Source: an uncultured bacterium
GTDB lineage: Bacteria > Hydrogenedentota > CAZGCA01
Length of the DNA stretch: 64,000 nucleotides
Assembly (NCBI GenBank): GCA_964524145.1
Contig: CAZGCA010000019.1
Span: forward strand, 4,133-68,132
Reading direction: 5' to 3'
In this document: one piece after another, positions 1 to 64,000 of the stretch
How positions within the stretch are numbered: the first letter of the stretch is position 1
Layout: the number at the start of each line of letters is the position of its first letter
Notes under the pieces: generated by a model
Databases searched by the model: none
What the model saw: only the letters and a program-made list of their open reading frames with translations
What the model was told of the DNA's origin: nothing
Translations under genes and position numbers: made by a program

Positions 1-523
1 GGGTATTCCGTCAACGGTAGGTGAAACGCTGGTTTCCGTAACGGTCGTGGCGTTCGCAATGACCAGCCTGGACTCAGCCACGCGGCTCACACGGTTCATC
101 GTGTCTGAGCTGGGAGCCAAGGCGGGAGCGTCTTTCACCAAGAACAGGTTTATCGCCTCGGGGATCGCTGTGGGGTGCGCGCTGGCTCTTGTCCTGATAC
201 CGCTCGGTGAGAAATCGACCGGAATGGTGCTCTGGCCAGTATTCGCCACCACTAACCAGATACTGGCGTGTCTTGCGCTCCTGATCGTGAGCGTTTATCT
301 GCGCCGGCAGGGCAAACCCATCATCTACACGTTGCTGCCGGTTCTTTTCATGCTGATCATCACTTCCTGGGCCATGGGGCTTAACCTTGTGAGTTGGACA
401 GGCAGCGGGGTCTGGATACTCGGGGTGGCCGGTACGATCATCTTCATCGCCCAGTGGTGGTTTATCCTGGAAGGATTGCAGGCTCTCGCCAGGCGAACAG
501 AAACAGAAGCTGCCAACAACTAG
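1..523 (+). CDS. cstA: Carbon starvation protein CstA, C-terminal fragment (5' end lies outside the window)
   Basis: The reading frame is open from position 2 with no upstream stop. Membrane-helix-rich sequence with the CstA-like motif 'LWPVFATTNQILACLALL'. Ends with a short hydrophilic tail. Confidence 0.55.
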   Translation, partial: GIPSTVGETLVSVTVVAFAMTSLDSATRLTRFIVSELGAKAGASFTKNRFIASGIAVGCALALVLIPLGEKSTGMVLWPVFATTNQILACLALLIVSVYLRRQGKPIIYTLLPVLFMLIITSWAMGLNLVSWTGSGVWILGVAGTIIFIAQWWFILEGLQALARRTETEAANN

Positions 524-583
524 CCTGTATACAAAGACTTAGGACACAATGCGTAGTGTTGATGTTCTGGGACGAGTCGGGGT

Positions 584-1096
584 ATGACCGTCTTCCTTAC
601 CATTATCGGCTGGATATGTTTCGCGCTGGCCATCCTTGTGGGACTCGCACTTGACCTGGTGGGGCTCTTCGGCAACTGGGTCATTCTCGGCGCGCTCGTC
701 GTGCTCTGGGTGGTGACGGGGTTCGAACATTTCGGTCCCTGGTCGCTGGCCATCATTGCCGGGCTGGCGGGACTCGGCGAGGTTATCGAAGCGCTGGCTG
801 CAGGTTATGGAGCGAAGAAGTTCGGCGCGCAGAAAGGTGCGATGGTCGCCGCAGTAGTCGGCTGTCTGGTCGGCTCGATTATCGGCACTCCGTTGCTTCC
901 GGTCATCGGCACGCTGGCGGGTGCATGTCTCGGGGCGTTCATAGGGGCCGCAGCGTACCAATACATCGTGATGGAGAAACGCGCCGATGCCGCGCTCTGG
1001 ACGGGACTCGGCGCGACACTGGGCAAGGTCGCCGGCCTGTTCGCCAAGCTGCTCATCGGCTTTGCCATACTTTTGATCGCTGCGCTCACCTACTAA
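584..1096 (+). CDS. DUF456-family small inner-membrane protein
   Basis: ATG at 584, 170 aa, four hydrophobic helices rich in G/A/L (e.g. 'GLAGLGEVIEALAAGYGAKKFG'). Pattern is typical of DUF456/YqgC-like proteins. Confidence 0.55.
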   Translation: MTVFLTIIGWICFALAILVGLALDLVGLFGNWVILGALVVLWVVTGFEHFGPWSLAIIAGLAGLGEVIEALAAGYGAKKFGAQKGAMVAAVVGCLVGSIIGTPLLPVIGTLAGACLGAFIGAAAYQYIVMEKRADAALWTGLGATLGKVAGLFAKLLIGFAILLIAALTY

Positions 1097-1230
1097 CCCG
1101 CATATCTCAACCATACGGCAACGCGAGTTCGTTCGGCGAGCGTGCAACGCCTCAAGCCGGTAGCGGAGCGTCACTCGAGTCCGAGTGGCGAACCGGAACC
1201 GATATCCGTTCCGCCGCTCAGTTGTTCACG

Positions 1231-3771
1231 TCATTTCTTGGGGTCGCGTTTGGCGGGCAGCTTCCAGTCGGGATGGTGTTCCTTGGCCCATTTGTCGCTG
1301 ACCTTGCCGCCAAAAAGGCTTCTCAAGCTGTGAGGATTCACGACTGCCCCGAGATAGATGTGAGCCAGCAACAGGAGAATAATCAACAACCCGGCGAGGT
1401 CGTGAACGGCGTAGAGGAACGCGGTCCTCGGATGATGCGTTCCTTTGTAGAAGTACATCAGGATACCGGTCGCGACAAGGACGAGCCCGAGAAGTATGAC
1501 GATGTATGCGAATATCTTCTGTCCCGCGTTAAACTTGCCGGCAGGAAGCTCCTGGTTGCCGCCGAAGTACCCGCCAAGGCCAAAAAGCCAGCGCACGTCG
1601 CCTTTGGCAGGTATGATGGCACGGAGCCAAAACAGCAGCGCAAGCAACAATGCCCCGCCTCCAACGTAGCCGATGATGCCGTGGAGGTCGCGCGCGCCCT
1701 GCCCGAGGGGGTCGTTTTCACCGAGCAGGAAGAAGAACCCGGTGACCGCGAGATATACCACTGACAGCATCAGTACAAGATGGGTCAGCCGTTCGTGGAG
1801 CCGAAACCGGACGACGTTCGGCACGTATTCCTTCCCGTCGCCGCGGGTGCCGAACAGGCAGAAATGGAGCACGATAACCAGCACAACTCCCAGCACGATC
1901 CATGGCGCAGCAGGTTTTAGCAGCCCCTCTCGCCGCGCCGAGGAGAACACGCTCGAGGCCGAGATCCCCATCATCTTGTGCATCGGGAGAGTGACGGGCT
2001 TTCCGTCCTCGCCGTACGGGTTGATCTTTGCCGCGGCAAAGAAGAACGGCGACTCGCTCGCGTGGCAGTCGTCGCAACCGCCCGCACCTAACGCTTCTCC
2101 GCGCGGTGCAACATTGTGTTCGAGCGCCCATAGAACCGGCCCGGATTGCTTGTGAAAGTAAGACTTCACGGTACCGTCCGTATTGGCTTCAAACACCTTC
2201 AATCCCTTGACAAGAACGGGATTAGGGTCCGCGAACCGTTTGCCGCGAAGCGTCTCTTTAAGGGCGCTTGCTATGGCGGCGATCTCATCACTGGTGTTGA
2301 TCTCCGGTTTCCCGTCACCGTTGTCGTCAAACTCCGCGAAGAGAGCCTGCTCCCTTCTGCGAATTATTTCGGGAGTCACCTTCTTGGGCTTCGAGTCCTC
2401 GACGGCTTTCATGACCATTTGGTCGAAGACGGCCTTGACCTCTTTTGGGAACAGGGGGTGGATGAGGTCGCCTTCCTTGTGTCCCCACCAGACAGGCAAG
2501 AGCATGTTGTAGGGACGTATCTTGCCGTCATCGTCTCTGGTGTACGTCGGCGTCCACTCTGCGACGTCGCCGGCAGCTTTCGCTGTGTCCGGAACCGGGC
2601 TAGTGAACGTTGTGCCCGTGGAATAGTCTATGACGTTCTTGGCAGCGATCTTCTTGTACGGAATGTGGCAAGTCTCGCACGCAATCATGTCGAGATGAAC
2701 CTGCGGCAGCCCGCGATGAACCATCTCGGGTGCGCCGAGGTCTCCCGTAGCGTGGCAATCCTCACATACGCGCATGCTCCCATCAAGGTCGTCGCGAAGC
2801 GTCAGGTTGTTGGTATCGCCTTTTGCGAAGTTGTGGTCAAGGTCGCCGGGATGGCAGTCGATACACCGGATCCCGGATTTTGTGTGCACACCTTCATTGT
2901 AGTGGTCGCCCCAGGTGGTGCCCGTCTTCTCGTAACCCGACTGGTCGTGGCAATGAGTGCAGCTCCGGTCGTCCGGCCGGGTGATGGGCAAATCGATTTT
3001 GCCGTCAACGTTGAACAGTCTGGCGTTGTAGTGGACGCGCGGCACTTCATTGTCCCTGACCGAGCCGGCTATGCCGCCGAGACCCGCTGCCGCCGTTGCC
3101 GCCCAGCGGAAGTTGCCCTTGAGCATCTGCCCGACACGTATGCCGTAGTTGTAGCCCTCACCCAGATGACAGATGAGGCAGTCAGCCTCGATAACGCCGC
3201 TCTCGTCCCAGCGTGCGCCGTAGTAGTCGCCGTCGAGGAGTTGTGCCAGCTCGCTGTCGGTTGTCTGGAGGTCGTCGTACCGGTGGTCGTTGCGGTCACG
3301 CTCGGCCCTGGCGCCCCCGGGATGGCAGATACCGCACTCCATAACCCACTCGTAGACGCCCATATCGGCGTGCGACGGGCTCGGGATATCTTTCGGAGCC
3401 AGTTGCCGGTTGTAGGTAAGATCGAACTTGCCGAACGGTCCGTCCGACAAGGTCCAGGGCTTATCTTTGCCGCCGAAGTCGTCGGTAAGGATGTCGGCGC
3501 CCATCTGAAAATGGTACCCGTCGGTAATGCGGTTGTAGTCGTGGCAGGCACCACACGTTCTGCGCGGGCTGTATGCAGCCGCCGTTTCAGGATCGGCGAC
3601 CGGATCGATGATAAGGCCGTAGTCGTCTCGCAGAAAGAACGGCGGACAGGATGCAGGCCTCAACCGTTCGGCAGCCTCCCCGGAACTCCCGTTCCCGTAT
3701 GCCGTTAGAAGAAATACAATACCAGTGACCGCGACCAACGCGGCGACAACCGTTCTTCCATACAGTCTCAT
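1231..3771 (-). CDS. Octaheme c-type cytochrome fused to a C-terminal diheme cytochrome b (HydC/FdnI-type) membrane domain; CbcL-like quinone-linked electron-transfer protein
   Basis: N-terminal signal peptide. Eight CxxCH motifs (CGACH, CGICH, CLICH, CTHCH, CIDCH, CEDCH, CETCH, CDDCH). C-terminal ~230 aa has four TM helices with conserved His ('HERLTHLV', 'HGIIGY', 'FNAGQK', 'HDLAGLLIILLLLAHIY') resembling the Ni/Fe-hydrogenase and formate-dehydrogenase cytochrome b subunit. Confidence 0.8.
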   Translation of the reverse strand: MRLYGRTVVAALVAVTGIVFLLTAYGNGSSGEAAERLRPASCPPFFLRDDYGLIIDPVADPETAAAYSPRRTCGACHDYNRITDGYHFQMGADILTDDFGGKDKPWTLSDGPFGKFDLTYNRQLAPKDIPSPSHADMGVYEWVMECGICHPGGARAERDRNDHRYDDLQTTDSELAQLLDGDYYGARWDESGVIEADCLICHLGEGYNYGIRVGQMLKGNFRWAATAAAGLGGIAGSVRDNEVPRVHYNARLFNVDGKIDLPITRPDDRSCTHCHDQSGYEKTGTTWGDHYNEGVHTKSGIRCIDCHPGDLDHNFAKGDTNNLTLRDDLDGSMRVCEDCHATGDLGAPEMVHRGLPQVHLDMIACETCHIPYKKIAAKNVIDYSTGTTFTSPVPDTAKAAGDVAEWTPTYTRDDDGKIRPYNMLLPVWWGHKEGDLIHPLFPKEVKAVFDQMVMKAVEDSKPKKVTPEIIRRREQALFAEFDDNGDGKPEINTSDEIAAIASALKETLRGKRFADPNPVLVKGLKVFEANTDGTVKSYFHKQSGPVLWALEHNVAPRGEALGAGGCDDCHASESPFFFAAAKINPYGEDGKPVTLPMHKMMGISASSVFSSARREGLLKPAAPWIVLGVVLVIVLHFCLFGTRGDGKEYVPNVVRFRLHERLTHLVLMLSVVYLAVTGFFFLLGENDPLGQGARDLHGIIGYVGGGALLLALLFWLRAIIPAKGDVRWLFGLGGYFGGNQELPAGKFNAGQKIFAYIVILLGLVLVATGILMYFYKGTHHPRTAFLYAVHDLAGLLIILLLLAHIYLGAVVNPHSLRSLFGGKVSDKWAKEHHPDWKLPAKRDPKK

Positions 3772-3944
3772 CTTCTCTCTCCGTTACGGGTAAAAGTACG
3801 ACGAACTACCACGTTTCGCCGCCGGTCCCTTCCTCCCCTTCGGTCCGACGACGACACAGCCAGCCGGTCGCACGTGAACGTGCCACGTCGACCGCATAAG
3901 GCCGGCGTAAAACCCACCAGCCGATAACTCGTTCTCTTCTTGCG

Positions 3945-5327
3945 TCAGGCGTTGTAGAGGGACTTGTCGATCTCGATGCGGCGCCCTTCTCTTATCGCCT
4001 TGTTCGCTGTCATTGCGCATACAGTTGCATTCAGGCCAATCTGGACGTTGCAGTCCGGCTCGCGGTCCGTGCGTATGCAATCGAAGAAGTTCTCGAACTG
4101 CAACTGCTCGACGCGCTTCTCGATAGGCTCCGGGCTGACGGGTTCGCCCTCATCTTCCTGGGGTACATTGCTGAGGTCGTGCGACTCGCCGGACGTTATG
4201 ACGGTGGCAATCTTGCCTGCGAGCTTCTCTTTCTCGCCACGCGATCCCCAATCGAGCGTCGGAGCCGACCCTTCGCGGAAAAACAGCCCTTTGCCTTCGC
4301 GCAGGATGAATGTGCCGTGGTCGCCCATTATCTCCTCGGAAGCGCCGTCGTGCGCGTTGGCGCAGATCGACGAGTATATCGCCCGGATCTGGTAGGGTTT
4401 GCTCAGCTCGCCGTAGTCCTTTGCGCGTTCGTGTCGGCGGCTGTCAGGGTCAGGCACGTAAAACACGGCATTCTCCGGTTCTATGAGATACTCGTAGACT
4501 ACCTGGACGTTGTCCCAAACCTCGCGCCCGTCCTTCCAGTAGTCCACACCGCCCATACCTGTTACCGCCACGGGCAGAGAGTCGAATATCCAGTTGCAGA
4601 CGTCCATCTGGTGGCTCCCCAACTCGGTCATCAGACCACCGGAATACTCGTGATAGAGGCGCCAGTTTAGATGGCGCTCGAGATCCTTGATGCGGCCGCC
4701 GGGGTCTTTTTCGGGAACCGGTCGTCGCCAATCGTTGTTCCGGTGCCATTGGGCCCGGAAATGGTTTATCCTGCCCAGCACTTTCTCGTCGCGCGCGAGT
4801 TTGACGGCATGCTGGTAGGAGGGGTCGTAGTGACGCTGGTGGCCCACCTGCAACTTCAACTTCTTGCCGACCTCACGCACGGTCTTGGCCATCTGGTGTG
4901 CTTGCTCTATTGAGTAGGCCATGGTCTTCTCGCAGAACACGTGTTTGCCGGCCTGCATGGCGTCAATGCTGACCTGCGCGTGCAGATGCAGCGGCACAGT
5001 GACCACCACCGCATCGAGGTCGTCACGCTCGAGCATCTTGCGGTAGTCCACGTAGGTATCGGCTTTCTGGGCAAACTTCTTGCCGCCGTCGAGGTGGGGC
5101 TGATAGTTGTCACAGAGCGCGATAATCTCGCAGTCGTCGATCCGGAGCAACCCGGTGCGCATCAAGTGGCAGCCGCGTCCCCCGGTACCGACTATCCCCA
5201 CCGTAATCTTGTCGGCGGCCTTCGTCTCCGCAGCAGCCGATCTCGTCTTGGCCAAGCCCGCCGAGACGGCCGTTGCCACGACGCCCGTGTCCCTCAGAAA
5301 CTTCCGCCTGCTTACCTTGTCACCCAT
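3945..5327 (-). CDS. TAT-exported Gfo/Idh/MocA-family NAD(P)-dependent oxidoreductase
   Basis: Twin-arginine signal 'SRRKFLRDTGVVATAVSAGLA'. Rossmann motif 'ITVGIVGTGGRG'. 'CEKTMAYS' motif typical of the Gfo/Idh/MocA family. Confidence 0.8.
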   Translation of the reverse strand: MGDKVSRRKFLRDTGVVATAVSAGLAKTRSAAAETKAADKITVGIVGTGGRGCHLMRTGLLRIDDCEIIALCDNYQPHLDGGKKFAQKADTYVDYRKMLERDDLDAVVVTVPLHLHAQVSIDAMQAGKHVFCEKTMAYSIEQAHQMAKTVREVGKKLKLQVGHQRHYDPSYQHAVKLARDEKVLGRINHFRAQWHRNNDWRRPVPEKDPGGRIKDLERHLNWRLYHEYSGGLMTELGSHQMDVCNWIFDSLPVAVTGMGGVDYWKDGREVWDNVQVVYEYLIEPENAVFYVPDPDSRRHERAKDYGELSKPYQIRAIYSSICANAHDGASEEIMGDHGTFILREGKGLFFREGSAPTLDWGSRGEKEKLAGKIATVITSGESHDLSNVPQEDEGEPVSPEPIEKRVEQLQFENFFDCIRTDREPDCNVQIGLNATVCAMTANKAIREGRRIEIDKSLYNA

Positions 5328-5398
5328 AACTCATCTCTCCTTCTGAATCCATGTTGCTCGGATTGAGTATAGTTGCGTCACCCACATTGTACTAAATA

Positions 5399-5407
5399 AT
5401 TATACCA
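5399..5407 (-). promoter_or_regulatory. Extended -10 promoter element (TGgTATAAT) for the Gfo/Idh/MocA gene
   Basis: Minus-strand 'TGGTATAAT' about 70 nt upstream of ATG 5327. A GGAGAG RBS lies 8 nt before the start. Sits in an AT-richer 150-bp spacer. Confidence 0.35.
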
Positions 5408-5478
5408 CAAATCAACCACTTATTTCGAACGAAAAAACGGGCGGATTTCGGACCGGGTTTACCGGGTTCTCCACGCCG

Positions 5479-7821
5479 TCAGTCAAGGCCAAATCTCACG
5501 GTTCGCGGTTGTTCCCCATCGCCGTTTCGTACCACGAGAACCGCCTTCACTCCCGGATGCTTCTCACAGTACCGTTGTGCACCGTCTTGGCCCATCACGA
5601 AGAAGGCCGTCGAAAGAGCGTCGCTTTCTGTGCCGGTCGGCGCTATGGCAGAGGCGCTGAGCACGTTCTGGACGGGCATACCGGTGCGCGGGTCCATTAT
5701 GTGGCCATACACCTTTCCACCGATCTCGAAGAATTTCTCGAGGTTGCCGGAGGTGGACAAGGCGGCATCCTTGAGCGTGATTGTGTCGAGATGTTCGGAT
5801 TTGTTCATCGGGTCGCGGATCCCGACTTGCCACCCTTCCTCGCCGGGAGGCGTGCCGAGCGCGTAGATGCTGCTCGTGCCGGCGTCCACGAGAGCCGAGT
5901 CGATTCCGTGTTGTTTGAGCACCTCGACGGCCTGGTCCAGCGCGTAGCCTTTGGCGATTCCGCCGAGATCAATCTCGACATCGGGGGAATCGAACCTGAC
6001 GGTGAAGTTGTCGGCGTCGAGCAGGACATGATGTTGGCCCACCTTCTCGAGTACGGCGCCAAGCTCGTCCGTGCCGGGTATGCGTCCCTCGTCGCGGAAA
6101 AACCCCCACGCGCGCATGAGGGGTCCTACGGTGATGTCGAACGCGCCGCCGGTGTCTTTGTTTATCTTTGCAGCAAACTCCAAGAGCCCAAACAGCTCGG
6201 ATTCAGCCTTGACGGGTGCTGTTGCTGCCCGCGTGTTTATCCAGCTCACGTCGCTGCCGGTGTCGTAACGGTTGAGCTGGTCGTTGAGCAGGTCGATACG
6301 TTCGAAGACCTCCGTGGCGGCCTCGTGCAACTTCCATTCGTCGTCACCGTGAAGGATGAGCATGAACTCCGTGCCCATCGCCCTGTGAGTGGCCGTGTGT
6401 AAGGCCGGGGCCGAGACGGTCTCGGTCTGCGCGGGCGCCGCCAACGCGGCCACCTCAACCGCGGGCGGATTGAACCGCTTCTGAAGCTCCTGCCAGTTCT
6501 TCTGGAGGCCGAAGTACGCCGCCACGCTCAGCACAATAACCGACAAGCTCAGCATGACGTTCCAGAGAAGTCGCTTGCCGCCGCGCGGTGTCTCGTCGCC
6601 CATGTAGGACCTCTGGTTGAGCAGCACCATGAAGCAGACGACGGCGACCGGCATGAGCGGCGCAGCTAGGGTCGAAGCAGTGATCGCAGCGTACCACGGG
6701 AACTTGATTGCGACTCCTACGACGCCGACGGCCGGGACGAGCGAGAACCACCACCTGGCACGGCCGCGATGCTCGAACCCGAACATCTCGCACCCGATAA
6801 AGCCGGTCGCGAGCATGTGTGTGATGATGGTCGAGAAACCGATGGCGATCATCCCGAAGCCTATGAGCAGGAGCGACAACCCCTTGCCGAGGCTCGGCGC
6901 CAGCACGGGGACTATTTCGCGAATGTCGCGCACGACGTTTGTCGCGGCTTGCCCGTCCGCAGGCCCGATGGTGTTGGCAACCGCAATCATCATGAAGCTC
7001 GTCGCTATCAGGAACGGCACAAGCATCCCGCTTATCAGGTCGAAATAGGCCAGTTCCTTGTGCTCCTTGCCCCAGTTCTTGTTGAGCAGCGAGTAAGGGT
7101 ACAGGAACACCATGTTGATACCGACCGCCGCCGCCACGCCTCCGACAATGGGTTTGATAGCGCGTGGATCGAGCCCCTGGCCGCCCAGGATGTCCTGTAA
7201 GAACGCGATGCCCGTGAAACCCAGGAACAGCCGTTTCCATTGAATGCCGCTCGATATCGCCACGATAGCGAACGCCACAACGATGGACCACACCATCGTT
7301 TTGACCGCGAGTTCGTAAATCTTGAGGCCCCTGGCACCCGCATGGTAGAGATAGACAATCACGCATGCCGAGCAGAGAACGACCGCGCCGATGCCCGCAC
7401 GACCGGCCACACTGTCCAGCGACACGCCCGCACCTTCCGCCAGCGAAACAACGCCGTTGGCCGTCAGCGAGTACTGCGGAATGTGCCAGAGCACCGTAGC
7501 GATCAAAGCGCTCCCGCCCCAGAGGATTGCAAGGGCCGGATGGAGCCGTTCCCAGAACACCTTGTACGGGCGTTGCTGGGTGTGGCAGGTCTGTTTCGCG
7601 ACGGACGCAAGCACGTAGCACCCGAGGATAATGGCCAGGGGTTGTACCCAGAGCAGCTTGTACCCGAGCAGCGAACCCATCACCACGCACGAGGCGACCG
7701 ATCCGCCGCCCAACGTCATCGCGCTCTGAAGGTAGCCGGGACCTGTCAGCCGCATGTACAGCCGAACGCGTTTGAGCGGCGGCAACTCCCTGGCGCGCAG
7801 GAGTGTCTCTTTTTCGTCCAT
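5479..7821 (-). CDS. Fusion protein: Nramp-superfamily (divergent MntH-like) membrane transporter core fused to a C-terminal ApbE/Ftp FAD:protein FMN transferase domain
   Basis: N-terminal ~440 aa has 11-12 TM helices with the Nramp-like start '...LTGPGYLQSAMTLGGGS' (lacks the canonical DPGN/MPH metal site). C-terminal ~330 aa carries ApbE motifs 'IDLGGIAKGYALD', 'SGNLEKFFEIGGKVYGHIMDPRTGMPV' and 'ESDALSTAFFVMG'. Confidence 0.8.
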   Translation of the reverse strand: MDEKETLLRARELPPLKRVRLYMRLTGPGYLQSAMTLGGGSVASCVVMGSLLGYKLLWVQPLAIILGCYVLASVAKQTCHTQQRPYKVFWERLHPALAILWGGSALIATVLWHIPQYSLTANGVVSLAEGAGVSLDSVAGRAGIGAVVLCSACVIVYLYHAGARGLKIYELAVKTMVWSIVVAFAIVAISSGIQWKRLFLGFTGIAFLQDILGGQGLDPRAIKPIVGGVAAAVGINMVFLYPYSLLNKNWGKEHKELAYFDLISGMLVPFLIATSFMMIAVANTIGPADGQAATNVVRDIREIVPVLAPSLGKGLSLLLIGFGMIAIGFSTIITHMLATGFIGCEMFGFEHRGRARWWFSLVPAVGVVGVAIKFPWYAAITASTLAAPLMPVAVVCFMVLLNQRSYMGDETPRGGKRLLWNVMLSLSVIVLSVAAYFGLQKNWQELQKRFNPPAVEVAALAAPAQTETVSAPALHTATHRAMGTEFMLILHGDDEWKLHEAATEVFERIDLLNDQLNRYDTGSDVSWINTRAATAPVKAESELFGLLEFAAKINKDTGGAFDITVGPLMRAWGFFRDEGRIPGTDELGAVLEKVGQHHVLLDADNFTVRFDSPDVEIDLGGIAKGYALDQAVEVLKQHGIDSALVDAGTSSIYALGTPPGEEGWQVGIRDPMNKSEHLDTITLKDAALSTSGNLEKFFEIGGKVYGHIMDPRTGMPVQNVLSASAIAPTGTESDALSTAFFVMGQDGAQRYCEKHPGVKAVLVVRNGDGEQPRTVRFGLD

Positions 7822-8116
7822 TCCGATGTTATCTCTCCTTCACTACCCTGTTTCCCCACTGCCAGCTTCAGCTATAACGATGCCGTTCGAGTATACCGAC
7901 GTTTCGGGACAGATGCAAGAGGGCCCGCCGGTCAGAATTGTGGGAGAAAAAGGACGGCTGCTGAGTGGCATGCTGTCAGGTCTGTAAGGAGCGAGTGGGG
8001 ACATCCTTGCAGGCGCTACAGGGAATACCGGATGCGGAATGTCGTGACGAAGGCGTCCCCACATCGGCAAATCCGGTATTGCAGTGGAGCTGTGGTGAGC
8101 AATGCGGTTTAGATTG

Positions 8117-8165
8117 AGCGCCAGGCTGTCGGTGCACAAATCGTTGGAACCGACCGCCTGGCGCT
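8117..8165. other. Strong stem-loop: 17-bp stem (16/17 paired) with a 15-nt loop
   Basis: AGCGCCAGGCTGTCGGT ... ACCGACCGCCTGGCGCT. Lies between the lipoprotein gene stop (8254) and the Nramp-ApbE start (7821) on the minus strand. Could be a terminator or a 5'-UTR element. Confidence 0.45.
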
Positions 8166-8253
8166 GATTGTCCAGGGTTATCACCCTCTTGCTGCTCCGA
8201 GCATCTCCCGCACCCGCCGGTGCAAGGCTCGGACAGCCAATCTAGGCAGTGCT

Positions 8254-8676
8254 TTAATACGTAACTGTAATTGTACCCTTGGCCGTGAGAGGTACAAGAC
8301 CTGCTTCCGTTTCGACCTTGAGTTCTTCGCCGTCCCCGTCGTACGCGTTGAACGTCCAATGGAACTCGCCGGGAGGAGCCTCAAAAGGAACCTCGAACTC
8401 GATCGAATAAACGCCGTCGTTGGCCGTCACGTCGCCTTCCGTGCCATCATCGTACAGGTCCAGGGTAATCTCCGGATACTCATCGACAGTAACAGTGACT
8501 GAATCGACGATGTTCTCCGGATCGATCACCTGCACGGAGATGAGAGCCGTATCTCCGGGCGCAACCTCTAAAGGCTTGACCCCTGCCTCAACCATGGCAA
8601 GCTTCTGTCCGGCACAGCCGGCGAACAGAATAGCCAAACATGCCAGAGTGCACCACGTCAGTGATGTCTTCTTCAC
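8254..8676 (-). CDS. Small secreted lipoprotein (Ig-like/beta-sandwich, unknown function)
   Basis: Lipobox 'ILFAGC'. GTG start at 8676, chosen because it is 8 nt from the GGAAGGAGG RBS (the track start at 8685 abuts the RBS). D/E/T-rich beta-strand pattern. Confidence 0.55.
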   Translation of the reverse strand: MKKTSLTWCTLACLAILFAGCAGQKLAMVEAGVKPLEVAPGDTALISVQVIDPENIVDSVTVTVDEYPEITLDLYDDGTEGDVTANDGVYSIEFEVPFEAPPGEFHWTFNAYDGDGEELKVETEAGLVPLTAKGTITVTY

Positions 8677-8756
8677 TCGATTCACCTCCTTCCCTAACGT
8701 TTGTGAAATCGTTGCTACAGCGCACAGTTGCCTCGACTGCTCCCACCACGGTGCTA

Positions 8757-8785
8757 TATATAACAGATAGCCTAATCGCTGTCAA
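8757..8785 (-). promoter_or_regulatory. Sigma70-like promoter (TTGACA-17-TATATA) for the lipoprotein gene
   Basis: Minus-strand TTGACA (8780-8785), 17-nt spacer, TATATA (8757-8762). About 70 nt upstream of the lipoprotein start. Confidence 0.4.
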
Positions 8786-8816
8786 GGGCCGGCAACCGGT
8801 CGGGGGCCAATATCAC

Positions 8817-9704
8817 TCAGTTGCCTTCTTGTTTCGCCTCCGCTTCCAATCGTATCACCTCTTTCAACAGGTCCGGCCGGTCGGTCATGATCCCGTCTAC
8901 GCCCATCCGGACCAACCGCCGCATAGTCTCTTCGTTGTTGATCGTGAAGACGTGGACTTCGAGCCCGAGCCGATGCGCCAGCGCAACGGTTTCCGGGGTG
9001 ACAACCTCGATATCTCTCGCTTTCATCGGCACCTGTATCGCGACGGCCGGCGCCTGGTACGTCTTCTCGTCTTCCGGCGTGAGGAAGACCAGCCGGGACG
9101 CTTCGCTCGGCGTGAATCCTGTGTATGTTTCGGGAGAAAGTTCCCGAAACCGTTTCAGGGCCGATTCGTGCGAGGAGACCACGACGGTCAGTTTCTCGCG
9201 CGAGTATTTGCGTATCAGGTCTGCCAACGGTTTCACGATGAGCGGGTCGGCGTCTTTGATCTCTATGTTGATGGGAGTGTTCGGGAATTCCCGAAACACC
9301 TCATCGACCGTCGGTATAGTGATCGCCTTGCCTCTGTCCGGGAATGTCTTGCCGCGGTCCGGGCTGAACCGGTACGCAGCGTCGAGCTGCTTCAACTCCG
9401 CCAACGTCATCTCTTTCACGTTGCCCGATCCGTTGGTTGTGCGGTCAACTGTTCGGTCGTGCAGCACGACCACATGACCGTCCTTGGTCAGGTACACGTC
9501 TGTCTCAAGGATATCCGTCCCGATTTCAAGCGAACGACGAAACCCGTGGACCGTGTTCTCCGGGACTACGAACCGCCCGCCGCGATGCGCGAAATTGCGC
9601 GGCTTTGGCCCACTGAAGAACGTGGTACTCTCAGCAGAGCAACATAGACAAAACCCGGCCCCCGTGATGGCCGCGCACAGAAAGAAACAACAGCGACACA
9701 GCAT
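8817..9704 (-). CDS. Secreted glycerophosphodiester phosphodiesterase (GDPD family)
   Basis: Motifs 'FAHRGG', 'PENT', 'LETDVYLTKDGHVVVLHD' and 'GVDGIMTDRPD'. Cys-rich signal peptide. Start taken at the internal Met ('MLCRCC...'). Confidence 0.75.
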   Translation of the reverse strand: MLCRCCFFLCAAITGAGFCLCCSAESTTFFSGPKPRNFAHRGGRFVVPENTVHGFRRSLEIGTDILETDVYLTKDGHVVVLHDRTVDRTTNGSGNVKEMTLAELKQLDAAYRFSPDRGKTFPDRGKAITIPTVDEVFREFPNTPINIEIKDADPLIVKPLADLIRKYSREKLTVVVSSHESALKRFRELSPETYTGFTPSEASRLVFLTPEDEKTYQAPAVAIQVPMKARDIEVVTPETVALAHRLGLEVHVFTINNEETMRRLVRMGVDGIMTDRPDLLKEVIRLEAEAKQEGN

Positions 9705-9748
9705 AACTCTCTCCTCATAGACTCTCGCGGACTCTTGCGGAACCCGGG

Positions 9749-12316
9749 TTATTCGACCTTCCTGAGCCACACTTCAGACACCACCGCGGCCGGCGCGCCG
9801 GTACCGGGCACGATCGAGAGTTCGAGCGCACCATCCTTGGTAAGCCGCTTGGGTATGTCGTACTCGAACTGCCGGGCGGTGTATTCAGGCACTTCAACAT
9901 TCTTGGCAACAGTATCCCCGTCGGCGACCACGGTTTGCACGCGCCGCATTTCGCCAGGAAGCTGAAGCATCTCTCTCGGGATGCGCGGCTGCACAAACGT
10001 CATGCGAACCTTGTACGAAGCGTCCGGATCGAGATCTTCATAGAGGAACGCCACCCCTTTCGGGTCGGCCAGGGCGTAAGCGATCGTGTTCTGCGACGGC
10101 CGGTTGGTCGGGTCCATCATTTGGGAAGCATCGTAGGACTCTCCCCTGATAAGGTGCGGCTGTTGGCCCTTTCGGCCCGCATTATCATAGAACCCGCCCT
10201 CACCGGGATCCTCGTAGCTGGCAATCATGCCGACTATCTCGCGCTTCTCGTCTTCAGACTTCGCGGCGGCTGCCTTGTCAAGCTGCGTCTTGTACCAGTC
10301 GAGGCCAACCAACCCTTTGTCAAGGTTGAAGAACCCGACGTTGCGGACCCCAAATAGCTTCTCGCTTTCCGTACCAAGCCGACCCGCCTCGTCCCTAAGC
10401 GCCTTCATGTCGTGAGTCTCGGCCGGTTCCTCGAACACGGCCAGCGATGTCTTTATTGCACCGTCGAGGTCGCCCGATCCGAGCCCCCGGCCGAGCGCAC
10501 GCAGTATCCGCGTCTCGCGATCAAGCTGTCGGCGCAACTTCAACTGAACGTACTTGTCAAGGGCCGCCTTCTGCATGTGCAAACGCCACCGGTAGTTGTC
10601 CTTCTTCAGGTGTGACGGGATATTCCACCCGGCCTCTTTCACCAGCACATAGTACCAGTCGATACCGTCGTTGGCTTCGAGAGGCGTTTCCAGGCTTTCC
10701 TCGAGCTGGAAGATTGCTTCGGTCATCAGGAATGCCGCGTCCAACCCGAAGTGGTACCGTGTATACTCGTCCGTCACCTCTTCGACGCTTTGGTTGGGAT
10801 TCCACAGCAACCGGTTCCACATGTACTGGTGGAACTCGTCATGATACCCTTCCGAGTAGATGATATCGCCCTCCGAAAACGGCATTATCGCCTGGAATAC
10901 CCGATAGTAGGCCATCGGTCTTGTATGGAACGTGCGCCGTCCGTAGACGGCAACGAGGTTCGGCTCAGGGTTCTCGACCATATACTGCGAGCTTATCCAA
11001 TGGGTGATATCCGAGTAGTGGACGATACGCTGGTATTTCGGTATCTGGTTCAGCGTCTCAGCAAGATACCTGTTGATCGGCCCTGAACCGGGATATTCGA
11101 AGAGATCCTCCCGCAGCTCGCTGCGAAAATAGCTTGACATGGCGTTGCTGCCGGGGCCGTAAGACATCGAGTACAACCACGTTCTCGGTTTCTCGTTGAG
11201 ATAGTCGAAGATAGCCTGGTCACCCGCGTTCGTGACATCCTGGTTCGCAATCTGGACGAGGCTGTCCGGATGGTACTTCAACCAGATGTTGGCGATCTCC
11301 TCGCACAACAGGACAAACGTCTTCCCCCAGGGCGAGCATCGCTCGCACCGGCACCCGCCGGGATCGCCGGCAAAAAAGCGCAGGACGTCATAGTCGCCCC
11401 GGTTCTTGAAGTCTTCCTCCCATTGTTTGAGCAGCGCAGCGCGGGCTTCGGGGATCGAAGGACACACGTAGCCGCGTTCTCTCGGGCTAAGCCACTCTTC
11501 GGGCGCGTCACGCATCTGGTTCGGTCGACAGCCCGTCTCGCACATCATGTCGAACGATTTGACGAAATCGAACTGGCTGCCTCCTGCATAGAAGAAGTTC
11601 GCGCCGGCAAGCGCAAAATCCAGCACGTACTCCTGCCATTGCTCTGCCGTCCAGGCGCGCGCGCCGGTTACCTGCATCATTGTGCCGCCCTGGTTCGCCG
11701 AGAACCCGCGAAACCGGTACGCGGGCGCTGTACTTACATCGATATTGCCAACCACCACAGCGTCCGGCAAGTGCTCCAGGTTACGCAGAATCTCGCCGAC
11801 AGCATAGAGCATCGCCCGTTTGTCCGCGCCCATTGCCAGTATCGACGGCACCCCGTTCACCGTGGCCGTCTTCACCGCAAACCCTTCTGCAAACGGTTTC
11901 TTTCTCCCCGGCAGCTTCGCGCCATACTGTTTGCACAGCGTCTCGATCGAGCCGCCTTTGCCCGCACGGCACAGATAAATGTGCAGGCCGGTCGCGTCTT
12001 GTGACGCCTTGCCTTTCGAGACCTCAACAGAGACCTCCGACCGCTTGAGGATGCGCCGTTCGAGCACACCCGCCACGCGGGTCTCGATATCCTCGGCGTT
12101 TTCGTCGAGCACGATCGCTATGTTCGACGCCACCGTCGCCGTCAATGCGGGTGTTGCACCGAGGGCCAACGCCACAACGAGTAAAGGCGCAATCCTCGAC
12201 CACGACTGGACAGCCCGACGCACACAGCCTTCATGCTCACGTGATTCAAACCGGTTTCCCATCGCCTTCTTCCTCCTACTTGCTTGACTGTCTCCAATCC
12301 ACGCTTCATTCCTCAT
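9749..12316 (-). CDS. Large secreted hypothetical protein (possible glycoside-hydrolase-like enzyme)
   Basis: 855-aa ORF with coding-like composition and a signal peptide 'IAPLLVVALALGATPALTA'. The true start is probably the Met near 12262. No family motif confidently recognised. Confidence 0.55.
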   Translation of the reverse strand: MRNEAWIGDSQASRRKKAMGNRFESREHEGCVRRAVQSWSRIAPLLVVALALGATPALTATVASNIAIVLDENAEDIETRVAGVLERRILKRSEVSVEVSKGKASQDATGLHIYLCRAGKGGSIETLCKQYGAKLPGRKKPFAEGFAVKTATVNGVPSILAMGADKRAMLYAVGEILRNLEHLPDAVVVGNIDVSTAPAYRFRGFSANQGGTMMQVTGARAWTAEQWQEYVLDFALAGANFFYAGGSQFDFVKSFDMMCETGCRPNQMRDAPEEWLSPRERGYVCPSIPEARAALLKQWEEDFKNRGDYDVLRFFAGDPGGCRCERCSPWGKTFVLLCEEIANIWLKYHPDSLVQIANQDVTNAGDQAIFDYLNEKPRTWLYSMSYGPGSNAMSSYFRSELREDLFEYPGSGPINRYLAETLNQIPKYQRIVHYSDITHWISSQYMVENPEPNLVAVYGRRTFHTRPMAYYRVFQAIMPFSEGDIIYSEGYHDEFHQYMWNRLLWNPNQSVEEVTDEYTRYHFGLDAAFLMTEAIFQLEESLETPLEANDGIDWYYVLVKEAGWNIPSHLKKDNYRWRLHMQKAALDKYVQLKLRRQLDRETRILRALGRGLGSGDLDGAIKTSLAVFEEPAETHDMKALRDEAGRLGTESEKLFGVRNVGFFNLDKGLVGLDWYKTQLDKAAAAKSEDEKREIVGMIASYEDPGEGGFYDNAGRKGQQPHLIRGESYDASQMMDPTNRPSQNTIAYALADPKGVAFLYEDLDPDASYKVRMTFVQPRIPREMLQLPGEMRRVQTVVADGDTVAKNVEVPEYTARQFEYDIPKRLTKDGALELSIVPGTGAPAAVVSEVWLRKVE

Positions 12317-12441
12317 TGTCTTTTACCCGTTCAAAGTCTCAGACTTTCTTCTTCCCCACCGTTTGTGAGCCGACGCGAAGATCGCTGAGTTATTGCGTCC
12401 CGCCCTATACCCATATGTTGTCAGAAAGGTTGACTCTGCTC

Positions 12442-13574
12442 CTACGTGATCTCGGCTATCGCCGACTCGGGGGTATACACCCAACCCCGCTCTGTGTGGA
12501 GCCCCACCTTGCCGCCGGCCCGTATGATCGACGTGCCGCGCATCACACCCCCTCGCTTTAGCCGCACAACGAACATCTCCTTCTCGTCACCAACGGGCGG
12601 CAGCCATTTCTCGTCGCGCTTGGGAGCGGACGCGAGCAACATGACGCGTTCGCGCCCGGCGTCGAAATCACGCTGGTACCGCATCACACGCTCAACGTAC
12701 TTGCGGGTCTCCTTGAACGGGGGCACCCCGCGATACTTCTTAACGTTCTCCGGACCGGCATTGTACGCAGCCAACGCGAGCCGCATGTCGCCCGGGAACA
12801 GCTCTCGCATCTTTGCCAGATACTGGGTGCCGCCGGCAATATTCTCGTCGGGATCAAATATGTTCCGGACTCCCATCTCTGAGGCAGTACCCGGCATGAG
12901 TTGCATGTAGCCTCGCGCACCGCAGCTCGATACGGCGTACTGGTTGAAATTGGACTCGGCCTTGATGACTGCCGTTACCAGCGATGGCGGCAACCCGTTG
13001 GCTTGCGCATGGAATGTGATGAGCTCGTCAAGTTCTTCCGGCGTAGTCGGAACTATTGAATCCCTTGAACGAGGTCCCGGCGATCGTCGCGCTACGCCCT
13101 GCCTCGCCAGAAGCCGTTGCCTGCTTTGCCAGTACGTCTTTATGGGATCGAATCGCAGGTCATGCGGCACAAGGCCGGCTTCGAGATACTCCTCGGGCCT
13201 GTTTGTATATATCCATTTGCCGGTCTTGTCCTTGAATACGACAATCTTCGACGAAGGAAGGCTGATCGATTTCCCGCTACTCTGGGGGGGCTTGGCGATC
13301 TCTTCCGGGATGCCGCCACCAAACCCGGTGTCTTGTTTCTTATCCCGGACATGTCTCTTGATATTGTGTTTCTTGATATATGCCGTCGGGCCGGTGGGAT
13401 TCTTTATGAGTATCGAATCCCCGGTTTCGCGGAGCACCTGGACATCACGCAGAATCACTCCGTCTTTCATGTGCAGCGTGTCCGCGACACTTGTGCGGCT
13501 CACACAGAACGCGATTGCCGACGCCATACACAACGCCAACACCGCCACGTTGAATCGCTTTATGTCAGCCAAAC
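12442..13574 (-). CDS. Lytic transglycosylase (SLT domain) with N-terminal signal peptide
   Basis: SLT motifs 'AVIKAESNFNQYAVSSCGARGYMQLMPGTA', 'AGGTQYL' and 'AAYNAGP'. The track ORF extends to 13851; the probable start is the TTG at 13574, which gives the signal peptide 'ADIKRFNVAVLALCMASAIAFCVS'. Confidence 0.7.
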
Positions 13575-13742
13575 CCACCAATCCCCGATCGATCCGAGAA
13601 ATCGAGATGTTATAATACAAGTCCTTCCGGCGTTTGTCAACGCTTCGGCAACCGAACGATTGTCTTCGTTCCTTGATTTGACCGCACCGGATATGATAGG
13701 CTTGATACTGGAACCAGAAACTGTTTGAGTAGAAACCGGCGT

Positions 13743-14750
13743 ATGGCGCACCATCGAACGCATATCCCCACTCTTGAAGAGATTTACAGGCCGATAGCCA
13801 GCGATCTGTTAGCCATCGATACGGAAATCGCTGCCCGTGCGAGCGTCGCATTCTCGCTGCTGGATGATCCCTCCTACAGCGACAATACTACGGCAGGCAA
13901 GCATATCCGGCCGGCGCTTGTGCTGTTGTGCGCCGATATGTGCGGGGTTCCGGACAGAACTCGTTTGATCAGGATGGCGGCAAGCTGTGAACTGGTGCAC
14001 GTGGCTGCGCTCATCCACGACGATGTCATCGACGAGGCCGCGACGAGAAGAGGGTTCGAGTCTGTCAACGCTCGCTGGGACAACAGGGCCGCTGTGCTTA
14101 CAGGCGACCGGGTCGTTGCCGAAGCGATTCTTATGCTTCACGAGTACGGTAACGCTGAGATCGTGCGGGCGATTCTTCTGGCGATCTGCAATATGGTCGA
14201 CGGCGAGATGAAGGACGTGACAGCCAAAGGGTTGCATCAGCGCACCGAGGACGAGTATTACGAGATAATCGACAACAAAACCGCCAGTTTGATGAGCACT
14301 GCGTGCTCGTTACCGGCGATATACGTCGGAACCGATACTGCGGTGATCGAGAACCTGGAGCGTTTCGGTGCGGGTTTCGGCATGGCGTTCCAGATTATCG
14401 ACGACCTGCTCGATCTCGACGGTGACGAACGTTCTCTTGGCAAAGCGCCCTTCCGGGACATAGCAAACGGCAAGATTACGCTGCCGCTTATACACCTCTA
14501 CAGCGCGATTCCCGCAGGCTCGGACGATGCTGCCAAACTGATAGCTTTGGTGGAAGGCGATCCGAAAACCGAACCCTCGTCGAACTGGCTTCGTTCGGCG
14601 CTCGAAACCTACGGTTCCCGAGACTACTGCACGGAAAAGGCGGGGGCATACATCGATGAAGCCAAAGCCTGCCTGACAACATTCGAGGATTCGCCGGCAA
14701 AGCAGTCACTGCTCGGGCTGTGCGATTTCGTTCTCAAGCGCGACCTGTGA
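13743..14750 (+). CDS. Polyprenyl (isoprenyl) diphosphate synthase
   Basis: Two Asp-rich motifs 'LIHDDVIDEAATRRG' and 'FQIIDDLLD'. First ATG at 13743. Confidence 0.8.
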   Translation: MAHHRTHIPTLEEIYRPIASDLLAIDTEIAARASVAFSLLDDPSYSDNTTAGKHIRPALVLLCADMCGVPDRTRLIRMAASCELVHVAALIHDDVIDEAATRRGFESVNARWDNRAAVLTGDRVVAEAILMLHEYGNAEIVRAILLAICNMVDGEMKDVTAKGLHQRTEDEYYEIIDNKTASLMSTACSLPAIYVGTDTAVIENLERFGAGFGMAFQIIDDLLDLDGDERSLGKAPFRDIANGKITLPLIHLYSAIPAGSDDAAKLIALVEGDPKTEPSSNWLRSALETYGSRDYCTEKAGAYIDEAKACLTTFEDSPAKQSLLGLCDFVLKRDL

Positions 14751-14757
14751 GCCGTTG

Positions 14758-15732
14758 TCAAGGCGGCTGTTCACCAGGGAACTCTTGTTCGTAAAGGGTG
14801 CCCTTCATCTCATCGATGTAGTGTTGGGCGGCGAACGCCGCCGTCGCGCCCTCCCCGCAGGCCGTTACGATCTGCCTGAGCGATTTCTTGCGAACGTCTC
14901 CGCAGGCGTAGACGCCGGGCACCGACGTCGCCATGTCCTGATCGGTGATTATGTACCCTTTCTCGTCAGTCTCGAGGCAGCCACGGACGAACTCCACGTT
15001 CGGAACGAACCCGACGAAGATGAAGACGCCGTCGCACGAGAGACGTTCTGTCTCTCCACTTTTGAGGTTCCTTACCGCAACGCCGGTGACTGTCTCCTCG
15101 CCGACTATCTCCTCGGCAACCGTATCCCATCTGAACTCGACCTGTGGTTGTAGCGCAACGAGCCGATCCTGGAGCGTCTTGGTTGCGCGAAGCCTGTCCC
15201 GTCTGTGGATGAGCGTGAGCTTCTTCACAAATCGTGTGAGAAAGATGCTCTCCTTGACGGCCGTGTCGCCGCCGCCTACCACAACGACTTCCTTGTCCCG
15301 GTAGAACGCGCCGTCACACGTCGCGCAGCACGATATCCCCTTCCCCCAGAACCGGTCTTCGCCGGGTATGCCGATTTTGCGGTATGAAGCGCCGGTCGCA
15401 ACGATGACAGCGGTCGCCAAAACCGATTGCTCCCCGATCCCGATCAGCTTGTTCTCACCGTCCGGCGCGTCCTCGAGACTGGTCGCACCGGCTGTGACTA
15501 TCTCCGCTCCGAACTCTTCGACCTGTCTTTCCATTCGTCGGGCCAACTCGAACCCGTTGACAGGCTCTGCGATTCCGGGAAAGTTCTCTATGGAGTCCGT
15601 CGCGACGACCTGGCCACCGGGAAACTGTTTCTCAAGTATCCCGACGCTCAGGCCCGCCCGCGCACCGTAGATTCCCGCAGTCAGCCCCGCGGGTCCCCCC
15701 CCGATAATTGCTAATTCATAAAAGTCGCGCAC
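14758..15732 (-). CDS. trxB: Thioredoxin-disulfide reductase
   Basis: 'AIIGGGPAG' FAD motif, redox-active 'CATCDG', second Rossmann motif 'VVVVGGGDTA'. 324 aa. Confidence 0.9.
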   Translation of the reverse strand: MRDFYELAIIGGGPAGLTAGIYGARAGLSVGILEKQFPGGQVVATDSIENFPGIAEPVNGFELARRMERQVEEFGAEIVTAGATSLEDAPDGENKLIGIGEQSVLATAVIVATGASYRKIGIPGEDRFWGKGISCCATCDGAFYRDKEVVVVGGGDTAVKESIFLTRFVKKLTLIHRRDRLRATKTLQDRLVALQPQVEFRWDTVAEEIVGEETVTGVAVRNLKSGETERLSCDGVFIFVGFVPNVEFVRGCLETDEKGYIITDQDMATSVPGVYACGDVRKKSLRQIVTACGEGATAAFAAQHYIDEMKGTLYEQEFPGEQPP

Positions 15733-15835
15733 GAGTCATCTCCTTGGGCTGCCGTGCCCCGAAAAACAAGGGATCATTCAGCCCTTTCATCAAACTCCGC
15801 ATCTCCGGCACAGTACCTCCGCCGATTCCCTCTGT

Positions 15836-16516
15836 TCAGCCTTCTGCGGCAGCATCCGACAACGAGGCCGGTCTTGTTACCAGCAACGGAAAAACAATAT
15901 CGCTGACGCAGCACGGCAGCACTACCGCGATCACCATGAACACCAGTACCATCCCGCCGAGATGTATCCAGTCGTGCAACCCGAACGACACCAGGTACAG
16001 GATCGAGGCCATGCTGCTGGTCAGCACGTGCGCCGAATGCGAGTAGAGAGTGCCTTTCCGACTCGTCGGCGAAAGTATGAAGCCAACAAAGAGTCCAACC
16101 AACAGGAACGGTACTACCAGAGCTGGATTCTCGATCAGACAGATGTGCAATTCCCCCATTTTCGCATCCAACAACACACCGCTCAGATGAGGGAGGAAGA
16201 TGTCGCTGATTCCGCATATGCCAAGCGCACCGACTGTACCGACGACAAGTGCTTTGAACCAGCGTCGTTCGTGGCGCCAGAACATCGCCGTCGTGGCCGC
16301 TGCACTGAAGAGAACGTGAAGCGGGTGAAAGACGTGGAACAGCATTTGTCCGCCCAACTCGAACCGCTCGGCGTTGCCACCCACAACAGTAACAGCGTAT
16401 GTCATGAACCCAACGGTCGCCATCCCCGCCGCCACACTGAAAACCGTGAACGGGATATGTTCAAACAGCTCTTCGCGAAGCTCGTCCAACCGCTTGCCCA
16501 TCAGTCGCTTCTCCAA
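15836..16516 (-). CDS. Hypothetical polytopic membrane protein with conserved His pairs
   Basis: Five or six predicted TM helices. Motifs 'HVFHPLH' and 'HDWIHLGG'. Function not recognised. Confidence 0.45.
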   Translation of the reverse strand: MEKRLMGKRLDELREELFEHIPFTVFSVAAGMATVGFMTYAVTVVGGNAERFELGGQMLFHVFHPLHVLFSAAATTAMFWRHERRWFKALVVGTVGALGICGISDIFLPHLSGVLLDAKMGELHICLIENPALVVPFLLVGLFVGFILSPTSRKGTLYSHSAHVLTSSMASILYLVSFGLHDWIHLGGMVLVFMVIAVVLPCCVSDIVFPLLVTRPASLSDAAAEG

Positions 16517-16776
16517 TCATGATCGCCCCGAAAGCTATACGATGCCCGATCAAACCGTGCATCACCAGAACCGTTCCCATCCCTGCTTCTCACCTTGCCA
16601 AAATCGCTTCCGTCGATCCTCGAGGCCGCCACCTATGAACCCTTGCGGCCATCGTCCGAATCTTCGGCCACTCCGAACACCACTATTATGTATTATGCCT
16701 GATAGCTGAAGCAATCGGAAGGGCCATTCGGTATTGACACCTGCCCGCAGCCGGGATATAATACCTACAAACCGGT

Positions 16777-16852
16777 GGGGACGTAGCTCAGTTGGGAGAG
16801 CGATGCGTTCGCAACGCATAGGTCGGCGGTTCGAATCCGCTCGTCTCCACCA
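16777..16852 (+). tRNA. tRNA-Ala (anticodon CGC)
   Basis: Cloverleaf readable by eye: acceptor GGGGACG/CGTCTCC with the G3:U70 alanine identity pair, D-arm GCTCAGTTGGGAGAGC, anticodon loop TTCGCAA, T-loop GGTTCGAATCC, and an encoded CCA. Confidence 0.85.
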
Positions 16853-16882
16853 AGTTTTCTGCAAGTTTATTTATCTCACCCT

Positions 16883-16916
16883 CTTAGTGAAACCTCTGGC
16901 TTAGTGAAACCTCTGG
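16883..16916. repeat. Perfect tandem duplication of the 17-mer CTTAGTGAAACCTCTGG, 30 nt downstream of tRNA-Ala
   Basis: Copies at 16883-16899 and 16900-16916. AT-rich flank 'agttttctgcaagtttatttatc'. Confidence 0.5.
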
Positions 16917-16970
16917 AAGTCATCTTAGCTCAAGGTATCAGAAAAAGGGCGTACGCACGTGGGTGGCTGG

Positions 16971-18464
16971 CTACTTCCGTAGTACGGCGGGTTTGATGGT
17001 CCACGCTTGCAGCTTGGCGAGACGCATCATCCGGGGGGCCTCGAAACCTTCGGGGAAGATAACCCACTGCCACAGGCCCGGGTTCTCGTCCGTGACGTGC
17101 TTCTGCGCTTCGAAGTTTCCTTTCACAAAACGCACGTTCTCCGGCGGCGTCTTGCCTGCCAAAAGGGCTGCGACGGGGCCCGCAATGGTGGCGGCGAAAT
17201 CCTCGGGACGCAACGGGCTGCCTGCGACCCAGACTGTCGTCGGCATCTGTTGCAGGTCCAGGATACGGTACACCAAGTCGCGCGCGGTTTCCTGGACGGC
17301 TTCCCATCGGAACGTTCCTTTCACGACACACACCTCGGGCGTGCCGGCGGGACCGGACCCGAACGCGAGGTCGACATAGTCCGGGACGTAACCCGGTTCC
17401 GATTCGGCGGCGACGTACGCCAACGCGAAGAGCGCTTCCGCAGCCGAGACAGTGCGTGCCCCTAGGTCGACGTAGGAGATGCGTCTTTGCATCGAGCCGG
17501 CGATCGTGACGAGATCCTTGCGTTCCAGAGGGTACGCGTAGGCGCGGTCGGGGTACAGCGCCGGGATCTCGCGTGCCGTGACCACCCGCACTTCCGGCTG
17601 CTTAACGATGTGGTCGAGCAACGATTCGAGCGCCTTGAATGCCTGTTCCTGTTCCGCAGGCGATTTCAAAGGCGGCTTCTTCCATTCCGAACGCGGTGGG
17701 TTGGCACCTTTGCTGAAGTTTACGGCGTCCCAGAACGCCTGGTGAACGAACTCGCAGGGGTGGTAACACATGCTGATGATGCCGCCGCCTTTCATGGCGG
17801 CGATACCGTAGGCCGCATCGAACTTCGCGATGGCTTTCTTAACGTCCTCATCGGTCCAACCGCTCTGGCGGGCTGCCAAAGGCCCCATGTTAAGCACGTT
17901 GAGGATTCCGCAGTACCAGAACGGACCGTTGTTCAGACCGACATGGCCGCATTCATCCAGATAGAGCGGGATGCCCATCTCGCGCAGCGCAGCGTAGCTC
18001 TGGGGGGTCCAGGACCCGCCGGGCTGGCCGTAACACGACGCGTTGACGCCAAACACGCGCTGGAACGTTGCCAGCCCGACCCCCTCGCGCCGCAAAAACT
18101 CTTCCGCTCCCTCGTGCCAGTCGAGATGGCGGCAATACTCCGCCGGTGTGGGGTGAATGCTGTGGTTGGTCGAGTGGTACCCGATATCGTGACGCGACAA
18201 GGCCAGGATAACGTCGTCCCGGCCGCGCTCTTCCAGCACACGCACCTTCTCGCCCACCATCTTGAACGTGGCCTTGATGTTGCGGTCCGAGAAGATCTTC
18301 GCGATACGTTTGGCGGCATCGTCGGCCTCGGGCAAGATGAAATCTTCGGTATCGAACCAGAACGAGATGTAGATCATGGCAGTCTTCTCCGCAAAGGCCA
18401 CGTTCACACTACCAAACGAACCGAGCGCCGACAAAACAATAAGGCAAACGGAACAAAAGCGCAT
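16971..18464 (-). CDS. Secreted hypothetical protein, possibly a CE4/polysaccharide-deacetylase-like enzyme
   Basis: Signal peptide 'MRFCSVCLIVLSALGSFGSVNVAFA' after the AGGAGG RBS (start 18464). 'FWFDTEDF' and 'YHSTNHSIHP' resemble the Asp and His-His metal motifs of the deacetylase fold. Function is low confidence. Confidence 0.55.
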   Translation of the reverse strand: MRFCSVCLIVLSALGSFGSVNVAFAEKTAMIYISFWFDTEDFILPEADDAAKRIAKIFSDRNIKATFKMVGEKVRVLEERGRDDVILALSRHDIGYHSTNHSIHPTPAEYCRHLDWHEGAEEFLRREGVGLATFQRVFGVNASCYGQPGGSWTPQSYAALREMGIPLYLDECGHVGLNNGPFWYCGILNVLNMGPLAARQSGWTDEDVKKAIAKFDAAYGIAAMKGGGIISMCYHPCEFVHQAFWDAVNFSKGANPPRSEWKKPPLKSPAEQEQAFKALESLLDHIVKQPEVRVVTAREIPALYPDRAYAYPLERKDLVTIAGSMQRRISYVDLGARTVSAAEALFALAYVAAESEPGYVPDYVDLAFGSGPAGTPEVCVVKGTFRWEAVQETARDLVYRILDLQQMPTTVWVAGSPLRPEDFAATIAGPVAALLAGKTPPENVRFVKGNFEAQKHVTDENPGLWQWVIFPEGFEAPRMMRLAKLQAWTIKPAVLRK

Positions 18465-18694
18465 AACGCCTCCTTGAGTCACCTTCCTATAAAGACAACG
18501 AAACGGTGCCGCACCCACGGAACCCAGTATACCCGCACACCCGGTCGATTGCAAGCCGCGTGCGCGCTGTGTTGCATTAGGACCGGGACGCACAGGAACA
18601 AGGCGGCAGTTGCATTTCACGTCTCGTATGGAGATAATGTGGGTCGCTGAGTGTTGCGACGTATTTTTAGTTTTGCAGAGAAGAGGAGAGAAGA

Positions 18695-20734
18695 ATGCGC
18701 ATCATCAAATCAACCGTAGTCCTGCTGGTTCTAACACAAGTACTGTTCGCCGGATGCAAGACTGCTTCGTTCGAGGAGGCGGCACCGGCATCTAACATAA
18801 AGCTGCCCGCCCTGTTCACTGACAACATGGTTCTGCAGCGCGAGATGAAGATGCCGGTCTGGGGATGGGCGGACCCGGGCGGAAAGGTTGCCGTGTCCAT
18901 TGACACACTGGAGGCAGAGGCCATAGCAGGAGACGACGGCAGATGGATGGCAAGGCTCGGTCCTCTGCCGGCAGGCGGCCCTTACAACCTGACCGTCGCG
19001 GGCGAGGAGACCGTAAAACTCACAAACGTGATGGTCGGCGAAGTGTGGGTTTGTTCCGGACAGTCGAACATGCAGTGGCCGGCCCGTCTCGGCAGACGCA
19101 GCGCGGCCGACGCGGAACAGGAAATTGCCGCAGCCAAACACCCGAACATCCGCCTGTTCAGCGTTCCTATGGTAACGAGTTTCGTGCCGCGGGATGACTG
19201 CAAGAGCAAGGGGTGGGCGGTGTGCAACCCGGAGACGGTGCCGGAGTTCTCGGCAGTAGGATACTTCTTCGGCAGGTATCTTCACAAACAGCTCGATGTT
19301 CCCGTGGGCTTGATCCAGAGCGCGTGGGGCGGGACGGTCGCCGAGGCGTGGACGAGCGAGTCGGCCCTGAAAACGCTGCCCGATTTCAAACCCAAGCTCG
19401 CAAGGATGGCAGCGATACTCCCACGGCTTGACGAGATGGAGAGGGAGTACCGGAGGAAAGTGGCGGATTGGGAAGCGGCTCTCGACGGGCACGACGCCGG
19501 ATACTGGAACAACGAGCCCGTTTGGGCCGAGCCCGGATTCGATGCTTCGGGCTGGGAGTCTATGGACCTGCCGCAGGTCTGGGAGAACGCTGGGCTCGAG
19601 CGGTTCGACGGGTTTGTATGGTTCCGGAAAGAGGTCGAGATACCTGCGGCCGACGCGGGAAAACCCATGACCCTTCGCCTGGGACCCATAAACGATATGG
19701 ACCGGACGTGGTTCAACGGGACCAAGGTCGGAAGCCTTGAAATCCCGAACAGATGGAATACGCCTCGGGTGTATGATGTTTCAGGGGATCTCGTGAAACC
19801 CGGCCGGAACGTCATTACCGTCCGCGTATACGATACGGGCGGCAACGGCGGCGTCTGCGGAAATGCCGAGCAACTGAAGCTGGTGGTTGCCGGAGCGGAA
19901 GAAAGCGCGATTCCGTTGGCGGGTCCGTGGCTGTATAAGCCGGGGCTCGACATGAGAACCGTTCCCGGAAAGCCGCGACCACCCGCCATACGCATGAACA
20001 ACCCGAACGTTCCGACCGTACTGCACAACGCCATGATCAGTCCGCTCATCCCCTACGGCATTCGCGGGGCAATATGGTACCAGGGAGAGTCGAACGCCGG
20101 CCGCGCCTACCAGTACCGGACGCTCTTCCCCACCATGATTCAGGACTGGCGCGCGAACTGGGAGCAGGGCGATTTCCCGTTCCTGTTCGTTCAGTTGGCG
20201 AACTTTCAACAAGTCAAACCTGAACCAGGCGACGACGAGTGGGCCGAACTCCGGGAAGCCCAGTCGATGGCTCTCTCGCTGCCGAACACCGGTATGGCCG
20301 TGACTATCGATATCGGCGAAGCGAACGATATTCATCCAAGAAACAAGCAGGACGTCGGCAAACGTCTCGGCCTCGCGGCGCGCGCCATAGTGTTCGACGA
20401 GAAGATAGTGTATTCCGGCCCCATTTATGAGTCGATGCGCGTCGAGGGCAACGCCATCCGGCTGCGGTTCAACCATGTGGGCGGCGGACTCGTGGCGAAA
20501 GGCGAGCAACTAAAGGGCTTCGCGATCGCCGGGGACGACAGAAAGTTCGTCTGGGCCGACGCGAGGATCGAAGACGACACCGTCGTCGTCGAGAGCGACG
20601 AGGTCCGGAACCCCGTAGCCGTCAGGTACGCCTGGGCTATCAACCCCGTCTGCAACCTTTACAACAAGGACGGTCTGCCCGCATCGCCGTTCCGCACAGA
20701 CGACTGGCCGGGCATCACCAGAGGCAAGAAATAG
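18695..20734 (+). CDS. Sialate O-acetylesterase-family (SASA/DUF303, SGNH-like) lipoprotein
   Basis: Lipobox 'LFAGC'. 'GEVWVCSGQSNM' (SGNH Ser motif), 'GLIQSAWGGT' and a second SASA half 'GAIWYQGESN'. Confidence 0.8.
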   Translation: MRIIKSTVVLLVLTQVLFAGCKTASFEEAAPASNIKLPALFTDNMVLQREMKMPVWGWADPGGKVAVSIDTLEAEAIAGDDGRWMARLGPLPAGGPYNLTVAGEETVKLTNVMVGEVWVCSGQSNMQWPARLGRRSAADAEQEIAAAKHPNIRLFSVPMVTSFVPRDDCKSKGWAVCNPETVPEFSAVGYFFGRYLHKQLDVPVGLIQSAWGGTVAEAWTSESALKTLPDFKPKLARMAAILPRLDEMEREYRRKVADWEAALDGHDAGYWNNEPVWAEPGFDASGWESMDLPQVWENAGLERFDGFVWFRKEVEIPAADAGKPMTLRLGPINDMDRTWFNGTKVGSLEIPNRWNTPRVYDVSGDLVKPGRNVITVRVYDTGGNGGVCGNAEQLKLVVAGAEESAIPLAGPWLYKPGLDMRTVPGKPRPPAIRMNNPNVPTVLHNAMISPLIPYGIRGAIWYQGESNAGRAYQYRTLFPTMIQDWRANWEQGDFPFLFVQLANFQQVKPEPGDDEWAELREAQSMALSLPNTGMAVTIDIGEANDIHPRNKQDVGKRLGLAARAIVFDEKIVYSGPIYESMRVEGNAIRLRFNHVGGGLVAKGEQLKGFAIAGDDRKFVWADARIEDDTVVVESDEVRNPVAVRYAWAINPVCNLYNKDGLPASPFRTDDWPGITRGKK

Positions 20735-20960
20735 GCGCCAATCCGCCTGCTGACGCTGACGGGCGAGAGTGACGCGCCGGGCTCGGGCGGAGACTCTTCA
20801 GAAAGCGGCTTCTCGGCGTTCTGCAAATAATTGTAGTTGCATTGCTTACAGTCCGGGCCGAGAAACTATCAGACGCTGGCGGCGCTTGGTGTCTTCCGCA
20901 CGTGACCCCGCACGGCGGCGTGAGATACTCGTAATGATGGCGTCAAACCAGCACTTGAGC

Positions 20961-20989
20961 TTGACAAAGACCGGATGACAGGATATTAT
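20961..20989 (+). promoter_or_regulatory. Near-consensus sigma70 promoter TTGACA-17-TATTAT upstream of the FHA-GAF-HD-GYP gene
   Basis: TTGACA at 20961-20966, 17-nt spacer, TATTAT at 20984-20989. About 65 nt before ATG 21055, which has an AAGGAGAG RBS. Confidence 0.45.
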
Positions 20990-21054
20990 CAGTAGCGAGG
21001 AGCGGGTTATCTTGCGAGCCGACACAGTCGGCAGTTGGCCGAAGGAGAGTTGAG

Positions 21055-22731
21055 ATGGTCGAGTGCCACCTAAAGATTCTTGACGGACTGTTCCAGGGCC
21101 ACGAGTATCTGATCTCAGAGCGGGCAACGATTGGTCGCGGCTCGGACAATCACATCCAGCTCGCGGACGAGCTCGTGTCCAGACACCATGCAGAGATTCT
21201 GCCGGAAGGAGACGGTTTCGTACTCCGCGATACAGAGAGCGCGAACGGCACGTTTGTCAACGGCCAACGCATTCAGGAAGCCACACTTTCGCCCGGCGAT
21301 ACGGTGAAAATCGGCGAAACAACGCTCAAGTTTCAGGCCAAGACACCGTCTGAGCCGGCTACGGATGCCGACACCTCCTTCGTATCGATGGTTGGCGAGG
21401 AGTTGGTGTCTGAGACAGAGATGGTCGAGACGGAAGTACCCGTGTCGGAGTTTACGATACCGGTGCTGGACATCGAGCGGAAGCGTCTCGATATACTGTT
21501 GCAGATCTGCCAGGAGATCCCGGCCGAACGGAACTTTGACAAGCTTTTGGACACGATCCTGGGGAACGCCTTTGAGATCGTTCCGGCTCACCGCGGTGCG
21601 GTCCTGCTGAAGGACGAGGTGTCGGGCGAGCTTACGCCTTCCTGCACGCGTATCCGCGACAAAGAGAAGGCAGGCGAGATGGTGATCAGTTCGACCGTCG
21701 TCAACAGGATAGTCCGGGAAAAGGTTGGGATGATCATCGCCGATGCCGCGAGGGACAAGCAGATTCAGGACGCCTCCAGCATCAGGCTCGAGAGAATCCG
21801 CTCAGCGATGTGTGTTCCGATCATGTATCACGGCGAGGTGCTGGGGGCGATCTACGTCGATTCGACAGGCACCATCGAGCCGTTCCGGGAACGAGATCTC
21901 CAACTGCTGATCGCCATGGCGGGGCCTGCGGCCACAGCCATCAGCAACGCCCGGTATTTGAAGACGGTCGAAGAATACGCCCGGCGGCTCGAGCGGTCGC
22001 GCGACGAGACGCTGGCGGTCGTTGCGAACACGATAGAAGGGCGAGACCACTACACCGTCGGTCATACCTGGAGGGTGACAAAGTTCGCGATGGCCTTGGC
22101 GAGACATATGGGCTGGGACGAAGGGACGCTGAAGGAGGTTGAGGTAGGCGGTGTGCTGCACGATATCGGCAAGATAGCCGTCGACGACGCCATCCTGCGC
22201 AAACCGGCGCCGCTCGATGACGAAGAGTTTGCCCAGATGAAGATACATTGCAGCAAGGGCGCAAGCATGTTGAAAGACTGCCGCGAGCTCGAGAGCGCCA
22301 TCCCTTACGTTCTGTATCACCACGAGCGATACGACGGTCGGGGGTACCCGTTCGGGCTCGCCGGCGAGGAGATTCCCCGCGAGGGGCGGCTCCTGGCTAT
22401 TGCCGATTGCTTCGATGCGATGACAAGCAACAGGCCGTACCGGAAGGCGCTCCCCTCCGAGACGGCTATTGCCGAGATTGAAGAACGCCGGGGCGAACAG
22501 TTCGACCCCGGGTATGCCGAGGCCTTCGTCGAGATCTACAAGGCAGGAAAGATCAGTTCCATCATGCAGGATTATGCCAAAGGAGAGATGTCGACATGCT
22601 GCCCCTTCTGCAGCACGTTCATACGGATTGTCGAGCAAGACCTCGAAACCAAGATCGTCGTCTGCACTGTCTGCCACCATCAGGCAAAGTTGGAGAAGGT
22701 CGGCACGGAGTGGATGAGCGAGTTGGTGTAG
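21055..22731 (+). CDS. FHA-GAF-HD-GYP c-di-GMP phosphodiesterase with C-terminal Cys4 zinc ribbon
   Basis: FHA: 'ATIGRGSDNHIQLADELVSRHHAEI...ANGTFVNGQRI'. HD: 'LHDIGKIAV'. GYP: 'HHERYDGRGYPFGL'. C-terminal 'CCPFCST...CTVCHH'. Confidence 0.85.
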   Translation: MVECHLKILDGLFQGHEYLISERATIGRGSDNHIQLADELVSRHHAEILPEGDGFVLRDTESANGTFVNGQRIQEATLSPGDTVKIGETTLKFQAKTPSEPATDADTSFVSMVGEELVSETEMVETEVPVSEFTIPVLDIERKRLDILLQICQEIPAERNFDKLLDTILGNAFEIVPAHRGAVLLKDEVSGELTPSCTRIRDKEKAGEMVISSTVVNRIVREKVGMIIADAARDKQIQDASSIRLERIRSAMCVPIMYHGEVLGAIYVDSTGTIEPFRERDLQLLIAMAGPAATAISNARYLKTVEEYARRLERSRDETLAVVANTIEGRDHYTVGHTWRVTKFAMALARHMGWDEGTLKEVEVGGVLHDIGKIAVDDAILRKPAPLDDEEFAQMKIHCSKGASMLKDCRELESAIPYVLYHHERYDGRGYPFGLAGEEIPREGRLLAIADCFDAMTSNRPYRKALPSETAIAEIEERRGEQFDPGYAEAFVEIYKAGKISSIMQDYAKGEMSTCCPFCSTFIRIVEQDLETKIVVCTVCHHQAKLEKVGTEWMSELV

Positions 22732-22887
22732 GGCGGTTTCAGCAACAAGACACGGAGGAGTGAACGTAAGGTCACGGTACAGTCAATACGCGTAACGGTG
22801 CGCCGAACTCCTGAAAAGTGCGGGAACTGGTTTGTAGAACGGAGCTTTCGGCGCCATCAACCTGGCAGCATGGGGGCTGAGCGATAG

Positions 22888-22909
22888 TCGCAACCACGAA
22901 GGGTTGCGA
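22888..22909 (+). other. Small hairpin (8-bp stem, 6-nt loop) immediately 5' of the RBS of the giant gene
   Basis: TCGCAACC-acgaag-GGTTGCGA, followed by the GGGGAGG RBS and ATG 22923. Confidence 0.35.
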
Positions 22910-22922
22910 TGGGGAGGCTTTT

Positions 22923-25900
22923 ATGGCCGAAAGACAGAGATTGTTGGTTGTAATCGCCATCGTGCTGGTCGTTGCAGCGTCCGGGGTCGTGTTGCGCGTG
23001 GGGCGGCACGCAGGTGTCGAGCCGCGCCGAGCGCCTGCTGTGGTAACGGCTGGCAGGCTGGACGAGGATGCGCTGCAACAGACGTCGTGGTGGGCCGAGG
23101 CACAGGAGAACGTTCGGGAATCCGAGTACGCGGTCACGCGGCAGGAGAGGTCTGTCGTCGAAGGCAAGCCGGGCGGGCTTCATGCCGCGAACCGCGCGCA
23201 GAATCTTCGGGCCTACTTTCGGAGGGACGGCGTTGAAGTGGTCCCGCGAACGGGCGATTCCGCCGCGTGGGAATGGAGATGGAAGCTCTCAAGCTACGGA
23301 CGAAGCGACAACACTATCCCCGTTGGCGAGGTGGAGCCCACGCATGAGAGGGATCGGGTCGAGTACGACCGTCCGGGTATCACGGAATGGTACAAGAACA
23401 CGGAAGAAGGGATCGAACAGGGTTTCACCATCCCCGAACGCCTTCAAGGAGATGGCCGCCTTGTTATCGAAGGTATCGTCGGGGCAAGTCTGCATGCTGT
23501 ATCGCCCGATTCGGGCGACCGCGTCCGGTTTCTTGACGGGAACAACGTCGAAGTCCTTCGCTACAGCAGCTTGAAAGCCTTCGACGCGATCGGCAGAGAG
23601 CTGCCCGCCGTGATGCAGCTTGCCAGGAACACCGTTCAGCTCGTGGTCGATGACACCAATGCAATCTATCCGGTCACCGTTGACCCTATCATGACGAGCC
23701 CGCAGTGGATTGCGGGGAGCAACCAGTGGGACGCCAATTCCGGGTGGTCTGTTTCGGGTGCAGGTGATGTGAACGGCGACGGATACAGCGACATAATCGT
23801 CGGGGCGTATCAGTACGACAACGGCCAGGCAGACGAGGGGGCTGCATTCGTGTTTCTGGGCTCCGAGTCCGGAATCGTAGGAGGTCCCCCGGCCGACGCG
23901 GAGGCCGTGCTCGAGTCGAACCAGGCGAATGCGTATTTCGGCTATAGTGTGTCGTGCGCCGGTGACGTCAACGGTGACGGCTATTCCGATGTGATAGTAG
24001 GGGCTGCCGGCCAGGCATACGACATATATGATTTCTCGCCATCAATGACCTACAGTTATGGCGCGTACGACAATGGCGAGGCGAACGAAGGCGGGGCGTT
24101 TGTGTTTCTGGGCTCCCCGTCTGGGATCGTAGGGAGTTCCCCAGGCGATGCCGCCGCCGTGTTGGAATCGAACCAGCCGTACGCGTTTTTCGGCTGGAGC
24201 GTATCGGGCGCAGGTGACGTAAACGGTGACGGGTACGCCGACGTGATCGTCGGGGCGCACCGATACGACCAGGGCCAGACAGATGAAGGCGGGGCGTTCG
24301 TGTTTCTGGGGTCCGCGTCCGGCATAGTGGGGAGTTCTCCGGCCGATGCCGCAGCCGTGTTGGAATCGAACCAGGCGTATGCCTATCTCGGCTGGAGCGT
24401 ATCGTACGCAGGTGACGTAAACGGCGACGGGTACGCAGACGTAATCGTCGGGGCGTATCAGTACGATCACGCCCAGACGGACGAGGGTTCGGCCTTTGTG
24501 TTCCTCGGTTCGGTGTCCGGAATCGTCGGGACCAACCCCGGCAATGCAGCGACGGCGTTGGAGTCCGACAATGAGGCGGCGCAATTCGGATACAGCGTAT
24601 CGGGGGCGGGGGACGTGAACGGTGATGGATACGCTGATGTCATTGTAGGGTCGCCTTACGACGAATACAATCCCGTTGATCCCTATGAGGTGTTGATCGG
24701 ACGCGCGTTCGTGTATCTCGGCAACTCCTCGGGATTGGAAACGGGCCCCGTGTGGACGGCCCAGGGTGTCGACAAAGAGTGCTTTGCATGGGCCGTTTCC
24801 ACAGCCGGAGACATCAACGGAGACGGGTGTGCCGACGTTATCGTCGGCGCCCCTGTCCGGAACGCGTTCCACGGTCCGGAAGACCCCGTACCTGCGGGCC
24901 GTGTGCTGGCATATCTCGGGAACTCGAGCGGTGTCTCTGCTGATCCGGTTTGGAGCGTTGAGAGCGATACGGAAGAAGCCATGCTGGGTTATAGCGTATC
25001 GAGCGCGGGCGACGTCAACGGTGACGGGTACTCCGACATCATCGTCGGCGCCCCTCTCCACAGCATTACGAAATCGAATGAGGGCGGGGCGCTTGTGTTT
25101 CATGGTGGGTGTGAACCTCCTGCCGCGAGACCGGTATGGAGGATTGAGGATTTCGTGGCGTCCGACAACTACGGGGCAGCCGTTGCAGCATTGGGAGACA
25201 TAAACGGAGACGGCTATGACGATGTAACCGTCGGCGACCCCGCCTTCCCCAATTCCGACCCCTCCTCTGAAGGGGCCGGGCGAGTGTATGTGTACCTGGG
25301 AAACAACACAGGGTTGGAGAGCGGGCCGGTATGGAGTGCGCCGGGAGGCTCGTCGGGTTCTGCCGTCGGCGGGGCCGTTTCCGGTGCCGGCGACGTTGAC
25401 GGCGACGGCCACCCCGAACTCATCATTGGAGACCCCGGCTTTGACAATCGTGGCCGTGTCCTTGTCTACGGCTGGAACGGATCGGACCTCTCACCAGTGT
25501 GGAGCGCCGAAGGCGTTGAAGCTGAAGCAGAGTTCGGCGCGTCCGTCGCAGGAGTTGGAGATGTGGACGGGGACGGGTACGCAGATGTGCTGGTCGGCGC
25601 GCCGCTATACGACGACGGGTTGTCCGACCAAGGCCGTGTCTTTGCCTACTTTGGGAGCCCGACGGGCCTCAGCACCTCGGCCAAATGGGTTGCGAGTCCG
25701 GCCCAGGCGGGCGCACGGTTCGGTACCTCGGTTGCGGGAGCGGGCGACGTCAATGGTGACGGCTATGCGGATGTCATCATCGGGGCACCATTTTGTGACG
25801 GTGCATACCCCAATGTCGGGCGTGCGTGCGTGTACCTCGGGAGCGCAGCCGGCCTGCCGGACTCCCCGGCGTGGACTGTTGACGGAGAACAGGAGGACGC

Positions 25901-28900
25901 CCAGTTCGGTTCCCGGGTCACGGGTGTAGGCGACGTCAATGGCGACGGGTACGACGACGTGCTCGTGGCAGCGCCGCTCTATGACGGCATCTTCTTTGAC
26001 GGTGGCCGCATATTCCTGTATCTCGGTAACGCGTCGGGCATCTCAAGCACACCTGTGTCGGAACAAGACGGGGCCCAAGAGGATTCCCAGCTTGGCGCAT
26101 CCGTTGCCGGGGTGGGAGACGTGAGCGGAGACGCTCTGGCAGATGTGCTTGTCGGGGAACCCGGATATGAACTCCCGCCTGAGTACGAGGGGGGTCCAAT
26201 GCAGGTTAACGGGCGGACGGTTCTGTTTGAGGGTTCCCCAGAGGGGCTCTCGTCGGCACCAACCTGGACGTGCGAGGCTGGCGCGTATTACGACATGGGA
26301 CATGCGGTGTCGGGAGCCGGCGACATGAACGGGGATGGAGCTCTCGATATGCTGGTTGGGGTTTCCGGTGACAGCCCTCATCTGTTGAATGGGTACGTGA
26401 GGTATTTTATCGGAAACGGGGGCGACGGGCCTGAGCCTAAACCGGGAATAACGCAACAAAGCGGCGACCCGGTTGGCGCACCGGGCATAGTCGTCGACGA
26501 TGGGGGGATTCGGCTTGTCATGGCAGGAAAGGTGCCACTCGGGCGCGCGGCAGTAAGACTGGAATGGGAGATCGAGCCGTACGGTACAACCTTTGACGGG
26601 TTGGAAATACGGACGAGCGACCCATGGCACGATAGCGGCCTCTTAGGGTATCCGTTTGACAGGCTTATCACCGGATTGGGAGACGCTCACGGTTTCCGCG
26701 TTCGGATGCGCTTGCTTTACGCTCCGCTTGAAGTGCTGCAACCTGGAATCACTCCGCCGCCCAATCCTTCACACAGTCCGTGGTTCTATCCTTGCTGGGC
26801 GACAGTGGGCCCTTCCGATTTTCGGGCCTCCGGCTATCGGCCTCCGACGGACCCCGGCACGGTCGTCGTCACGCAGACTGCTCTGAGCACGGTGGACGAC
26901 ATCCAGTGCACAGTGGACGCATCAAGTACCTCACCAGCCGTGCCGCCGCAACCCGTTCAGTACGAGTTTCTCTGGTCGAACGGAGAGACCAGCGTCGTGC
27001 ATGTGTCCTCATCCTTGACAGACACACTCGACGCCTCTGAAACGAGGAAACATGAGACTTGGACCTGCACGGTGCGGGCATGGGACGGAGTCCAATACTC
27101 GCACGGTGCTTCGTCGGACACGGCTCCTCAAATCGACAACACGGCGCCGTCGCAGGCGACTCTTGACTGGGTGCGCGGTTCCGGTGCGGAACCCTACGAA
27201 TACGGGCCGCTCGATACAGTCCAAATCCAGATAACGGACTACTACGACGCCGACAACGACCTGCTGGTACCGGAGTTCACATGGGAGTACTACAGGGGCG
27301 GCACGTGGAACTCACCGGACTCGACAAACGTGTCGAGCACCACACTGTCGAGCTGGATAGAATCCGGTATTCCGCAGGAAGGCGATGTGTGGAAGTGTAC
27401 GGTGCGGATGTATGATGGTGAAGCCTGGAGCGGCTCGTCGAGTCTCGAGGCAACGATATTGGAGACGGGTGTTGACGAGTTGCTGATGACTATAGCGGTA
27501 ACGCCGCAGAGCGTCACGCTTGGCGAGGGGGTGACGATCACAGGCGGCGTGAGCCCGTCAGCGGACGTAGCGATATCGTTCAAGAGCAAGGAACTAGGTT
27601 CGAGTGGCTTTTCGCGGTCTTTTCCCCAAGGCGTGACCGCGTCCTCGGGCGCATTTAGCAAATTCTTCCTGCCGGACGCGGCGTCGGAAGGCCGATCCGA
27701 CTGGGAGGTGAGAGCGGAATTCAACGGAGACGCCTACTACCGCCCCGCAACGAGCAACGAAGCGTCTTTCGCCGTGGCCAAGGCCGAACCGGAGCTCGAG
27801 CTGGACTTGTCGCATGCCACGGCCTTGGTCAATCTAGGCAACGCAGAGAGTTTCGCTGCGACGGCGACCCTGTCGGTGGACGGCTTTCCCACGGAGCTCA
27901 AACCGTTGTTGTCGGGCAAGACAATCCGGCTGTCGGTGTCGGACCCGGATGGCCAGACGCCGTATGACCCCATCGAGAAGACGACAGACTCCGATGGCGA
28001 GGTGGTGTTAACCGCCCAGGACTTCAGGGACGCATGGGATCCCTCCGATACGGACGGCATCTTCATGGAGTCGGGGGTGTGGAAGTTCAAGGCGGAGTTT
28101 GCGGGCGACGACAACTTCACGCTTGCCTCGACGCCGGACTATGACGAAACCGACGCGCGTCTTATCGTCAAGGAAGGCGCGGGCTACGCGATACTCGTGC
28201 TGGGCCGTCTCGACCAGACCGCAGAAGGTCATGACGCGCACGCCAAGACCACCGACTACATCTACCGCACGCTGGTGGATCGGGCGTTCGACCCGAGCGA
28301 CATCTACTACATGCGCGAGTACCTGGGCGACGAAAAGGAGTCGTCGGATATCGAGGTTGACGACGAGTCGCCGACCAAGGCGGACGTGCAGTATGCAATA
28401 GAGACATGGGCCTACGACGCGATATTCGATTCGCCGGCGACGTTCTACATCATCTTTGCCGACCACGGCAGCGTGGACAAGTTCCACCTGTGGTCTTCGG
28501 AGAACACCGAAGACGATGACCAGTACCTCACGCCCAATGAGCTTGACGGCTATGTTGATCTGCTCGAAACGCAACTTGGAACCGACCCGGAGATAGTGTT
28601 CATCTACGGTGCATGCCACTCGGGGAGTTGCATTCCGACCCTCTCCGCATCGAACCGGGTGCTTATCACGAGCTGCGCTGAGGACGAGATCTCGTACCGT
28701 GGGGTGGACAGCGATCCGACGGACGGTTCGGACGTGCGGGACGGCGAGTTTTTCCTGATGGAGCTGTTCCGTAACGCGGGCGCGGGCAGGTCGTTCGAGG
28801 AGTCGTTCGAGCTTGCCTCGGCCAAGACGGTCGAGTACACGGCGTCGAAGAGCAACGGGGCGTTGGCCGATGAGCCGCAGCACCCGCTGCTCGACGACGA

Positions 28901-31643
28901 TGGAAACGGTGTGGGCACGCCGGGCGCGTCGCTGGGCGCGGTGGGCGCGGACGGCAGCCGTGCATCGAGCATGATCCTGGGGTTGGGCTCGAACGCGGGC
29001 AACACGGTGAGCTGGTTCACGGTGAGCGCGCCGGTATCGATAGATCCCGGCGAAGACATTCCCAGCCCATTGTTCGCGGAGACGACGGGCCGCGCGCTGA
29101 CCGCAGAGGACACGGCGTGGATAGAGGTGAAGACACCGACGTACGACAGTGGCGAGCTGGCCGACTCGGAGTATTCGGAGTTCCAGAAGCAGGCGGAGAT
29201 GGCGGGCCCGATCGCTCCGGGCAGCTCGGAGTCTGTCGGTGAGGAGAAAGTGCGGTTCGAGTGGGCCCAGACCGATCTGGACCCGTACCTGAGCTTCGAC
29301 ACCTCAGGCACGTACAAGGTGTACTACTTCCTGAGAGACGGGACAACAGGCCAGGTGAGTTCGTACCTGGTGACGAACATCTACGTCTCGCTGGCGGACA
29401 ACCAGCCGCCGCAGGCGGTGACGCTGGCGTACCCGGGCGAAGGGGCAGTGTTGAAGAGCACGATATTCTTTGTCTGGGGAGAGAGCAGCGACCCGGAGGG
29501 CGACGCGATAACGTACCGGCTCGAGGTGGCTGAGGACAGCGGGTTCACGACCGGTCTGATAGTCAAGGACGGTATTGCCGGCACGGTGACGCAACTCACC
29601 GCTGCGGACGGCATCGAGGATCTCACGGGCTACTACTGGCGCGTGATCCCGGTGGACACGTACGGAGCGAGCCCGGCGACCAATACGGTTCGCGCGTTCA
29701 GTGTAAACAAGGCCAATCCGGACCTGCAAGGCCTGATAACGGGTACGGTGAAGGATTCGGCGACGGGCGATGCCATTGCAGGTGCGAGCATCACGCTGAC
29801 GCCGGGCTCCCATCCCCTCACGACCTCGACGACGCAGGGAGTGTACTATTTCGCGAACCTCTCGCCGGGACTGTACACGGTAGACGCCTCGGCTTCGGGC
29901 TATTACGATGAGAGTGACGCTGCGAACGTGCCGACGGGCGGTCATGCCGAGGTGAATTTCGAGCTGGCCCTCGAGAGCAACCCGCCAGCGTGTGCTACGA
30001 TACCCGACGTGAGCTTCGATGAAGACGGCACCGACACGAGCATTGATCTCGACGACTATGTGTCCGATGCGGACAACACGGATGCGGAGCTGAGTTGGAC
30101 GTACTCGGGCGCGACGAACGTGACGGTATCGATCCGCTCGACGACCCATATAGTGACGCTCGGTGCCGCGGCGAACTGGTACGGCACCGAGACGATAACG
30201 TTCACCTGTACCGATACCGGCGGATTGTCGGACAGCACCGACGTGGTCGTAACAGTAGACTCCGTCAACGACGATCCGTGGATAGATCCTGCACTACCGA
30301 ATCTGGCTGTGGAGGCGGATGTGGGTCTGCCATACGATCTGACGCAGCACGAACACGATATCGAGGACAGCGACACCGGGCTCATCTGGTCAATCAACGG
30401 TGTCAGCACATCGTTGTTCGATGCCACAATCGATGAGGCCACCGACGAGCTGACCGTCACGCCTGTACCCGGCGCGGAGGGCAGCGATTCCGTGCAGCTT
30501 GTGGTGCAGGATAGCGAGGGTGCCGCGGCGTCGCAGTGGCTCACGGTAACGGTGGCGCAGGACACGGACGACGACGGTATGCCCGACACCTGGGAACGTG
30601 AGCACGGACTGGACACGGGGAGCAACGACGCGTCACAAGACGCCGACGGCGACGGGCTGACCAACCTCGAGGAATACGGTGCCGGCACCGATCCGCAGGA
30701 GGCTGACAGCGACGACGACGGGTACACCGACAAGGAGGAAGTCGATCATGGCACCGATCCCAACGACGAGACGGATACGCCCGCACCCCGGCTGGCGAAC
30801 GTCACGATCGAGCCGCAGGATCCGCACGTGTACACGAGCATACCGGTAACGTTCACGGTCACGGGCGAGATGGACGATGGGGCCACGGCCGATTTGAGCG
30901 CCGCGACGGTGACCTGGGCTGTGGTGTCGGGCGTTGGTGATATCGACCCGGATACAGGCATCTTCGAGAGCGATACGGAGGGCGCAGCAGAAATCTCGGT
31001 TACGGTAGAGTTGGATGGCGTGACGCGGAGCGACACGGTATCGTTCGAGGTCGAGAGCAAATCCGTCCTGACAGTCGGGTCGGATGACATTCAAGGGGAC
31101 GAGCCCGTCTCCATTGCAGTGACGCTGACCTCTGGTGCCATCGATGTTGCCGAGATAGAGTTTACGCTGGTGATAGACTCGCAGGTGGTCGAGGTTGTGA
31201 GCATTGTCGCAGGCGCGCAGGCGGACACTGGCGGCAAGACCGTAGAAGTCTCGCAGGTGGACGCCAACCATCACGATGTCGCTGTTGGTGGAAACAGTGC
31301 AGTGCTGGCCGACGGCGAGATCGTGGTGATCATGCTGGGAGCGGCCGCGAGCGGCGAAATCGGTCACTGCTCTTCGATCGAGCTGCAGGACACGGCGTGC
31401 TACGATCCCGCTGGCGGCGCAGTCCCTGCCGTTGGCATTGGCGGTCGGTGCTGCCTGACGGTGGCATACCTCGCGTGCGACGTCGACGGCAACGGATTCG
31501 TCAACGCTCTGGACGTCCAACTCGTCATCAACGCCGCGCTGGGCGAAGACGTCTCTTGGGACTGCGATGTCGACGGTAACGGGTTCGTCAACGCCCTGGA
31601 CGTCCAACTCGTCATCAACGCCGCGCTGGGGATCGATACGTAG
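22923..31643 (+). CDS. Giant (2906 aa) secreted multi-domain surface protein: 14 FG-GAP repeats, Ig-like domains, clan-CD caspase-fold peptidase domain, CarboxypepD_reg-like/FN3/cadherin-like domains, TSP3-like Ca-binding repeats, cohesin-like domain, C-terminal dockerin
   Basis: Signal/anchor 'LLVVIAIVLVVAASGVVL'. 14 copies of 'FGYSVSGAGDVNGDGYADVIVGA' (FG-GAP). Legumain-like dyad 'IIFADHGS' and 'VFIYGACHSGSC'. 'VNDDP' Ig-like module. 'DTDDDGMPD...DADGDGLTN...DSDDDGYTD'. C-terminal duplicated 'CDVDGNGFVNALDVQLVINAALG' (dockerin type-I-like). Confidence 0.85.
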   Translation: MAERQRLLVVIAIVLVVAASGVVLRVGRHAGVEPRRAPAVVTAGRLDEDALQQTSWWAEAQENVRESEYAVTRQERSVVEGKPGGLHAANRAQNLRAYFRRDGVEVVPRTGDSAAWEWRWKLSSYGRSDNTIPVGEVEPTHERDRVEYDRPGITEWYKNTEEGIEQGFTIPERLQGDGRLVIEGIVGASLHAVSPDSGDRVRFLDGNNVEVLRYSSLKAFDAIGRELPAVMQLARNTVQLVVDDTNAIYPVTVDPIMTSPQWIAGSNQWDANSGWSVSGAGDVNGDGYSDIIVGAYQYDNGQADEGAAFVFLGSESGIVGGPPADAEAVLESNQANAYFGYSVSCAGDVNGDGYSDVIVGAAGQAYDIYDFSPSMTYSYGAYDNGEANEGGAFVFLGSPSGIVGSSPGDAAAVLESNQPYAFFGWSVSGAGDVNGDGYADVIVGAHRYDQGQTDEGGAFVFLGSASGIVGSSPADAAAVLESNQAYAYLGWSVSYAGDVNGDGYADVIVGAYQYDHAQTDEGSAFVFLGSVSGIVGTNPGNAATALESDNEAAQFGYSVSGAGDVNGDGYADVIVGSPYDEYNPVDPYEVLIGRAFVYLGNSSGLETGPVWTAQGVDKECFAWAVSTAGDINGDGCADVIVGAPVRNAFHGPEDPVPAGRVLAYLGNSSGVSADPVWSVESDTEEAMLGYSVSSAGDVNGDGYSDIIVGAPLHSITKSNEGGALVFHGGCEPPAARPVWRIEDFVASDNYGAAVAALGDINGDGYDDVTVGDPAFPNSDPSSEGAGRVYVYLGNNTGLESGPVWSAPGGSSGSAVGGAVSGAGDVDGDGHPELIIGDPGFDNRGRVLVYGWNGSDLSPVWSAEGVEAEAEFGASVAGVGDVDGDGYADVLVGAPLYDDGLSDQGRVFAYFGSPTGLSTSAKWVASPAQAGARFGTSVAGAGDVNGDGYADVIIGAPFCDGAYPNVGRACVYLGSAAGLPDSPAWTVDGEQEDAQFGSRVTGVGDVNGDGYDDVLVAAPLYDGIFFDGGRIFLYLGNASGISSTPVSEQDGAQEDSQLGASVAGVGDVSGDALADVLVGEPGYELPPEYEGGPMQVNGRTVLFEGSPEGLSSAPTWTCEAGAYYDMGHAVSGAGDMNGDGALDMLVGVSGDSPHLLNGYVRYFIGNGGDGPEPKPGITQQSGDPVGAPGIVVDDGGIRLVMAGKVPLGRAAVRLEWEIEPYGTTFDGLEIRTSDPWHDSGLLGYPFDRLITGLGDAHGFRVRMRLLYAPLEVLQPGITPPPNPSHSPWFYPCWATVGPSDFRASGYRPPTDPGTVVVTQTALSTVDDIQCTVDASSTSPAVPPQPVQYEFLWSNGETSVVHVSSSLTDTLDASETRKHETWTCTVRAWDGVQYSHGASSDTAPQIDNTAPSQATLDWVRGSGAEPYEYGPLDTVQIQITDYYDADNDLLVPEFTWEYYRGGTWNSPDSTNVSSTTLSSWIESGIPQEGDVWKCTVRMYDGEAWSGSSSLEATILETGVDELLMTIAVTPQSVTLGEGVTITGGVSPSADVAISFKSKELGSSGFSRSFPQGVTASSGAFSKFFLPDAASEGRSDWEVRAEFNGDAYYRPATSNEASFAVAKAEPELELDLSHATALVNLGNAESFAATATLSVDGFPTELKPLLSGKTIRLSVSDPDGQTPYDPIEKTTDSDGEVVLTAQDFRDAWDPSDTDGIFMESGVWKFKAEFAGDDNFTLASTPDYDETDARLIVKEGAGYAILVLGRLDQTAEGHDAHAKTTDYIYRTLVDRAFDPSDIYYMREYLGDEKESSDIEVDDESPTKADVQYAIETWAYDAIFDSPATFYIIFADHGSVDKFHLWSSENTEDDDQYLTPNELDGYVDLLETQLGTDPEIVFIYGACHSGSCIPTLSASNRVLITSCAEDEISYRGVDSDPTDGSDVRDGEFFLMELFRNAGAGRSFEESFELASAKTVEYTASKSNGALADEPQHPLLDDDGNGVGTPGASLGAVGADGSRASSMILGLGSNAGNTVSWFTVSAPVSIDPGEDIPSPLFAETTGRALTAEDTAWIEVKTPTYDSGELADSEYSEFQKQAEMAGPIAPGSSESVGEEKVRFEWAQTDLDPYLSFDTSGTYKVYYFLRDGTTGQVSSYLVTNIYVSLADNQPPQAVTLAYPGEGAVLKSTIFFVWGESSDPEGDAITYRLEVAEDSGFTTGLIVKDGIAGTVTQLTAADGIEDLTGYYWRVIPVDTYGASPATNTVRAFSVNKANPDLQGLITGTVKDSATGDAIAGASITLTPGSHPLTTSTTQGVYYFANLSPGLYTVDASASGYYDESDAANVPTGGHAEVNFELALESNPPACATIPDVSFDEDGTDTSIDLDDYVSDADNTDAELSWTYSGATNVTVSIRSTTHIVTLGAAANWYGTETITFTCTDTGGLSDSTDVVVTVDSVNDDPWIDPALPNLAVEADVGLPYDLTQHEHDIEDSDTGLIWSINGVSTSLFDATIDEATDELTVTPVPGAEGSDSVQLVVQDSEGAAASQWLTVTVAQDTDDDGMPDTWEREHGLDTGSNDASQDADGDGLTNLEEYGAGTDPQEADSDDDGYTDKEEVDHGTDPNDETDTPAPRLANVTIEPQDPHVYTSIPVTFTVTGEMDDGATADLSAATVTWAVVSGVGDIDPDTGIFESDTEGAAEISVTVELDGVTRSDTVSFEVESKSVLTVGSDDIQGDEPVSIAVTLTSGAIDVAEIEFTLVIDSQVVEVVSIVAGAQADTGGKTVEVSQVDANHHDVAVGGNSAVLADGEIVVIMLGAAASGEIGHCSSIELQDTACYDPAGGAVPAVGIGGRCCLTVAYLACDVDGNGFVNALDVQLVINAALGEDVSWDCDVDGNGFVNALDVQLVINAALGIDT

Positions 31644-31898
31644 TGTGATACCGGATCCGGATACGGGCCCGGTGAGTTGTTCTTTCTGTTCCGGGGTTTC
31701 TTGGTAGCCGCCTTGACCGGCTTGTTTGCCATCCCTCTGCGCGCTCACCCGGAGTCGTGTGAGTTTCCTGAGTTTTCCCGCTGTTGTGTGTTGTGGTATC
31801 CTATAGCGTCTAATAACGGGTACAGTTTCCGGTCATCGCTGTTCAGGTGAGCAAGTAAAGGAAACGCGCACGCGCCGCGCAGGAGGATGTCCGCGAAA

Positions 31899-32858
31899 AT
31901 GCGGGTTCTTGTCACCGGAGGCGAAAGCTTCCTGGGCGAACACGTTGTCAAGCGCCTTCGAGAGGAACACGATCTCGCGACGTGTCCCCGCGGCATGACG
32001 GGCGAGCCGGACAAGCTGGCCGCAGCGGCAGAGGGCCGGGACGTTATCGTCCATCTGGACATATTGTTGCGCGCATGGGTGCCGGACCCGGAACAGTATC
32101 GCCGGGTCAACATCGAGGGGTTGAGAAACGTTGTCGACAGCGCGAGACGAGCCGGCGTGGGACGGGTGGTGTACGTCTCAACGTTTCTGGCATTAGGGCC
32201 GACATCCTGGAAGCCGGCGGCGGAGTTGCCCGAGACCAGGGAGACGTTTCTGGGCGAGTGCGATGCGTCGCTCTGGGAAGCGCTACGGTTGATCGACGAG
32301 ACTGAGGACCCTTGTGTTGTCACGCTCATCCCGACGATGGTCTACGGACCCGGCAAGTTGGGCGTGGAGAACCATCTGGGCAGGCTCATGTGGCGGGCGA
32401 TGCGCGGCAGGGTTCGGACGATTATCGGCACCGGGTATCAAATGTGGAACTTCGTGTATGTCGAGGACGTTGCAGAGGCGTGCGCGGCAGCGCTAAGGAA
32501 AGGGAGTTGTGGCGCGAAGTACGTGATAGGCGGCGAGAATGTCCGACTGAGCGAGTTCTTTAATCTGCTCGGGAAGCTCGCCATGAGTCTGCCGCCGGAA
32601 CGGACGGTTCCGGTACGGGCAACGCTTAAGGTGGCCCGGTTTCACATGTTTCTGGCGAAGCTGTTCAGGTTCGAGCCGCTGATTGTGCCGGCTTTGCTGA
32701 AGGTGTATGATCATAATTGGGCGTTCGATTCGACGAGGGCCGAGAAGGAACTTGGCGTCAAGGGAAGGCCCCTGCTGGATGGTCTGGTTCCGACCGTGAG
32801 ATACTACGAGCAAACAAAGCGTGCCAACCGCATCGGGAAGAAGAGACGACAAGGGTGA
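31899..32858 (+). CDS. NAD-dependent epimerase/dehydratase (extended SDR) family protein
   Basis: 'MRVLVTGGESFLG' Rossmann motif. Second ATG chosen because it sits 12 nt after the AGGAGG RBS. Confidence 0.7.
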   Translation: MRVLVTGGESFLGEHVVKRLREEHDLATCPRGMTGEPDKLAAAAEGRDVIVHLDILLRAWVPDPEQYRRVNIEGLRNVVDSARRAGVGRVVYVSTFLALGPTSWKPAAELPETRETFLGECDASLWEALRLIDETEDPCVVTLIPTMVYGPGKLGVENHLGRLMWRAMRGRVRTIIGTGYQMWNFVYVEDVAEACAAALRKGSCGAKYVIGGENVRLSEFFNLLGKLAMSLPPERTVPVRATLKVARFHMFLAKLFRFEPLIVPALLKVYDHNWAFDSTRAEKELGVKGRPLLDGLVPTVRYYEQTKRANRIGKKRRQG

Positions 32859-32909
32859 ACCGTTCGGCAAGCGATTCGCCGGACATCGAGAAGACGTGAG
32901 GTTGAAAAC

Positions 32910-33797
32910 ATGTTAACCGACAACATTCTGGATCTTATCGGCAACACACCGCTTGTCCAGCTCAAAGGCGAGCGAGTGTTTGCCAAGGCGGAGTTTCTCA
33001 ACCCGGGGGGCAGCATCAAGGACCGTGTTGCGCTGGGGATGCTCGAGGGTGCGGCCCGGGACGGCAAGCTCTCGGCGGACTCGATCATCACCGAGCCGAC
33101 CTCCGGCAACACGGGCATCGGCGTGGCACTCGTCGGGCTGCTCAAAGGGTACCGTGTGCGGATCGTCATGCCCGAAGGAATGAGCGAGGAACGCAAGAAA
33201 CTGATCCGCGCTCTCGGCGCGGAGCTTGTTCTCACGCCCGACCGAGACGGTATCGCGGGTGCGGTGCGCAGAGTTGAAGAGATGGCCGCAGCCGATCCGC
33301 ACATCTACGTGCCCCAGCAGTTCGAGAACCCGGACAACCCGCGGGTCCATTACGAGGAGACGGCACACGAACTCTGGCGGCAGATGTCCGGCGAGATAGC
33401 GTGCTTTGTGGCGGGCGTCGGCAGCGGCGGGACGCTGCAGGGTGTCGGGAAGTTTCTTAAGGAACGCAGGACGGACGTGCGTATCGTTGCCGTCGAACCC
33501 AAGAACGTGTCGGCACTGCTCGGCCACGAACCCGGCCTCCACCAGATACAGGGGATAGGCGACGGATTCGTCCCTTCTGTGCTCGACGTCTCGCTGATAG
33601 ACGAGGTTATCGAAGTCACGGACGAGGACGCCATCGAGACCACCCGACAGCTCGGCCGCGAGTGCGGGCTGCTGGTCGGCATCTCGTCCGGCGCAAACGT
33701 CTGGGCGGCTCGACAGTTGGCGGACCGAATCGACGGGAATGTTGCGACGGTGTTGCCCGACCGCGCCGAACGATACTTCAGTACAGCGTTGCTCTGA
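32910..33797 (+). CDS. cysK: Cysteine synthase (O-acetylserine sulfhydrylase)
   Basis: 'GNTPLV', PLP-lysine 'PGGSIKDR', 'TSGNTGIG' and 'GIGDGFVP'. 295 aa. Confidence 0.9.
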   Translation: MLTDNILDLIGNTPLVQLKGERVFAKAEFLNPGGSIKDRVALGMLEGAARDGKLSADSIITEPTSGNTGIGVALVGLLKGYRVRIVMPEGMSEERKKLIRALGAELVLTPDRDGIAGAVRRVEEMAAADPHIYVPQQFENPDNPRVHYEETAHELWRQMSGEIACFVAGVGSGGTLQGVGKFLKERRTDVRIVAVEPKNVSALLGHEPGLHQIQGIGDGFVPSVLDVSLIDEVIEVTDEDAIETTRQLGRECGLLVGISSGANVWAARQLADRIDGNVATVLPDRAERYFSTALL

Positions 33798-34089
33798 CGC
33801 CCGTCAGCCGTGACACACATCTCCTGGCCGCTGCGCGAGTGTGATTTCTCCGTGGCGCTCGTCACTGTGGGCCATTATTCACCCGGCACCCGGTGAGATG
33901 TGGGGGCTGCGGTCTCGATGTCGGGGGTGAGGGCATGAACCGCGGCTGCTTGAAGGTACCGACATGGTACAGCGTGTCCTCCGGCAGTGGAATATTCGCG
34001 CCTGTTCTGGACGTTTTGATTACGACCACCACGGCTCGACGAATGATAATCGATTGCCGCAGAAAATGCGGAGTAAGAATTGCAGGAAC

Positions 34090-34118
34090 TTGACAAATCT
34101 GCGCCTGCCTGCTATGAT
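34090..34118 (+). promoter_or_regulatory. Near-consensus sigma70 promoter TTGACA-17-TATGAT driving the second giant gene
   Basis: TTGACA at 34090-34095, 17-nt spacer, TATGAT at 34113-34118. Implies a 5'-UTR of about 170 nt before ATG 34293. Confidence 0.5.
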
Positions 34119-34292
34119 CTTATATAAGAGGGAAGTTCGACCATTGTAAGTGTTGAACGTGGGAGCCATCTAATGAGGCCATCGGCATCCCCGCCGTTGA
34201 CTGCGGCAGGGACGGACAGCCGCCATGACCCTACGCTTCAAGAACCCTTGGCGAAGAGTGCGTCGTGACGGCTATAGAGGGAGGATTCTACC

Positions 34293-37200
34293 ATGAACAG
34301 ACACCCCATTCTGGCTGCTGTTGTCATCGCGCTGTGCCCTGCAGCATTTGCGGACACCTGGTACGTTGACGCCGAGAACAGCTTCCCGATTCAAAGCGGC
34401 AGAAGCTGGACCACGGCGTTTACGGCCATCCAGGCCGGTATCGATGCCGCGTCGGACGGCGATGACGTCATCGTCGCCGAGGGCACGTACGTCGAAAACG
34501 TCAACTTCAACGGGAAGAATATCGTCCTGCAATCGACCGACCCGGCGAACCCCGACGTGGTCGCCAACACTGTCATCGATGGCGAACGGTATAGTTCGGT
34601 GGTGACCTTCTCCGGGGAAGAAGCAGAGGAGTGCGTCCTTTCCGGGTTCACCATCACCTGCGCCGACAGCTATTGGGATTACCGCCGCGGTATCAGCGGA
34701 AACGGGACGCTGGCCACCATCGAAAACAACACGATCTCACACAACTTAGCGATGTCTCTTCACTATTTCTTCGGGGAAGAGACTATGGACAACTACGGCG
34801 GTGGAGTCTGCGATTGCGACGGCATCATCCAGAAAAACACCATCACCCGCAACGCAGCGGGCCATTCTGGTGGCGGGCTCGCTTATTGTGACGGCATCAT
34901 CCGGAACAACACGATCAGCGACAATACCGCGTACGGAGGCGATTGGTTTTACGGGATTGTCGACGGCGGTGGAGGCGCACTCTATTCGTGCAACGGCACG
35001 GTCGAAAACAACATAATCTCGGGCAACTCAGTCGACGGCACTTTTTCGTATGGCGGTTTCGGTGGCGGGCTCTTCGAGTGCGACGGTACCGTACAGAACA
35101 ACGCTATCTGCGATAACTCGGCCTACTATGGTGGTGGGCTCTACAGTTGTGACGGTACCGTCCTGAACAACACCGTCACAAACAACACCGCTCACGGGTA
35201 CGGCGGCGGACTGTATCTCTCCTACGGACTGATAAGCAACTGCATCGTGTGGGCGAACGCTGCACCAGACGGGGCACAGCTTGACAATTGCAGCATGCCG
35301 CGGTATAGCTGCATACAGGATTGGACCGAAGGCGGCACGGGCAACATAGCAGATGACCCCAGATTCATCGATCTATCTGCCGGCGACTACCATTTGCAGC
35401 CCGATTCTCCCTGTATTGATACCGGCAACATTGACGATCTTTATGTTGCTGCCGCCGCCGGTTGCGTCAACGACATTGATGGAGAATGCCGGCTGGCCGG
35501 TGGTTCTGTGGATATAGGCAGTGACGAGCACAATAGTCCCGCAGACACTGACGGCGACCTGCTACCCGACAGCGATGAGATCGCCCTGGGCCTCAGTCCA
35601 TACGACGCGGATACAGACTCCGACGGCTTGATGGATGGATTGGAGCTCTTGCGGAGAACTGATCCATCCTCATACGATACCCCCGCCGGCATGGTGGTTC
35701 TCGCAGGCATCTCCTCGATCCAGGCTGCGCTTTCCCTAGCGTTTCCCTCCGAAACCATTATCGTCTATCCGGGTACCTATTATGAGAACCTCCGTTTCCC
35801 GGGGAAAGACGTCGTCTTGCGTTCGACCGCACCCACCAGCCCCGGCATCGTCGGCTCAACCATCATCGATGCCGGTCGGAACGGTCCTGCCGTCATGTTC
35901 CATGGCACGGAATCGTCCGATTGCGTCTTATCGGGATTCACCATCACAAACGGCACCGCGTCCGAAGGCGGCGGTATCCGCGGGTACGGAACCCTGGCCA
36001 CCATCGAGCACTGTACCATCTCGGGTAACTACTCGGAAGACAATGGCGGTGGCTTGTATGACTGCCGCGGCACCATTCGGAACAACATCATTTCGGACAA
36101 CTCGGCTCGTTATAACGGCGGCGGCCTCTCCCGTTGCGACGGAGCAATCGAGAACAACACCATCTCGGGCAACACCGCCGATTACGAATTCGGCGATGGC
36201 GGCGGGTTGCATAACTGCAGCGGCACTATCCGGAACAACACCATCTCAGAGAACGTGGCCGGAGTGGACGGTGATGGCGGGGGGCTGTTCAGATGCGATG
36301 CATTGATCCTGGGCAACACCATCACTGACAACTGGGCAGAATATGGTGGCGGACTCGCAGACTGCAACGGCACCATACAGAACAATACAATCGCGGGCAA
36401 CTCCGCGGGACGAAACGGCGGAGGGCTAAGCGGATGCGATGATGCCATCCTGAACAACACCATTACAGACAACTCGGCCGCTAATGGCGGCGGGCTCAGC
36501 CGGTGCAATGGCGCAATCCTCAACAATACTATTGCCGGCAACTTTGCCGTGTACGATGGCGGCGGATTGGACGCTTGCAGCGGTGCAATCCTGAACAACA
36601 CGATCGCGGACAACTCTGCCCGTACCGGTGATGGCCTCCATCGCTGCGACGGGTTTATCGCGAACTGTATCATCTGGGGAGACTCCCCCGACAGCGGCCC
36701 GCTTTTCAGTTCCAACATGCCTCTCCATAGCTGTATTCAGAACTGGACTGATGGCGGTGCGGGCAACATCTCCGACGACCCAAGGTTCGTGGACGCGCCC
36801 GGTGGAAACTACCATTTGAGCTCGGACTCGCCCTGCATTGATGCGGGCAGCCTTGGCCATGCTTATCTGCCTGAGTCATGGGTTGGCGACATCGACGGAG
36901 AGTGCCGGTTGGCAGGCAGCTCTATAGATATGGGCAGTGATGAGCAAAACAGCTCTGTGGACAATGATAGCGATTTGCTTCCTGACATCGATGAGACCGC
37001 CTCAGGAAGCGACCCCTACAACCCCGATACGGACGGGGATGGCGTACCTGATGGGTTGGAGGTCTTCCGAGGAACCGACCCGACCGTTTATACGACGGCT
37101 TCGGGCATTTCCGTTCCCGCAGACCTCCCTTCGATACAGACGGCGATCATGGTGGCGTTTCCTGGAGAGCTCATAACCGTCTCCCCGGGAACCTATTACG

Positions 37201-39176
37201 AGAACCTTCGCTTCATGGGGAAAGACGTCATCCTGCGCTCGACCGACGCCTTAGATCCCGCTGTAGTCGACTCGACAATCATCGACGGCAGCGAAGCAGA
37301 TTCGGTGGTAACGTTCGGCGGCGCCGAATCACCTGATTGCGTTCTCTCAGGGTTCACCATCACGAACGGCCGCGGCTACTACGGCGGAGTCAATGGAAAT
37401 GGGACTCTGGCTACGATCGAGAACAACACCGTGTCGGCCAATTCCGCTTTTAGGATCTACAGCGGATGGGTTTATCTCGGCGGGAGGGGTGCCGGCCTCT
37501 ACGATTGCGACGGTACCGTGAGGAACAACACTGTCTCGGCTAACTCCTGTTCCGGAAACAATACTGCCGGTGGCGGGTTGTACGGGTGCGACGGCATCAT
37601 CGAGGCCAATACCATATCGGGTAACTCAGCCTTTGAAGGCGGTGGTTTGTACGATTGCGACGGCGTCATCGATGACAATACGCTGTCAGGTAACTCGGGC
37701 GGCAACGGTGGTGGCCTGTGCGAATGTGACGGCGTCATCCAGAGTAACACGATCTCCGATAACTCGGTTCGTGGCCGTGGTGGCGGGCTGTACAACTGCC
37801 AGGCCACTGTCCAGCAGAACATCATCTTAGGCAACTCCGCGGAGAACCACGGTGGCGGAGTTGACGGGTGCGACGGGACCATCCGGAACAACACGATCTC
37901 GGACAACTCCGCGGGATATGCAGGCGGCGGCCTGTGGGGCTGCCACGGCGTTGTCGAGAATAACACTATCTCGGGCAACTCCGCGAGCGACAGTGGCGGT
38001 GGGCTTTGGGCCTGCAACGGCACCATCCGGAACAACACGATCTATGGCAACCACGCCGACAGCGCGGGCGGCGGGCTGGCGTGGTGTGACGAAGCTGTTA
38101 TCAAGAACTGCGCTATCTGGCAGAATGCTGCGCCTGAAGGGGCTCAGTTGTACGAGTGCGTCGATCCTTCTTACAGTTGCATCCAGGACTGGACAGGTGG
38201 CGGGGAAGGAAACATCTCCGACGATCCATTGCTTGTAAACCCGGACAACGGCGATTTCCACCTTGATCCGGACTCTCCCTGCATCGACGGAGGCGGCCTT
38301 GTGGACGGTTTGACCGACGACTTTGAGGGCGACCCGAGGCCGATTGATGCCGTCGGTGACCCTCGCGGCGACGGTTCTGACTTCGACATTGGCGCTGATG
38401 AGTTCTCTGATGACATCGATTCGGACGGCGACGGGATAGTCGATGCCGACGAAGGGCCGGGCGATGCGGATGGTGATGGAGTTGCCAACTATCTCGACGC
38501 GGATTCGGACGGCGACACCGTTCCCGATGAGATGGAACGCGCGGACGATTCGGACGGCGACGGGCTTGCCAATTATCTCGACACGGACTCGGATGGAGAT
38601 GGCATGCCCGATGAGGACGAAGGCGCTGACGACCTCGACGGCGACGGAACGCCAAACTTCCTGGATCTCGACAGCGACGAGAACGGTATCGCGGATTCTG
38701 ACGAAGGCGCGGGCGATCCGGATCGGGATGGCATTCCCGACTACCGGGACCTCGACAATGACGGAGACGGCATCTCGGACAACGATGAAGGGACGGATGA
38801 CCCGGATGCTGACGGAGTCCCTAACTACCTTGACACGGACAGCGATGGCGACGGCATTCCAGACCTCGAAGAAGGCACCGGCGACCCCGACAACGACGGC
38901 ACGCCGAGCTATCTCGACACCGATTCGGACGGAGACGGCGCTTTGGACGTGGAAGAAGCCGCGTTCGGCACCGACCCATACGACGCGGCGGATTCGCCGT
39001 TTCCGTTTGGCGACGTCAACAGATCGCGCCGTGCGGACGCCATCGATGTCCAACTCGTGATCAATGCGATACTTGCCCTGCCGGTGGATTACGATTGCGA
39101 TATCAATGGGGATGGCGCGGTCAATGTCGCCGACCTGCAGCTTGCCATCAACGCGGCGCTGTGGATCGAATCCTAG
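34293..39176 (+). CDS. Giant (1627 aa) secreted protein: three tandem ~430-aa right-handed parallel beta-helix modules, TSP3-like Ca-binding repeats, C-terminal dockerin-like module
   Basis: Signal 'MNRHPILAAVVIALCPAAFA'. Three modules each start 'GTYYENLRF(P/M)GKDV(V/I)LRST...CVLSGFTITNG', followed by repeated 'NNTISGNSA..GGGL..C.G.I.NNTI' beta-helix rungs and a conserved 'C(I/V)QDWTxGGxGNIxDDPxF...DYHL..DSPCID.G' cap. Long run of 'DSDGDG.PD'. Ends 'CDINGDGAVNVADLQLAINAALW'. Confidence 0.85.
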   Translation: MNRHPILAAVVIALCPAAFADTWYVDAENSFPIQSGRSWTTAFTAIQAGIDAASDGDDVIVAEGTYVENVNFNGKNIVLQSTDPANPDVVANTVIDGERYSSVVTFSGEEAEECVLSGFTITCADSYWDYRRGISGNGTLATIENNTISHNLAMSLHYFFGEETMDNYGGGVCDCDGIIQKNTITRNAAGHSGGGLAYCDGIIRNNTISDNTAYGGDWFYGIVDGGGGALYSCNGTVENNIISGNSVDGTFSYGGFGGGLFECDGTVQNNAICDNSAYYGGGLYSCDGTVLNNTVTNNTAHGYGGGLYLSYGLISNCIVWANAAPDGAQLDNCSMPRYSCIQDWTEGGTGNIADDPRFIDLSAGDYHLQPDSPCIDTGNIDDLYVAAAAGCVNDIDGECRLAGGSVDIGSDEHNSPADTDGDLLPDSDEIALGLSPYDADTDSDGLMDGLELLRRTDPSSYDTPAGMVVLAGISSIQAALSLAFPSETIIVYPGTYYENLRFPGKDVVLRSTAPTSPGIVGSTIIDAGRNGPAVMFHGTESSDCVLSGFTITNGTASEGGGIRGYGTLATIEHCTISGNYSEDNGGGLYDCRGTIRNNIISDNSARYNGGGLSRCDGAIENNTISGNTADYEFGDGGGLHNCSGTIRNNTISENVAGVDGDGGGLFRCDALILGNTITDNWAEYGGGLADCNGTIQNNTIAGNSAGRNGGGLSGCDDAILNNTITDNSAANGGGLSRCNGAILNNTIAGNFAVYDGGGLDACSGAILNNTIADNSARTGDGLHRCDGFIANCIIWGDSPDSGPLFSSNMPLHSCIQNWTDGGAGNISDDPRFVDAPGGNYHLSSDSPCIDAGSLGHAYLPESWVGDIDGECRLAGSSIDMGSDEQNSSVDNDSDLLPDIDETASGSDPYNPDTDGDGVPDGLEVFRGTDPTVYTTASGISVPADLPSIQTAIMVAFPGELITVSPGTYYENLRFMGKDVILRSTDALDPAVVDSTIIDGSEADSVVTFGGAESPDCVLSGFTITNGRGYYGGVNGNGTLATIENNTVSANSAFRIYSGWVYLGGRGAGLYDCDGTVRNNTVSANSCSGNNTAGGGLYGCDGIIEANTISGNSAFEGGGLYDCDGVIDDNTLSGNSGGNGGGLCECDGVIQSNTISDNSVRGRGGGLYNCQATVQQNIILGNSAENHGGGVDGCDGTIRNNTISDNSAGYAGGGLWGCHGVVENNTISGNSASDSGGGLWACNGTIRNNTIYGNHADSAGGGLAWCDEAVIKNCAIWQNAAPEGAQLYECVDPSYSCIQDWTGGGEGNISDDPLLVNPDNGDFHLDPDSPCIDGGGLVDGLTDDFEGDPRPIDAVGDPRGDGSDFDIGADEFSDDIDSDGDGIVDADEGPGDADGDGVANYLDADSDGDTVPDEMERADDSDGDGLANYLDTDSDGDGMPDEDEGADDLDGDGTPNFLDLDSDENGIADSDEGAGDPDRDGIPDYRDLDNDGDGISDNDEGTDDPDADGVPNYLDTDSDGDGIPDLEEGTGDPDNDGTPSYLDTDSDGDGALDVEEAAFGTDPYDAADSPFPFGDVNRSRRADAIDVQLVINAILALPVDYDCDINGDGAVNVADLQLAINAALWIES

Positions 39177-39394
39177 GACGAGGTCCGAGAGCACGTCTTG
39201 CTAGTCGCCGGTAGCTCCCCTCCGATGCCTTGTTGTTTTCCGAGAGTCCTGGGACGTGAAACCGACCCCAATGCGAGAACAGAAGACAACAGGGAGAGGC
39301 AGCGACTTGCTGCGCCGTCCCTGCAAGGGTGCCCCTTGTGACCGCTCAAAGCTGGAAGGCCGGTCGGCGTAGGTCGGCGGGGCAAACGCAGGAT

Positions 39395-39423
39395 CCACCC
39401 GTACGGGAAAGCCCGACGGGTGG
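39395..39423 (+). terminator. Candidate intrinsic terminator or structured element downstream of the giant gene
   Basis: CCACCCGT-A-CGGG-AAAG-CCCG-ACGGGTGG: a 12-bp interrupted stem with an AAAG loop. Followed by TTTGTG, which is a weak U-tract. Confidence 0.35.
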
Positions 39424-39431
39424 TTTGTGCA

Positions 39432-39485
39432 GCGCAGCTTGGGCATCCCGCCCAAGGCTTCTTAGGCGAGAACCCCAAGCTGCGC
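39432..39485. other. Perfect 12-bp inverted repeat (GCGCAGCTTGGG / CCCAAGCTGCGC) around a 30-nt spacer
   Basis: Read directly from sequence. Lies between the candidate terminator and the nadX-rplU promoter. The spacer itself contains GCC-caa-GGC. Confidence 0.45.
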
Positions 39486-39526
39486 AATACAGGGACTACG
39501 GAACCGGCTCCATCCCGAATCGCATG

Positions 39527-39556
39527 TTGACAGGTTGATCGGGGTTGTGATAGTAT
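39527..39556 (+). promoter_or_regulatory. Sigma70-like promoter (TTGACA-18-TAGTAT) for the nadX-rplU-rpmA-obg-proB operon
   Basis: Perfect -35 at 39527-39532. The -10-like hexamer is TAGTAT (4 of 6 match TATAAT). About 120 nt upstream of nadX ATG 39677. Confidence 0.35.
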
Positions 39557-39676
39557 TCTCTCTAAAGAAACGTCGAGGGTGAGGTGTGTGCTCCGAACGG
39601 TGGGCCTTCAGGTTTCGAGGGCCCACAGTTTTTGGGCAAAACGGCGCGATTGACCAAGATACGCGAGCAACAACTG

Positions 39677-40495
39677 ATGAGAATAGGTATTGTCGGGTGC
39701 GGCAACATAGGCAGCGAGCTGTGTGGCGCTGTCCTTGATGGAAGGGTGCGCGGCCGTATAGTTGCGCTATCCGACACTGATAACGATGCGGCCGTGCAGC
39801 TCAAGGAGCGGCTCGGTGGCGAGCCGTCGATCGGCTCGATACGTGACGTGTGCGAACAGGTGGATTTTGTTGTCGAGTCCGCCTCAGGCGTTGCAGCACC
39901 CGAGGTCGCTCAGGCAGCGGTTGATAATGGCATCAACGCGCTCATAATGAGTTGCGGCGGGTTGTTGTCGCACCAGGATCTGTTCGACCAAGCGCGTGCG
40001 AAAGGGGTCGAGATAATCGTGCCCTCGGGCGCGCTCGTTGGGCTTGACGGTGTGCGCGCGGTTCGCGACAGCTGTCTTGAAGAGGTGATGTTGACGACTC
40101 GCAAGCCGCCGCGCGGCATCGCCGGGGCACCGTACCTCGAGAAGAAAGGTATTGACGTGACGATGATCAGGAAGCCGACGGTTATCTTCGAGGGGCCGGC
40201 GTCGGCTGCCGTCGAAGGGTTTCCGAAAAACGTCAACGTCGCGGCGGCGTTAAGCTTCGCATGTCTCGGGCCGGAACGAACCAAGGTGCGTATCGTGGTT
40301 GACCCGGCGGCGAGCGTGAATGTGCACGAAGTGGTTGCGAAAGGCGATTTTGGCACCATAATGACCCGGTCGGAGTGTTTGCCGTCGCCGCGCAACGCGA
40401 AGACGAGTTATCTGGCAATACTGAGCGCGATATCCGAGTTAAAGCGGGCTGCGGAAGCCTTTGCGAAGGCCTCGGCGGAATCGTCAGCCCGCTGA
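39677..40495 (+). CDS. nadX: L-aspartate dehydrogenase
   Basis: 'MRIGIVGCGNIGSEL' start typical of NadX. ~270 aa. The stop is 17 nt before rplU. Confidence 0.7.
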   Translation: MRIGIVGCGNIGSELCGAVLDGRVRGRIVALSDTDNDAAVQLKERLGGEPSIGSIRDVCEQVDFVVESASGVAAPEVAQAAVDNGINALIMSCGGLLSHQDLFDQARAKGVEIIVPSGALVGLDGVRAVRDSCLEEVMLTTRKPPRGIAGAPYLEKKGIDVTMIRKPTVIFEGPASAAVEGFPKNVNVAAALSFACLGPERTKVRIVVDPAASVNVHEVVAKGDFGTIMTRSECLPSPRNAKTSYLAILSAISELKRAAEAFAKASAESSAR

Positions 40496-40512
40496 TCGTG
40501 AGGAGAGAGCAG

Positions 40513-40824
40513 ATGTATGCTGTAGTCAGGACGGGTGGAAGGGATTGGAAAGTGATGACCGGCGATTCGGTCCGTGTTCCGAAACTTGACGCGAAGGTGG
40601 GCGACACGGTCGATCTCACCGAGGTGAAGATGTGCGTCAAGGAAGGCAACGTTATGGTAGCGCCTGAAGAGCTCGAGAAGGCCAAGGTCGTTGCCGAAGT
40701 GGTCGGTCATGTCCGGGGCAAGAAAGTCATAGTGTTTAAGAAGAAGCGCCGCAAAGGATACACGAGAAAACACGGCCAGCGGCAAGAGTACACAGACCTG
40801 TTGATCCGGGAGATCGAGTGCTAG
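40513..40824 (+). CDS. rplU: 50S ribosomal protein L21
   Basis: 'MYAVVRTGGRDWKV...' after the AGGAGAGAG RBS. 103 aa. Confidence 0.9.
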   Translation: MYAVVRTGGRDWKVMTGDSVRVPKLDAKVGDTVDLTEVKMCVKEGNVMVAPEELEKAKVVAEVVGHVRGKKVIVFKKKRRKGYTRKHGQRQEYTDLLIREIEC

Positions 40825-40854
40825 CTCGATCAGCCCGATTGGAGGTGTTGAAAG

Positions 40855-41112
40855 ATGGCTCACAAGAAAGCAGGCGGCAGTTCAAGAAACGGTAGAGACA
40901 GCCAGGCGCAACGGCTGGGGCTGAAGCTGTCCGGCGGCCAGCGTGTGTCGGCCGGCAACATCATTGTTCGTCAGCGCGGGACGGTATTCCTTCCGGGGCA
41001 GAACGTCGGCATGGGCAAAGACCACACGCTTTTCGCGCTCGCGGACGGGGTCGTGAAATTCGAACGCCAGGGTCGGCGCAAACAAAGGGTTTGCGTCGCA
41101 TCCGAGACATAG
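40855..41112 (+). CDS. rpmA: 50S ribosomal protein L27
   Basis: '[24 protein letters not shown]...'. 85 aa. Confidence 0.95.
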
Positions 41113-41176
41113 AACTCCGCATTCTGCCCCCGGCGTGACGGGTTCGCTATTCCCACGAAATGGTGGTGTCTCCGGC

Positions 41177-42454
41177 GTGTTTATCGATAGAGCCAAGACG
41201 CGCGTTCGCAGCGGGGCCGGCGGCAACGGCTGCGTCAGCTTCAGACGAGAGAAATACGTTCCACGCGGCGGTCCCGACGGCGGCGACGGAGGGGACGGCG
41301 GCGACGTTGTGGTGCGGGCCGACGAGAGGGTCGCCACGCTCCTCGACTTCAAGTACCGCCAACATCAGCGGGCCGGAAACGGCCGCCACGGCCAAGGCAA
41401 GCTGAAGACAGGCGAACGAGGACGCGATAAGCTTGTGCGGGTGCCCGCCGGCACGGTCGTCAAGGACTTCGAAACGCAGGAGGTGCTGGTCGACCTATCC
41501 GCTCCAGGTATGGAGGTCGTGGTTGCGCCCGGCGGCCAAGGGGGACACGGCAACGCTAAGTTTACGACATCGGTCCAACGTGCGCCGCGGTTCGCCGAAA
41601 AGGGCGAACCGGGGATAGAGCGCATATTACTGCTCGAGCTGAAACTGATCGCCGACATCGGTCTGGTCGGGTTGCCGAACGCAGGCAAATCAACGTTGCT
41701 TTCCGCGACGACGGCCGCCCACCCGAAGGTGGCCGACTACCCGTTCACGACCTTGTCGCCACACCTGGGCGTTGTCCGGCTGGACTTTGACCAGGAGTTC
41801 GTCATTGCGGACATACCGGGCCTGATTGAGGGCGCCAGTACCGGAGCAGGGCTCGGGCACGATTTTTTGCGCCACGTCGAGCGAACCACCGGGCTGGTCA
41901 TCGTAGTTGACTCGAGCGATGCCGATCCGGTAGCAGCATACGAGACGCTTCTGAACGAGCTCGAGAAACATAGCCCGGCCCTGTTGGAAAAGAGCCGTCT
42001 TGTCGCCGCGAACAAGAACGACCTGCCGGGCGCCGAAGCCGGCATCAGGATCCTCAAGGACCGCTGCTCGGAGCAGGTGTTTCCGATATCGGCACTCAAG
42101 CGGGAAGGATTGATGCCGCTGTTGGGGGCCGCGTTCGAGATATGCCGGCAGGCAAAAGGGCCGGCGACGGAACAGGTCGAGAGGGTGGAACCCAAGAGGT
42201 ACGGGTACCGACCGCCGTTCTCGATCGAGCGCGAGAACAAAGCGTATCGCGTGTCGGGCAAGACTCCCGAACGGTTGTCCAAGATGACGGATTTTGATGT
42301 CCCTGAGGCAGTACAACATTTCGAGAAGAGGCTGAGAAAGATGGGCGTCTATAGGGCGTTGAAACGCGCTGGCGCGAAGGACGGCGACACTGTTAGTATA
42401 GGAGACCAGGAGTTTGAGTACCGAAGCGAACCGAGTAGACACGCTCGTCGTTAA
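41177..42454 (+). CDS. obg: GTPase Obg/CgtA
   Basis: Gly-rich Obg fold 'GGPDGGDGGDGGDVV', G1 'GLPNAGKSTLL', and a C-terminal OCT domain. The in-frame GTG at 41177 gives the canonical 'MFIDRAKTRV' start; the track ORF begins upstream at 41135. Confidence 0.9.
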   Translation: MFIDRAKTRVRSGAGGNGCVSFRREKYVPRGGPDGGDGGDGGDVVVRADERVATLLDFKYRQHQRAGNGRHGQGKLKTGERGRDKLVRVPAGTVVKDFETQEVLVDLSAPGMEVVVAPGGQGGHGNAKFTTSVQRAPRFAEKGEPGIERILLLELKLIADIGLVGLPNAGKSTLLSATTAAHPKVADYPFTTLSPHLGVVRLDFDQEFVIADIPGLIEGASTGAGLGHDFLRHVERTTGLVIVVDSSDADPVAAYETLLNELEKHSPALLEKSRLVAANKNDLPGAEAGIRILKDRCSEQVFPISALKREGLMPLLGAAFEICRQAKGPATEQVERVEPKRYGYRPPFSIERENKAYRVSGKTPERLSKMTDFDVPEAVQHFEKRLRKMGVYRALKRAGAKDGDTVSIGDQEFEYRSEPSRHARR

Positions 42455-43538
42455 GGTCGGCACAGCGTTGCTGACACCCAGCGGCGACAGGTTTGATGAA
42501 CACGTCGCCGAGTCGATCGTCGATCAGCTTGCGCGGCTTGTCAAGAGCGGCGTGCGGACGATCCTGGTATCGTCCGGCGCTATAGGCGGCGGCATGAGCG
42601 TGCTCGGCATCTCACAACGGCCGGACTCGCTGCCGATGAAGCAGGCAACGGCCGCAATCGGCCAGAGCCGTCTGATGCGCCTGTACGACGAGCTGTTTGA
42701 CCGTCACGGCCTGCACGTTGCGCAGATACTGGTCACCGCGTCAGACCTCGCCGACCGCCACCGGTACCTCAATCTGCGGAACACGTTGCAGTCACTGTTG
42801 CAATTGGGCAACGTCGTGCCGGTAATAAACGAAAACGATTCGATTGCCGTCGAGGAAATCCAATTTGGCGACAACGACACGCTCGCTGCCATGATAGCCA
42901 GCAAGATGGCCGCAGACATGCTGGTGCTGCTGACCGATGTTGACGGTCTCTACACGTCTGCGCCAAAGGGCAATAAGCGGGCATCGAAACTTGTGGTTGT
43001 GCTGCCACGTATAACCCCCGCTATCGAGAAGATGGCCGCGGAGACACAGAGCGAACGGTCGGTCGGTGGTATGACAGCCAAGCTCGAAGCGGCCAAGATA
43101 GCGACACGCTCAGGTGTCCGTGTCGTCATAGCCAACGGCAGACGAGAGAACGTAATTGAGGATGTGCTTGCCAAGCAAGCTATTGCGACGTTCATCAGTC
43201 CGCGGCCGAAATCGGTCTCGAGCCGCAAACGGTGGATAGCCTTCGGCATGAAAAGCCGGGGCAAAATAGTCATCGACGCGGGCGCCGTTGCCGCGCTCAA
43301 GACTCATGGAAAGAGCCTTCTGCCTTCGGGCATACTATCGGTCGAGGGCACGTTCAAGTTGGGCGATCCTGTCACTGTGGTCTCAGAACAGGGAGAGGAC
43401 GTCGCGCAGGGGCTCGCAAATTATTCGGCCGACGACGTGAAGAGAATCATGGGGATGCGCACCTCCGAGATCGAGTCTGTCCTCGGCCGCAAGGATTATG
43501 ACGAGGTGATTCATCGGGACAACCTGGTTACATTCTAA
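42414..43538 (+). CDS. proB: Glutamate 5-kinase with C-terminal PUA domain
   Basis: 'LVVKVGTALLT' and 'VPVINENDSIAVEE'. Apparent TTG start that overlaps the obg 3' end by 41 nt. Confidence 0.9.
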   Translation: MSTEANRVDTLVVKVGTALLTPSGDRFDEHVAESIVDQLARLVKSGVRTILVSSGAIGGGMSVLGISQRPDSLPMKQATAAIGQSRLMRLYDELFDRHGLHVAQILVTASDLADRHRYLNLRNTLQSLLQLGNVVPVINENDSIAVEEIQFGDNDTLAAMIASKMAADMLVLLTDVDGLYTSAPKGNKRASKLVVVLPRITPAIEKMAAETQSERSVGGMTAKLEAAKIATRSGVRVVIANGRRENVIEDVLAKQAIATFISPRPKSVSSRKRWIAFGMKSRGKIVIDAGAVAALKTHGKSLLPSGILSVEGTFKLGDPVTVVSEQGEDVAQGLANYSADDVKRIMGMRTSEIESVLGRKDYDEVIHRDNLVTF

Positions 43539-43632
43539 AAGTCAAAACTGACAACTGACAATCTATTCTCGTGGAAGTACGCGCTCGGATCGTTGCGCGT
43601 TAGACCCGAATCATGAAGGGGAGCAGAACAAG

Positions 43633-44655
43633 GTGAAGCGTTGGACACTCATCGGTGTGGTCGTTCTCGCGCTGGTCGTGTGGATCTGGTTCATGCTTCG
43701 TCCATCGCGGTCCGGACTGTTGTCCCAACCGGTAGTTGGCGAGGCAGCTTCTGCTCGTTCCGGTGTGCTGCGGCGAGACCCGCCACCTGAACGTCTATCT
43801 GCGGGACCTGCGGGAGCAACGGCGCAGAACAACTGTTCCATCTCGGGCAGAGTGTTGGACATGAGCGTATCCTACGCTCGCCCGACTCTCCTGCGGCGTT
43901 TGGGCTTGGGCAGGCTGAAATCTGAGCGTAACGAGCCCCTGACGGGTGTAAGAATACTTCAAAGACAGGGGAGGGAAGGACCGGTAGTTCGGAAAACCTT
44001 TACCGACGGGGACGGCCGGTATACATTCCAGGGACTCTCTGCAGGCGACTATACTATCGAGGCCGAGCCGCCGGCAGACGCCCTGAACTTCACATATCGG
44101 CCGCATACTGTCAGACTGCAACCGGGCGAGCACAAGGAAGATGTTGACTTCCACTTCAGGCTTGACAGCGTGGTAATGGCGGGACAAGTCACCGATACTC
44201 GCGGATATCCTATCGAAGGGGTTACAGTCGTTGCCGATCCCGTGATAGGGGAGTCTTATGCCGATGCGCGCAAGCCGGTCAGTGTGTTGACCGACGAGGA
44301 CGGCCGCTACCGGATCGAAGGGATTGTACCTACGCGCATGACAAGAGTGGCCTCGTACATCACGAAGGGCAGGAAACCGAAGCTGGCAACGTACGCCTTA
44401 CGTGCACGTGCTCACGGGTACACCGCAGTCGAAGTGATCGTTCCCTCGATTACCGATAGCCTTCTCAGGGAGGCTCAATCGCTTGGCTACGTTGACCCTC
44501 GTAGCTCTGCTGTGGCACCGTTACCAACAAGCTACGGGAACGTTATCAATATCGACTTTGTTCTTGAGAGAGAGGCGGCGGTTGTGGACAGGAACACGGA
44601 CGAACACGGACGGACACAAACGAAGGATGAACCATGGCGGCTGATGAGTCCTTGA
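43633..44655 (+). CDS. Secreted protein with two carboxypeptidase-regulatory-like (CarboxypepD_reg) beta-sandwich domains
   Basis: GTG start after GAAGGGGAG. N-terminal TM/signal sequence. 'DGDGRYTFQGLSAGDYTIEAEPP' and 'DEDGRYRIEGIVPT'. The 3' end contains CACGGAC repeats. Confidence 0.6.
   Translation: MKRWTLIGVVVLALVVWIWFMLRPSRSGLLSQPVVGEAASARSGVLRRDPPPERLSAGPAGATAQNNCSISGRVLDMSVSYARPTLLRRLGLGRLKSERNEPLTGVRILQRQGREGPVVRKTFTDGDGRYTFQGLSAGDYTIEAEPPADALNFTYRPHTVRLQPGEHKEDVDFHFRLDSVVMAGQVTDTRGYPIEGVTVVADPVIGESYADARKPVSVLTDEDGRYRIEGIVPTRMTRVASYITKGRKPKLATYALRARAHGYTAVEVIVPSITDSLLREAQSLGYVDPRSSAVAPLPTSYGNVINIDFVLEREAAVVDRNTDEHGRTQTKDEPWRLMSP
44590..44611. repeat. 22-bp direct repeat copy 1 (AGGAACACGGACGAACACGGAC)
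   Basis: Identical 22-mer recurs at 45038-45059. Built from GAACACGGAC decamers. Confidence 0.6.
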
Positions 44656-45296
44656 TCCCGCAGCACGGCGGTTACCGAAAGCTCAAGAGCTTTCAACTGG
44701 CTCAGTTGGTCTATGACGTAACGGTACGGTTCTGCGACCGCTACGTCACCCGCCGCAGCCGGACACACGACCAGATGGTCCAGGCAGCACGTAGCGGGGT
44801 GCAGAACATTGCCGAGGGAAGCCAGGCGTCCGGCACCTCGAAGAAGATGGAACTTAAGCTGACTAACGTTGCCCGGGCCAGTCTCGAGGAGTTGCGGCTC
44901 GACTACGAGGACTTCCTTCGCCAACGAGGTCTGCCACAGTGGCCGCCGGACCACCCGGCGCTGAAAAGCTTCAAAGCGCGACGCTGTTCGACACTGGACG
45001 AGGTACGCGCATGGGTTGAGGACGAGAAATCCAGGTTAGGAACACGGACGAACACGGACATACACGGACAAACCACACCCAGTAATGACCCGTCCGTGTC
45101 GGTCGGTGTCCGTCCGTGGCAGTCCGTGACATCCGCAGGTCTTGTCGCCGATGCGGTCTTGTCTCTCCTGAACGTCTGCTGCCACCTGCTCGACCGCCAG
45201 TTGGTCGCGCAGGCAGGGGCCTTCGAGCAGGAGGGCGGCTTCACGGAACGGCTCTACCGCCACAGACGACAACGGAGAAACCACACAGGAAGGTGA
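44634..45296 (+). CDS. Four-helix-bundle protein (TIGR02436 / 23S rRNA intervening-sequence protein / Avd-like family) with an in-frame repeat-encoded insertion
   Basis: Family-typical 'FQLAQLVYDVTVRF...VQNIAEGSQASGTSKKMELKLTNVARASLEEL'. Residues ~140-175 ('GTRTNTDIHGQTTPSNDPSVSVGVRP') are encoded by the CACGGAC/GTCCGTG repeat hairpin. Confidence 0.65.
   Translation: MAADESLIPQHGGYRKLKSFQLAQLVYDVTVRFCDRYVTRRSRTHDQMVQAARSGVQNIAEGSQASGTSKKMELKLTNVARASLEELRLDYEDFLRQRGLPQWPPDHPALKSFKARRCSTLDEVRAWVEDEKSRLGTRTNTDIHGQTTPSNDPSVSVGVRPWQSVTSAGLVADAVLSLLNVCCHLLDRQLVAQAGAFEQEGGFTERLYRHRRQRRNHTGR
45038..45130. repeat. 22-bp direct repeat copy 2 plus imperfect ~27-bp inverted-repeat hairpin (CACGGAC units vs GTCCGTG units), inside the four-helix-bundle CDS
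   Basis: Left arm CACGGACGAACACGGACATACACGGAC. Right arm GTCCGTGTCGGTCGGTGTCCGTCCGTG. About 23 of 27 positions are complementary. Confidence 0.6.
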
Positions 45297-45328
45297 CAAC
45301 TGACTATTCCGAAGAAAGAGGATGCGAC

Positions 45329-46585
45329 ATGACCCTGAAACAGCAAGTTGAATCCATAGGCAAGGCAGCACGGCGCGCTGCGGACCAGGTCGCCCGTGCG
45401 TCGTCGACGGAGAAGAATCGCGCGCTCGAGCTGATCGCGACCGGCCTGTTGAAGAGCCGGACGCGGTTACGAACGGCGAACGAGAAGGACCTGCGCGCCG
45501 GCAGGAAATCGGGTCTTTCGGGATCCATGCTGGACCGGTTGAAGCTGACCGCGCAACGCATCGAGGCGATGGCCGGCGGTGCCCGTGAGGTTGCGGAACT
45601 CCCCGATCCCGTGGGAGAGGTTCTCGAACAGTGGACTCGTCCAAACGGGCTCGAGATAACGAAGGTACGAGTGCCGTTGGGCGTTGTGGGGATCATTTAC
45701 GAGTCGCGGCCAAACGTGACCGTTGACGCTGCTGTGCTGTGCCTGAAATCTGGCAATGCGAGCATACTGCGCGGAGGCTCGGAAGCCCTACACTCGAACC
45801 TGGCGATTGCGGAGGTGCTCGCCGACGCGCTCACTGCCGCACGCCTGCCGAAACACGCGATACAGGTCATCCCCACGACCGAACGTGAGGCGGTCCAGCA
45901 TCTGCTGAAGCTTGACAAATACGTGGACGTTATCATACCGCGAGGCGGCAAGGGGTTGATCGAGACCGTGATGCGGGAATCCGCGATCCCTGTCGTGAAG
46001 CATTATGAAGGTATCTGCCACACGTATGTGGACGCTGCCGCCGATCTCGCAATGGCTAGAGCGATCTGTTTCAACGCGAAGGTGCAGCGGCCGGGGGTGT
46101 GCAACGCAATGGAGACACTGCTCGTGCATAAGGACGTAGCGGAAGCGTTTCTACCGGGGATGTGCCGCAAACTGGCACACGCGGGCGTCGAGATACGCGG
46201 TTGCGAACGGACCAGGGCGTTGTACAAGAAAGCGAGACCGGCGACCGAAGAGGACTGGCGGACGGAGTATCTCGATCTTATACTCTCCGTACGGGTCGTG
46301 CCCTCGATAAACGCGGCCATTAGTCATGTTGCCCAATATGGCTCGCACCATTCCGACGCGATAGTGACGGACAACTACCATGCTGCACGCAAGTTTCTGC
46401 ACGAGGTCGACAGCGCCGCCGTATACGTCAACGCTTCAACCCGGTTCACCGACGGCTACGAATTCGGGCTCGGCGCCGAAATAGGTATCAGCACGAACCG
46501 GCTCCATTGTCGCGGCCCAATGGGTCTGCGCGAGCTGACCTGCACCAAGTACCAAGTGTGCGGCAGCGGCCAGGTAAGGACGTAG
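45329..46585 (+). CDS. proA: Gamma-glutamyl phosphate reductase
   Basis: 'MTLKQQVESIGKAARRA', 'GIIYESRPNVTVDAAVLCLKSGNA', 'IIPRGGKGLI'. ATG at 45329; the track ORF starts upstream. Confidence 0.9.
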   Translation: MTLKQQVESIGKAARRAADQVARASSTEKNRALELIATGLLKSRTRLRTANEKDLRAGRKSGLSGSMLDRLKLTAQRIEAMAGGAREVAELPDPVGEVLEQWTRPNGLEITKVRVPLGVVGIIYESRPNVTVDAAVLCLKSGNASILRGGSEALHSNLAIAEVLADALTAARLPKHAIQVIPTTEREAVQHLLKLDKYVDVIIPRGGKGLIETVMRESAIPVVKHYEGICHTYVDAAADLAMARAICFNAKVQRPGVCNAMETLLVHKDVAEAFLPGMCRKLAHAGVEIRGCERTRALYKKARPATEEDWRTEYLDLILSVRVVPSINAAISHVAQYGSHHSDAIVTDNYHAARKFLHEVDSAAVYVNASTRFTDGYEFGLGAEIGISTNRLHCRGPMGLRELTCTKYQVCGSGQVRT

Positions 46586-46593
46586 GTGGCGTC

Positions 46594-47208
46594 GTGACGA
46601 CCCAGCTTGGTGTGTTCGGTGGCACGTTCGACCCGATCCACAATGGGCATGTTTCAGTGGCTGCCGAGGCAGCGCAAGAGCTTTCGCTGGACAGGGTGCT
46701 GTTCATCCCTGCAGCACGTCCGCCGCACAAGGAAGACGACGTGCACGCGGACCCGCTCGACAGGTACAATATGGTCGAACTGGCGGTGGAGCCGTACGAA
46801 CGTTTTGAGGCTTCCCGAATCGAACTTGACCGCGACGGCAAATCCTTCACCGAGGACACCCTCGTCGCGTTGCGGGGCATCTATCCCGAAGCGGAGTTCT
46901 TCCTGCTGCTGGGGCTGGACGCGTTCTCCGAGATACCCGCCTGGAAAAACCCCCACCGGATTGTCCAGATGGCGCAGGTTGTCGTCCTGAACCGTCCGGG
47001 TTTCTCGAGGGAGCAGTTGCAGGACGCGCTGTCTGAGAAGGTGCGATGGCTTGATGTAACGCCCGTCGATATCTCGGCCACCGAGATACGCAGAAAAGTC
47101 CGGGAAGGCGAGCCGATAACCGACATGGTGCCGGTTCCGGTCAGTGAGTACATCAGGGCACACGGGCTTTACCGGATTCCTGCAGCGGGCTCTCCACCCG
47201 AAAGATGA
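46594..47208 (+). CDS. nadD: Nicotinate-nucleotide adenylyltransferase
   Basis: 'GVFGGTFDPIHNGH' (H/TxGH motif). GTG at 46594 gives the typical short N-terminus. The stop overlaps the yqeK start (ATGA). Confidence 0.85.
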   Translation: MTTQLGVFGGTFDPIHNGHVSVAAEAAQELSLDRVLFIPAARPPHKEDDVHADPLDRYNMVELAVEPYERFEASRIELDRDGKSFTEDTLVALRGIYPEAEFFLLLGLDAFSEIPAWKNPHRIVQMAQVVVLNRPGFSREQLQDALSEKVRWLDVTPVDISATEIRRKVREGEPITDMVPVPVSEYIRAHGLYRIPAAGSPPER

Positions 47209-47822
47209 ACAATCTAAACACCCAGCGTGGAACTGAATCCCTCAAGCCGGCTGTGCGCGCACGACTGGGCGACGATCTGTACTTGCATTCGGTCGGCACG
47301 GCAAAGACAGCCGGGACCTTGGCAGAGCTCTACGGCCACTCACGGCAGCTTGCAGAGCTTGCCGGGCTGTTGCATGATATAGCCCGATCGCTCGGGCGGC
47401 CAGCGATGATCGAGATAATCACGCGGAACGGGATACGGTTGGAAGGGCTTGAGACGGAGGAGGAGTCGCTGCTGCACGCGCCGGCGGGCGCCGCCATCGC
47501 GCGAGAGGATTTCGGCGTGACTGACCGTTCTGTTCTCGAAGCGATCCGCTACCATACAACCGGCGTCGTTGGGATGAGCGGGCTGGCCAAATGTGTTTTT
47601 GCAGCCGACTTTGTCGAGGAAGGACGCGAGCACAAAGCAGCGGAACGGGTGCGCAATCAGCTCACCAGTGGGCTTGACCGGCTCGTGATTGCTGTTCTCG
47701 GAGAAAAGATTGCCTACGTGCAGAGTGAGGGCAAGCGGGTTGATCCTCGCGCACTCGATTTGTTCGCACTACTGCAAAACGATGTCGGGGGAGACGATGA
47801 TGCGTCGCACCACCGCCCGTGA
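47205..47822 (+). CDS. yqeK: HD-domain protein YqeK (bis(5'-nucleosyl)-tetraphosphatase-like)
   Basis: 'LYLHSVGTAKTAGTLAELYG...LLHDIAR' HD motif. Conserved nadD-yqeK gene pair. Confidence 0.75.
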   Translation: MNNLNTQRGTESLKPAVRARLGDDLYLHSVGTAKTAGTLAELYGHSRQLAELAGLLHDIARSLGRPAMIEIITRNGIRLEGLETEEESLLHAPAGAAIAREDFGVTDRSVLEAIRYHTTGVVGMSGLAKCVFAADFVEEGREHKAAERVRNQLTSGLDRLVIAVLGEKIAYVQSEGKRVDPRALDLFALLQNDVGGDDDASHHRP

Positions 47823-48549
47823 AACGCTCGACGCGATCGCGCCTTACTACGACGGCCTGATGCAACGCATAGACTACAGGCGGTGGGAGGAAGAGGTGCT
47901 CAGGCTCGAGGAAGTTGTTCCGGGCGCGTTGGACAACGTACTCGAGATTGGATGCGGGACAGGCAGGCTCGCAAAACAGCTCAGGCGGCACGGCGTACGA
48001 ATCATCGGGTGCGACTGGTCCGAACGCATGGTGGCAGAGGCCGTCAAGAAAGCCGGGAAGGCGCGCAACCGGCCGCGGTTTGTCGTGGCCGACATGCGTG
48101 CTTTGCCGTTCCACCCGCAGAAGGCACGTTTCACGACCGTGGTCGCGCTATTTGACACGGTGAATTTCCTGAGGACACGGAAGGATCTCGACAGACTGAT
48201 GTCCGGTGTGAACGATCTCCTTTGCGACGGCGGGATCTTCCTCTTCGATGTTGTCACCGAGCGCAACATACTCAACCATTTCGCAGACAGCTCCTGGCAA
48301 GAGATCAGTGGTGGAGTCAAATCCTCATGGCGCGGACGCTACACGAGAGACCGCAAGGAATGCACTGTTGAAATATCGATCGACGGGGGACCATCGGTGC
48401 GATTCGTCGAACATCTATTCACCACGGAGGAGCTCGCCCTGGCAACGCGTCGTGCGGGTTTCTCAACGACGCGAACGGTCGAATCGTACTCGTGGCGGGA
48501 GGTCTCTGACACGACTGAGCGCATATCCGTTATCGCCATCAAGGGGTAG
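47797..48549 (+). CDS. Class I SAM-dependent methyltransferase
   Basis: 'VLEIGCGTGRL' motif I, 'FVVADMRALPF'. ATG-ATG start overlaps the yqeK end by 26 nt. Confidence 0.7.
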   Translation: MMRRTTARETLDAIAPYYDGLMQRIDYRRWEEEVLRLEEVVPGALDNVLEIGCGTGRLAKQLRRHGVRIIGCDWSERMVAEAVKKAGKARNRPRFVVADMRALPFHPQKARFTTVVALFDTVNFLRTRKDLDRLMSGVNDLLCDGGIFLFDVVTERNILNHFADSSWQEISGGVKSSWRGRYTRDRKECTVEISIDGGPSVRFVEHLFTTEELALATRRAGFSTTRTVESYSWREVSDTTERISVIAIKG

Positions 48550-48735
48550 CGCAACACATGGGCCGTTGTGCGCGATACCCGCTGTTCCATCAAAGGCTTG
48601 CTCCCGACGGGAACTATGGTTCCCAGAGATTGTTCTTCCTTTCCAAGAGGTTTTGCGATATAATGGCTAGCGGAACAGACGGAGTAATGCTGACAGCGCG
48701 CGTTATTGCAGATATCGAGATAACGGGGAGACAAC

Positions 48736-48948
48736 ATGACAAAGAAAGACCGTGAACGCAGAAACTTCGAACGGCGCAAAGCCAAAGACCGGCGCAAGGT
48801 CGAACGGAGGCGACGACGGGAAGACGCTGAGTTGCGGGGCGTCGACCGCCGCCGAAACGACCGGCGCCAGAAGATCAGACGCACAACCGATAGACGAGAG
48901 GTCCTTTGGTCCTACTCCGAACTTGACGAAGAGGAGACGGATCTGTAA
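48736..48948 (+). CDS. Candidate small (70 aa) highly basic Arg/Lys-rich protein with acidic C-terminal tail
   Basis: ATG preceded by a GGGGAGA RBS (6 nt) and a TATAAT -10 about 75 nt upstream. Codon-like composition. Sits between convergent genes. No family recognised. Confidence 0.35.
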   Translation: MTKKDRERRNFERRKAKDRRKVERRRRREDAELRGVDRRRNDRRQKIRRTTDRREVLWSYSELDEEETDL

Positions 48949-49016
48949 CGTTCCGAACTGGTATCCGGCTCCCACACCAGCGCCAACCCCGGTCCCAAGA
49001 GGTGCAGAGTCAGCTC

Positions 49017-50945
49017 CTATTCGCCGCCGGTCATCCGGAAATACTCCTCAGCCGTGGTCACACCTTTGAGCACCTTGTCTCTGGCCTTCATTGCCATCGG
49101 CACTAAACGTGCGGCTTTGGCAATCTTGCCGACAGCCTCGCCCTCGGTGATCATCTTCCTGATGGCGGGCGTCACCTCGAGTATCTCGAAGACACCGGTT
49201 CGACCAACATACCCCGAATGGAAACAGGCCGGACACCCTTCACCACGGTAGAGGTACTTTTTCGTGTCGGTTATCTTGAGCGCCTTGCGCACCGACGCGC
49301 TCGGCTTGTATTTCTTCTTGCAGTCGGGACAGATAACCCTGATGAGCCGTTGCGCGACCACCGCCGCAACAGAGCTCGAAATAAGGAACGGCATGATCCC
49401 CATATTGTAGAGGGTGCTTACCGCCTCGGGTGCATCGTTCGTGTGCAACGTGCTGAAAACCAAGTGGCCGGTCATGGCCGCACGTATGGCTATGTGCGCG
49501 GTTTCGACGTCGCGTATCTCGCCCACGAGTATTGTGTCCACATCCTGTCGGAGCGCGGCCCTCAGCGTCTTCGCGAACGTGAGGTCGATGCCCGTGTTGA
49601 TCTCCACCTGGTTGATTCCCGAAAGCTGGTACTCGACCGGGTCTTCGAGCGTGATTATGCTCTCGTTGACCACGTCCCGCTGGTTGAGCGCGGCGTAAAG
49701 AGTCGTTGTCTTGCCGCACCCCGTCGGGCCGGTGACCAGTATCATCCCGTGAGGCCGCCGGAACAACTTCTCCATCGTCTTCATGTCTTTGTCGGCGAGG
49801 CCGAGCTCTTTCAACCCCTTAAAGACGCTTGCCGGGTCGAGCAGACGCAATGTTATCCTCTCGCCGAGGCACGTCGGCATCGTCGCTACCCGCAGGTCGC
49901 ACTCTCTATCCTGGAACATTATCATGAAGTGCGCGTCCTGAGGACGTCGCGTCTCCGTGATATCCATATCCGCCAGTATCTTCAACCTGGACACGACCGC
50001 CGGTTCGATCTTTGGCGGGATCGTCATCACGTCGTGCAAAGTGCCGTCGATCCGGTACCTGACCCTCATCTCCGGCTTGTGCGGATCAAGGTGGATGTCC
50101 GTCGCGCGAGCGTTCACCGCTCCCTCAATTATCGTCGCCACCATCTTGACCACCGGCACATTCTCGGCCATCCTCGCAACCTCGGCAAACCGTGCCTTGT
50201 CCTCCGGCGCTTGGTCGGCCGGCGGGTGGGGTCTGGCCTTCGGTTCCGGCGCAACGACCGCGGTCGATTTTGCGACAACATCAGCCATCGATTTCGACTC
50301 CAATCCCTTGTAGCACTTGTCAATAGCCTTGAGCAGGTCTTCCTCTTCCGCAACGACCGCTTCGACCTCCATCCCTGTTATCAGGCGGACGTTATCGAGG
50401 GTGTGCGCGGTTCGCGGGTCGTTTACCGCGACCGTCAGCTTACCTTCTTCCTGCTTGATAGCTAGCACCTTGTTGACCCGTGCAACGTTCTCGGGCAATC
50501 GCGCAACGGCCTCCATGTCGAACGGGTATTTGGCCAGCTCAACGTGCTCAATACCGTATTGCTTGCCGAGAGCTACCGCCATAACGTGCGGCGTAACCAG
50601 ACCGCGCTCGAGCAATATCCTTCCCAACAACCTGCCCGTACGTTTCTGTTCCGCCAATCCCTTGTTGAGCTGGTCGCGTGTTATCGCGCCGATCTTCAGG
50701 AGGGCCTGACCAAGCGGATCTTCCGTACGCTTCCTCTTCGGTCCACCCAGGCTGATTTCGTAGTGAAGGACGTCGTCTATGGCCTTGATCGGCACACGCT
50801 GGGTGTTTATCAGGTGGCGCATCCACGAGATGCCGCTCTTGTCCGACTGTGCGATGGCTTCATCGAGTTCCTCTCGTGTGATCACCTCGTCCTTGACAAG
50901 CCGCTCTCCAATCCGTGCCTCATCCCTGCTGCCAGAACCCGCCAT
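49017..50945 (-). CDS. Type II secretion / type IV pilus assembly ATPase (GspE/PilB family) with N-terminal T2SSE_N domains
   Basis: Walker A 'GPTGCGKTT', 'ILVGEIRD', His box 'GHLVFSTLHTN', C-terminal Cys4 'CPDC...CPAC'. 642 aa. Confidence 0.9.
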   Translation of the reverse strand: MAGSGSRDEARIGERLVKDEVITREELDEAIAQSDKSGISWMRHLINTQRVPIKAIDDVLHYEISLGGPKRKRTEDPLGQALLKIGAITRDQLNKGLAEQKRTGRLLGRILLERGLVTPHVMAVALGKQYGIEHVELAKYPFDMEAVARLPENVARVNKVLAIKQEEGKLTVAVNDPRTAHTLDNVRLITGMEVEAVVAEEEDLLKAIDKCYKGLESKSMADVVAKSTAVVAPEPKARPHPPADQAPEDKARFAEVARMAENVPVVKMVATIIEGAVNARATDIHLDPHKPEMRVRYRIDGTLHDVMTIPPKIEPAVVSRLKILADMDITETRRPQDAHFMIMFQDRECDLRVATMPTCLGERITLRLLDPASVFKGLKELGLADKDMKTMEKLFRRPHGMILVTGPTGCGKTTTLYAALNQRDVVNESIITLEDPVEYQLSGINQVEINTGIDLTFAKTLRAALRQDVDTILVGEIRDVETAHIAIRAAMTGHLVFSTLHTNDAPEAVSTLYNMGIMPFLISSSVAAVVAQRLIRVICPDCKKKYKPSASVRKALKITDTKKYLYRGEGCPACFHSGYVGRTGVFEILEVTPAIRKMITEGEAVGKIAKAARLVPMAMKARDKVLKGVTTAEEYFRMTGGE

Positions 50946-50986
50946 CTCAACCTTCTCCTTTCTTAGTGTGATTCCGTTGCACCATC

Positions 50987-51988
50987 TTAACTCTTCACCC
51001 TGATGTTGCGCAATGCCTCCAGTAGGTTCCGAAACTCCTCCGGGGGCTCGGCTTCAAACCGCATGAAACGCGGCGTCCCGGGATGAACAAACCCCAGCCT
51101 CGCCGCGTGCAGTGCTTGTCCGGGAAGCTTCTGCAAGGCATCGTTCACGGTCTCGTCTCGCGTCTCAAGATCTCTGGTATTCCTCCCGTACGTCGGGTCG
51201 CCCAGTACGGGATGGCCGGCAAACGTGAGATGAACTCGTATCTGGTGTGTTCTGCCCGTCTCGATCCTCACACGCAGCAGCGTAGCGCACCCGAAACTCT
51301 CGAGAACCGTGAACCTCGTTAGGGCATCCCTGTTTGCTACCCCGCCGATGACCATCTTCTTTCTGTCGGTAGCTCCGCGTCCGATAGGGGCATCTATGAC
51401 GCCCTCGTTCTCGGCGAACTTCCCCCGCACCACAGCGAGGTAGTACCGTTCAACAGATCGTTCCTTGACCTGCTTTGAAAGCTCTCTGAATGCGCGCTCG
51501 TTCTTGGCGACAACTATCAAACCGGTCGTGTCCTTGTCAAGTCTATGGACGATGCCTGGTCGTTGGACACCGCCAATCGGCTGCAAATCGTTGCAGTGGT
51601 GCAGGAGTGCGTTCACCAATGTCCCCGACGGTGTACCAGGCGCGGGATGGACTACCATACCGGCATGCTTGTTGACGACGATCAAATCGCCATCCTCGTA
51701 GACGATGTCGATATCTAGTGCTTCAGGCAGTGGTTGTGCGGGTTCCGGCTCAGGTATCTCGACGCTCACGACGGTCCCGGGAGCCAGAATCTTGCTCGGC
51801 TTGACGGCGGCACCATTGACCGTGACGTCTTTGTTCAGGATCAGTCTGCGAGCCTGCGCACGGGTCAATTCAGGCATCTTCATCGCCAGAAACTTGTCCG
51901 CGCGGACCAGCGTATCGTGGTCTTCGACAACCAGCTCCCGTTTGCTGCCATCACCTTGTTCTCGGATGTTGTTACCGAGAGTCCTCAT
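50987..51988 (-). CDS. RluA-family 23S rRNA pseudouridine synthase (RluD-like) with S4 domain
   Basis: 'IVHRLDKDTTGLIVVAKN' catalytic Asp motif. N-terminal S4-like 'RADKFLA...RAQARRLI'. Confidence 0.85.
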   Translation of the reverse strand: MRTLGNNIREQGDGSKRELVVEDHDTLVRADKFLAMKMPELTRAQARRLILNKDVTVNGAAVKPSKILAPGTVVSVEIPEPEPAQPLPEALDIDIVYEDGDLIVVNKHAGMVVHPAPGTPSGTLVNALLHHCNDLQPIGGVQRPGIVHRLDKDTTGLIVVAKNERAFRELSKQVKERSVERYYLAVVRGKFAENEGVIDAPIGRGATDRKKMVIGGVANRDALTRFTVLESFGCATLLRVRIETGRTHQIRVHLTFAGHPVLGDPTYGRNTRDLETRDETVNDALQKLPGQALHAARLGFVHPGTPRFMRFEAEPPEEFRNLLEALRNIRVKS

Positions 51989-52027
51989 CCCCGAGCCTCC
52001 ATCTCGGCAAAAGAATCAGTCCGCGGA

Positions 52028-53581
52028 CTATCGTAAAGAGTCTGCGACGCCCGCGAATCTGGCTTTAAGCGCAGGGTATAGGGCGCAGTATTCTTTGTAG
52101 TACCGTGCGTAGAGAGACCGTGTCTTCTTGCGGGGGGACATCCTGCTGACAACCTTGATGCTGGCGTCGCAGGCTTCCTCGACGGTCCGGAAAACCTTTG
52201 CGCCCACTCCCGCGAGAAGAGCCGCGCCGTATGCCGGTCCTTCGTCAACGTTGATAGTCACGAGCGGCAGGTCGTTTACATCAGCCTGGATCTGGCGCCA
52301 CAGCTTGCTTCTTGCGCCACCTCCCGAAGCCCGAACCTCGTCCATCGGAACGCCCATAGACTTAATTATCTCGAACGAGTCTTTCAGCCCGAATGCAACC
52401 CCTTCAAGGACGCTCCGCGCAAAATGCGCCTTGGTATGTCGCAAATGGATGCCGAAAAAGACGCCTTTTGCGTTGGCATCGGCGTGCGGGGTGCGTTCGC
52501 CCGTAAGATACGGCAGGAATACTAATCCCTCACACCCGGCAGGCGCCGAAGCCGCCTCCTCTATTATGAGTTCATACGGATCGCGTCCCTCAAGAGATGC
52601 GACCTCCTTCTCCGCCCCACAAAACGTGTCGCGGTACCAGCGCAACGAACCCCCTGCCGACAGCATTACGCCCATGACGTGCCACTTGCCCGGGACCGCA
52701 TGACAGAACGTATGCACTCGTCCTTTCGGGTCGAGCAGCACCTTGTCCGAGAAGGCAAAGACCACGCCGGACGTACCGACCGTAGAGGATACGATGCCCC
52801 GCCTGACTATACCCGTGCCGACCGCGCCCGCAGCCTGGTCGCCTCCGCCGCCGACAACAGGCGTGCCGGCCACAAGCCCCGTCTGCTCGGCAGCCTTCTT
52901 CGAGATTGTCCCTGTGACAACGGTTGACTCCTCGCAACTCGGCAGAAACTCCAGCGGTATATCGAGCTTCGAAAGGATCTCCTTGCTCCAGCCGCGCTTT
53001 CTTACGTCGAGCAAGAGCGTGCCGGACGCGTCTGAGACCTCGGTGGCATATTCGCCCGTCAACAAGAACCGGATATAGTCCTTTGGAAGCAGTACCTTCT
53101 GAACCTTGTCATAGTTCCTCGGCTCGTGCTCGCGTAGCCAGAGTATCTTGGGAGCCGTAAAGCCGGTCAGCGCAGGGTTGCATGCCAGCTCGATGAGTTT
53201 CCGCTTTCCGACTTTTCTCGTGATCGCATCACATTGGGGTTGGGTGCGCTGGTCGCACCATAGAATCGCGGGTCGTATCACGCGGTTGTCCCGGTCCAGA
53301 AAGACCGAGCCGTGCATCTGTCCCGTAAGTCCGACACCCGCGACCTCGGCAGCCTTCACCTTGCGAGATGCAACCACCCTACGCAACGTCAGCTTTGTGG
53401 CCTCCCACCAGTCAGCAGGTTCTTGCTCCGCCCAACTCGGTTTCGGGCTGTAGAGAGGGTACTCCTCCGTAGCACTGGCCACAAGTGTGCCACGGGCATC
53501 GATGACGACCGCACGCGCACCGGTCGTTCCAACATCGATGCCTATCAAATACCTACCTTGTGATCTCCGATGTCCCACCAT
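52028..53581 (-). CDS. FGGY-family carbohydrate kinase (xylulokinase-like)
   Basis: 'YLIGIDVGTTGARAVVID' and 'GGGARS' motifs. 517 aa. Confidence 0.8.
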   Translation of the reverse strand: MVGHRRSQGRYLIGIDVGTTGARAVVIDARGTLVASATEEYPLYSPKPSWAEQEPADWWEATKLTLRRVVASRKVKAAEVAGVGLTGQMHGSVFLDRDNRVIRPAILWCDQRTQPQCDAITRKVGKRKLIELACNPALTGFTAPKILWLREHEPRNYDKVQKVLLPKDYIRFLLTGEYATEVSDASGTLLLDVRKRGWSKEILSKLDIPLEFLPSCEESTVVTGTISKKAAEQTGLVAGTPVVGGGGDQAAGAVGTGIVRRGIVSSTVGTSGVVFAFSDKVLLDPKGRVHTFCHAVPGKWHVMGVMLSAGGSLRWYRDTFCGAEKEVASLEGRDPYELIIEEAASAPAGCEGLVFLPYLTGERTPHADANAKGVFFGIHLRHTKAHFARSVLEGVAFGLKDSFEIIKSMGVPMDEVRASGGGARSKLWRQIQADVNDLPLVTINVDEGPAYGAALLAGVGAKVFRTVEEACDASIKVVSRMSPRKKTRSLYARYYKEYCALYPALKARFAGVADSLR

Positions 53582-53705
53582 CTGGATCCCTCATAAAGTT
53601 CCGCTCCTGCCTTGACGAACGGTGTACACTCCCTCACGAGGAACTGATAAGGATAAAAACGGAGCCACCAAGGGCTCCGTTCTTCAACAAGGAGTAACAA
53701 CTGGA

Positions 53706-53885
53706 CTACTGGCTGTTGCTTCTGGCGATTGCTTTCTGAACCTTTCGCCGCCTCCTGTCGCTCGGCTTCTCATAATGCTTGGTCTCGCGGAGTTTCTGCA
53801 TTATGCCTTCCTTGTTGCACTTCTTCTTGAAGCGGCGGAGCGCCTTCTCAAAAGGCTCATTCTCTTTGATACGAACTTTTGCCAC
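53706..53885 (-). CDS. rpsU: 30S ribosomal protein S21 (59 aa; below the ORF-track length cutoff)
   Basis: Translating the minus strand from GTG 53885 gives 'VAKVRIKENEPFEKALRRFKKKCNKEGIMQKLRETKHYEKPSDRRRRKVQKAIARSNSQ*'. GGGAGG RBS about 10 nt upstream. Confidence 0.8.
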   Translation of the reverse strand: MAKVRIKENEPFEKALRRFKKKCNKEGIMQKLRETKHYEKPSDRRRRKVQKAIARSNSQ

Positions 53886-54641
53886 GCATTCCTAACCTCC
53901 CTCCTGCGATCATCCCTCCAAGGAGGGTCTGACGTTATCGTTGCACCTTCGAAGAAACGGCGTTCACCGGCACACCACATGCTCATATACTACTGGCAAC
54001 AACCGTTTGTCCAACTGTACTTTGAGCAATATAACAGAAACAGCGCACTTTGTCAAGAACGAGAGGTGCCTGGCTCTTTGTCAAGAGTCCTTGTCTGAAC
54101 CTTGTCACGTATTCAAAACCAGCCTGGCAGTTGAGACGTTTCGCGGAGTCTGCTTATCTCGAGCTGCGCAGTCCTTAGCCCTTTGGCAAGACCGTCGATA
54201 GAAGCAGCACCGAAGAATTCTCCTGAACTCTGAACGGCCGTGTCGAATCGGAGCTGGGCTCTTCAATCTAGTTATTGTGCTGGGAGCACCGCGTCAGGAT
54301 AGTTCTCGCCGGTGTGGGGTTTCGTAGACAATGGTGTCCTGTTGCTTAAACGTTCGTAACACGATTGTTCCAAGTGGTTTAGCGCGTAACGCGTCGGCTG
54401 GATACCGTCTTGGAATGGCCAAGCACAACATCCAGTGCAACCGATGAATTCCGTCTAATAAGGCTAACCGGTTGTGAGGCAGGGGATTAGAGAACAAAGA
54501 GAAGCTGGCACGGAACCTGCTTAACCATCGTTGGTGCATGTTATTGCATGGTGAATTGACCAAGTAGGACTATGACGGCTATGGAGGACTGCTTGCGGCT
54601 GTGTTCGATTGCGTAAGAGTCATGACGGGAGAGGGGGCAAA

Positions 54642-55022
54642 ATGACCGCCCTGGAAAAGCCCGAAAGCTCAGTTGGGACGGAGAGGCGAACGTCTCCCCG
54701 GGTAGAGGTTACACTGCCGGTAGTGTTGCGCGGAGTGGACACGTTGGGCCGGCAGTTTGTTGAACAGACAGCAACGATGAACATCAGCGCCGGCGGAGCG
54801 TACTTCTGCACGAAAAGACCGTTGGCCCAGGGGCAGGCAGTGGATGTTTCAATGGACGCATCGTCTGCAACGTACGAGTCAGGTAAGCCTTCACTGCCAA
54901 TCTGGGTGGAGGCCAAATGTGAAGCGATTCGTGTGCAAGAGGTTGCGAACCGACTAGCACGATTGCCAAGGCTGTTTGGCATAGCGGTACAATTCACGGA
55001 CATTCCTGAACTAGCGCTGTAG
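54642..55022 (+). CDS. PilZ-domain c-di-GMP-binding protein
   Basis: 'RRTSPRVEV' (RxxxR) and 'NISAGGAYF' (D/NxSxGG) motifs. ATG 54642 after GGGAGAGGGGG. Confidence 0.65.
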   Translation: MTALEKPESSVGTERRTSPRVEVTLPVVLRGVDTLGRQFVEQTATMNISAGGAYFCTKRPLAQGQAVDVSMDASSATYESGKPSLPIWVEAKCEAIRVQEVANRLARLPRLFGIAVQFTDIPELAL

Positions 55023-55055
55023 GACTGTCGCCTGGTCCGCGTCCGGGTCCGGCTC

Positions 55056-55901
55056 CTAGACCTGCCGACCTGCCGAGACACGGACCACGGTATGTCGTTG
55101 CGCCCCAAGCGTCGTTGCAGCGTCTCCCTGATTGATCGAAACCTCCAACGCTCCTGAACTTCCCCACAAAGCAAGCAGTGTTCCGGGAGGTTCATCCTCG
55201 TAACAGGTATGGATCCCGTTTATCGACCGGCCTTCGATCTCGACCGATAGATCGGCGTCGACAGTAGATCGCCCGAGTTGTCCGAGATGTTCCCGAGCGA
55301 TATTAGTGACGAGATTGCCGAACCTGTCGATGCGTACGATCTCGCCCTGCACCATACTGGCAGAAACACATTCCGGTTCTGAAGGCGTCAGTGTTTCGAA
55401 GCGGGTGACCTCTGGTCCGAACCGCTCGATGGGCACACCAAGCAGCGCGTGTGCGGCGACCGGCGCAAATATGTCCCTGCCGTGGAACGTGTCGCTCGCC
55501 GGATTGCGCAAGAAGTCCTCGTTCTCTATCGATCGTGCCTCGATTACCCCATCATCATTTGCAGCAAGACTGAGCAGGCCGTTGTCAGGTCCGACAAACG
55601 TATAGTGCCGTGACTTGATGCAAATGCCGCCCCGCGTGCCGCCGACACCAGGGTCCACAACAGCAAGATGGACCGTGCCCGGAGGATAGAGATGGGCGCA
55701 ATCGCGCAGGAAGACTGCTCCCTCAAAGACGTCGTGTGACGGTATCTCGTGGGTCAAGTCCACCAGGTTCGCATCGTGGCAGATGCTGAGAATAACGCCT
55801 TTCATCGCGGCGACATAGCTATCGCGAAGCCCGAAATCAGTGGTCAGAGTGATGATGCGGCCGGGTCTGGGTTGGGATTCTGGGTTTGCGCAGTTCGTCA
55901 T
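55056..55901 (-). CDS. SAM hydroxide adenosyltransferase / fluorinase-like (DUF62) family protein
   Basis: 'IITLTTDFGLRDSYVAAMKGV', 'VVDPGVGG', 'GPDNGLL'. Confidence 0.75.
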   Translation of the reverse strand: MTNCANPESQPRPGRIITLTTDFGLRDSYVAAMKGVILSICHDANLVDLTHEIPSHDVFEGAVFLRDCAHLYPPGTVHLAVVDPGVGGTRGGICIKSRHYTFVGPDNGLLSLAANDDGVIEARSIENEDFLRNPASDTFHGRDIFAPVAAHALLGVPIERFGPEVTRFETLTPSEPECVSASMVQGEIVRIDRFGNLVTNIAREHLGQLGRSTVDADLSVEIEGRSINGIHTCYEDEPPGTLLALWGSSGALEVSINQGDAATTLGAQRHTVVRVSAGRQV

Positions 55902-56030
55902 GACAGCCTGACAGACAGGAACAAAGCATTGTGTCGGCGCCCTCGCATGTCTCCCCTTGCCGACAGGTAATCGGACACGTGTCCCCGCAAATCAACGCTG
56001 CCGCGGTCTTCTCCGATCATCGGAGCATTC

Positions 56031-56288
56031 CTATGGTCTACGCAGACGTATGCCGCTGTCACCTGCCACCACAATGTGCCCTTTGAGGGAGTCCAATGGA
56101 TGCTGAGTGAGAACCGCCTGCAAGAGAGCCCGGATGGCGTCCCGTCCCTCCCGCTGTGTTGCCTGCAAAACGACTTCGTCCGACTGACCGGACAAACCTT
56201 GCTGCGGCACTGTAACGCTATCATGTCCGTGTTTGTCAAGGGCCGTTACCAAACTCGCAGGTACGTTCTCGTCGAGCTTGACCTTCAT
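56031..56288 (-). CDS. DUF5615-family (PIN-like) putative toxin
   Basis: 'MKVKLDENVPASLVTALDKHGHD'. The ATG overlaps the upstream DUF433 stop (ATGA). 86 aa. Confidence 0.6.
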   Translation of the reverse strand: MKVKLDENVPASLVTALDKHGHDSVTVPQQGLSGQSDEVVLQATQREGRDAIRALLQAVLTQHPLDSLKGHIVVAGDSGIRLRRP

Positions 56289-56536
56289 GGTCGTGCGAAG
56301 CTCCGCAACGGAATCAGGTCTTCTTCCCGTGCGAGTTCTGCAGCGTAAGCCAGAGCGGCCTGGATGTCCTCTGTCTTTAGTGTTGGGTAGTCCGCCAGAA
56401 CTTCCTCTGGCGTAGCCCCTTCCGCCAGACTGTCCAAGACGATGGACAGCATCACCCGAGTGCCTTTGAAACACGGTTTTCCATGACAGATGTTAGGATC
56501 TGCGCTGATGCGCTCAAGCAACTGGTCTCGTGTCAT
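56285..56536 (-). CDS. DUF433-family putative antitoxin
   Basis: 'ICHGKPCFKGTRV' hallmark. 83 aa from ATG 56536. Confidence 0.65.
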   Translation of the reverse strand: MTRDQLLERISADPNICHGKPCFKGTRVMLSIVLDSLAEGATPEEVLADYPTLKTEDIQAALAYAAELAREEDLIPLRSFARP

Positions 56537-56577
56537 ATCTCTATCTCCAGCACCTTCCTCTCGTCGCTCCGTCCATG

Positions 56578-58422
56578 TCACATCCACGCACGCTTACTGT
56601 AAATATACCATTCTAGAAGCAATACCGCAAGTGCGACGGCTGCAAGGTATCGCCAGAACTCGCGGTTGCTCGATACAAGTTCCGGAGCGCCCGCCACCTC
56701 GCGTCTGCCGAGTGTGAGATGGTCACGCGGCGCGATGTTGGACTCGGCCGCGGAAAGCAGGTTTACTGCGAAGTGCGCGTCGGGCTTCGCCTCCTTGCTC
56801 AGCGTGTATATCCCCACGTGTTTGGTGTTAGAGAAGAAGACGGTCTCGGTAGGGTCAACGACAACGTCATGCTCGTTACCGTCGGGATCGATGATGACGG
56901 CGTTCTCGACGTCTTTGTCGGGCAGGATGGGTACCGCATCACCCGTCTCCAGCTTCAGCGTCTTGCCTGCGGCGGATTCGGGCCGCAACCATGCGATGAC
57001 GTTCGAGAAAAAGATCGGAAACGAAGCGCGCAACGGCCAGTCTGAATTGCCGATATCGAATCCGACGTAGGCTAGTCTTATCGGACCTCTCTCGATGGCC
57101 GCGATAAGCGCCGTCTCGCGAGATTCAGCGACAACCTCGGCGTAAGACGGCAGCGACGCGATCCGTGCCTTGACGACGTTAAGGTTCGAAAGGTTTGCGA
57201 ACCGCATCAGCGGGTGTTGCCTGTCCCAATCGATGATTGCCGGTTGGTCAATCTCCTCGCCGGCTTCACAACCTTCAACCGGCGGGACTGCGTTGATGAA
57301 GAGATGATTCCCGGCGGACAGGTCCGGCGGCGAGAATCCGTCGAAAACCGTGACGGCATACTCGTCCGTCGGCACGTAGTTCTCGGGCGCAACCTGCGAA
57401 AGGATAACCATCGGGTCGATGTTGAGCACTTTCTCCAGAAAGTAGTTCCCTTCGCTGACCAGCAACACGTCGATCTCTTCGGTTTGCTCGAGAACGTGCC
57501 ATGCCTGGTCGTCCAACGCGAGATGGTCCGTGACGTCAAGTTTCGCGGACAACACGCCACGCGTTGCCGGCAACCCTTCGAACACCTTCACAAGCGGTTC
57601 GCCGGGCTCGATCTGGACCTCCGCGGCGTCAAGCAGCTCCTCACCGAGGTAGAGATCGAGAAAGCCGTCTGCCTTCTGCGTTCCGAAGTTCTCGACCTTG
57701 GTAAACACCTGGAACTCGCCCGGTTCAAGCGGCGATTCCCGCACGTCGAACGCCGTGATGGAAAGGTTGCGCGGTGCCCCCCCTATGGGAACAAACCTGA
57801 CGTCTCGAAGCGAGAGGCCGAGTTCCTCGATGGGCGGGAAAGCGCCGTCACTGAAAACCAACGCTTCGGCCTGGCGGTGCGATTCGGACAACGAGTGCGC
57901 AATAATTAACGCGTCGCGCAGGTCCGTTCCGGTATGTTCGATCTCTATTTCGCGGATCGCTTTGCGCAGCGCTTCCTTGTTTGAGATAAAGCTCTCACGA
58001 AGCTGAGCCTTGTTCGAGAACGACAGGACCATTGCCGTATCGCCGGCGTTCATGTTGTTGACCACCGTCAATGCGGCACGTTTCGCCTCGCCAAGCCGGT
58101 TGGGGTCCACGTCGGTTGCGGCCATGCTGGCGGAGTTGTCTATCACAAGTATCAAAACCTGCCCTTCGAGACGGCGACCCTGCACAAACGGCCGCATCAG
58201 GGCCAGCACCAGCAGCACGAGAACGATCAACTGCAAGAGCAGCAGCAGGTTGCGCCGCAACTTCTGGAACGGCGCGTTGGCACGCAAGTCCTCGATGGTT
58301 CGCCGCCACAAAAACGTGCTCGAGACGAGTATCTCTTTTCGTTTGAGCTTGAGCAGGTACAGCAGTACCACGACCGGAATGGTTATTCCGAACACTGCGG
58401 CTATCGGTGCCAGGAAACTCAT
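56578..58422 (-). CDS. BatA-like membrane-anchored von Willebrand factor A (VWA) domain protein
   Basis: 'MSFLAPIAAVFGITIPVVVLLYLLKLKRKE' BatA-type N-terminus. VWA 'LVIDNSASM' MIDAS. The ATG overlaps the DUF58 stop. Confidence 0.75.
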   Translation of the reverse strand: MSFLAPIAAVFGITIPVVVLLYLLKLKRKEILVSSTFLWRRTIEDLRANAPFQKLRRNLLLLLQLIVLVLLVLALMRPFVQGRRLEGQVLILVIDNSASMAATDVDPNRLGEAKRAALTVVNNMNAGDTAMVLSFSNKAQLRESFISNKEALRKAIREIEIEHTGTDLRDALIIAHSLSESHRQAEALVFSDGAFPPIEELGLSLRDVRFVPIGGAPRNLSITAFDVRESPLEPGEFQVFTKVENFGTQKADGFLDLYLGEELLDAAEVQIEPGEPLVKVFEGLPATRGVLSAKLDVTDHLALDDQAWHVLEQTEEIDVLLVSEGNYFLEKVLNIDPMVILSQVAPENYVPTDEYAVTVFDGFSPPDLSAGNHLFINAVPPVEGCEAGEEIDQPAIIDWDRQHPLMRFANLSNLNVVKARIASLPSYAEVVAESRETALIAAIERGPIRLAYVGFDIGNSDWPLRASFPIFFSNVIAWLRPESAAGKTLKLETGDAVPILPDKDVENAVIIDPDGNEHDVVVDPTETVFFSNTKHVGIYTLSKEAKPDAHFAVNLLSAAESNIAPRDHLTLGRREVAGAPELVSSNREFWRYLAAVALAVLLLEWYIYSKRAWM

Positions 58423-59292
58423 TTCAGCAGCCCGCCTTTTCGCAAGTATTCGAGCACGAGGCTGTCGAACGGCACATCGGTCGTTGCGCTCAGGTAGGTC
58501 GCGCCGCGGCTGGTGCAAAACTTCTTGATGCCGCCGCAGAACGCGCGCAGGCTTTCTCGATACGCTTTCAAGAGCGACTCGTTAACGGTGATCTCGACCG
58601 TGTCGTCCACCTCGGAATCCACCAACTTGAGATGTCCAATATGGGGCGGATCGATCTCCTCTTTGGCCAGGACCTGAACGGCGTAGAGGTCGAACCTGCG
58701 ATGCATGAAGCTCTTAAGGGCGTCGTCGCACCCACCCCGGTCAAAGAAGTCCGAGATCAACACGGCAACGCCTTTCCGTCGATTCGTCAGCACAAAATCC
58801 CTGCACGAATCGGTAAGCGAGGTCTCGCCGCCGCACTCGGCCGACTGGAGAAAGTCAAACATGCGCCAGACCTGGCTCTTGCCTCGTGTCAAGGGGAAGA
58901 CGGACCTTATCCGGGTCGAGAACGATGCCACGCTGACCCTGTCCATGTTGACCAGGCCGATGTAGCCTATGGCCGCGGCAACCTTGCGCGCGTAATCTAT
59001 CTTCTTCGGATCGCCGAAATCCATCGAGCCGCTCGTGTCCACCAGGATGTATATGTGCAGGTCTTCCTCTTCCATGAACAGTTTCAGGAACAACCTGTCC
59101 AGACGCCCGAAGACATTCCAGTCGACAAACCGCGGATCGTCTCCGTAGACGTAGTCGCGGTAATCGGCGAACTCGACGCTCAAGCCGCGCTTCTTGCTGC
59201 GCCGTTCGCCCTTTATCTTGCCGGTGAATATCCTGCGCGACGTGACGGTCAGCCCGTCAAGCTTGCGCAGAAACTCCGGTTCCAGCAGCAGG

Positions 59293-59300
<8 letters not shown>
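58419..59300 (-). CDS. DUF58 protein (MoxR-associated, VWA-like)
   Basis: 'GLSVEFADYRDYVYGDDPRFVDWNVFGRLDRLFLKLF...ILVDTSGSM'. Confidence 0.8.
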
Positions 59301-60300
<1,000 letters not shown>

Positions 60301-60355
60301 TTCGTTTCTCCTCAACTCTGTCGGCTACGTGATACGAACGAAGAGGTTCCTTCGT

Positions 60356-63238
60356 TCACCTTCCATTCCGGTCTTCACGTTTGGATTTCCCCTTCAATGC
60401 GCGCTTCTTTGCAGCCAGAAGCTGCTTGGTGTATAGAACAGGCTCGTCCTCTGGCACCGGCTCTTTGACGCCGTTACGTTCTTCGGCCGGAGTCACATCG
60501 CCAGTCAGCACTTCAGCAGCCTCTCCCGGCGCAACTCCAGGATGCCCTTGGACCGTGCGTCCAGCGGTCCGAGCAACACCCGGCACCGTACCGACTTCCG
60601 GCACGGGTTCCGGCGGCCGCACGAACCTGCGCAGGATGGCCATACGACCGGCGACCGCTGCGGCGGCAGCCCTTATTCGGGTCGCCTCAATGACTATCCG
60701 ACGTATGAATATGTCCAGCGGAAACAGCAATACCGCCAATGCCAGCAGCCACGGCGACATCCGTCTCGGTGCGGCAAGCGTGGTGCCTGTGTGGAGAAAG
60801 ACGTCGCGAGGGCTATCGAGCACCCGGCCCTTTGTGATGGACGCAATCTCATCGAGCAGCTTCTCGTTGGTCTTGAACCGCCTGTACTCTTCGGAATACG
60901 ACACCGCGGCGCCGGTTGTTGACGTGCCGCCCGCACCGTCTTCGGACTCGTAATCCAGGTTGACCAGATACGTGCCAACATCTTTTGCGCGAAACCGTGC
61001 CTCGTATCGCCCCGCCGCGGTCTGCTCGAACTCCAACGGGTCGGCATCGAGCGCGGGCGTCAGCACCCGGCCTCCAAGGCTGAGGAAATTGACGAACGTG
61101 CCGTCGTCCGAGACGGCATCGACCGTGACCACCCCTTGCCCGTCGCGTATATCGGTAGCCACCTGGAAATCCGTCTCGCTTACTGACCTCATCGTCCAGC
61201 GGACAACCTGGGCCCAGAACTTCGTGAATCCTTCCCAGTTTACCCAATCGGCAGCCCATCGCCGTTTCGCGTCGGATGTGAAGGCAACGCTCTTTCCGAG
61301 CCCGTACCGCCAGTGTGCGAGCACCGGATCGTCCTTGTTCGAAACGAGCGGCATCTCGGCACGGTCCTTGGCCGAGGTACAAACGTACCCTTTCAGTTCA
61401 GGGAGTTCCGTCTCCTCGAAGCCGGATAACATCTCCGAGAAATGGGTCTGTTTTGGGACGAACGGCTCCTCGAATATGAGCGATTTCCTGACGACCGACG
61501 CCTCCTTGATGAAGATACGAGGCAGCTCGTTTGGACTCTCGACTTTGTAGGACCTGCCGTTGCCTTGAGCTGCCACAGCCTGCATGGTCTGCGTGTCGCG
61601 CGGCGAGTGAGGCTTGATGCAGACCGTGCTGATAGTGATCTTTGCAGCGGCCAGCTTTTGTACAAGAGCCGGGGTTGGCTGCGCCGGATCTCCGTCGGAG
61701 ATGATCACAATATGCTTGAGTCCGGCGTTACATTCGGACAGCCCTTTGTAGGCCATGTTGAGTGTTGTGTCGAAGCTCGGCATGTCACCCGGTCGCATCG
61801 TGTTGATCAAGTTGTACATTTGCACCTTGTTGCCGACCTCTTGGATCGGGAACAGCCATCTTTCGCCCGTGTCGTAGAGCAACACCCCGGCCTTGTCCTT
61901 GCTCGACAGAACCTCTATTGCTGCAATGGCGATGTCCCGGGCCCATGCGTTGGCCTGGGGCATCTCGCAGGTGTGCATGATCAGCACCAGCGCGCCGCTG
62001 GGAACGATCTTCTTCTGGCTGATGTCCATCTCGACGGGCAGCGCCCGCTCGACCGGTGTTCCCAGATAGCCGCCGGCACCGAACCCCTCACTCCCGCCAA
62101 GCATTATCAGGCCGCCCCCGAGCTCTTTGACGTTGGCTTCTATCAGCTCCATCTGGCGCACGGAGAAGTCGCTTGCGGCGACCTCGGAGAGTATCACGGT
62201 GTCGTAGCGCTGCAAGTCCGTTATGGTCGTCGGCAGACCGGTCAGGTTGCGCAGTTCAACGGTTATTCTCTCCGTCTCGAGCGCTCGGACGAGGTCCGCT
62301 CCTTCGTCGGACTCCCCCTCGACATAGAGCACTTTGGGTTCACCGCGTACGGCGACGAACCCGTGCCCCCTGTTGTTCTCCCTGTTGGTGTCGTACCGGC
62401 AGTCGACGGTAGCCTCGTACGTGTGAAACCCTGCCTGCACGAGCGAGCGAGGTACGACAAAGATGTTCTTGCCGCGCGAAAGGCTGACGTCCTGTTCGGC
62501 AACCAGCCTGCCGCTCTCGAACAGCCGCAACACACCCGGCGCGTCCTGAAACGCCCGGACGACGATTCGCACCTCGAAGGGTTCCTCCTTATCGACCCTT
62601 TCCGGGACAACCAGTTCCTCGATCATTACTTCGCGGTCGTACTCGAACGTCACCGGCAACACGTCTATCACGGTTCCGTTGCCACGTGCGAGCCGTGCTT
62701 GCTCGAGCGCCGACCCCTGTGTTTCGTTCCCGTCAGAGATGAGTACCATCCGTTTCTGGGTTCGCTCGGGGAACGCTGCTGCGGCCAACCTGAGTGCATC
62801 GCCGATGTTGGTGTTGTCGTTCTTTGTATCGGAGAGGATTGTCTCGAGTTGGAAGTCCCGGTTGGGCGCCAGTTCGATGCTGACGTTCTCTGCGAAGACA
62901 AGAAGGCCGGCGAGGTCGTTGGCTTGCATCTCGTCCGCGGCGCGTTCGATGAAGTTGAGCGCGTATTTTTGCTGCTCGCGCGGTATACTGTCCGACCGGT
63001 CGAGAACGAAGAAGACCGTCAGGTCGTCCCGTTCTCTGACCATCTCGAGCCCCGCAAGCGCCAACACAACGCAGACAACAATCACGAGCCGCAGCAGCAT
63101 GGATATGCCGCGTTGGACGCCGCCGAGCGACCGGACGCGTCTCCCGCGGTATACGACGAACGGGAGGCAGAACAGGAAGAGCAGAAGGGCTGCCGGGAAC
63201 GTAAACCCGAACGGGAGCGAGAACGGCAGACCTTGCAC
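60356..63238 (-). CDS. Large membrane protein: N-terminal double-TM region, VWA domains and a class-I glutamine-amidotransferase-like (ThuA/DJ-1 fold) domain; heads the MoxR/DUF58/BatA operon
   Basis: 'VFFVLDRSDSI' and 'VLISDGNETQG' (VWA). 'KVLYVEGESDEG...DTVILSEV...GGGLIMLGG' (GATase1-like). Second VWA 'HIVIISDGDP'. Confidence 0.75.
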   Translation of the reverse strand: MQGLPFSLPFGFTFPAALLLFLFCLPFVVYRGRRVRSLGGVQRGISMLLRLVIVVCVVLALAGLEMVRERDDLTVFFVLDRSDSIPREQQKYALNFIERAADEMQANDLAGLLVFAENVSIELAPNRDFQLETILSDTKNDNTNIGDALRLAAAAFPERTQKRMVLISDGNETQGSALEQARLARGNGTVIDVLPVTFEYDREVMIEELVVPERVDKEEPFEVRIVVRAFQDAPGVLRLFESGRLVAEQDVSLSRGKNIFVVPRSLVQAGFHTYEATVDCRYDTNRENNRGHGFVAVRGEPKVLYVEGESDEGADLVRALETERITVELRNLTGLPTTITDLQRYDTVILSEVAASDFSVRQMELIEANVKELGGGLIMLGGSEGFGAGGYLGTPVERALPVEMDISQKKIVPSGALVLIMHTCEMPQANAWARDIAIAAIEVLSSKDKAGVLLYDTGERWLFPIQEVGNKVQMYNLINTMRPGDMPSFDTTLNMAYKGLSECNAGLKHIVIISDGDPAQPTPALVQKLAAAKITISTVCIKPHSPRDTQTMQAVAAQGNGRSYKVESPNELPRIFIKEASVVRKSLIFEEPFVPKQTHFSEMLSGFEETELPELKGYVCTSAKDRAEMPLVSNKDDPVLAHWRYGLGKSVAFTSDAKRRWAADWVNWEGFTKFWAQVVRWTMRSVSETDFQVATDIRDGQGVVTVDAVSDDGTFVNFLSLGGRVLTPALDADPLEFEQTAAGRYEARFRAKDVGTYLVNLDYESEDGAGGTSTTGAAVSYSEEYRRFKTNEKLLDEIASITKGRVLDSPRDVFLHTGTTLAAPRRMSPWLLALAVLLFPLDIFIRRIVIEATRIRAAAAAVAGRMAILRRFVRPPEPVPEVGTVPGVARTAGRTVQGHPGVAPGEAAEVLTGDVTPAEERNGVKEPVPEDEPVLYTKQLLAAKKRALKGKSKREDRNGR

Positions 63239-63250
63239 GTTGTTCCTTTC

Positions 63251-64000
63251 CTACCTTGCGATCAGAACCTGTACTCGGTGGTTTTCGGTGTCGGCCACGA
63301 AAATCGTGCCCGACCGGCTGACGGCTATGCCCCATGGGGAACCAAACCGGCCGCTATCCAAACCGGCCTCGCCCCAGGTGGCGATGTGGGTCCCGTCACC
63401 CGCGAACTTCTGCACGCGACAGTTTCCATATTCGCAGACGTAGACGGTGTCGTCCGGCCCGATCGCGATATCATACGGGTACTTGAATTGGCCGGGAGCG
63501 TTGCCCGGCGTGCCCCATTGCAGCACAAACGTACCGTCCTTTTTGAACTTCTGGATACGGTGGTTGACCGAGTCGGCAACGTATAGGTATCCCGCGGAAT
63601 CCATCGCGAGCGCCATCGGCCGCTTGAACTGGCCCGGTTCTGAACCGAACGAACCCCACGACGTGATGAAGCTGTGGTCCTTGTCGAACTTCTGGATACG
63701 GTTCGCCTCACCATACTCCGCGACGTAGAAGTTGCCGTCCGAGTCAACAACGATGTCCGTCGGGTAGATGAACTCGCCGGACCCGCCCCCGTACGTGCCC
63801 CATTCCGAGAGGAGCGTGCCGTCGGGTGCCATCACGAGCACTCGCGAGTAATGTGTGTCTGGAATGAGCAGGCTGCCGTTCAGATCGAACCCGATCCCTG
63901 TTGGCGTGCCCTTCTCGGACTCCGGCAGCTCCCAACTCCCGACGAACGTCCCGTCCGGGTCGAACTTCTGGACTCGGCCGGACCTGTCGATGATGTAGAG
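63251..64000 (-). CDS. NHL-repeat beta-propeller protein (N-terminal part lies beyond the window end)
   Basis: Repeated 'P.GIAVD.DGNIYVAD..NHRIQKF' units. The reading frame is open through position 64000. Confidence 0.7.
   Translation of the reverse strand, partial: LYIIDRSGRVQKFDPDGTFVGSWELPESEKGTPTGIGFDLNGSLLIPDTHYSRVLVMAPDGTLLSEWGTYGGGSGEFIYPTDIVVDSDGNFYVAEYGEANRIQKFDKDHSFITSWGSFGSEPGQFKRPMALAMDSAGYLYVADSVNHRIQKFKKDGTFVLQWGTPGNAPGQFKYPYDIAIGPDDTVYVCEYGNCRVQKFAGDGTHIATWGEAGLDSGRFGSPWGIAVSRSGTIFVADTENHRVQVLIAR

What the first reader, a model, noticed from the sequence alone, without database searches (positions are those of the whole stretch)
1231..7821. Clustered periplasmic redox module: CbcL-like octaheme-c/diheme-b cytochrome, TAT-exported Gfo/Idh/MocA oxidoreductase, and the transporter-ApbE fusion
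Three consecutive same-strand genes encode an inner-membrane c/b-type cytochrome, a cofactor-containing periplasmic dehydrogenase, and a flavin transferase fusion. The cytochrome's architecture matches Geobacter CbcL, which is used in low-potential extracellular electron transfer. Together these suggest a quinone-linked periplasmic or extracellular electron-transfer pathway, possibly flavin-dependent. A polyprenyl synthase and thioredoxin reductase lie nearby.
Basis: inference. Interest (0 to 1): 0.6.

Follow-up and report, generated by a model that had tools for sequence, protein, structure and literature searches.

The report
Flavin-tagged periplasmic dehydrogenase wired to cytochrome
Three neighbouring genes form a conserved unit in which an exported sugar-type dehydrogenase probably receives a covalently attached flavin and passes electrons through a membrane cytochrome to the quinone pool, a way of linking such enzymes to respiration that I found in no paper.

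Summary
The three minus-strand genes are real: an 8-CxxCH cytochrome c fused to an FdnI-type diheme b (1231-3771), a Tat-signal Gfo/Idh/MocA oxidoreductase (3945-5327), and an Nramp-like/ApbE fusion (5479-7821). They are co-conserved. Six relatives keep the order apbE, gfo, cytochrome, usually with the apbE stop overlapping the gfo start. Three more loci keep apbE-gfo without the cytochrome, so that pair is the core. In a flexible loop of the Gfo protein one Ser/Thr is present in 120 of 121 homologs. In 20 of 116 more distant family representatives that same position carries the full ApbE flavinylation motif D-x-x-[S/T]-G-A-[S/T]. The motif occurs nowhere else in those proteins, against 0.33 expected by chance. 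The Gfo enzyme is therefore the likely ApbE client. The tethered FMN would re-oxidise the bound NAD(P)H and feed the hemes, then menaquinone at an Fdn-N-like site. The "CbcL / extracellular electron transfer" reading is not supported: the c domain differs, and the window holds no outer-membrane conduit or second multiheme ORF. The Nramp-like part lacks the metal-binding DPGN motif, and its role (FAD export?) is open. No paper in the held library links ApbE to this enzyme family. The window's own motif is degenerate (TSGES).

The parts
5479..7821 (-). Gene for the Nramp-like / ApbE fusion protein (780 aa)
   Evidence: ORF. Pfam Nramp plus ApbE. At least 60 distinct 90%-identity clusters share this fusion architecture.
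6502..7821 (-). Nramp-like domain with 11 predicted TM helices; the metal-binding motif of TM1 is lost (LGGGS at 7699-7713 replaces DPGN)
   Evidence: A hydropathy scan gives 11 TM segments. The alignment to human NRAMP1/2 shows DPGN replaced by GGGS. The MntH NCBIfam model scores 33 bits against a cutoff of 430.
5482..6378 (-). ApbE (FAD:protein FMN transferase) domain, predicted to face the periplasm
   Evidence: PF02424 E=4e-79. E=2e-45 to Listeria FmnB 7esa. The motifs GGIAKG, LSTSG, GHIMDPRTG and DALSTA are present.
5328..5478 (-). 151-bp spacer between apbE and gfo, holding a sigma-70-like site at 5386-5428
   Evidence: The region gave 2 such sites against 2.3 expected, so the site is not significant. 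In relatives this spacer is replaced by a 4-nt overlap.
3945..5327 (-). Tat-exported Gfo/Idh/MocA NAD(P)-dependent oxidoreductase (460 aa)
   Evidence: Pfam domains. SRRKFL at 5295-5312, GTGGRG at 5172-5189 and EK at 4923-4934. The AF2 model has pLDDT 86 and its best fold matches are Zymomonas GFOR.
4182..4196 (-). Loop motif T378-S-G-E-S382, the proposed FMN attachment site (Ser382)
   Evidence: The column is S/T in 120 of 121 homologs. It lies in a loop with pLDDT below 50, residues 366-394. It aligns with the canonical D-x-x-[ST]-G-A-[ST] motif in 20 of 116 family representatives.
3772..3944 (-). 173-bp spacer between gfo and the cytochrome gene
   Evidence: Sequence. No terminator-like site was found there. 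Relatives have 77-122 bp at this position.
1231..3771 (-). Gene for the octaheme-c / diheme-b membrane cytochrome (846 aa)
   Evidence: ORF. AF2 pLDDT 90 with TM helices 2-26, 605-640, 658-682, 690-719, 749-775 and 783-811.
1960..3693 (-). Periplasmic c-type domain with 8 CxxCH motifs (Cys at aa 73, 146, 198, 271, 303, 336, 365, 566)
   Evidence: Motif positions. All eight are conserved across the family. A family profile matches NrfA and octaheme tetrathionate reductase 1sp3 only weakly.
1234..1959 (-). FdnI-type diheme cytochrome b domain. It carries His664/697/790/804 and FNAGQK (1516-1533), which aligns with the FdnI menaquinone site.
   Evidence: TIGR01583 scores above cutoff. The Foldseek match has E=5.6e-9.

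Best explanation
The locus encodes a periplasmic dehydrogenase:quinone oxidoreductase built from three parts.

1. The Gfo/Idh/MocA enzyme is folded with NAD(P) in the cytoplasm and exported by Tat. The Tat motif, the Rossmann motif and the GFOR-like fold are shown. Tight cofactor binding is inferred from GFOR.
2. The ApbE domain sits on the outer face of the membrane, held there by an 11-helix Nramp-like domain. It transfers FMN from FAD onto Ser382 (Thr in most relatives) in a flexible loop of the Gfo enzyme. This step is inferred from gene linkage and the motif.
3. The enzyme oxidises a still unknown periplasmic sugar or polyol. The tethered FMN swings into the active site and takes the hydride from the locked-in NAD(P)H, playing the role of GFOR's second substrate. 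It then gives up single electrons (inferred).
4. The electrons run along the eight c hemes into the two b hemes and reduce menaquinone at a cytoplasm-facing site, as in formate dehydrogenase-N. Periplasmic oxidation would thereby feed the quinone pool and contribute to proton-motive force. The heme and quinone-site residues are shown to be conserved. The direction of flow is inferred.

The Nramp-like domain has lost its metal site. It may export the FAD that ApbE needs (speculative).
For: Gene linkage:
- The order apbE, gfo, cytochrome is found in the window and in L087, L089, L090, L091, L092, L095 and L096 (cytochrome identity 42-50%). The flanks are unrelated, and the apbE stop mostly overlaps the gfo start.
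- The apbE-gfo pair occurs without a cytochrome in L093, L097 and L098. The L098 case was predicted beforehand for a different Gfo subclade.

Loop motif:
- Column 382 is S/T in 120 of 121 homologs and is the best-conserved loop column apart from W360.
- The loop is disordered in the AF2 model.
- 20 of 116 50%-identity cluster representatives carry the full D-x-x-[ST]-G-A-[ST] motif at that exact column and none elsewhere; shuffles expect 0.33.
- The motif definition is taken from PMC12052999 section 8 and PMC8238504.
- The linked cytochromes hold no conserved motif of this kind.

Other components:
- The ApbE domain has its catalytic motifs.
- The standalone ApbEs in relatives carry signal or anchor sequences.
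- In the b domain the four heme-ligand histidines and the NAGQK site align with FdnI.
Against: - The window's own motif is TSGES: Glu replaces the consensus Ala, Ser replaces Thr, and there is no upstream Asp. Most cytochrome-linked relatives have TSGGT.
- In the window apbE and gfo are 151 bp apart rather than overlapping.
- Two relatives (L002, L085) keep gfo and the cytochrome with no adjacent apbE.
- No coordinates were available to test whether the loop can reach the nicotinamide.
- The direction of electron flow, the substrate and the FMN-to-heme contact are all untested.
- The c domain has only 6 conserved non-motif histidines for 8 hemes, so it may be catalytic rather than a plain wire.
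- The wider cytochrome family (80 loci at 33-40% identity) has no gfo or apbE nearby.
Confidence: 0.55

Rival explanations
1. Same complex run in reverse. The b/c cytochrome oxidises menaquinol, and the flavinylated Gfo enzyme is a terminal reductase for a periplasmic keto-sugar or other carbonyl compound. This would be a respiratory or detoxifying reductase, like the flavinylated periplasmic fumarate and urocanate reductases.
For: - Known ApbE-dependent extracytosolic enzymes of this kind are reductases fed from the membrane (PMC8238504 section 16).
- CbcL-type bc fusions act as quinol oxidases (bioRxiv 10.1101/2022.08.31.506072).
- Gfo-family enzymes are reversible.
- All the linkage evidence fits either direction.
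Against: - Menaquinol (about -75 mV) is a poor donor to NAD(P)+ (-320 mV). Electron flow uphill through bound NAD(P) is unfavourable unless the FMN reduces the substrate directly.
- The b domain keeps the Fdn-N-type cytoplasmic quinone site, which in Fdn-N works in the quinone-reducing direction.
Confidence: 0.15
2. The module is real, but the Gfo enzyme is not flavinylated. ApbE modifies another protein encoded elsewhere, or merely supplies periplasmic FMN. The conserved loop Ser/Thr would then serve substrate binding or docking to the cytochrome.
For: - The strict [ST]GA[ST] motif is present in only 13 of the 121 closest homologs.
- The window has SGES.
- L002 and L085 lack an adjacent apbE.
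Against: - 20 of 116 representatives carry the complete 7-residue canonical motif at the same column and nowhere else, against 0.33 expected.
- apbE is translationally coupled to gfo in several lineages and stays with gfo when the cytochrome is absent.
- No other conserved candidate substrate exists in these loci.
Confidence: 0.15
3. One reading: a CbcL-like quinol oxidase that starts a low-potential extracellular electron-transfer chain, with the dehydrogenase and ApbE as accessory parts.
For: - The architecture (periplasmic multiheme c plus FdnI/HydC-like b in one chain) is the one described for CbcL (PMC6295460).
- In 28 of 72 loci of the wider family, the position directly upstream of the cytochrome gene holds a member of the same sequence cluster. 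This could be a paralog, but a crude ORF call may also have split one gene.
Against: - 8 rather than 9 CxxCH, a c domain of about 580 aa against about 300, and 5 rather than 6 TM helices.
- No second multiheme ORF in the 64-kb window.
- No porin-cytochrome or MtrAB-like genes in any of the linked loci.
- The conserved partner is a dehydrogenase, not a periplasmic shuttle cytochrome.
Confidence: 0.08
4. The three genes are unrelated neighbours. Tat-Gfo paralogs are so common in these genomes that adjacency is chance.
For: - Gaps of 151 and 173 bp, with a promoter-like site between apbE and gfo.
- 6040 Gfo homologs at E<=1e-20.
- Other Gfo paralogs lie in several of the loci.
Against: The same orthologous trio, in the same order and on the same strand, recurs in at least 7 loci with different flanks and overlapping stop/start codons.
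Confidence: 0.03

Closest known systems
E. coli formate dehydrogenase-N (FdnGHI), specifically the FdnI cytochrome b556 subunit
   Same: The C-terminal domain is a true FdnI homolog. TIGR01583 scores above cutoff, E=2.7e-21 to 1kqf_C, and fold TM is 0.73. The four heme-ligand histidines and the NAGQK stretch of the menaquinone site align. In both, a periplasmic catalytic module feeds a b subunit whose quinone site faces the cytoplasm.
   Different: There is no molybdopterin or Fe-S subunit. The electron-input module is an eight-heme c domain fused in the same chain, plus a separate NAD(P)-type dehydrogenase. An extra TM helix (605-640) links the two domains.
Geobacter sulfurreducens CbcL (and the CbcL/MtrH/MtoC group)
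   Same: A single polypeptide with an N-terminal periplasmic multiheme c domain and a C-terminal HydC/FdnI-like diheme b domain.
   Different: CbcL has 9 CxxCH in a compact c domain and 6 predicted TM helices. It is described as working without a flavin or an accessory enzyme, and it functions as a quinol oxidase for extracellular acceptors. Here there are 8 hemes in about 580 aa and 5 TM helices, with a conserved dehydrogenase and ApbE as partners. Direct sequence comparison with CbcL could not be run.
ApbE-flavinylated extracytosolic redox proteins (NqrC/RnfG FMN_bind, PplA, DUF2271, DUF3570, periplasmic fumarate/urocanate reductases)
   Same: A dedicated apbE lies next to its client. The [S/T]GA[S/T]-type motif ends in the modified Ser/Thr. 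The setting is extracytosolic, and the system is linked to a membrane b-type cytochrome.
   Different: The client fold is a Gfo/Idh/MocA NAD(P) dehydrogenase, with the motif in a disordered loop. None of the recognised substrate domains has this fold. The electron partner is a c8/b2 fusion. ApbE is often fused to an Nramp-like membrane protein.
Zymomonas mobilis glucose-fructose oxidoreductase (GFOR)
   Same: It gives the best structural matches (1rye, 1h6d, 1evj). It is Tat-exported with non-dissociable NADP and has a ping-pong mechanism in which a second substrate re-oxidises the bound cofactor.
   Different: GFOR has no flavin, no ApbE and no cytochrome partner, and lacks the loop of about 40 residues that carries the Ser/Thr motif. 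Identity is only 17-18%.
Periplasmic glycoside 3-dehydrogenases of the 3-keto-glycoside pathways (Bacteroides BT2158; ThuAB; LacABC)
   Same: These are Tat-signal Gfo-family enzymes acting on sugars in the periplasm. How BT2158 is re-oxidised is stated to be unknown (PMC8121099). One apbE-gfo relative (L097) sits beside 3-keto-disaccharide hydrolase and ThuA genes.
   Different: The window protein scores 84 bits against the BT_2158 model, whose cutoff is 750. No DUF1080 or ThuA gene is present in the window. LacABC is FAD-based.

Membership tests
ApbE / FAD:protein FMN transferase (PF02424) | Full-length match to the family model above its cutoff | tested here: met
   266 bits against a cutoff of 25.6, profile positions 1-265 of 266. 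E=2e-45 to FmnB 7esa.
ApbE / FAD:protein FMN transferase (PF02424) | Conserved catalytic and FAD/Mg-binding motifs (GGIAKG, TSG, H-I-x-D-P-x-T-G, D-A-L-S-T-A) | tested here: met
   All are present at aa 620, 688, 706 and 734 of the fusion. Their assignment to function is from my own knowledge and PMC12052999.
ApbE / FAD:protein FMN transferase (PF02424) | Transfers FMN to a client protein | not testable with these tools
   Needs co-expression followed by UV-fluorescent SDS-PAGE or mass spectrometry.
ApbE substrate | Motif D-x-x-[S/T]-G-A-[S/T] in an accessible segment | tested here: inconclusive
   The window has V-I-T-S-G-E-S, so the strict motif is not met. Close orthologs have TSGAT. 20 of 116 family representatives have the full motif at the same column. 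The loop has pLDDT below 50.
ApbE substrate | Belongs to a recognised substrate domain (FMN_bind, DUF2271, DUF3570, NqrB/RnfD) | tested here: not met
   Pfam finds only Gfo/Idh/MocA domains.
Nramp divalent-metal transporter | Match to PF01566 over the whole domain | tested here: met
   87.9 bits against a cutoff of 29.8, profile positions 1-353 of 357.
Nramp divalent-metal transporter | Metal-binding DPGN motif in TM1 | tested here: not met
   DPGN is replaced by GGGS in the alignment to human NRAMP1/2. The MntH model scores 33 bits against a cutoff of 430.
Gfo/Idh/MocA oxidoreductase | N-terminal Rossmann domain with GxGxxG and the E-K dyad, plus the C-terminal alpha/beta domain | tested here: met
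   PF01408, PF02894 and PF22725 all score above cutoff. GTGGRG and EK are invariant. The fold matches GFOR and inositol dehydrogenases.
Tat substrate | S/T-R-R-x-F-L-K motif followed by a hydrophobic stretch | tested here: met
   SRRKFL at aa 6-11. Nearly all homologs carry RRxF.
BT_2158 glycoside 3-dehydrogenase (NF058561) | Score at or above the curated cutoff | tested here: not met
   84 bits against a cutoff of 750, and only the N-terminal 193 positions match.
Formate dehydrogenase gamma subunit (TIGR01583 / FdnI) | Model score above cutoff, four heme-ligand histidines and the quinone-site residues | tested here: met
   126.3 bits against a cutoff of 115.85. His664/697/790/804 and FNAGQK align with FdnI H18/H57/H155/H169 and YNAGQK. 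The residue roles are from my knowledge of the 1kqf study.
Formate dehydrogenase gamma subunit (TIGR01583 / FdnI) | Encoded with FdnG/FdnH-type catalytic and Fe-S subunits | tested here: not met
   No such genes are in the window or in any related locus.
CbcL | Multiheme c domain fused N-terminally to a HydC/FdnI-like b domain | tested here: met
CbcL | Nine CxxCH motifs and six TM helices (PMC6295460) | tested here: not met
   8 CxxCH. Five TM helices after the N-terminal signal helix.
CbcL | Sequence or fold homology of the c domain to CbcL | not tested
Octaheme tetrathionate reductase family (TIGR04315) | Score at or above the curated cutoff | tested here: not met
   40 bits against a cutoff of 375. 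The family profile matches 1sp3 only at E=2e-4.

The most novel reading that the evidence does not exclude
Tat-exported Gfo/Idh/MocA dehydrogenases are a widespread, so far unrecognised class of ApbE substrates. They occur in Hydrogenedentota, Acidobacteriota and Bacteroidota, including the cultured Aquiflexum balticum. In this reading an FMN tethered to a flexible loop acts as a built-in second substrate. It re-oxidises the enzyme's locked-in NAD(P)H and hands single electrons to membrane cytochromes. That would explain how periplasmic NAD(P)-bound sugar dehydrogenases can be coupled to respiration. As a further step, the metal-site-less Nramp-like protein fused to ApbE would be a new kind of FAD exporter.
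Probability: 0.45. Interest if true: 0.85.

Novelty: new variant of a known kind. Interest (0 to 1): 0.72.

Why it matters
- NAD(P)H is an obligate two-electron donor and hemes take one electron. How Tat-exported, cofactor-locked periplasmic dehydrogenases get rid of their electrons is openly unresolved, for example for Bacteroides BT2158 (PMC8121099). A covalently tethered FMN would be a simple adaptor.
- If confirmed, this adds a new client fold to ApbE biology.
- It also defines a new respiratory input module: dehydrogenase, eight c hemes and an FdnI-type b subunit.
- It gives a candidate route by which glycan-degrading uncultured phyla conserve energy from periplasmic sugar oxidation.
- The family includes a cultured bacterium, so the idea can be tested directly.
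- The Nramp-like/ApbE fusion also points to a possible new flavin exporter.

Tried and rejected
- **Wider cytochrome family.** I surveyed 80 genome loci of the wider c8/b family (33-40% identity). None has gfo or apbE within 10 kb. The linkage is therefore specific to one clade and not a property of the whole cytochrome family.
- **Flavinylation motif in the cytochromes.** No conserved motif of this kind was found.
- **Riboswitch search.** No FMN riboswitch or other Rfam element lies near the Nramp-ApbE genes in the window or in 4 related loci. The only hit was a sub-threshold gntR-DTE match at E=0.31.
- **Promoter/terminator scan.** The counts equal chance, so the scan cannot settle the transcription units.
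- **Model coordinates.** These are not exposed, so loop-to-nicotinamide distances could not be measured.
- **Polyprenyl synthase and thioredoxin reductase.** Rejected as module parts, because they are distant and not conserved next to it.
- **Literature.** Searches linking ApbE or flavinylation to MocA, Nramp, ThuA or Hydrogenedentes found nothing.
Full report
**Observation**

The interval 1231-7821 holds three consecutive minus-strand ORFs exactly as described.

- The 846-aa product of 1231-3771 has eight CxxCH motifs. Its C-terminal domain matches PF01292 and the formate-dehydrogenase gamma model TIGR01583 above its curated cutoff.
- The 460-aa product of 3945-5327 has both Gfo/Idh/MocA domains, an SRRKFL twin-arginine motif, GTGGRG and the E-K dyad.
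- The 780-aa product of 5479-7821 is an Nramp-family domain followed by a full ApbE domain.
- The gaps between the genes are 151 and 173 bp.
- The scan for promoters and terminators gave counts equal to chance. The window alone therefore cannot show whether the genes form one transcription unit.

**The cytochrome**

- The b domain is not a spurious similarity. It aligns with E. coli FdnI (1kqf_C) at E=2.7e-21. His664, His697, His790 and His804 sit opposite the four FdnI heme ligands, and FNAGQK sits opposite YNAGQK of the quinone site.
- FdnI is the only significant Foldseek hit of a high-confidence model with pLDDT 90.
- The model has a signal helix, a c domain of about 580 residues, a linker TM helix and four FdnI-type helices.
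- The c domain has no close solved relative. A family profile reaches NrfA and octaheme tetrathionate reductase only weakly, and the curated octaheme models are far below cutoff.
- CbcL is described as having nine CxxCH, six TM helices and a compact c domain, with V205 at the c/b interface and F525 in the membrane (PMC6295460; bioRxiv 10.1101/2022.08.31.506072). The resemblance is therefore one of architecture only. I could not obtain a CbcL sequence or search the AlphaFold database.
- The window contains no other ORF with two or more CxxCH motifs, and none of the other genes I annotated in it resembles an outer-membrane conduit.

**Co-conservation**

- The cytochrome family is large: 560 or more relatives among species-representative genomes. 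In the 80 best loci (33-40% identity) there is no gfo or apbE within 10 kb.
- In 28 of 72 of those loci, the position directly upstream of the cytochrome holds a member of the same sequence cluster. This could be a paralog, but my ORF calling was crude and may have split one gene.
- In the closer clade, mostly named Hydrogenedentes, the picture is different.
- Relatives at 56-57% identity keep the orthologous gfo directly upstream, amid otherwise different genes (L002-L004 and L085).
- Relatives at 42-50% identity keep the full order apbE, gfo, cytochrome:
  - L087, where the c and b parts are separate genes;
  - L089 and L091, with a standalone ApbE;
  - L090 and L092, with the Nramp-ApbE fusion;
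  - L095 and L096.
- In most of these the apbE stop codon overlaps the gfo start.
This is indirect evidence.
- The apbE-gfo pair also persists without any cytochrome:
  - L093;
  - L097, which sits among 3-keto-disaccharide hydrolase and ThuA genes;
  - L098, a case I predicted for a third Gfo subclade before looking.
- The core conserved unit is therefore ApbE plus the Tat-Gfo enzyme. The cytochrome is an add-on in one clade.

**What ApbE acts on**

ApbE attaches FMN to the last Ser/Thr of D-x-x-[S/T]-G-A-[S/T] (PMC12052999 section 8; PMC8238504).

- The linked cytochromes hold no conserved motif of that kind.
- The Gfo proteins do, in an insertion between the last beta-strand and the C-terminal helices. 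Three of four close orthologs read TSGATHDLS, and the window reads TSGESHDLS.
- Across 121 homologs the final position is Thr in 101 and Ser in 19. It is the best-conserved column of the stretch 355-411 apart from W360, and the overall pattern is [TD][SA]G[GAK][TS].
- In the AF2 model (pLDDT 86, GFOR-like core) residues 366-394 have pLDDT below 50, which indicates a flexible exposed loop.
- The strongest evidence comes from more distant relatives. A search of 1.84 billion cluster representatives found 375 at E<=1e-30.
- Among 116 full-length representatives, 20 carry the complete seven-residue motif (for example VDGVSGAT) at exactly the aligned column. The motif occurs nowhere else in these proteins, and shuffled sequences give 0.33 proteins with the motif anywhere.
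- One such protein is from the cultured Aquiflexum balticum, and another is from a Thermoanaerobaculia genome.
- I conclude that this Gfo subfamily is very probably an ApbE client.
- For the window protein itself the case is weaker, because Glu replaces the consensus Ala. Lineages with Gly or Lys at that position still keep a coupled apbE.

**Where ApbE acts**

- The fusion has 11 predicted TM helices, the usual bacterial Nramp number. This would place the ApbE domain outside the membrane (inference).
- Standalone ApbEs of relatives carry signal or anchor sequences.
- The ApbE domain has the expected motifs and matches Listeria FmnB at E=2e-45.
- Flavinylation would therefore follow Tat export.

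**The Nramp-like domain**

- It matches PF01566 end to end, but the metal-binding DPGN of TM1 is GGGS and the MntH model scores far below cutoff.
- The fusion occurs in at least 60 distinct 90%-identity clusters. Standalone homologs at 65-71% identity also exist.
- Flavinylation gene clusters in other bacteria often include a flavin transporter (PMC11334425). FAD export is therefore a reasonable guess, but no FMN riboswitch supports it.
- A DeoC-family aldolase gene recurs next to these genes. Import of a sugar product is thus an alternative role.

**Mechanism proposed**

1. The enzyme is exported by Tat with NAD(P) bound.
2. ApbE attaches FMN to Ser382 in the periplasm.
3. The enzyme oxidises a periplasmic sugar or polyol.
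4. The tethered FMN takes the hydride from the bound NAD(P)H.
5. One-electron transfers pass through eight c hemes and two b hemes.
6. Menaquinone is reduced at the cytoplasm-facing site, as in Fdn-N.

Steps 1 and 6 rest on homology. Steps 2 to 5 are inference. The reverse direction, a non-flavinylated enzyme and the CbcL/EET reading are the rivals.

**Novelty**

In the held library, no paper connects ApbE or flavinylation with MocA-family enzymes, Nramp, ThuA or Hydrogenedentes. The large flavinylation survey lists a Gfo protein only once, as an incidental neighbour, in the part of its supplement that is held. The parts and the principles are known; their combination and the client fold are new.

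Noticed in passing
L005-L084 (wider cytochrome family), e.g. L063:682-3159 and 3990-6467: In 28 of 72 loci the position directly upstream of the c8/b cytochrome holds a member of the same sequence cluster. It may be a paralogous multiheme gene, or a split made by my crude ORF calling. L063 has two full-length tandem copies. No other neighbour is conserved.
   Followed up: partly
L092:1-118, L093:7000-7644, L094:7181-7843, L096:3727-4407: A DeoC/LacD-family aldolase gene (PF01791) lies divergently upstream of the (Nramp-)apbE gene in four loci. This hints at the sugar pathway served. No such gene is present in the window.
   Followed up: no
L087:9923-12343 and 12336-13055: In this relative the c domain and the b cytochrome are separate, overlapping genes. 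The b subunit also hits DUF4405, a family recently shown to be a flavinylation-associated cytochrome.
   Followed up: partly
L095:10511-11077; L096:2730-3344: An FMN_red/flavodoxin-like gene lies next to the trio in two loci. A URO-D-like gene flanks the trio in L091 (13538-14479) and L095 (2953-4107).
   Followed up: no
window 1960-3693 (c domain): Only six conserved non-motif histidines (H87, H296, H313, H352, H359, H552) are available for eight hemes. Lys115, 127, 218 and 317 and Met137 and 597 are conserved, so two hemes may have Met/Lys ligation or an open site. The domain could be catalytic rather than a simple wire.
   Followed up: partly
L097:2713-12457: An apbE-gfo pair is embedded in a cluster with a 3-keto-disaccharide hydrolase (DUF1080), two Gfo_C2-type oxidoreductases and a 939-aa ThuA-domain protein. 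This links the flavinylation-motif Gfo family to 3-keto-glycoside metabolism.
   Followed up: no
window 22923-31643 and 34293-39176: Two giant ORFs. One is 2906 aa with many FG-GAP repeats and a C-terminal dockerin. The other is 1627 aa with beta-helix repeats. Both are probably surface or secreted proteins unrelated to the finding.
   Followed up: no
window 8254-8685: A 143-aa predicted lipoprotein (LFAGC lipobox) with no confident family match lies 430 bp upstream of the fusion gene on the same strand. It is present in the identical contig L001 but was not seen in the other related loci.
   Followed up: no
window 3772-3944; L089-L092 equivalents: The gfo-cytochrome spacer is consistently 77-173 bp, whereas apbE and gfo usually overlap. 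Whether it holds a regulatory element was not examined.
   Followed up: no

What the first reader, a model, noticed from the sequence alone, without database searches (positions are those of the whole stretch)
5479..7821. Nramp-superfamily transporter core fused in one polypeptide to an ApbE flavin transferase
ApbE/Ftp normally works as a separate periplasmic or lipoprotein enzyme that flavinylates NqrC, RnfG, NosR or EET proteins. Here an unmistakable ApbE domain sits at the C-terminus of an 11-12-TM Nramp-like permease. That permease lacks the canonical DPGN/MPH metal-binding residues. A non-metal substrate is therefore plausible, for example flavin export coupled directly to extracytoplasmic flavinylation. 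I do not recall this architecture being characterised.
Basis: partly seen in the sequence, partly recalled or inferred. Interest (0 to 1): 0.7.

Follow-up and report, generated by a model that had tools for sequence, protein, structure and literature searches.

The report
Nramp-like permease fused to ApbE
A real, recurrent gene fusion tethers a flavin-attaching enzyme (ApbE) to the outer face of a permease of the Nramp family that has lost its metal site, and the enzyme most probably flavinylates the secreted sugar dehydrogenase encoded next door rather than receiving exported flavin from the permease.

Summary
Window 5479-7821 (-) is one uninterrupted 780-aa ORF. It has an 11-helix Nramp-fold domain (aa 1-450), a disordered linker and a complete ApbE domain predicted to be periplasmic. 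The metal signature DxxN/AxxM is replaced by GxxS/AxxG. At least 62 protein clusters carry the same fusion, mainly from Hydrogenedentota and Planctomycetota.

The informative partner is the next gene, a Tat-exported Gfo/Idh/MocA dehydrogenase. It has a flexible loop (VITSGES; VITSG[GA]T in relatives) that resembles the flavinylation motif.

Relatives of this dehydrogenase, sampled independently, have an apbE gene directly upstream in 41 of 45 loci. That ApbE usually has no Nramp domain. A sister clade with a different loop has apbE in 0 of 13 loci. Multihaem/b-type cytochrome or YceI-like genes often follow.

Permeases with the same core motifs also occur alone. Their contexts are varied, partly sugar-catabolic, and lack apbE. 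Twice the permease is unfused in an operon whose ApbE appears cytoplasmic.

Best reading: ApbE matures a flavinylated periplasmic sugar dehydrogenase that feeds the respiratory chain. The permease probably moves a small organic solute of that pathway. Flavin export is possible but weakly supported. Nothing here has been tested experimentally.

The parts
5479..7821 (-). Whole fusion gene, 780 aa: Nramp-like permease, linker and ApbE
   Evidence: Single ORF. Two Pfam domains. AF2 model with pLDDT 89.5. Identical protein on an independent contig.
6472..7821 (-). Nramp-fold permease domain, aa 1-450, with 11 TM helices, N-terminus inside and C-terminus outside
   Evidence: PF01566 at 87.9 bits. 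Foldseek TM 0.77-0.82 to EleNRMT and DraNramp. Helix map and K+R bias of 14 inside against 5 outside. Coordinates.
7699..7710 (-). TM1 break, GGGS (aa 38-41), in place of the metal-binding DPGN
   Evidence: Alignment to human NRAMP1/2 and EleNRMT. The helix breaks at aa 37-38 in the model. Near-invariant in 62 fused and 55 stand-alone homologues.
7111..7134 (-). TM6 break, AAAVGINM (aa 230-237), in place of AxxMPH
   Evidence: The helix breaks at aa 234 in the model.
6406..6471 (-). Flexible Ala/Pro-rich linker, aa 451-472
   Evidence: pLDDT below 50 at aa 455-469 and pTM 0.59, so no fixed interface between the domains is predicted. Length and sequence vary among homologues.
5482..6405 (-). 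ApbE (FAD:protein FMN transferase) domain, aa 473-780
   Evidence: PF02424, E 4e-79. Full-length alignment to FmnB 7esa, Ftp 4xdt and ApbE 3pnd, with the AKG, TSG, HIxDPxTG and DALSTA motifs and the Tyr of NRYDTGSD present. Foldseek TM 0.83-0.87. 47% identical to the stand-alone ApbE proteins encoded upstream of Gfo in L088 and L090.
5386..5428 (-). Two overlapping sigma-70-like promoter matches (one with TG-extended TATAAT) in the 151-bp spacer before the Gfo gene
   Evidence: These are consensus matches only: 2 were found and 2.5 are expected by chance. In L002 the two genes overlap by 4 nt instead.
3945..5327 (-). Tat-signal Gfo/Idh/MocA oxidoreductase, 460 aa, the probable ApbE client
   Evidence: Pfam. 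SRRKFL twin-arginine motif, GTGGRG Rossmann motif and EKT motif. AF2 pLDDT 85.2. Best fold matches are Z. mobilis GFOR and sugar 3-, 2- or 1-dehydrogenases. Lies directly downstream of the fusion in 13 of 15 distinct fused loci, and 3.5 kb downstream in one more.
4182..4202 (-). Flavinylation-like loop motif VITSGES (Gfo aa 376-382). Ser382 is the candidate FMN attachment site.
   Evidence: Position 382 is Thr in 101, Ser in 19 and Ala in 1 of 121 family members. Gly380 is present in 84 of 121. The loop has low confidence, pLDDT 50-57.
1231..3771 (-). Eight-haem c-type cytochrome fused to a membrane b-type cytochrome (Ni_hydr_CYTB, with a weak DUF4405 match), the probable electron outlet to the quinone pool
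   Evidence: Pfam. Eight CxxCH motifs. The same gene follows the Gfo gene in L002, L088, L090 and many metagenome loci.

Best explanation
The gene encodes an inner-membrane protein with two parts.

The first part is an 11-helix permease of the Nramp (LeuT) fold. It belongs to an undescribed subfamily whose substrate site has lost every metal ligand: the signature is GxxS/AxxG instead of DxxN/AxxM.

The permease's periplasmic C-terminus carries a complete ApbE flavin transferase on a flexible tether of about 20 residues.

The inferred client of the ApbE domain is the product of the next gene. This is a Gfo/Idh/MocA sugar dehydrogenase that is exported folded, presumably with bound NAD(P), by the Tat system. 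ApbE would attach FMN to Ser382 in a flexible surface loop.

The tethered flavin would take the hydride from the enzyme-bound NAD(P)H and pass single electrons on. In the window the acceptor is the downstream eight-haem c / b-type membrane cytochrome. In other genomes a YceI-like lipoprotein sits in that position. Periplasmic sugar oxidation would thereby feed the quinone pool.

The permease is most probably a carrier for a small organic solute of the same pathway, the sugar or its oxidised product. On this reading the fusion serves to anchor ApbE and express it together with the pathway. It is not a coupled export-and-flavinylate machine.

Shown here: the architecture, the folds, the predicted topology, the loss of the metal site, the gene order across loci and the motif statistics.

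Inferred: flavinylation of the Gfo protein, the electron path and the permease substrate.
For: Architecture and topology.

The ApbE catalytic motifs are intact.

The ApbE-Gfo link is independent of the permease:
- Three of three Gfo homologues with the TSGxT loop, looked up on long contigs, have a stand-alone apbE directly upstream. Two of them also have the multihaem/cytochrome b gene downstream.
- In 80 metagenome loci retrieved with the Gfo alignment, apbE lies directly upstream on the same strand in 24 of 27 loci with an [ST]Gx[ST] loop and in 17 of 18 with an LDAxx[ST] loop. It is found in 0 of 13 loci of the sister clade with an xPTRR loop (Fisher p 7.5e-10).
- The fused ApbE domain is 47% identical to these stand-alone ApbE proteins.
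- The Gfo gene is the only constant neighbour. The cytochrome and YceI-like genes vary or are absent.

Loop site:
- The target position is Ser or Thr in 120 of 121 family members, and [ST]Gx[ST] occurs in 71 of 121.
- The closest relatives read VVTSGAT. L023 has a perfect DMSSGAS.
- The loop insertion is present in all 18 same-strand Gfo genes of fused loci and in none of 24 Gfo genes beside stand-alone permeases.
- The loop is predicted to be flexible.

Precedents in the literature:
- ApbE sites have evolved as inserted loops or tails in Flavodoxin_4 and FMN_red proteins, and apbE clusters often carry membrane b-type cytochromes such as DUF4405 (PMC11334425).
- Substitutions at the Asp, Gly and Ala positions of the motif are tolerated (PMC12052999).

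Permease:
- The TM1 and TM6 motifs are the same in fused and stand-alone forms.
- The two forms are interleaved in a neighbour-joining tree.
- Stand-alone members sit in sugar operons. L024 has a GH88-like gene, Gfo, a xylose-isomerase-like TIM barrel and an SDR. L025 has a PfkB kinase and a 3-keto-disaccharide hydrolase.
- L091 and L099 carry apbE, Gfo, a lactonase-like gene, the Nramp-like gene and a TIM-barrel gene, unfused, and their ApbE lacks a signal peptide.
- A DeoC-family aldolase gene, sometimes with an FGGY kinase gene, lies divergently upstream in many loci.
Against: Nothing has been tested biochemically.

Weaknesses of the Gfo flavinylation claim:
- The window's own motif is degenerate. 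It has no Asp at position 1, Glu in place of Ala, and Ser rather than Thr.
- The clade without apbE (xPTRR) keeps a Thr at the aligned position, so that residue could have a structural role instead.
- The closest Gfo relative in the metagenome sample (L093, 65% identity) has the cytochrome gene but no apbE within 8 kb upstream.
- The contingency counts include closely related sequences, so the p value overstates independence.
Whether an FMN on Ser382 can reach the nicotinamide could not be checked.
- Gfo/Idh/MocA enzymes are not known to use flavin.

Weaknesses of the permease claim:
- The substrate rests on gene context only, and that context is mixed. Of 33 tight same-strand neighbours of stand-alone genes, about 10 are sugar- or oxidoreductase-related and the rest are unrelated.
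- A gene fusion is in itself an argument for a direct functional link between the permease and ApbE. That favours the flavin-export rival.

In the window a promoter-like site separates the fusion gene from the Gfo gene.
Confidence: 0.5

Rival explanations
1. The Nramp-like domain exports FAD, or another flavin, across the inner membrane. The tethered ApbE uses it on the spot to flavinylate periplasmic clients.
For: - Fusion of a transporter to an enzyme whose substrate must cross the membrane is a classic sign of a functional link.
- All metal ligands are replaced by small residues (Gly, Ser, Gly). That would enlarge the central cavity.
- The fused ApbE is on the periplasmic side, where FAD has to be supplied.
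- apbE clusters of Firmicutes often carry the ECF flavin transporter (PMC11334425).
- The permease domain is more conserved than the ApbE domain: 60-70% identity against 38-48%.
Against: - The same permease core is common with no apbE within 7-10 kb (L003-L007, L024, L025, L086, L087).
- No ApbE, FMN_bind or riboflavin gene appears among 33 tight neighbours.
- Most Gfo-linked, signal-bearing ApbE proteins have no Nramp gene nearby.
- In L091 and L099 the co-operonic ApbE lacks a signal peptide, so FAD export is not needed there.
- No FMN riboswitch was found.
- The linker is disordered and no docked interface is predicted.
- From general knowledge: no LeuT-fold carrier is known to move a 785-Da dinucleotide. 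Known flavin carriers are ECF, MATE (Bfe, PMC3551548), DMT, Pnu, MFS and ABC proteins.
Confidence: 0.12
2. The permease domain no longer transports anything. It serves only as a membrane anchor that replaces the usual lipid anchor of ApbE.
For: - ApbE is normally membrane-anchored (PMC12052999).
- The stand-alone Gfo-linked ApbE proteins use a simple N-terminal hydrophobic anchor.
- The tether is flexible.
Against: - The TM1 and TM6 unwound-region motifs and about 70 other positions are invariant or nearly so across fused proteins.
- Those motifs are identical to the ones in stand-alone permeases, which must have a function of their own.
- The permease half is more conserved than the ApbE half.
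- Fused and unfused forms interleave in the tree. A degenerate anchor would not be expected to return to a free-standing gene.
Confidence: 0.08
3. The domain is still a cation transporter. It could carry Mg2+, which ApbE requires, Mn2+, or Cu for periplasmic redox proteins.
For: - It scores above the Pfam Nramp cut-off.
- Its nearest solved folds are metal and Mg2+ transporters.
- ApbE is Mg2+-dependent (PMC12052999).
- Some stand-alone members are followed by a secreted protein with an amicyanin-like CDVHPWM copper motif.
- Conserved Cys45, Met35, Met237, His113, Met336 and Cys344 lie within the permease domain.
Against: - The TM1 Asp is kept in all three described clades, NRAMP, NRAT and NRMT (PMC8806188). 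Here it is Gly, and the Asn and Met ligands are also gone.
- The NCBIfam MntH and Nramp models score far below their cut-offs: 33 against 430, 18 against 272 and 13 against 50 bits.
- No metal regulator, chaperone or riboswitch was seen in the neighbourhoods.
- From general knowledge: periplasmic Mg2+ is not limiting.
Confidence: 0.08
4. The fusion is an artefact, for example a sequencing frameshift or a gene-calling error that joined two genes.
For: Two homologous loci (L022, L023) show the ApbE part split into two tblastn segments, so disrupted copies exist in MAGs.
Against: - The window has one continuous frame.
- An identical protein comes from an independent assembly.
- At least 62 clusters from NCBI, JGI, ENA and Logan have both domains in frame, despite linkers that vary in length.
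Confidence: 0.01

Closest known systems
ApbE / Ftp / FmnB FAD:protein FMN transferases (PF02424)
   Same: Full-length domain, same fold (TM 0.83-0.87) and conserved catalytic motifs. Predicted to be extracytoplasmic and held at the membrane.
   Different: It is anchored by fusion to the C-terminus of an 11-TM permease, not by a lipoprotein signal or a single helix. Its inferred client is a Gfo/Idh/MocA enzyme, not an FMN_bind, NqrB/RnfD or DUF2271 domain.
Trypanosomatid fumarate reductase with an N-terminal ApbE domain (reviewed in PMC12052999)
   Same: It is a precedent for ApbE occurring as a domain of a larger polypeptide that is functionally tied to flavinylation.
   Different: There ApbE is fused to its own target and acts inside the cell. 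Here it is fused to a permease, and the target is a separate secreted protein.
SLC11 carriers: NRAMP/MntH (DxxN-AxxM), NRAT (DxxN-AxxT), NRMT (DxxG-TxxA/T)
   Same: LeuT-type fold, 11 helices as in EleNRMT and DraNramp, and breaks in TM1 and TM6 at the substrate site.
   Different: The signature is GxxS/T-AxxG. The Asp common to all three described clades is absent. The NCBIfam MntH and Nramp cut-offs are not reached. No metal-related context was found.
Listeria EET locus: FmnB (ApbE) with the ECF flavin transporter (FmnA/RibU); Shewanella Bfe (MATE) FAD exporter
   Same: Both are systems in which flavin has to be delivered outside the cytoplasm for ApbE or for electron shuttling, and in Listeria the transporter gene is co-localised with apbE.
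   Different: The transporter families are unrelated, and their flavin transport has been demonstrated. Here no evidence ties the permease to flavin apart from the fusion itself.
Zymomonas mobilis glucose-fructose oxidoreductase (GFOR) and sugar 3-dehydrogenases of the Gfo/Idh/MocA family
   Same: Best structural matches to the neighbouring enzyme. The window enzyme has a Tat signal and a Rossmann motif. From general knowledge, GFOR is exported by Tat with tightly bound NADP.
   Different: GFOR regenerates its cofactor with a second sugar. The window enzyme family carries an extra loop with a flavinylation-like site and is encoded with apbE and cytochromes.
ApbE substrates that arose by insertion: Flavodoxin_4 and FMN_red (PMC11334425)
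   Same: A flavinylation-like motif in an inserted loop or tail of an otherwise ordinary enzyme, encoded beside apbE and membrane b-type cytochromes.
   Different: Those parent folds already bind flavin non-covalently. Gfo/Idh/MocA enzymes bind NAD(P), so the flavin would be a second, new cofactor.

Membership tests
ApbE (FAD:protein FMN transferase, PF02424) | Full-length match to the family profile above its curated cut-off | tested here: met
   266.4 bits against a cut-off of 25.6, covering profile positions 1-265 of 266.
ApbE (FAD:protein FMN transferase, PF02424) | ApbE fold | tested here: met
   Foldseek TM 0.83-0.87 and rmsd 2.2-3.8 A to 7esa, 4xdt, 1vrm, 6nxi and 3pnd.
ApbE (FAD:protein FMN transferase, PF02424) | Catalytic and FAD/Mg-binding residues: the His of HIxDP, the Asp of DALST, the Ser of TSG, and Tyr rather than Asn at the position that switches between transferase and hydrolase | tested here: met
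   HIMDPRTG, SDALSTA, STSG, GIAKG and NRYDTGSD align with FmnB, Ftp and ApbE. Which residue is the switch position is assigned partly from memory of the Ftp N55Y work.
ApbE (FAD:protein FMN transferase, PF02424) | Extracytoplasmic location | tested here: inconclusive
   Predicted only: 11 TM helices, K+R 14 inside against 5 outside, and no hydrophobic segment after aa 450. EleNRMT also has 11 helices. No experiment was done.
ApbE (FAD:protein FMN transferase, PF02424) | FMN transferase activity on a Ser/Thr of a client protein | not testable with these tools
   Needs co-expression and mass spectrometry.
Nramp / SLC11 (PF01566) | Profile match above the Pfam gathering score, and the LeuT-type fold | tested here: met
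   87.9 bits against 29.8. TM 0.77-0.82 to 7qia and 6d91 over 419-434 aligned columns.
Nramp / SLC11 (PF01566) | Metal-binding signature DxxN in TM1 and AxxM in TM6 | tested here: not met
   GGGS and AAVG at the aligned positions. Conserved in that form in 117 homologues.
MntH / Nramp as defined by NCBIfam (NF001923, TIGR01197, NF037982) | Score above the curated cut-off | tested here: not met
   33.1 against 430, 18.2 against 272.5 and 13.1 against 50 bits.
NRMT (Nramp-related Mg2+ transporters) | DxxG-TxxA/T signature with the TM1 Asp retained | tested here: not met
   The Asp is replaced by Gly. Signature taken from PMC8806188.
Known flavin transporters (ECF-RibU/FmnA, MATE Bfe/YeeO, RibN, PnuX, RfuABCD) | Homology to one of these families | tested here: not met
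   Only the Nramp and ApbE profiles match the protein in Pfam and NCBIfam at E up to 0.001. Two further NCBIfam hits, unrelated to flavin transport, have E of 0.14 or more.
ApbE flavinylation substrates (applied to the neighbouring Gfo protein) | Motif D-x-x-[S/T]-G-A-[S/T] with a terminal Ser/Thr | tested here: inconclusive
   The window has V-I-T-S-G-E-S. Positions 4, 5 and 7 fit and positions 1 and 6 do not. Relatives have [ST]G[AG]T, and L023 has DMSSGAS. Substitutions at the Asp, Gly and Ala positions are reported as tolerated.
ApbE flavinylation substrates (applied to the neighbouring Gfo protein) | Encoded next to apbE | tested here: met
   41 of 45 loci of the motif-bearing clades against 0 of 13 of the sister clade. 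Directly downstream in 13 of 15 distinct fused loci.
ApbE flavinylation substrates (applied to the neighbouring Gfo protein) | Extracytoplasmic protein carrying covalent FMN | not testable with these tools
   A Tat signal is present. Covalent flavin was not examined.
Gfo/Idh/MocA oxidoreductases (neighbour) | N-terminal Rossmann domain with GxGxxG, the EKP-type motif and the C-terminal alpha/beta domain | tested here: met
   PF01408, PF02894 and PF22725. GTGGRG and EKT. Fold matches to GFOR and others.

The most novel reading that the evidence does not exclude
The Nramp-like domain is a FAD (or flavin) exporter of the LeuT fold that hands its cargo to the ApbE tethered at its exit. ApbE then flavinylates the Tat-exported Gfo/Idh/MocA dehydrogenase. 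This would be a new substrate class for the SLC11 family. It would also answer, for these phyla, how FAD reaches periplasmic ApbE.
Probability: 0.12. Interest if true: 0.9.

Novelty: new variant of a known kind. Interest (0 to 1): 0.62.

Why it matters
Three things follow if the best reading is right.

1. ApbE flavinylation would gain a new class of client. It would be an NAD(P)-type sugar dehydrogenase given a covalently tethered FMN so that it can hand electrons to cytochromes or quinone in the periplasm. That is a simple way to connect sugar oxidation outside the cytoplasm to respiration. The apbE-Gfo gene pair is widespread in Hydrogenedentota, Planctomycetota, Verrucomicrobiota, Acidobacteriota and Armatimonadota, phyla in which the many Tat-signal Gfo/Idh/MocA genes are mostly unexplained.

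2. The SLC11/Nramp family would gain a large fourth branch, with at least 553 loci in species-representative genomes. This branch has no metal site and probably carries an organic solute.

3. The fusion gives a direct experimental handle on an open question, how FAD reaches periplasmic ApbE. One protein can be tested for flavin export and for flavinylation in the same assay, and either outcome is informative.

Tried and rejected
- A strict flavinylation regular expression ([DNS][GSAN]x[ST]GA[ST]) over all six frames of the window found only one hit, in an unlikely ORF at about 40.6 kb. The real candidate site is too degenerate for it.
- Canonical D..[ST]GA[ST] was searched in all ORFs of 68 apbE-containing loci. 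It turned up an NqrC-like DGLSGAT just after the Rossmann helix of the Gfo protein in a few loci. This was rejected as the family's site because only 2 of 121 members have it and the window's protein does not.
- Riboswitches were searched upstream of the gene and in eight homologous loci. No FMN, Mn or Mg riboswitch was found. The only hit, a weak gntR-DTE match inside the coding region (E 0.13), looks like chance.
- The plan was to measure the distance between the Gfo loop and the NAD site, and to look at ApbE-permease docking, in the AF2 models. Coordinates are not exposed to the scripting environment, so only pLDDT, secondary structure and fold matches could be used.
- My own greedy ORF calling in GC-rich loci produced spurious antisense ORFs (clusters c3, c9, c35). 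Cluster c9 turned out to be the antisense of a real YceI-like lipoprotein gene. Counts that depend on those calls were not used for the conclusions.
- The multihaem cytochrome and the YceI-like lipoprotein were considered as the ApbE client. They were set aside because they vary or are absent, whereas the Gfo gene is constant.
- Longer "stand-alone" homologues (P0068, P0077) were checked as possible split fusions. They are plain permeases in unrelated contexts.
- A genome-wide co-occurrence test of the permease with ApbE could not be run, because the cap on genome-contig scans had been reached.

Full report
**1. The observation**

Window 5479-7821 (minus strand) is a single ATG-to-stop ORF of 780 codons. 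Pfam places Nramp (PF01566) on aa 42-410. The match spans almost the whole profile (E 9e-25, 87.9 bits against a cut-off of 29.8). ApbE (PF02424) lies on aa 482-761 (E 4e-79).

An AlphaFold2 model built from 38 fused homologues is confident in both halves (mean pLDDT 89.5). Only aa 455-469 fall below 50. The pTM of 0.59 indicates two well-folded domains with no fixed mutual orientation.

Foldseek matches the C-terminal half to FmnB, Ftp and ApbE crystal structures (TM 0.83-0.87). It matches the N-terminal half to EleNRMT and D. radiodurans MntH (TM 0.77-0.82).

The model has eleven membrane helices, with TM1 broken at G38-G40 and TM6 at G234. No hydrophobic segment follows residue 450. Lys+Arg counts are 14 in the loops predicted cytoplasmic and 5 in those predicted periplasmic. 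EleNRMT also has 11 helices (PMC8806188). The ApbE domain is therefore predicted to be outside the cytoplasm.

The fusion is not an artefact. An identical protein sits on an independently assembled JGI contig. At least 62 clusters from four data sources carry both domains in frame.

**2. The permease half is an Nramp-fold protein without a metal site**

Aligned to human NRAMP1/2 and EleNRMT, DPGN is GGGS and AxxMPH is AAVGIN. The described clades have the signatures DxxN-AxxM (NRAMP), DxxN-AxxT (NRAT) and DxxG-TxxA/T (NRMT) (PMC8806188). This protein has GxxS-AxxG, so the Asp common to all three is missing. NCBIfam's MntH and Nramp models score far below their cut-offs.

The replacement motifs, GPGYMQSAMTLGGGS and AAAVGINMxFLYPYSLL, are almost invariant in 62 fused and 55 stand-alone homologues. 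The site is therefore under selection, but for something other than a divalent metal.

A pattern scan of one genome per species found at least 553 loci of this subfamily. They come from Hydrogenedentota, Planctomycetota, Verrucomicrobiota, Armatimonadota (including Fervidibacter sacchari PD1), Acidobacteriota, Anaerolineales and Rhodothermales.

**3. The neighbourhood**

Downstream on the same strand lie two genes. The first is a 460-aa Gfo/Idh/MocA oxidoreductase with a twin-arginine signal (SRRKFL). The second is an 846-aa protein with eight CxxCH haem motifs fused to a b-type membrane cytochrome (Ni_hydr_CYTB, with a weak DUF4405 match).

Among the 80 best genome loci, 15 distinct ones carry the fusion. 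In 13 of them the Tat-Gfo gene follows directly, and in one more it lies 3.5 kb away. L017 is the only locus with none. In L002 the two genes overlap by 4 nt.

After the Gfo gene comes either the multihaem/b cytochrome (window, L002) or a lipoprotein with a YceI-like domain. A DeoC-family aldolase gene often lies divergently upstream.

**4. The probable ApbE client**

The Gfo proteins of fused loci share an insertion that is otherwise poorly conserved. Within it is one small conserved motif, which reads ATVITSGESHD in the window.

All 18 same-strand Gfo genes of fused loci have the insertion. None of the 24 Gfo genes beside stand-alone permeases has it.

In 120 database homologues plus the window protein, the motif is mostly VITSG[GA]T. 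The last position is Thr in 101, Ser in 19 and Ala in 1 of 121. [ST]Gx[ST] occurs in 71 of 121. The closest relatives read VVTSGAT, and L023 has a perfect DMSSGAS.

The published motif is D-x-x-[S/T]-G-A-[S/T], with FMN attached to the last residue. Replacing the Asp has little effect. G-to-A and A-to-V substitutions still allow about half the normal flavinylation (PMC12052999).

The loop is predicted to be flexible, with pLDDT 50-57 in a model whose core exceeds 90. The fold is that of Z. mobilis GFOR and of sugar and inositol dehydrogenases.

**5. An independent test of the ApbE-Gfo link**

I sampled the Gfo family without reference to the permease.

- Three of three homologues on long contigs have a stand-alone apbE directly upstream. 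Two of them also have the multihaem/b cytochrome downstream and a DeoC gene, once with an FGGY kinase gene, divergent upstream.
- In 80 metagenome loci retrieved with the Gfo alignment, apbE sits directly upstream on the same strand in 24 of 27 loci whose loop is [ST]Gx[ST]. It does so in 17 of 18 whose loop is LDAxx[ST]. It does so in 0 of 13 loci of a sister clade with an xPTRR loop (Fisher p 7.5e-10). The loci are not phylogenetically independent, so the p value is only indicative.
- The window's ApbE domain is 47% identical to the stand-alone ApbE proteins of L088 and L090.

The conserved unit is therefore apbE plus Gfo. The permease is an optional N-terminal addition to ApbE.

Precedents exist. 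ApbE sites have arisen as inserted loops or tails in Flavodoxin_4 and FMN_red proteins, and apbE clusters often carry membrane b-type cytochromes (PMC11334425).

I found no paper that links ApbE with Gfo/Idh/MocA or with Nramp. The supplement of the 2021 flavinylation survey, which is stored truncated, lists a Gfo gene only as an unclassified neighbour and has no Nramp entry.

**6. What the permease does**

Several results argue against a role dedicated to flavin export.

- Stand-alone permeases with identical core motifs are common and have no apbE nearby.
- In a neighbour-joining tree the fused and stand-alone forms are interleaved, with at least 17 parsimony changes. The tree has no support values.
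- In two operons (L091, L099) apbE, Gfo, DUF6807, an SGL lactonase-like gene, an Nramp-like gene of this subfamily and a xylose-isomerase-like TIM-barrel gene lie in that order. In L091 several of these genes overlap, which suggests translational coupling. The ApbE there has no signal peptide and would act before Tat export, so no FAD export is needed.
- No flavin, Mn or Mg riboswitch was found.
- No flavin or metal gene occurs among 33 tight same-strand neighbours.

Some results favour an organic solute of sugar metabolism.

- L024 reads GH88-like, Gfo, TIM barrel, SDR, permease.
- L025 reads PfkB kinase, permease, 3-keto-disaccharide hydrolase.
- The Rhodothermales loci have SDR and sulfatase genes.
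- About 10 of the 33 tight neighbours are sugar- or oxidoreductase-related. The rest are heterogeneous.

The substrate remains an inference.

**7. Mechanism proposed**

The steps are marked as shown or inferred.

- Shown: a membrane protein with an ApbE domain predicted to be periplasmic; a Tat-signal NAD(P)-type dehydrogenase with a conserved Ser/Thr loop encoded beside it; a haem c / haem b membrane protein next.
- Inferred: ApbE uses FAD to attach FMN to Ser382 of the Gfo protein.
- Inferred: after sugar oxidation, the tethered FMN swings into the active site and takes the hydride from the bound NAD(P)H. It then releases single electrons to the multihaem domain, and from there to the b haems and quinone.
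- Inferred: the permease carries the sugar or its product, which cytoplasmic kinase and aldolase genes in related loci would then process.

The fusion would then give anchoring, stoichiometry and proximity. I put about 0.95 on the architecture and topology. I put about 0.7 on the Gfo protein being the client and about 0.4-0.5 on the permease being a pathway solute carrier. For the statement as a whole I put 0.5.

**8. Rivals**

It is favoured by the fusion itself, by the enlarged site and by the open question of how FAD is supplied.
- A pure anchor gets about 0.08.
- A residual cation carrier gets about 0.08.
- An artefact gets about 0.01.

**9. Comparison and novelty**

The ApbE half is an ordinary family member in an unusual setting. 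The N-terminal half belongs to the Nramp fold and Pfam family, but it fails the defining metal-site test of NRAMP, NRAT and NRMT. It should not be called a metal transporter.

The whole is a new variant of flavinylation-based extracytoplasmic electron transfer. It has two unreported elements: a Gfo/Idh/MocA client and a permease-anchored ApbE. Automatic annotation already labels such proteins "FAD:protein FMN transferase" or "ApbE/NRAMP family transporter". I found no characterised role.

Noticed in passing
L003:11480-12196; L004:11446-12126 (also L005): Directly after some stand-alone Nramp-like genes lies a secreted protein of about 230 aa. It has an amicyanin-like type-1 copper motif (CDVHPWM, with an upstream His) and a weak CarboxypepD_reg match. 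A Tat-Gfo gene of the C2 type follows. This may be a copper-based counterpart of the cytochrome-linked module.
   Followed up: partly
L091:7050-13760; L099 (same gene order): An operon with tightly spaced genes, some overlapping in L091: apbE without a signal peptide, Tat-Gfo with the loop VLDASKT, DUF6807, an unknown gene, an SGL lactonase-like gene, an Nramp-like permease and a xylose-isomerase-like TIM barrel. In L091 a GHMP kinase gene follows further downstream. It suggests that some Tat-exported Gfo enzymes are flavinylated in the cytoplasm before export.
   Followed up: partly
L093-L172 (class B loci, e.g. L103, L109, L112, L129, L140, L149): ApbE genes upstream of Gfo proteins with the LDAxx[ST] loop consistently lack any N-terminal hydrophobic segment. 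Those upstream of [ST]Gx[ST]-loop Gfo proteins have one. There appear to be two variants of the pair, one with a cytoplasmic ApbE and one with a periplasmic ApbE, each with its own loop motif.
   Followed up: partly
L095 and L097 near 8001-8200; L156 and L157: A perfect NqrC-type motif (DGLSGAT or DGLTGAS) lies just after the Rossmann helix of the Gfo protein in a few loci. It could be a second flavinylation site in those proteins. It is absent from the window's protein and from 119 of 121 relatives.
   Followed up: partly
L100, L108, L113-L139, L161, L165 (xPTRR loop clade): A sister clade of the Gfo family keeps a Thr at the aligned loop position inside a Pro/Arg-rich motif (EPTPTRR or ARPTRR). 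None of its 13 loci with enough upstream DNA has an apbE nearby. The role of that Thr is unexplained.
   Followed up: no
window 8254-8685 (-) and 7822-8253: A small predicted lipoprotein (143 aa, lipobox LFAGC) with no family match lies upstream of the fusion gene. It is followed by about 430 bp with no convincing ORF and no Rfam hit.
   Followed up: partly
window 22923-31643 (+) and 34293-39176 (+): Two giant secreted-type proteins. One is 2906 aa with many FG-GAP repeats, a CarboxypepD_reg domain and a C-terminal dockerin. The other is 1627 aa with right-handed beta-helix repeats.
   Followed up: no
window 21055-22731 (+): A protein with FHA, GAF and HD_5 (HD-GYP-like) domains. Genes for simpler HD_5 proteins recur next to the DeoC/permease locus in Hydrogenedentota genomes (L002-L007, L010, L090).
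   Followed up: no
window 52028-53581 (-): An FGGY-family sugar kinase gene lies 45 kb from the locus. In L090 an FGGY kinase gene sits beside DeoC, directly upstream of the apbE-Gfo-cytochrome cluster.
   Followed up: no
L086:3355-4443; L091:5360-6481; two loci: URO-D family (uroporphyrinogen decarboxylase-like) genes recur near members of the permease subfamily. No explanation is offered.
   Followed up: no
L009:5036-5089: An Acido-Lenti-1 sRNA match above the gathering score (41.7 against 37 bits) lies between the two Gfo paralogues of a fused locus.
   Followed up: no
window 56578-63238 (-): A cluster of BatA/VWA-domain genes of the aerotolerance-operon type.
   Followed up: no

Follow-up and report, generated by a model that had tools for sequence, protein, structure and literature searches.

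The window, the whole 64,000-nucleotide stretch of DNA analysed here, derives from an uncultured bacterium, probably one of the Hydrogenedentota, and encodes a protein of 2906 residues that combines FG-GAP repeats, a legumain-like cysteine peptidase domain (family C13, clan CD) and a C-terminal dockerin. We tentatively favour the view that this is a giant, exported, calcium-binding modular protein docked at the cell surface, with an active legumain-type cysteine endopeptidase as its catalytic core. A calcium-dependent, surface-docked endopeptidase is the most likely function, and self-processing is its main rival. The features on which this reading draws are collected in Table 1.

Table 1. Features of the giant gene, its protein product and its neighbours (positions in the window; residues in the encoded protein).
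Feature	Positions	Strand	Basis
FHA-GAF-HD-GYP protein, 558 aa, upstream neighbour	21055..22731	+	FHA 74.5, GAF 54.2, HD_5 123.4 bits
Giant exoprotein gene, complete, 2906 aa	22923..31643	+	single open frame throughout
N-terminal hydrophobic segment, aa 7-24, LLVVIAIVLVVAASGVVL	22941..22994	+	read from translation
N-terminal domain, aa 25-264	22995..23714	+	common to FG-GAP-bearing relatives
FG-GAP repeats 1-7, aa ~265-735	23715..25127	+	DxNGDG motifs, Pfam FG-GAP
FG-GAP repeats 8-14, aa ~736-1180	25128..26462	+	motifs, integrin matches
Unannotated region, aa 1181-1515	26463..27467	+	two ~100-aa repeats, each ending W.CTVR..DG
Ig-like domains, aa 1516-1744, cassette start	27468..28154	+	Big_3_5 E 7e-5, weak CARDB match
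Legumain-like cysteine peptidase (family C13, clan CD), aa 1745-2003	28155..28931	+	
Two cassette domains, aa 2004-2160 ('post') and aa 2161-2268 (FN3-like)	28932..29726	+	
CarboxypepD_reg (transthyretin-like), aa 2269-2352, cassette end	29727..29978	+	Pfam 53-57 bits, cutoff 32.3
Two cadherin-like repeats, Big_9 / tandem-95 type, aa 2355-2550	29985..30572	+	Big_9 33.4 bits (segment)
Bacterial TSP3 calcium-binding repeats (predicted), aa 2551-2622	30573..30788	+	TSP3_bac 38.6 bits (segment), two stretches
Cohesin-like module, aa 2716-2827	31068..31403	+	Pfam Cohesin
Type-I-like dockerin, aa 2853-2900	31479..31622	+	two identical 22-residue segments, DVDGNGFVNALDVQLVINAALG
Second dockerin-tailed exoprotein, 1627 aa	34293..39176	+	Beta_helix 100 bits, TSP3_bac, Dockerin_1 22.0 bits

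The catalytic assignment begins with the motifs 'ADHG' (aa 1846) and 'GACHSG' (aa 1896). His1848 (codon 28464-28466) lies in FYIIFADHG and Cys1898 (codon 28614-28616) in IVFIYGACHSGS, and each ends a hydrophobic strand (His-Gly and Ala-Cys, respectively). Against a cutoff of 22.8 bits, the Peptidase_C13 model (PF01650) gave 23.4 bits for the whole protein and 28.7 bits for the segment alone, through a partial match that spans profile positions 112-234 of 258. The peptidase segment alone found no match among PDB sequences with phmmer; the family profile matched legumains and GPI transamidase and nothing else in the PDB at E<=0.01, with the giant protein's Cys falling on legumain IEACESGS, and hhalign placed H1848 onto legumain H148 and C1898 onto C189. 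An AF2 model of the domain alone, based on a 31-sequence alignment, has the caspase-hemoglobinase alpha/beta/alpha fold, and the fold search returned the peptide asparaginyl ligases OaAEP1 and VyPAL2 and the GPI transamidase PIGK among its top structural matches; this model replaced an earlier, unusable one of aa 1720-2215 (4-sequence alignment, pLDDT 43.6). Structure prediction and fold search thus strongly support a caspase-fold, legumain-like peptidase, and the clan-CD His/Cys dyad that the earlier note had recognised in the sequence is upheld.

The dyad is conserved among relatives (His in 141/144, Gly in 142/144, Cys in 137/144), and the equivalents of legumain His45, Ser216 and Asp231 (the last as Glu) are kept in 135-136 of the same 144 sequences, a pattern that points to selection on catalysis. 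Residue names follow PMC4357240; in the human legumain sequence used for numbering, Asn42, Arg44 and His45 were counted by hand, and the other numbers were taken from hhalign. The giant protein lacks part of the residue set, comprising the legumain S1 pocket and third catalytic residue, that gives Asn/Asp specificity (Asn42, Arg44, His45, Ser216 and Asp231): Ala replaces Arg44, where the family has S, E or A, and His replaces Asn42, where most of the family has Leu, so that strict Asn specificity is not expected. Identity to the C13 members legumain, the asparaginyl endopeptidases and ligases and PIGK/GPI8 is just 15-18%. Moreover, whereas legumain is a lysosomal or vacuolar zymogen of ~430 aa with a helical LSAM prodomain, the domain described here sits mid-chain in a 2906-aa bacterial protein and is followed by domains without a Pfam match, either to an LSAM-type prodomain or otherwise; in the only model of that region, one of low confidence (pLDDT 43.6), it is mostly beta. 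In overall design the protein resembles the gingipains RgpB and Kgp and the Stygibacter peptidases (all C25), which are secreted bacterial clan-CD cysteine peptidases, as proposed here. In these too, Ig-like and adhesin-type domains follow the peptidase, and a module at the C-terminus serves for attachment to the surface.

The peptidase is embedded in a conserved cassette of ~830 residues, made up of Ig, peptidase, unknown ('post'), FN3-like and CarboxypepD_reg domains. Ig-like domains stand immediately ahead of the peptidase in 62/153 relatives, the 'post' and FN3-like domains, neither with a Pfam match, are kept in 105/153 and 131/153, and CarboxypepD_reg is present in 56/153. An exhaustive search of cluster representatives with the cassette profile gave 2974 matches and with them the true family size, a word-indexed homolog search having returned just 4 peptidase fragments and a single cohesin one. 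Among the best 150 of the 2974 matches, most exceed 1000 residues. In the relatives the modules N-terminal to the cassette are interchangeable (FG-GAP, beta-helix/NosD, NHL or Sortilin/BNR), and this placement of one cassette behind varied binding modules suggests a logic of targeting. FG-GAP repeats accompany the cassette in 12 of the 153 relatives examined, and a dockerin is found in 11. The same metagenome contains two more cassette copies on a different contig, one of them ~90% identical in protein. The giant protein is therefore not unique but a member of a large family of giant bacterial proteins, and the unusual domain combination stressed by the earlier note holds only in part: FG-GAP or dockerin with the cassette is recurrent, and the added cohesin, confined to one ortholog cluster, is the only rare element. 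A literature search found no description of a bacterial C13 giant-protein family, no biochemical data for any member, and nothing specific on Hydrogenedentes with FG-GAP or dockerin or on extracellular peptidases.

At the N-terminus, two Arg precede the hydrophobic segment, a putative signal peptide or signal anchor that, having no obvious signal-peptidase site, could tether the protein to the inner membrane; the chain as a whole is probably exported. The domain that follows, for which Pfam gave no match at E<=0.1, was found by phmmer in 5 relatives, in every case ahead of FG-GAP repeats. A motif scan located 14 D-[VIM]-[NDS]-G-D-[GA] motifs at intervals of 56-84 residues, seven in repeats 1-7 (aa 282, 348, 432, 498, 564, 630 and 697) and seven in repeats 8-14 (aa 759, 824, 880, 942, 1004, 1066 and 1134). 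Pfam FG-GAP scored 286 bits across 13 stretches, and aa 812-1089 match the propellers of integrin alpha-4, -5 and -V among PDB sequences (E down to 4e-22). The fourteen FG-GAP repeats previously claimed are therefore real, and this number, a multiple of seven, implies two 7-bladed propellers with presumed ring closure, which the motifs predict to bind calcium. Integrin alpha propellers and bacterial FG-GAP/VCBS proteins likewise consist of FG-GAP repeats with DxNGDG calcium-binding loops. In integrins, just 3-4 propeller blades have the calcium motif, whereas here it is present in all 14 tandem repeats, and the giant protein is without thigh and calf domains and without a beta-subunit partner. 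The region behind the propellers, which has no Pfam match, is kept in 10-30 relatives ('mid1' and 'mid2').

Downstream of the cassette, the NCBIfam model tand_rpt_95 gave a partial match (34 bits, cutoff 90), and the TSP3-like repeats were recovered with the TSP3_bac model. The dockerin call is solid by sequence criteria: Dockerin_1 (PF00404, cutoff 22.9) scored 34.3 bits on the whole protein and 35.9 bits on the segment, a motif scan found DVDGNGFVNALDVQLVINAALG twice with 7 residues between the copies, and the region matches PDB dockerins, including 2ccl_B and 4uyq_B. The cohesin-like call is weak, yet statistically significant on the isolated segment, where Cohesin (PF00963) scored 25.2 bits (E 2e-5), as against 20.9 bits, below the cutoff of 24.1, on the whole protein. 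The two best PDB matches of a 3-sequence profile (A4) were C. cellulolyticum cohesins, at a non-significant E of 0.15; Cohesin was not detected at E<=1e-3 in the ortholog P0156, a metagenome scan for cohesin-like relatives yielded no confirmed locus, and the window holds no separate cohesin-bearing anchor protein, its sole cohesin-like module being in the same chain. The module list of the earlier note therefore survives for FG-GAP, Peptidase_C13, TSP3 and dockerin, and for the cohesin on the isolated segment alone.

Cellulosomal scaffoldins and adaptors such as CipA and ScaB bear one or more cohesins plus a dockerin, and the giant protein likewise has a cohesin-like module adjoining a two-segment, predicted calcium-binding dockerin, the segments being identical as in type I dockerins with a dual binding mode. 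Unlike in scaffoldins, there is just one, weakly scoring cohesin, and its carrier is a protease/propeller protein instead of a scaffold with a CBM. Glycoside hydrolase partners were not observed, the organism does not belong to the cellulolytic Firmicutes, and binding between cohesin and dockerin is putative here. Non-cellulosomal cohesins and dockerins were reportedly treated by Peer and colleagues in 2009. There is a precedent in Ca. Stygibacter, for which clan-CD (C25) and S8 peptidases that bear dockerin tags have been proposed together with a cohesin scaffoldin, and with them a cellulosome-like docking of the C25 peptidases of an uncultured phylum (PMC8542988).

A second dockerin-tailed protein is encoded 2.6 kb downstream of the giant gene, behind a promoter-like site (34090-34118). 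It comprises a signal peptide, a beta-helix, many TSP3 repeats and a dockerin that is of the DVQLVINAAL type, like that of the giant protein, and scores just below the Dockerin_1 cutoff; further dockerin-tailed giants are encoded on another contig of the same sample, Ga0309839_1001685. Directly upstream, as the earlier note had described, lies the FHA-GAF-HD-GYP gene, preceded by a promoter-like TTGACA-17-TATTAT (20961-20989). Its HD_5 domain (PF13487) and its HDIGK and HHERYDGRGYP motifs are those of a predicted HD-GYP c-di-GMP phosphodiesterase. No HD-GYP gene lies beside the relatives at three related loci (L011, L012 and L013) and no Rfam family, including the c-di-GMP riboswitch, was detected in 20500-34400, so that the suggested second-messenger control of the giant gene, for which adjacency in one genome is the sole evidence, was rejected as a supported claim.

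Taken as a surface-docked endopeptidase, the protein would be carried through the cytoplasmic membrane by its N-terminal hydrophobic segment, and the two FG-GAP propellers would serve as calcium-dependent heads that bind ligand or substrate. The cassette, with its Ig, peptidase, beta-sandwich and CarboxypepD_reg domains, would then cut the bound polypeptides, His1848 acting as the general base and Cys1898 as the nucleophile. Non-covalent docking at the cell surface would fall to the dockerin at the C-terminus, perhaps aided by the neighbouring cohesin-like module, and the binding partner would be either another protein with a cohesin or further copies of the same molecule. The organism would then have several giant exoproteins with dockerin tags, this one among them. 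Catalysis, action in trans on foreign substrates, calcium dependence and cohesin-dockerin docking are the presumptive steps of this scheme; the assembly into a proteolytic surface complex proposed earlier is putative, though a reasonable inference.

The strongest competitor, which we consider unlikely though well ahead of the other alternatives, is that the C13-like domain works in cis, as a maturation protease that is part of the giant chain it cleaves, so that the variable N-terminal module is released or activated or the protein is shed from its anchor. The protease is always internal and has the same flanking domains whatever the N-terminal payload, and between two paralogous giants the cassette is 86-94% identical in protein while the remaining parts are just 20-50% identical, a pattern consistent with a housekeeping function within the chain. 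MARTX and large clostridial toxins cleave themselves in this way through their clan-CD CPD, and gingipain polyproteins do something similar. Self-processing domains occur in clan CD (PMC4357240), and nothing in the evidence distinguishes action in trans from action on the own chain. A broader version, improbable as a whole, has this uncharacterised, widespread bacterial cassette act on its own carrier and contribute to fibre assembly: the relative of legumain and GPI transamidase would cleave or transpeptidate and so free or covalently fix the N-terminal binding heads, and the adjacent cohesin-dockerin pair would polymerise the processed units head-to-tail into a surface fibre.

Somewhat less probable again is an adhesin or structural surface fibre in which the C13-like domain serves for binding without catalysis, as a pseudo-peptidase: 95-98% of the 144 diverse relatives retain the His, Gly and Cys of the dyad motifs, and several pocket residues are kept as well, which is not expected of a pseudo-enzyme. 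By analogy with the GPI transamidase and the plant asparaginyl ligases of the same family, the domain might instead be a transpeptidase or ligase that attaches its own or a partner chain covalently to a surface acceptor; OaAEP1, VyPAL2 and PIGK do rank among the top structural matches, but structural similarity cannot tell a ligase from a hydrolase, Arg44, which recognises Asn, is not kept, neither an acceptor nor a sorting motif was observed and the dockerin already provides a non-covalent anchor, and we regard this possibility as quite doubtful. Chimeric mis-assembly of the long frame from metagenomic reads rich in repeats, which the earlier note had named as fatal to its reading, could be suggested by the single metagenome contig, by the internal repeats and by a 2.4-kb stretch, 85% identical to part of a gene elsewhere in the sample on a second contig, that might mislead an assembler. 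It is very improbable and was rejected, because the internal DNA repeats are just 73-87% identical (198-bp tandem copies at 24087-24634, within FG-GAP repeats 1-7) and the domain order recurs independently, in the ortholog P0156 on another JGI contig (FG-GAP through cohesin and dockerin) and in several relatives with the order N-terminal domain, FG-GAP, Ig and peptidase from independent NCBI and ENA assemblies. The frame is moreover unbroken over 8.7 kb, has its own ribosome-binding site (GGAGG at 22913-22917, 5 nt 5' of the ATG), and encodes a protein identical to one recorded on JGI contig Ga0309839_1001174.

To our knowledge, family C13 is represented almost wholly by eukaryotic legumains, plant peptide ligases and GPI transamidase, and we know of bacterial members as database entries that are essentially unstudied. 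The protein described here is a structurally well-supported bacterial C13-like protein with an intact dyad and a different S1 pocket, whose activity is putative, and its C13-like family comprises sequence clusters in the thousands, many of which are giant exoproteins from uncultured phyla. Should these proteins prove active, they could represent a major but so far overlooked group of proteases acting outside the cell, or of modules that process themselves, in sediments and digesters, and might also supply new clan-CD specificities or scaffolds for ligases. The exchange of the cassette among paralogs whose binding heads differ provides a natural experiment on modular targeting.

The ATG of the giant exoprotein gene is preceded by GGAGG with a gap of 5 nt, and the product begins with two arginines and an 18-residue hydrophobic stretch, interpreted as a signal peptide or a signal anchor. 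An identical 2906-aa protein is encoded on the 73.7-kb JGI metagenome contig 3300028837 Ga0309839_1001174. Pfam searches of the whole protein matched FG-GAP (286 bits, 13 stretches), CarboxypepD_reg (53 bits), Dockerin_1 (34.3 bits; 35.9 bits for the isolated segment), TSP3_bac (24.8 bits; isolated, 38.6) and Peptidase_C13 (23.4 bits, cutoff 22.8; isolated, 28.7), and gave no match in aa 1-264, 1181-1515 and 2004-2268, about one third of the protein. Together with motif scans and PDB sequence matches, these scores show that the earlier note described the domain content accurately. The 14 FG-GAP repeats it counted correspond to exactly 14 D-x-N/D-G-D-G loops (aa 282-1134), a region whose PDB sequence matches are integrin alpha propellers (E down to 4e-22). 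Tandem copies in the DNA indicate that blades of the predicted first propeller were duplicated relatively recently; blades of the predicted second propeller lack a comparable DNA repeat.

Features of the window considered in this analysis
Feature	Position	Strand	Description
Multihaem cytochrome ORF	1231-3771	-	845 aa; cytochrome c7-like motifs, C-terminal cytochrome b561 (Ni_hydr_CYTB) membrane domain
Nramp-ApbE fusion (unusual)	5479-7821	-	single 779-aa ORF; Nramp metal transporter (aa 41-409), ApbE flavin-transferase domain (aa 481-760)
HD-GYP gene	21055-22731	+	558 aa; FHA-GAF-HD-GYP
Weak hairpin	22809-22825
Giant exoprotein gene	22923..31643	+	2906 codons, single uninterrupted ORF
Tandem copies	24087-24634		198 bp (66 aa), 73-87% identity, about FG-GAP repeats 3-5
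End of peptidase domain	28875-28931		aa ~1985-2003; Q-H-P-L-L-D-D-N-G-D-G, nearly invariant in the family; QHPLLDDDGNG here
Promoter-like site of second dockerin gene	34090-34118		11/12 match, extended -10 TG
Second dockerin-tailed exoprotein	34293..39176	+	1627 aa; signal peptide (cleavable-looking) ending AFA before D, right-handed beta-helix repeats, TSP3, dockerin
CarboxypepD_reg protein	43633-44655	+	separate 340-aa protein; two domains of the type that ends the peptidase cassette
Bat aerotolerance-like gene set (by resemblance)	56578-63238	-	BatA/VWA, MoxR-type AAA ATPase, large VWA/GATase1-like genes

Because the sequence-only evidence for the peptidase was marginal, a family alignment was built. 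The putative dyad motifs are present ('ADHG' at aa 1846, 'GACHSG' at aa 1896), and among 144 extracted peptidase modules the His of DHG is conserved in 141, the following Gly in 142 and the Cys of G-x-C-x-SGS in 137. Foldseek placed plant asparaginyl ligases and legumains at the top (E 1.7e-10), and the figures listed in the peptidase comparison were 23.1 for OaAEP1, 23.0 for human legumain, 20.7 for the GPI transamidase PIGK, 15-19 for metacaspases and caspases, ~13 for gingipains and 10-12 for clostripain-type C11. The family profile matched only legumains and GPI transamidase in the PDB at E<=0.01, with the Cys aligned to IEACESGS, and hhalign paired H1848 with His148 and C1898 with Cys189 of human legumain. 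We conclude from the fold ranking, profile, alignment and residue conservation that the legumain-like peptidase proposed in the earlier note is a genuine C13-type clan-CD fold whose intact dyad is under selection.

This numbering follows the human legumain sequence; Asn42, Arg44 and His45 were counted by hand and the other positions read off the hhalign alignment. Residues are named as quoted in PMC4357240. The equivalents of His45 and Ser216 are conserved in the family and Asp231 is replaced by a conserved Glu, whereas the Arg44 position is Ala in the window protein (S/E/A across the family) and the residue at Asn42 varies. With this altered S1 pocket the protein is not a typical legumain, and specificity for Asn should not be assumed. 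An LSAM-type prodomain was not detectable by Pfam or in a low-confidence model. The nearly invariant motif ending the domain looks like a candidate Ca-binding DxDxDG loop, which could bear on Ca-dependent activation.

An exhaustive HMMER scan of cluster representatives with a 4-sequence profile of aa 1720-2215 returned 2974 that passed E<=1e-3, of which 627 also passed E<=1e-30; among the best 150 of the 2974 the match nearly always lay within a much longer protein, mostly of >1000 residues (longest, 6464). Searching 153 retrieved relatives with the window protein, segment by segment, showed that the same domains regularly flank the peptidase, namely Ig-like before it (62 relatives) and the unannotated 'post' domain (105), FN3-like (131) and CarboxypepD_reg (56) after it. 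Beyond this cassette the relatives differ: N-terminal modules include FG-GAP propellers (12/153), right-handed beta-helix/NosD/Disaggr_assoc, an NHL propeller in a gammaproteobacterial MAG and a Sortilin/BNR propeller in a Geobacter MAG, and 11 of the 153 carry C-terminal dockerins. The cohesin-like module is confined to the ortholog cluster P0006/P0156, which has the whole order of the window protein (FG-GAP, mid, Ig, peptidase, post, FN3-like, CarboxypepD_reg, TSP3, Big, cohesin, dockerin). Among named relatives the closest come from Candidatus Hydrogenedentota MAGs, where their annotations read hypothetical, Ig-like or FG-GAP-like repeat protein; the window Obg likewise has its nearest named matches in Hydrogenedentes (~52% identity). 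More remote genes with the cassette come from MAGs of Nitrospirae, Geobacter, Gammaproteobacteria, Myxococcota and Thermodesulfobacteriota. In the gammaproteobacterial locus L007 (7415-16930), the protein with NHL propeller, C13-like, CarboxypepD_reg and TSP3 domains is followed by a 1256-aa FecR/TPR/TonB-dependent-receptor-like beta-barrel protein, which may hint at an outer-membrane partner. No NCBIfam model spans the peptidase of the giant protein, and literature searches for bacterial members of this type yielded no publication.

Within the same metagenome, another contig (Ga0309839_1001685; GC 58% versus 59% in the window) encodes the paralog P0154 (2936 aa), which has a beta-helix N-terminus where the window protein has propellers. 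The two proteins are 86-94% identical over aa 1708-2457 (cassette and first cadherin-like repeat), against 64% in the dockerin and otherwise 20-50% outside; this mosaic pattern suggests that paralogs differing in their N-terminal heads have exchanged the cassette or undergone gene conversion. Strong constraint on the cassette is the alternative. Comparison of the DNA gives 85% identity between window 27828-30271 and the P0154 gene (L011 11990-14433), and 74% between window 28074-29798 and another cassette, which lies in the adjacent 2652-aa gene (L011 3224-4975). A third neighbour there encodes a dockerin-bearing RHS/YD-shell giant. From these genes and the window protein, the organism or a close population has several giant dockerin-tailed proteins, with the cassette in at least three.

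The dockerin call is convincing: two identical 22-residue segments (DVDGNGFVNALDVQLVINAALG) are separated by 7 residues, the Pfam score exceeds its cutoff and the PDB sequence matches include true dockerins. The cohesin call is weaker, passing in the isolated segment (25.2 bits, E 2e-5) and falling short in the whole protein (20.9 bits, cutoff 24.1). In the PDB, the top two matches of a 3-sequence profile of the module were cohesins of C. cellulolyticum, at E 0.15 only, and no cohesin was detected in the ortholog P0156 at E<=1e-3. A separate cohesin scaffold was not found within the 64-kb window, nor did scanning metagenomes for cohesin relatives return a confirmed locus. In the second dockerin-tailed protein, TSP3-type DxDxDG repeats form a long array, and the dockerin is of the DVQLVINAAL type seen in the giant protein.

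The upstream FHA-GAF-HD-GYP protein has HDIGK and HHERYDGRGYP motifs, an FHA domain that scores strongly (74.5 bits) and is missing from the 350-aa JGI gene call, and a C-terminal tail rich in Cys (CCPFC...CTVCHH) that resembles a zinc ribbon. An 11/12 sigma-70-like match 66 nt 5' of the start codon is a candidate for the promoter that the earlier note assigned to this gene. Since the 191-nt spacer ahead of the giant gene contains no promoter-like match and just the weak hairpin, co-transcription is possible. The proposed second-messenger (c-di-GMP) control is not supported: the HD-GYP neighbour is absent from the relatives' loci L011, L012 and L013, and no Rfam family, hence no c-di-GMP riboswitch, occurs in 20500-34400. 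The remaining window is ordinary chromosome (obg, proB, proA-like, nadD-like, glycerol kinase, T2SS/T4P ATPase, Bat/MoxR/VWA, sialate-esterase-like, epimerase and PLP-enzyme genes), which leaves adjacency as the sole ground for the suggestion.

Our preferred reading, to which we give slightly less than an even chance, is that the giant protein is a surface-docked, Ca-dependent cysteine endopeptidase whose propellers would capture a ligand and whose dockerin, with or without the cohesin, would mediate attachment or oligomerisation. Similar dockerin-tagged clan-CD peptidases, with serine peptidases, have been proposed for a cellulosome-like complex of Ca. Stygibacter (PMC8542988). The main rival, that the cassette processes its own chain in cis, draws on its internal, payload-independent and highly conserved nature and appears less likely, though far from negligible. 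Dyad conservation disfavours a non-catalytic domain in an adhesin, which we regard as improbable, and a transpeptidase role for the C13-like domain seems less probable again. A mis-assembly is scarcely credible.

The observation in the earlier note is confirmed and its interpretation supported in part. The giant protein is not categorically new, because every domain type is known and a large, unstudied family already exists. The C13-like cassette is a distinct variant worth experimental attention by virtue of its altered S1 pocket, its place in giant modular exoproteins, its swapping between binding heads and, in this protein, its coupling to a dockerin and a cohesin-like module.
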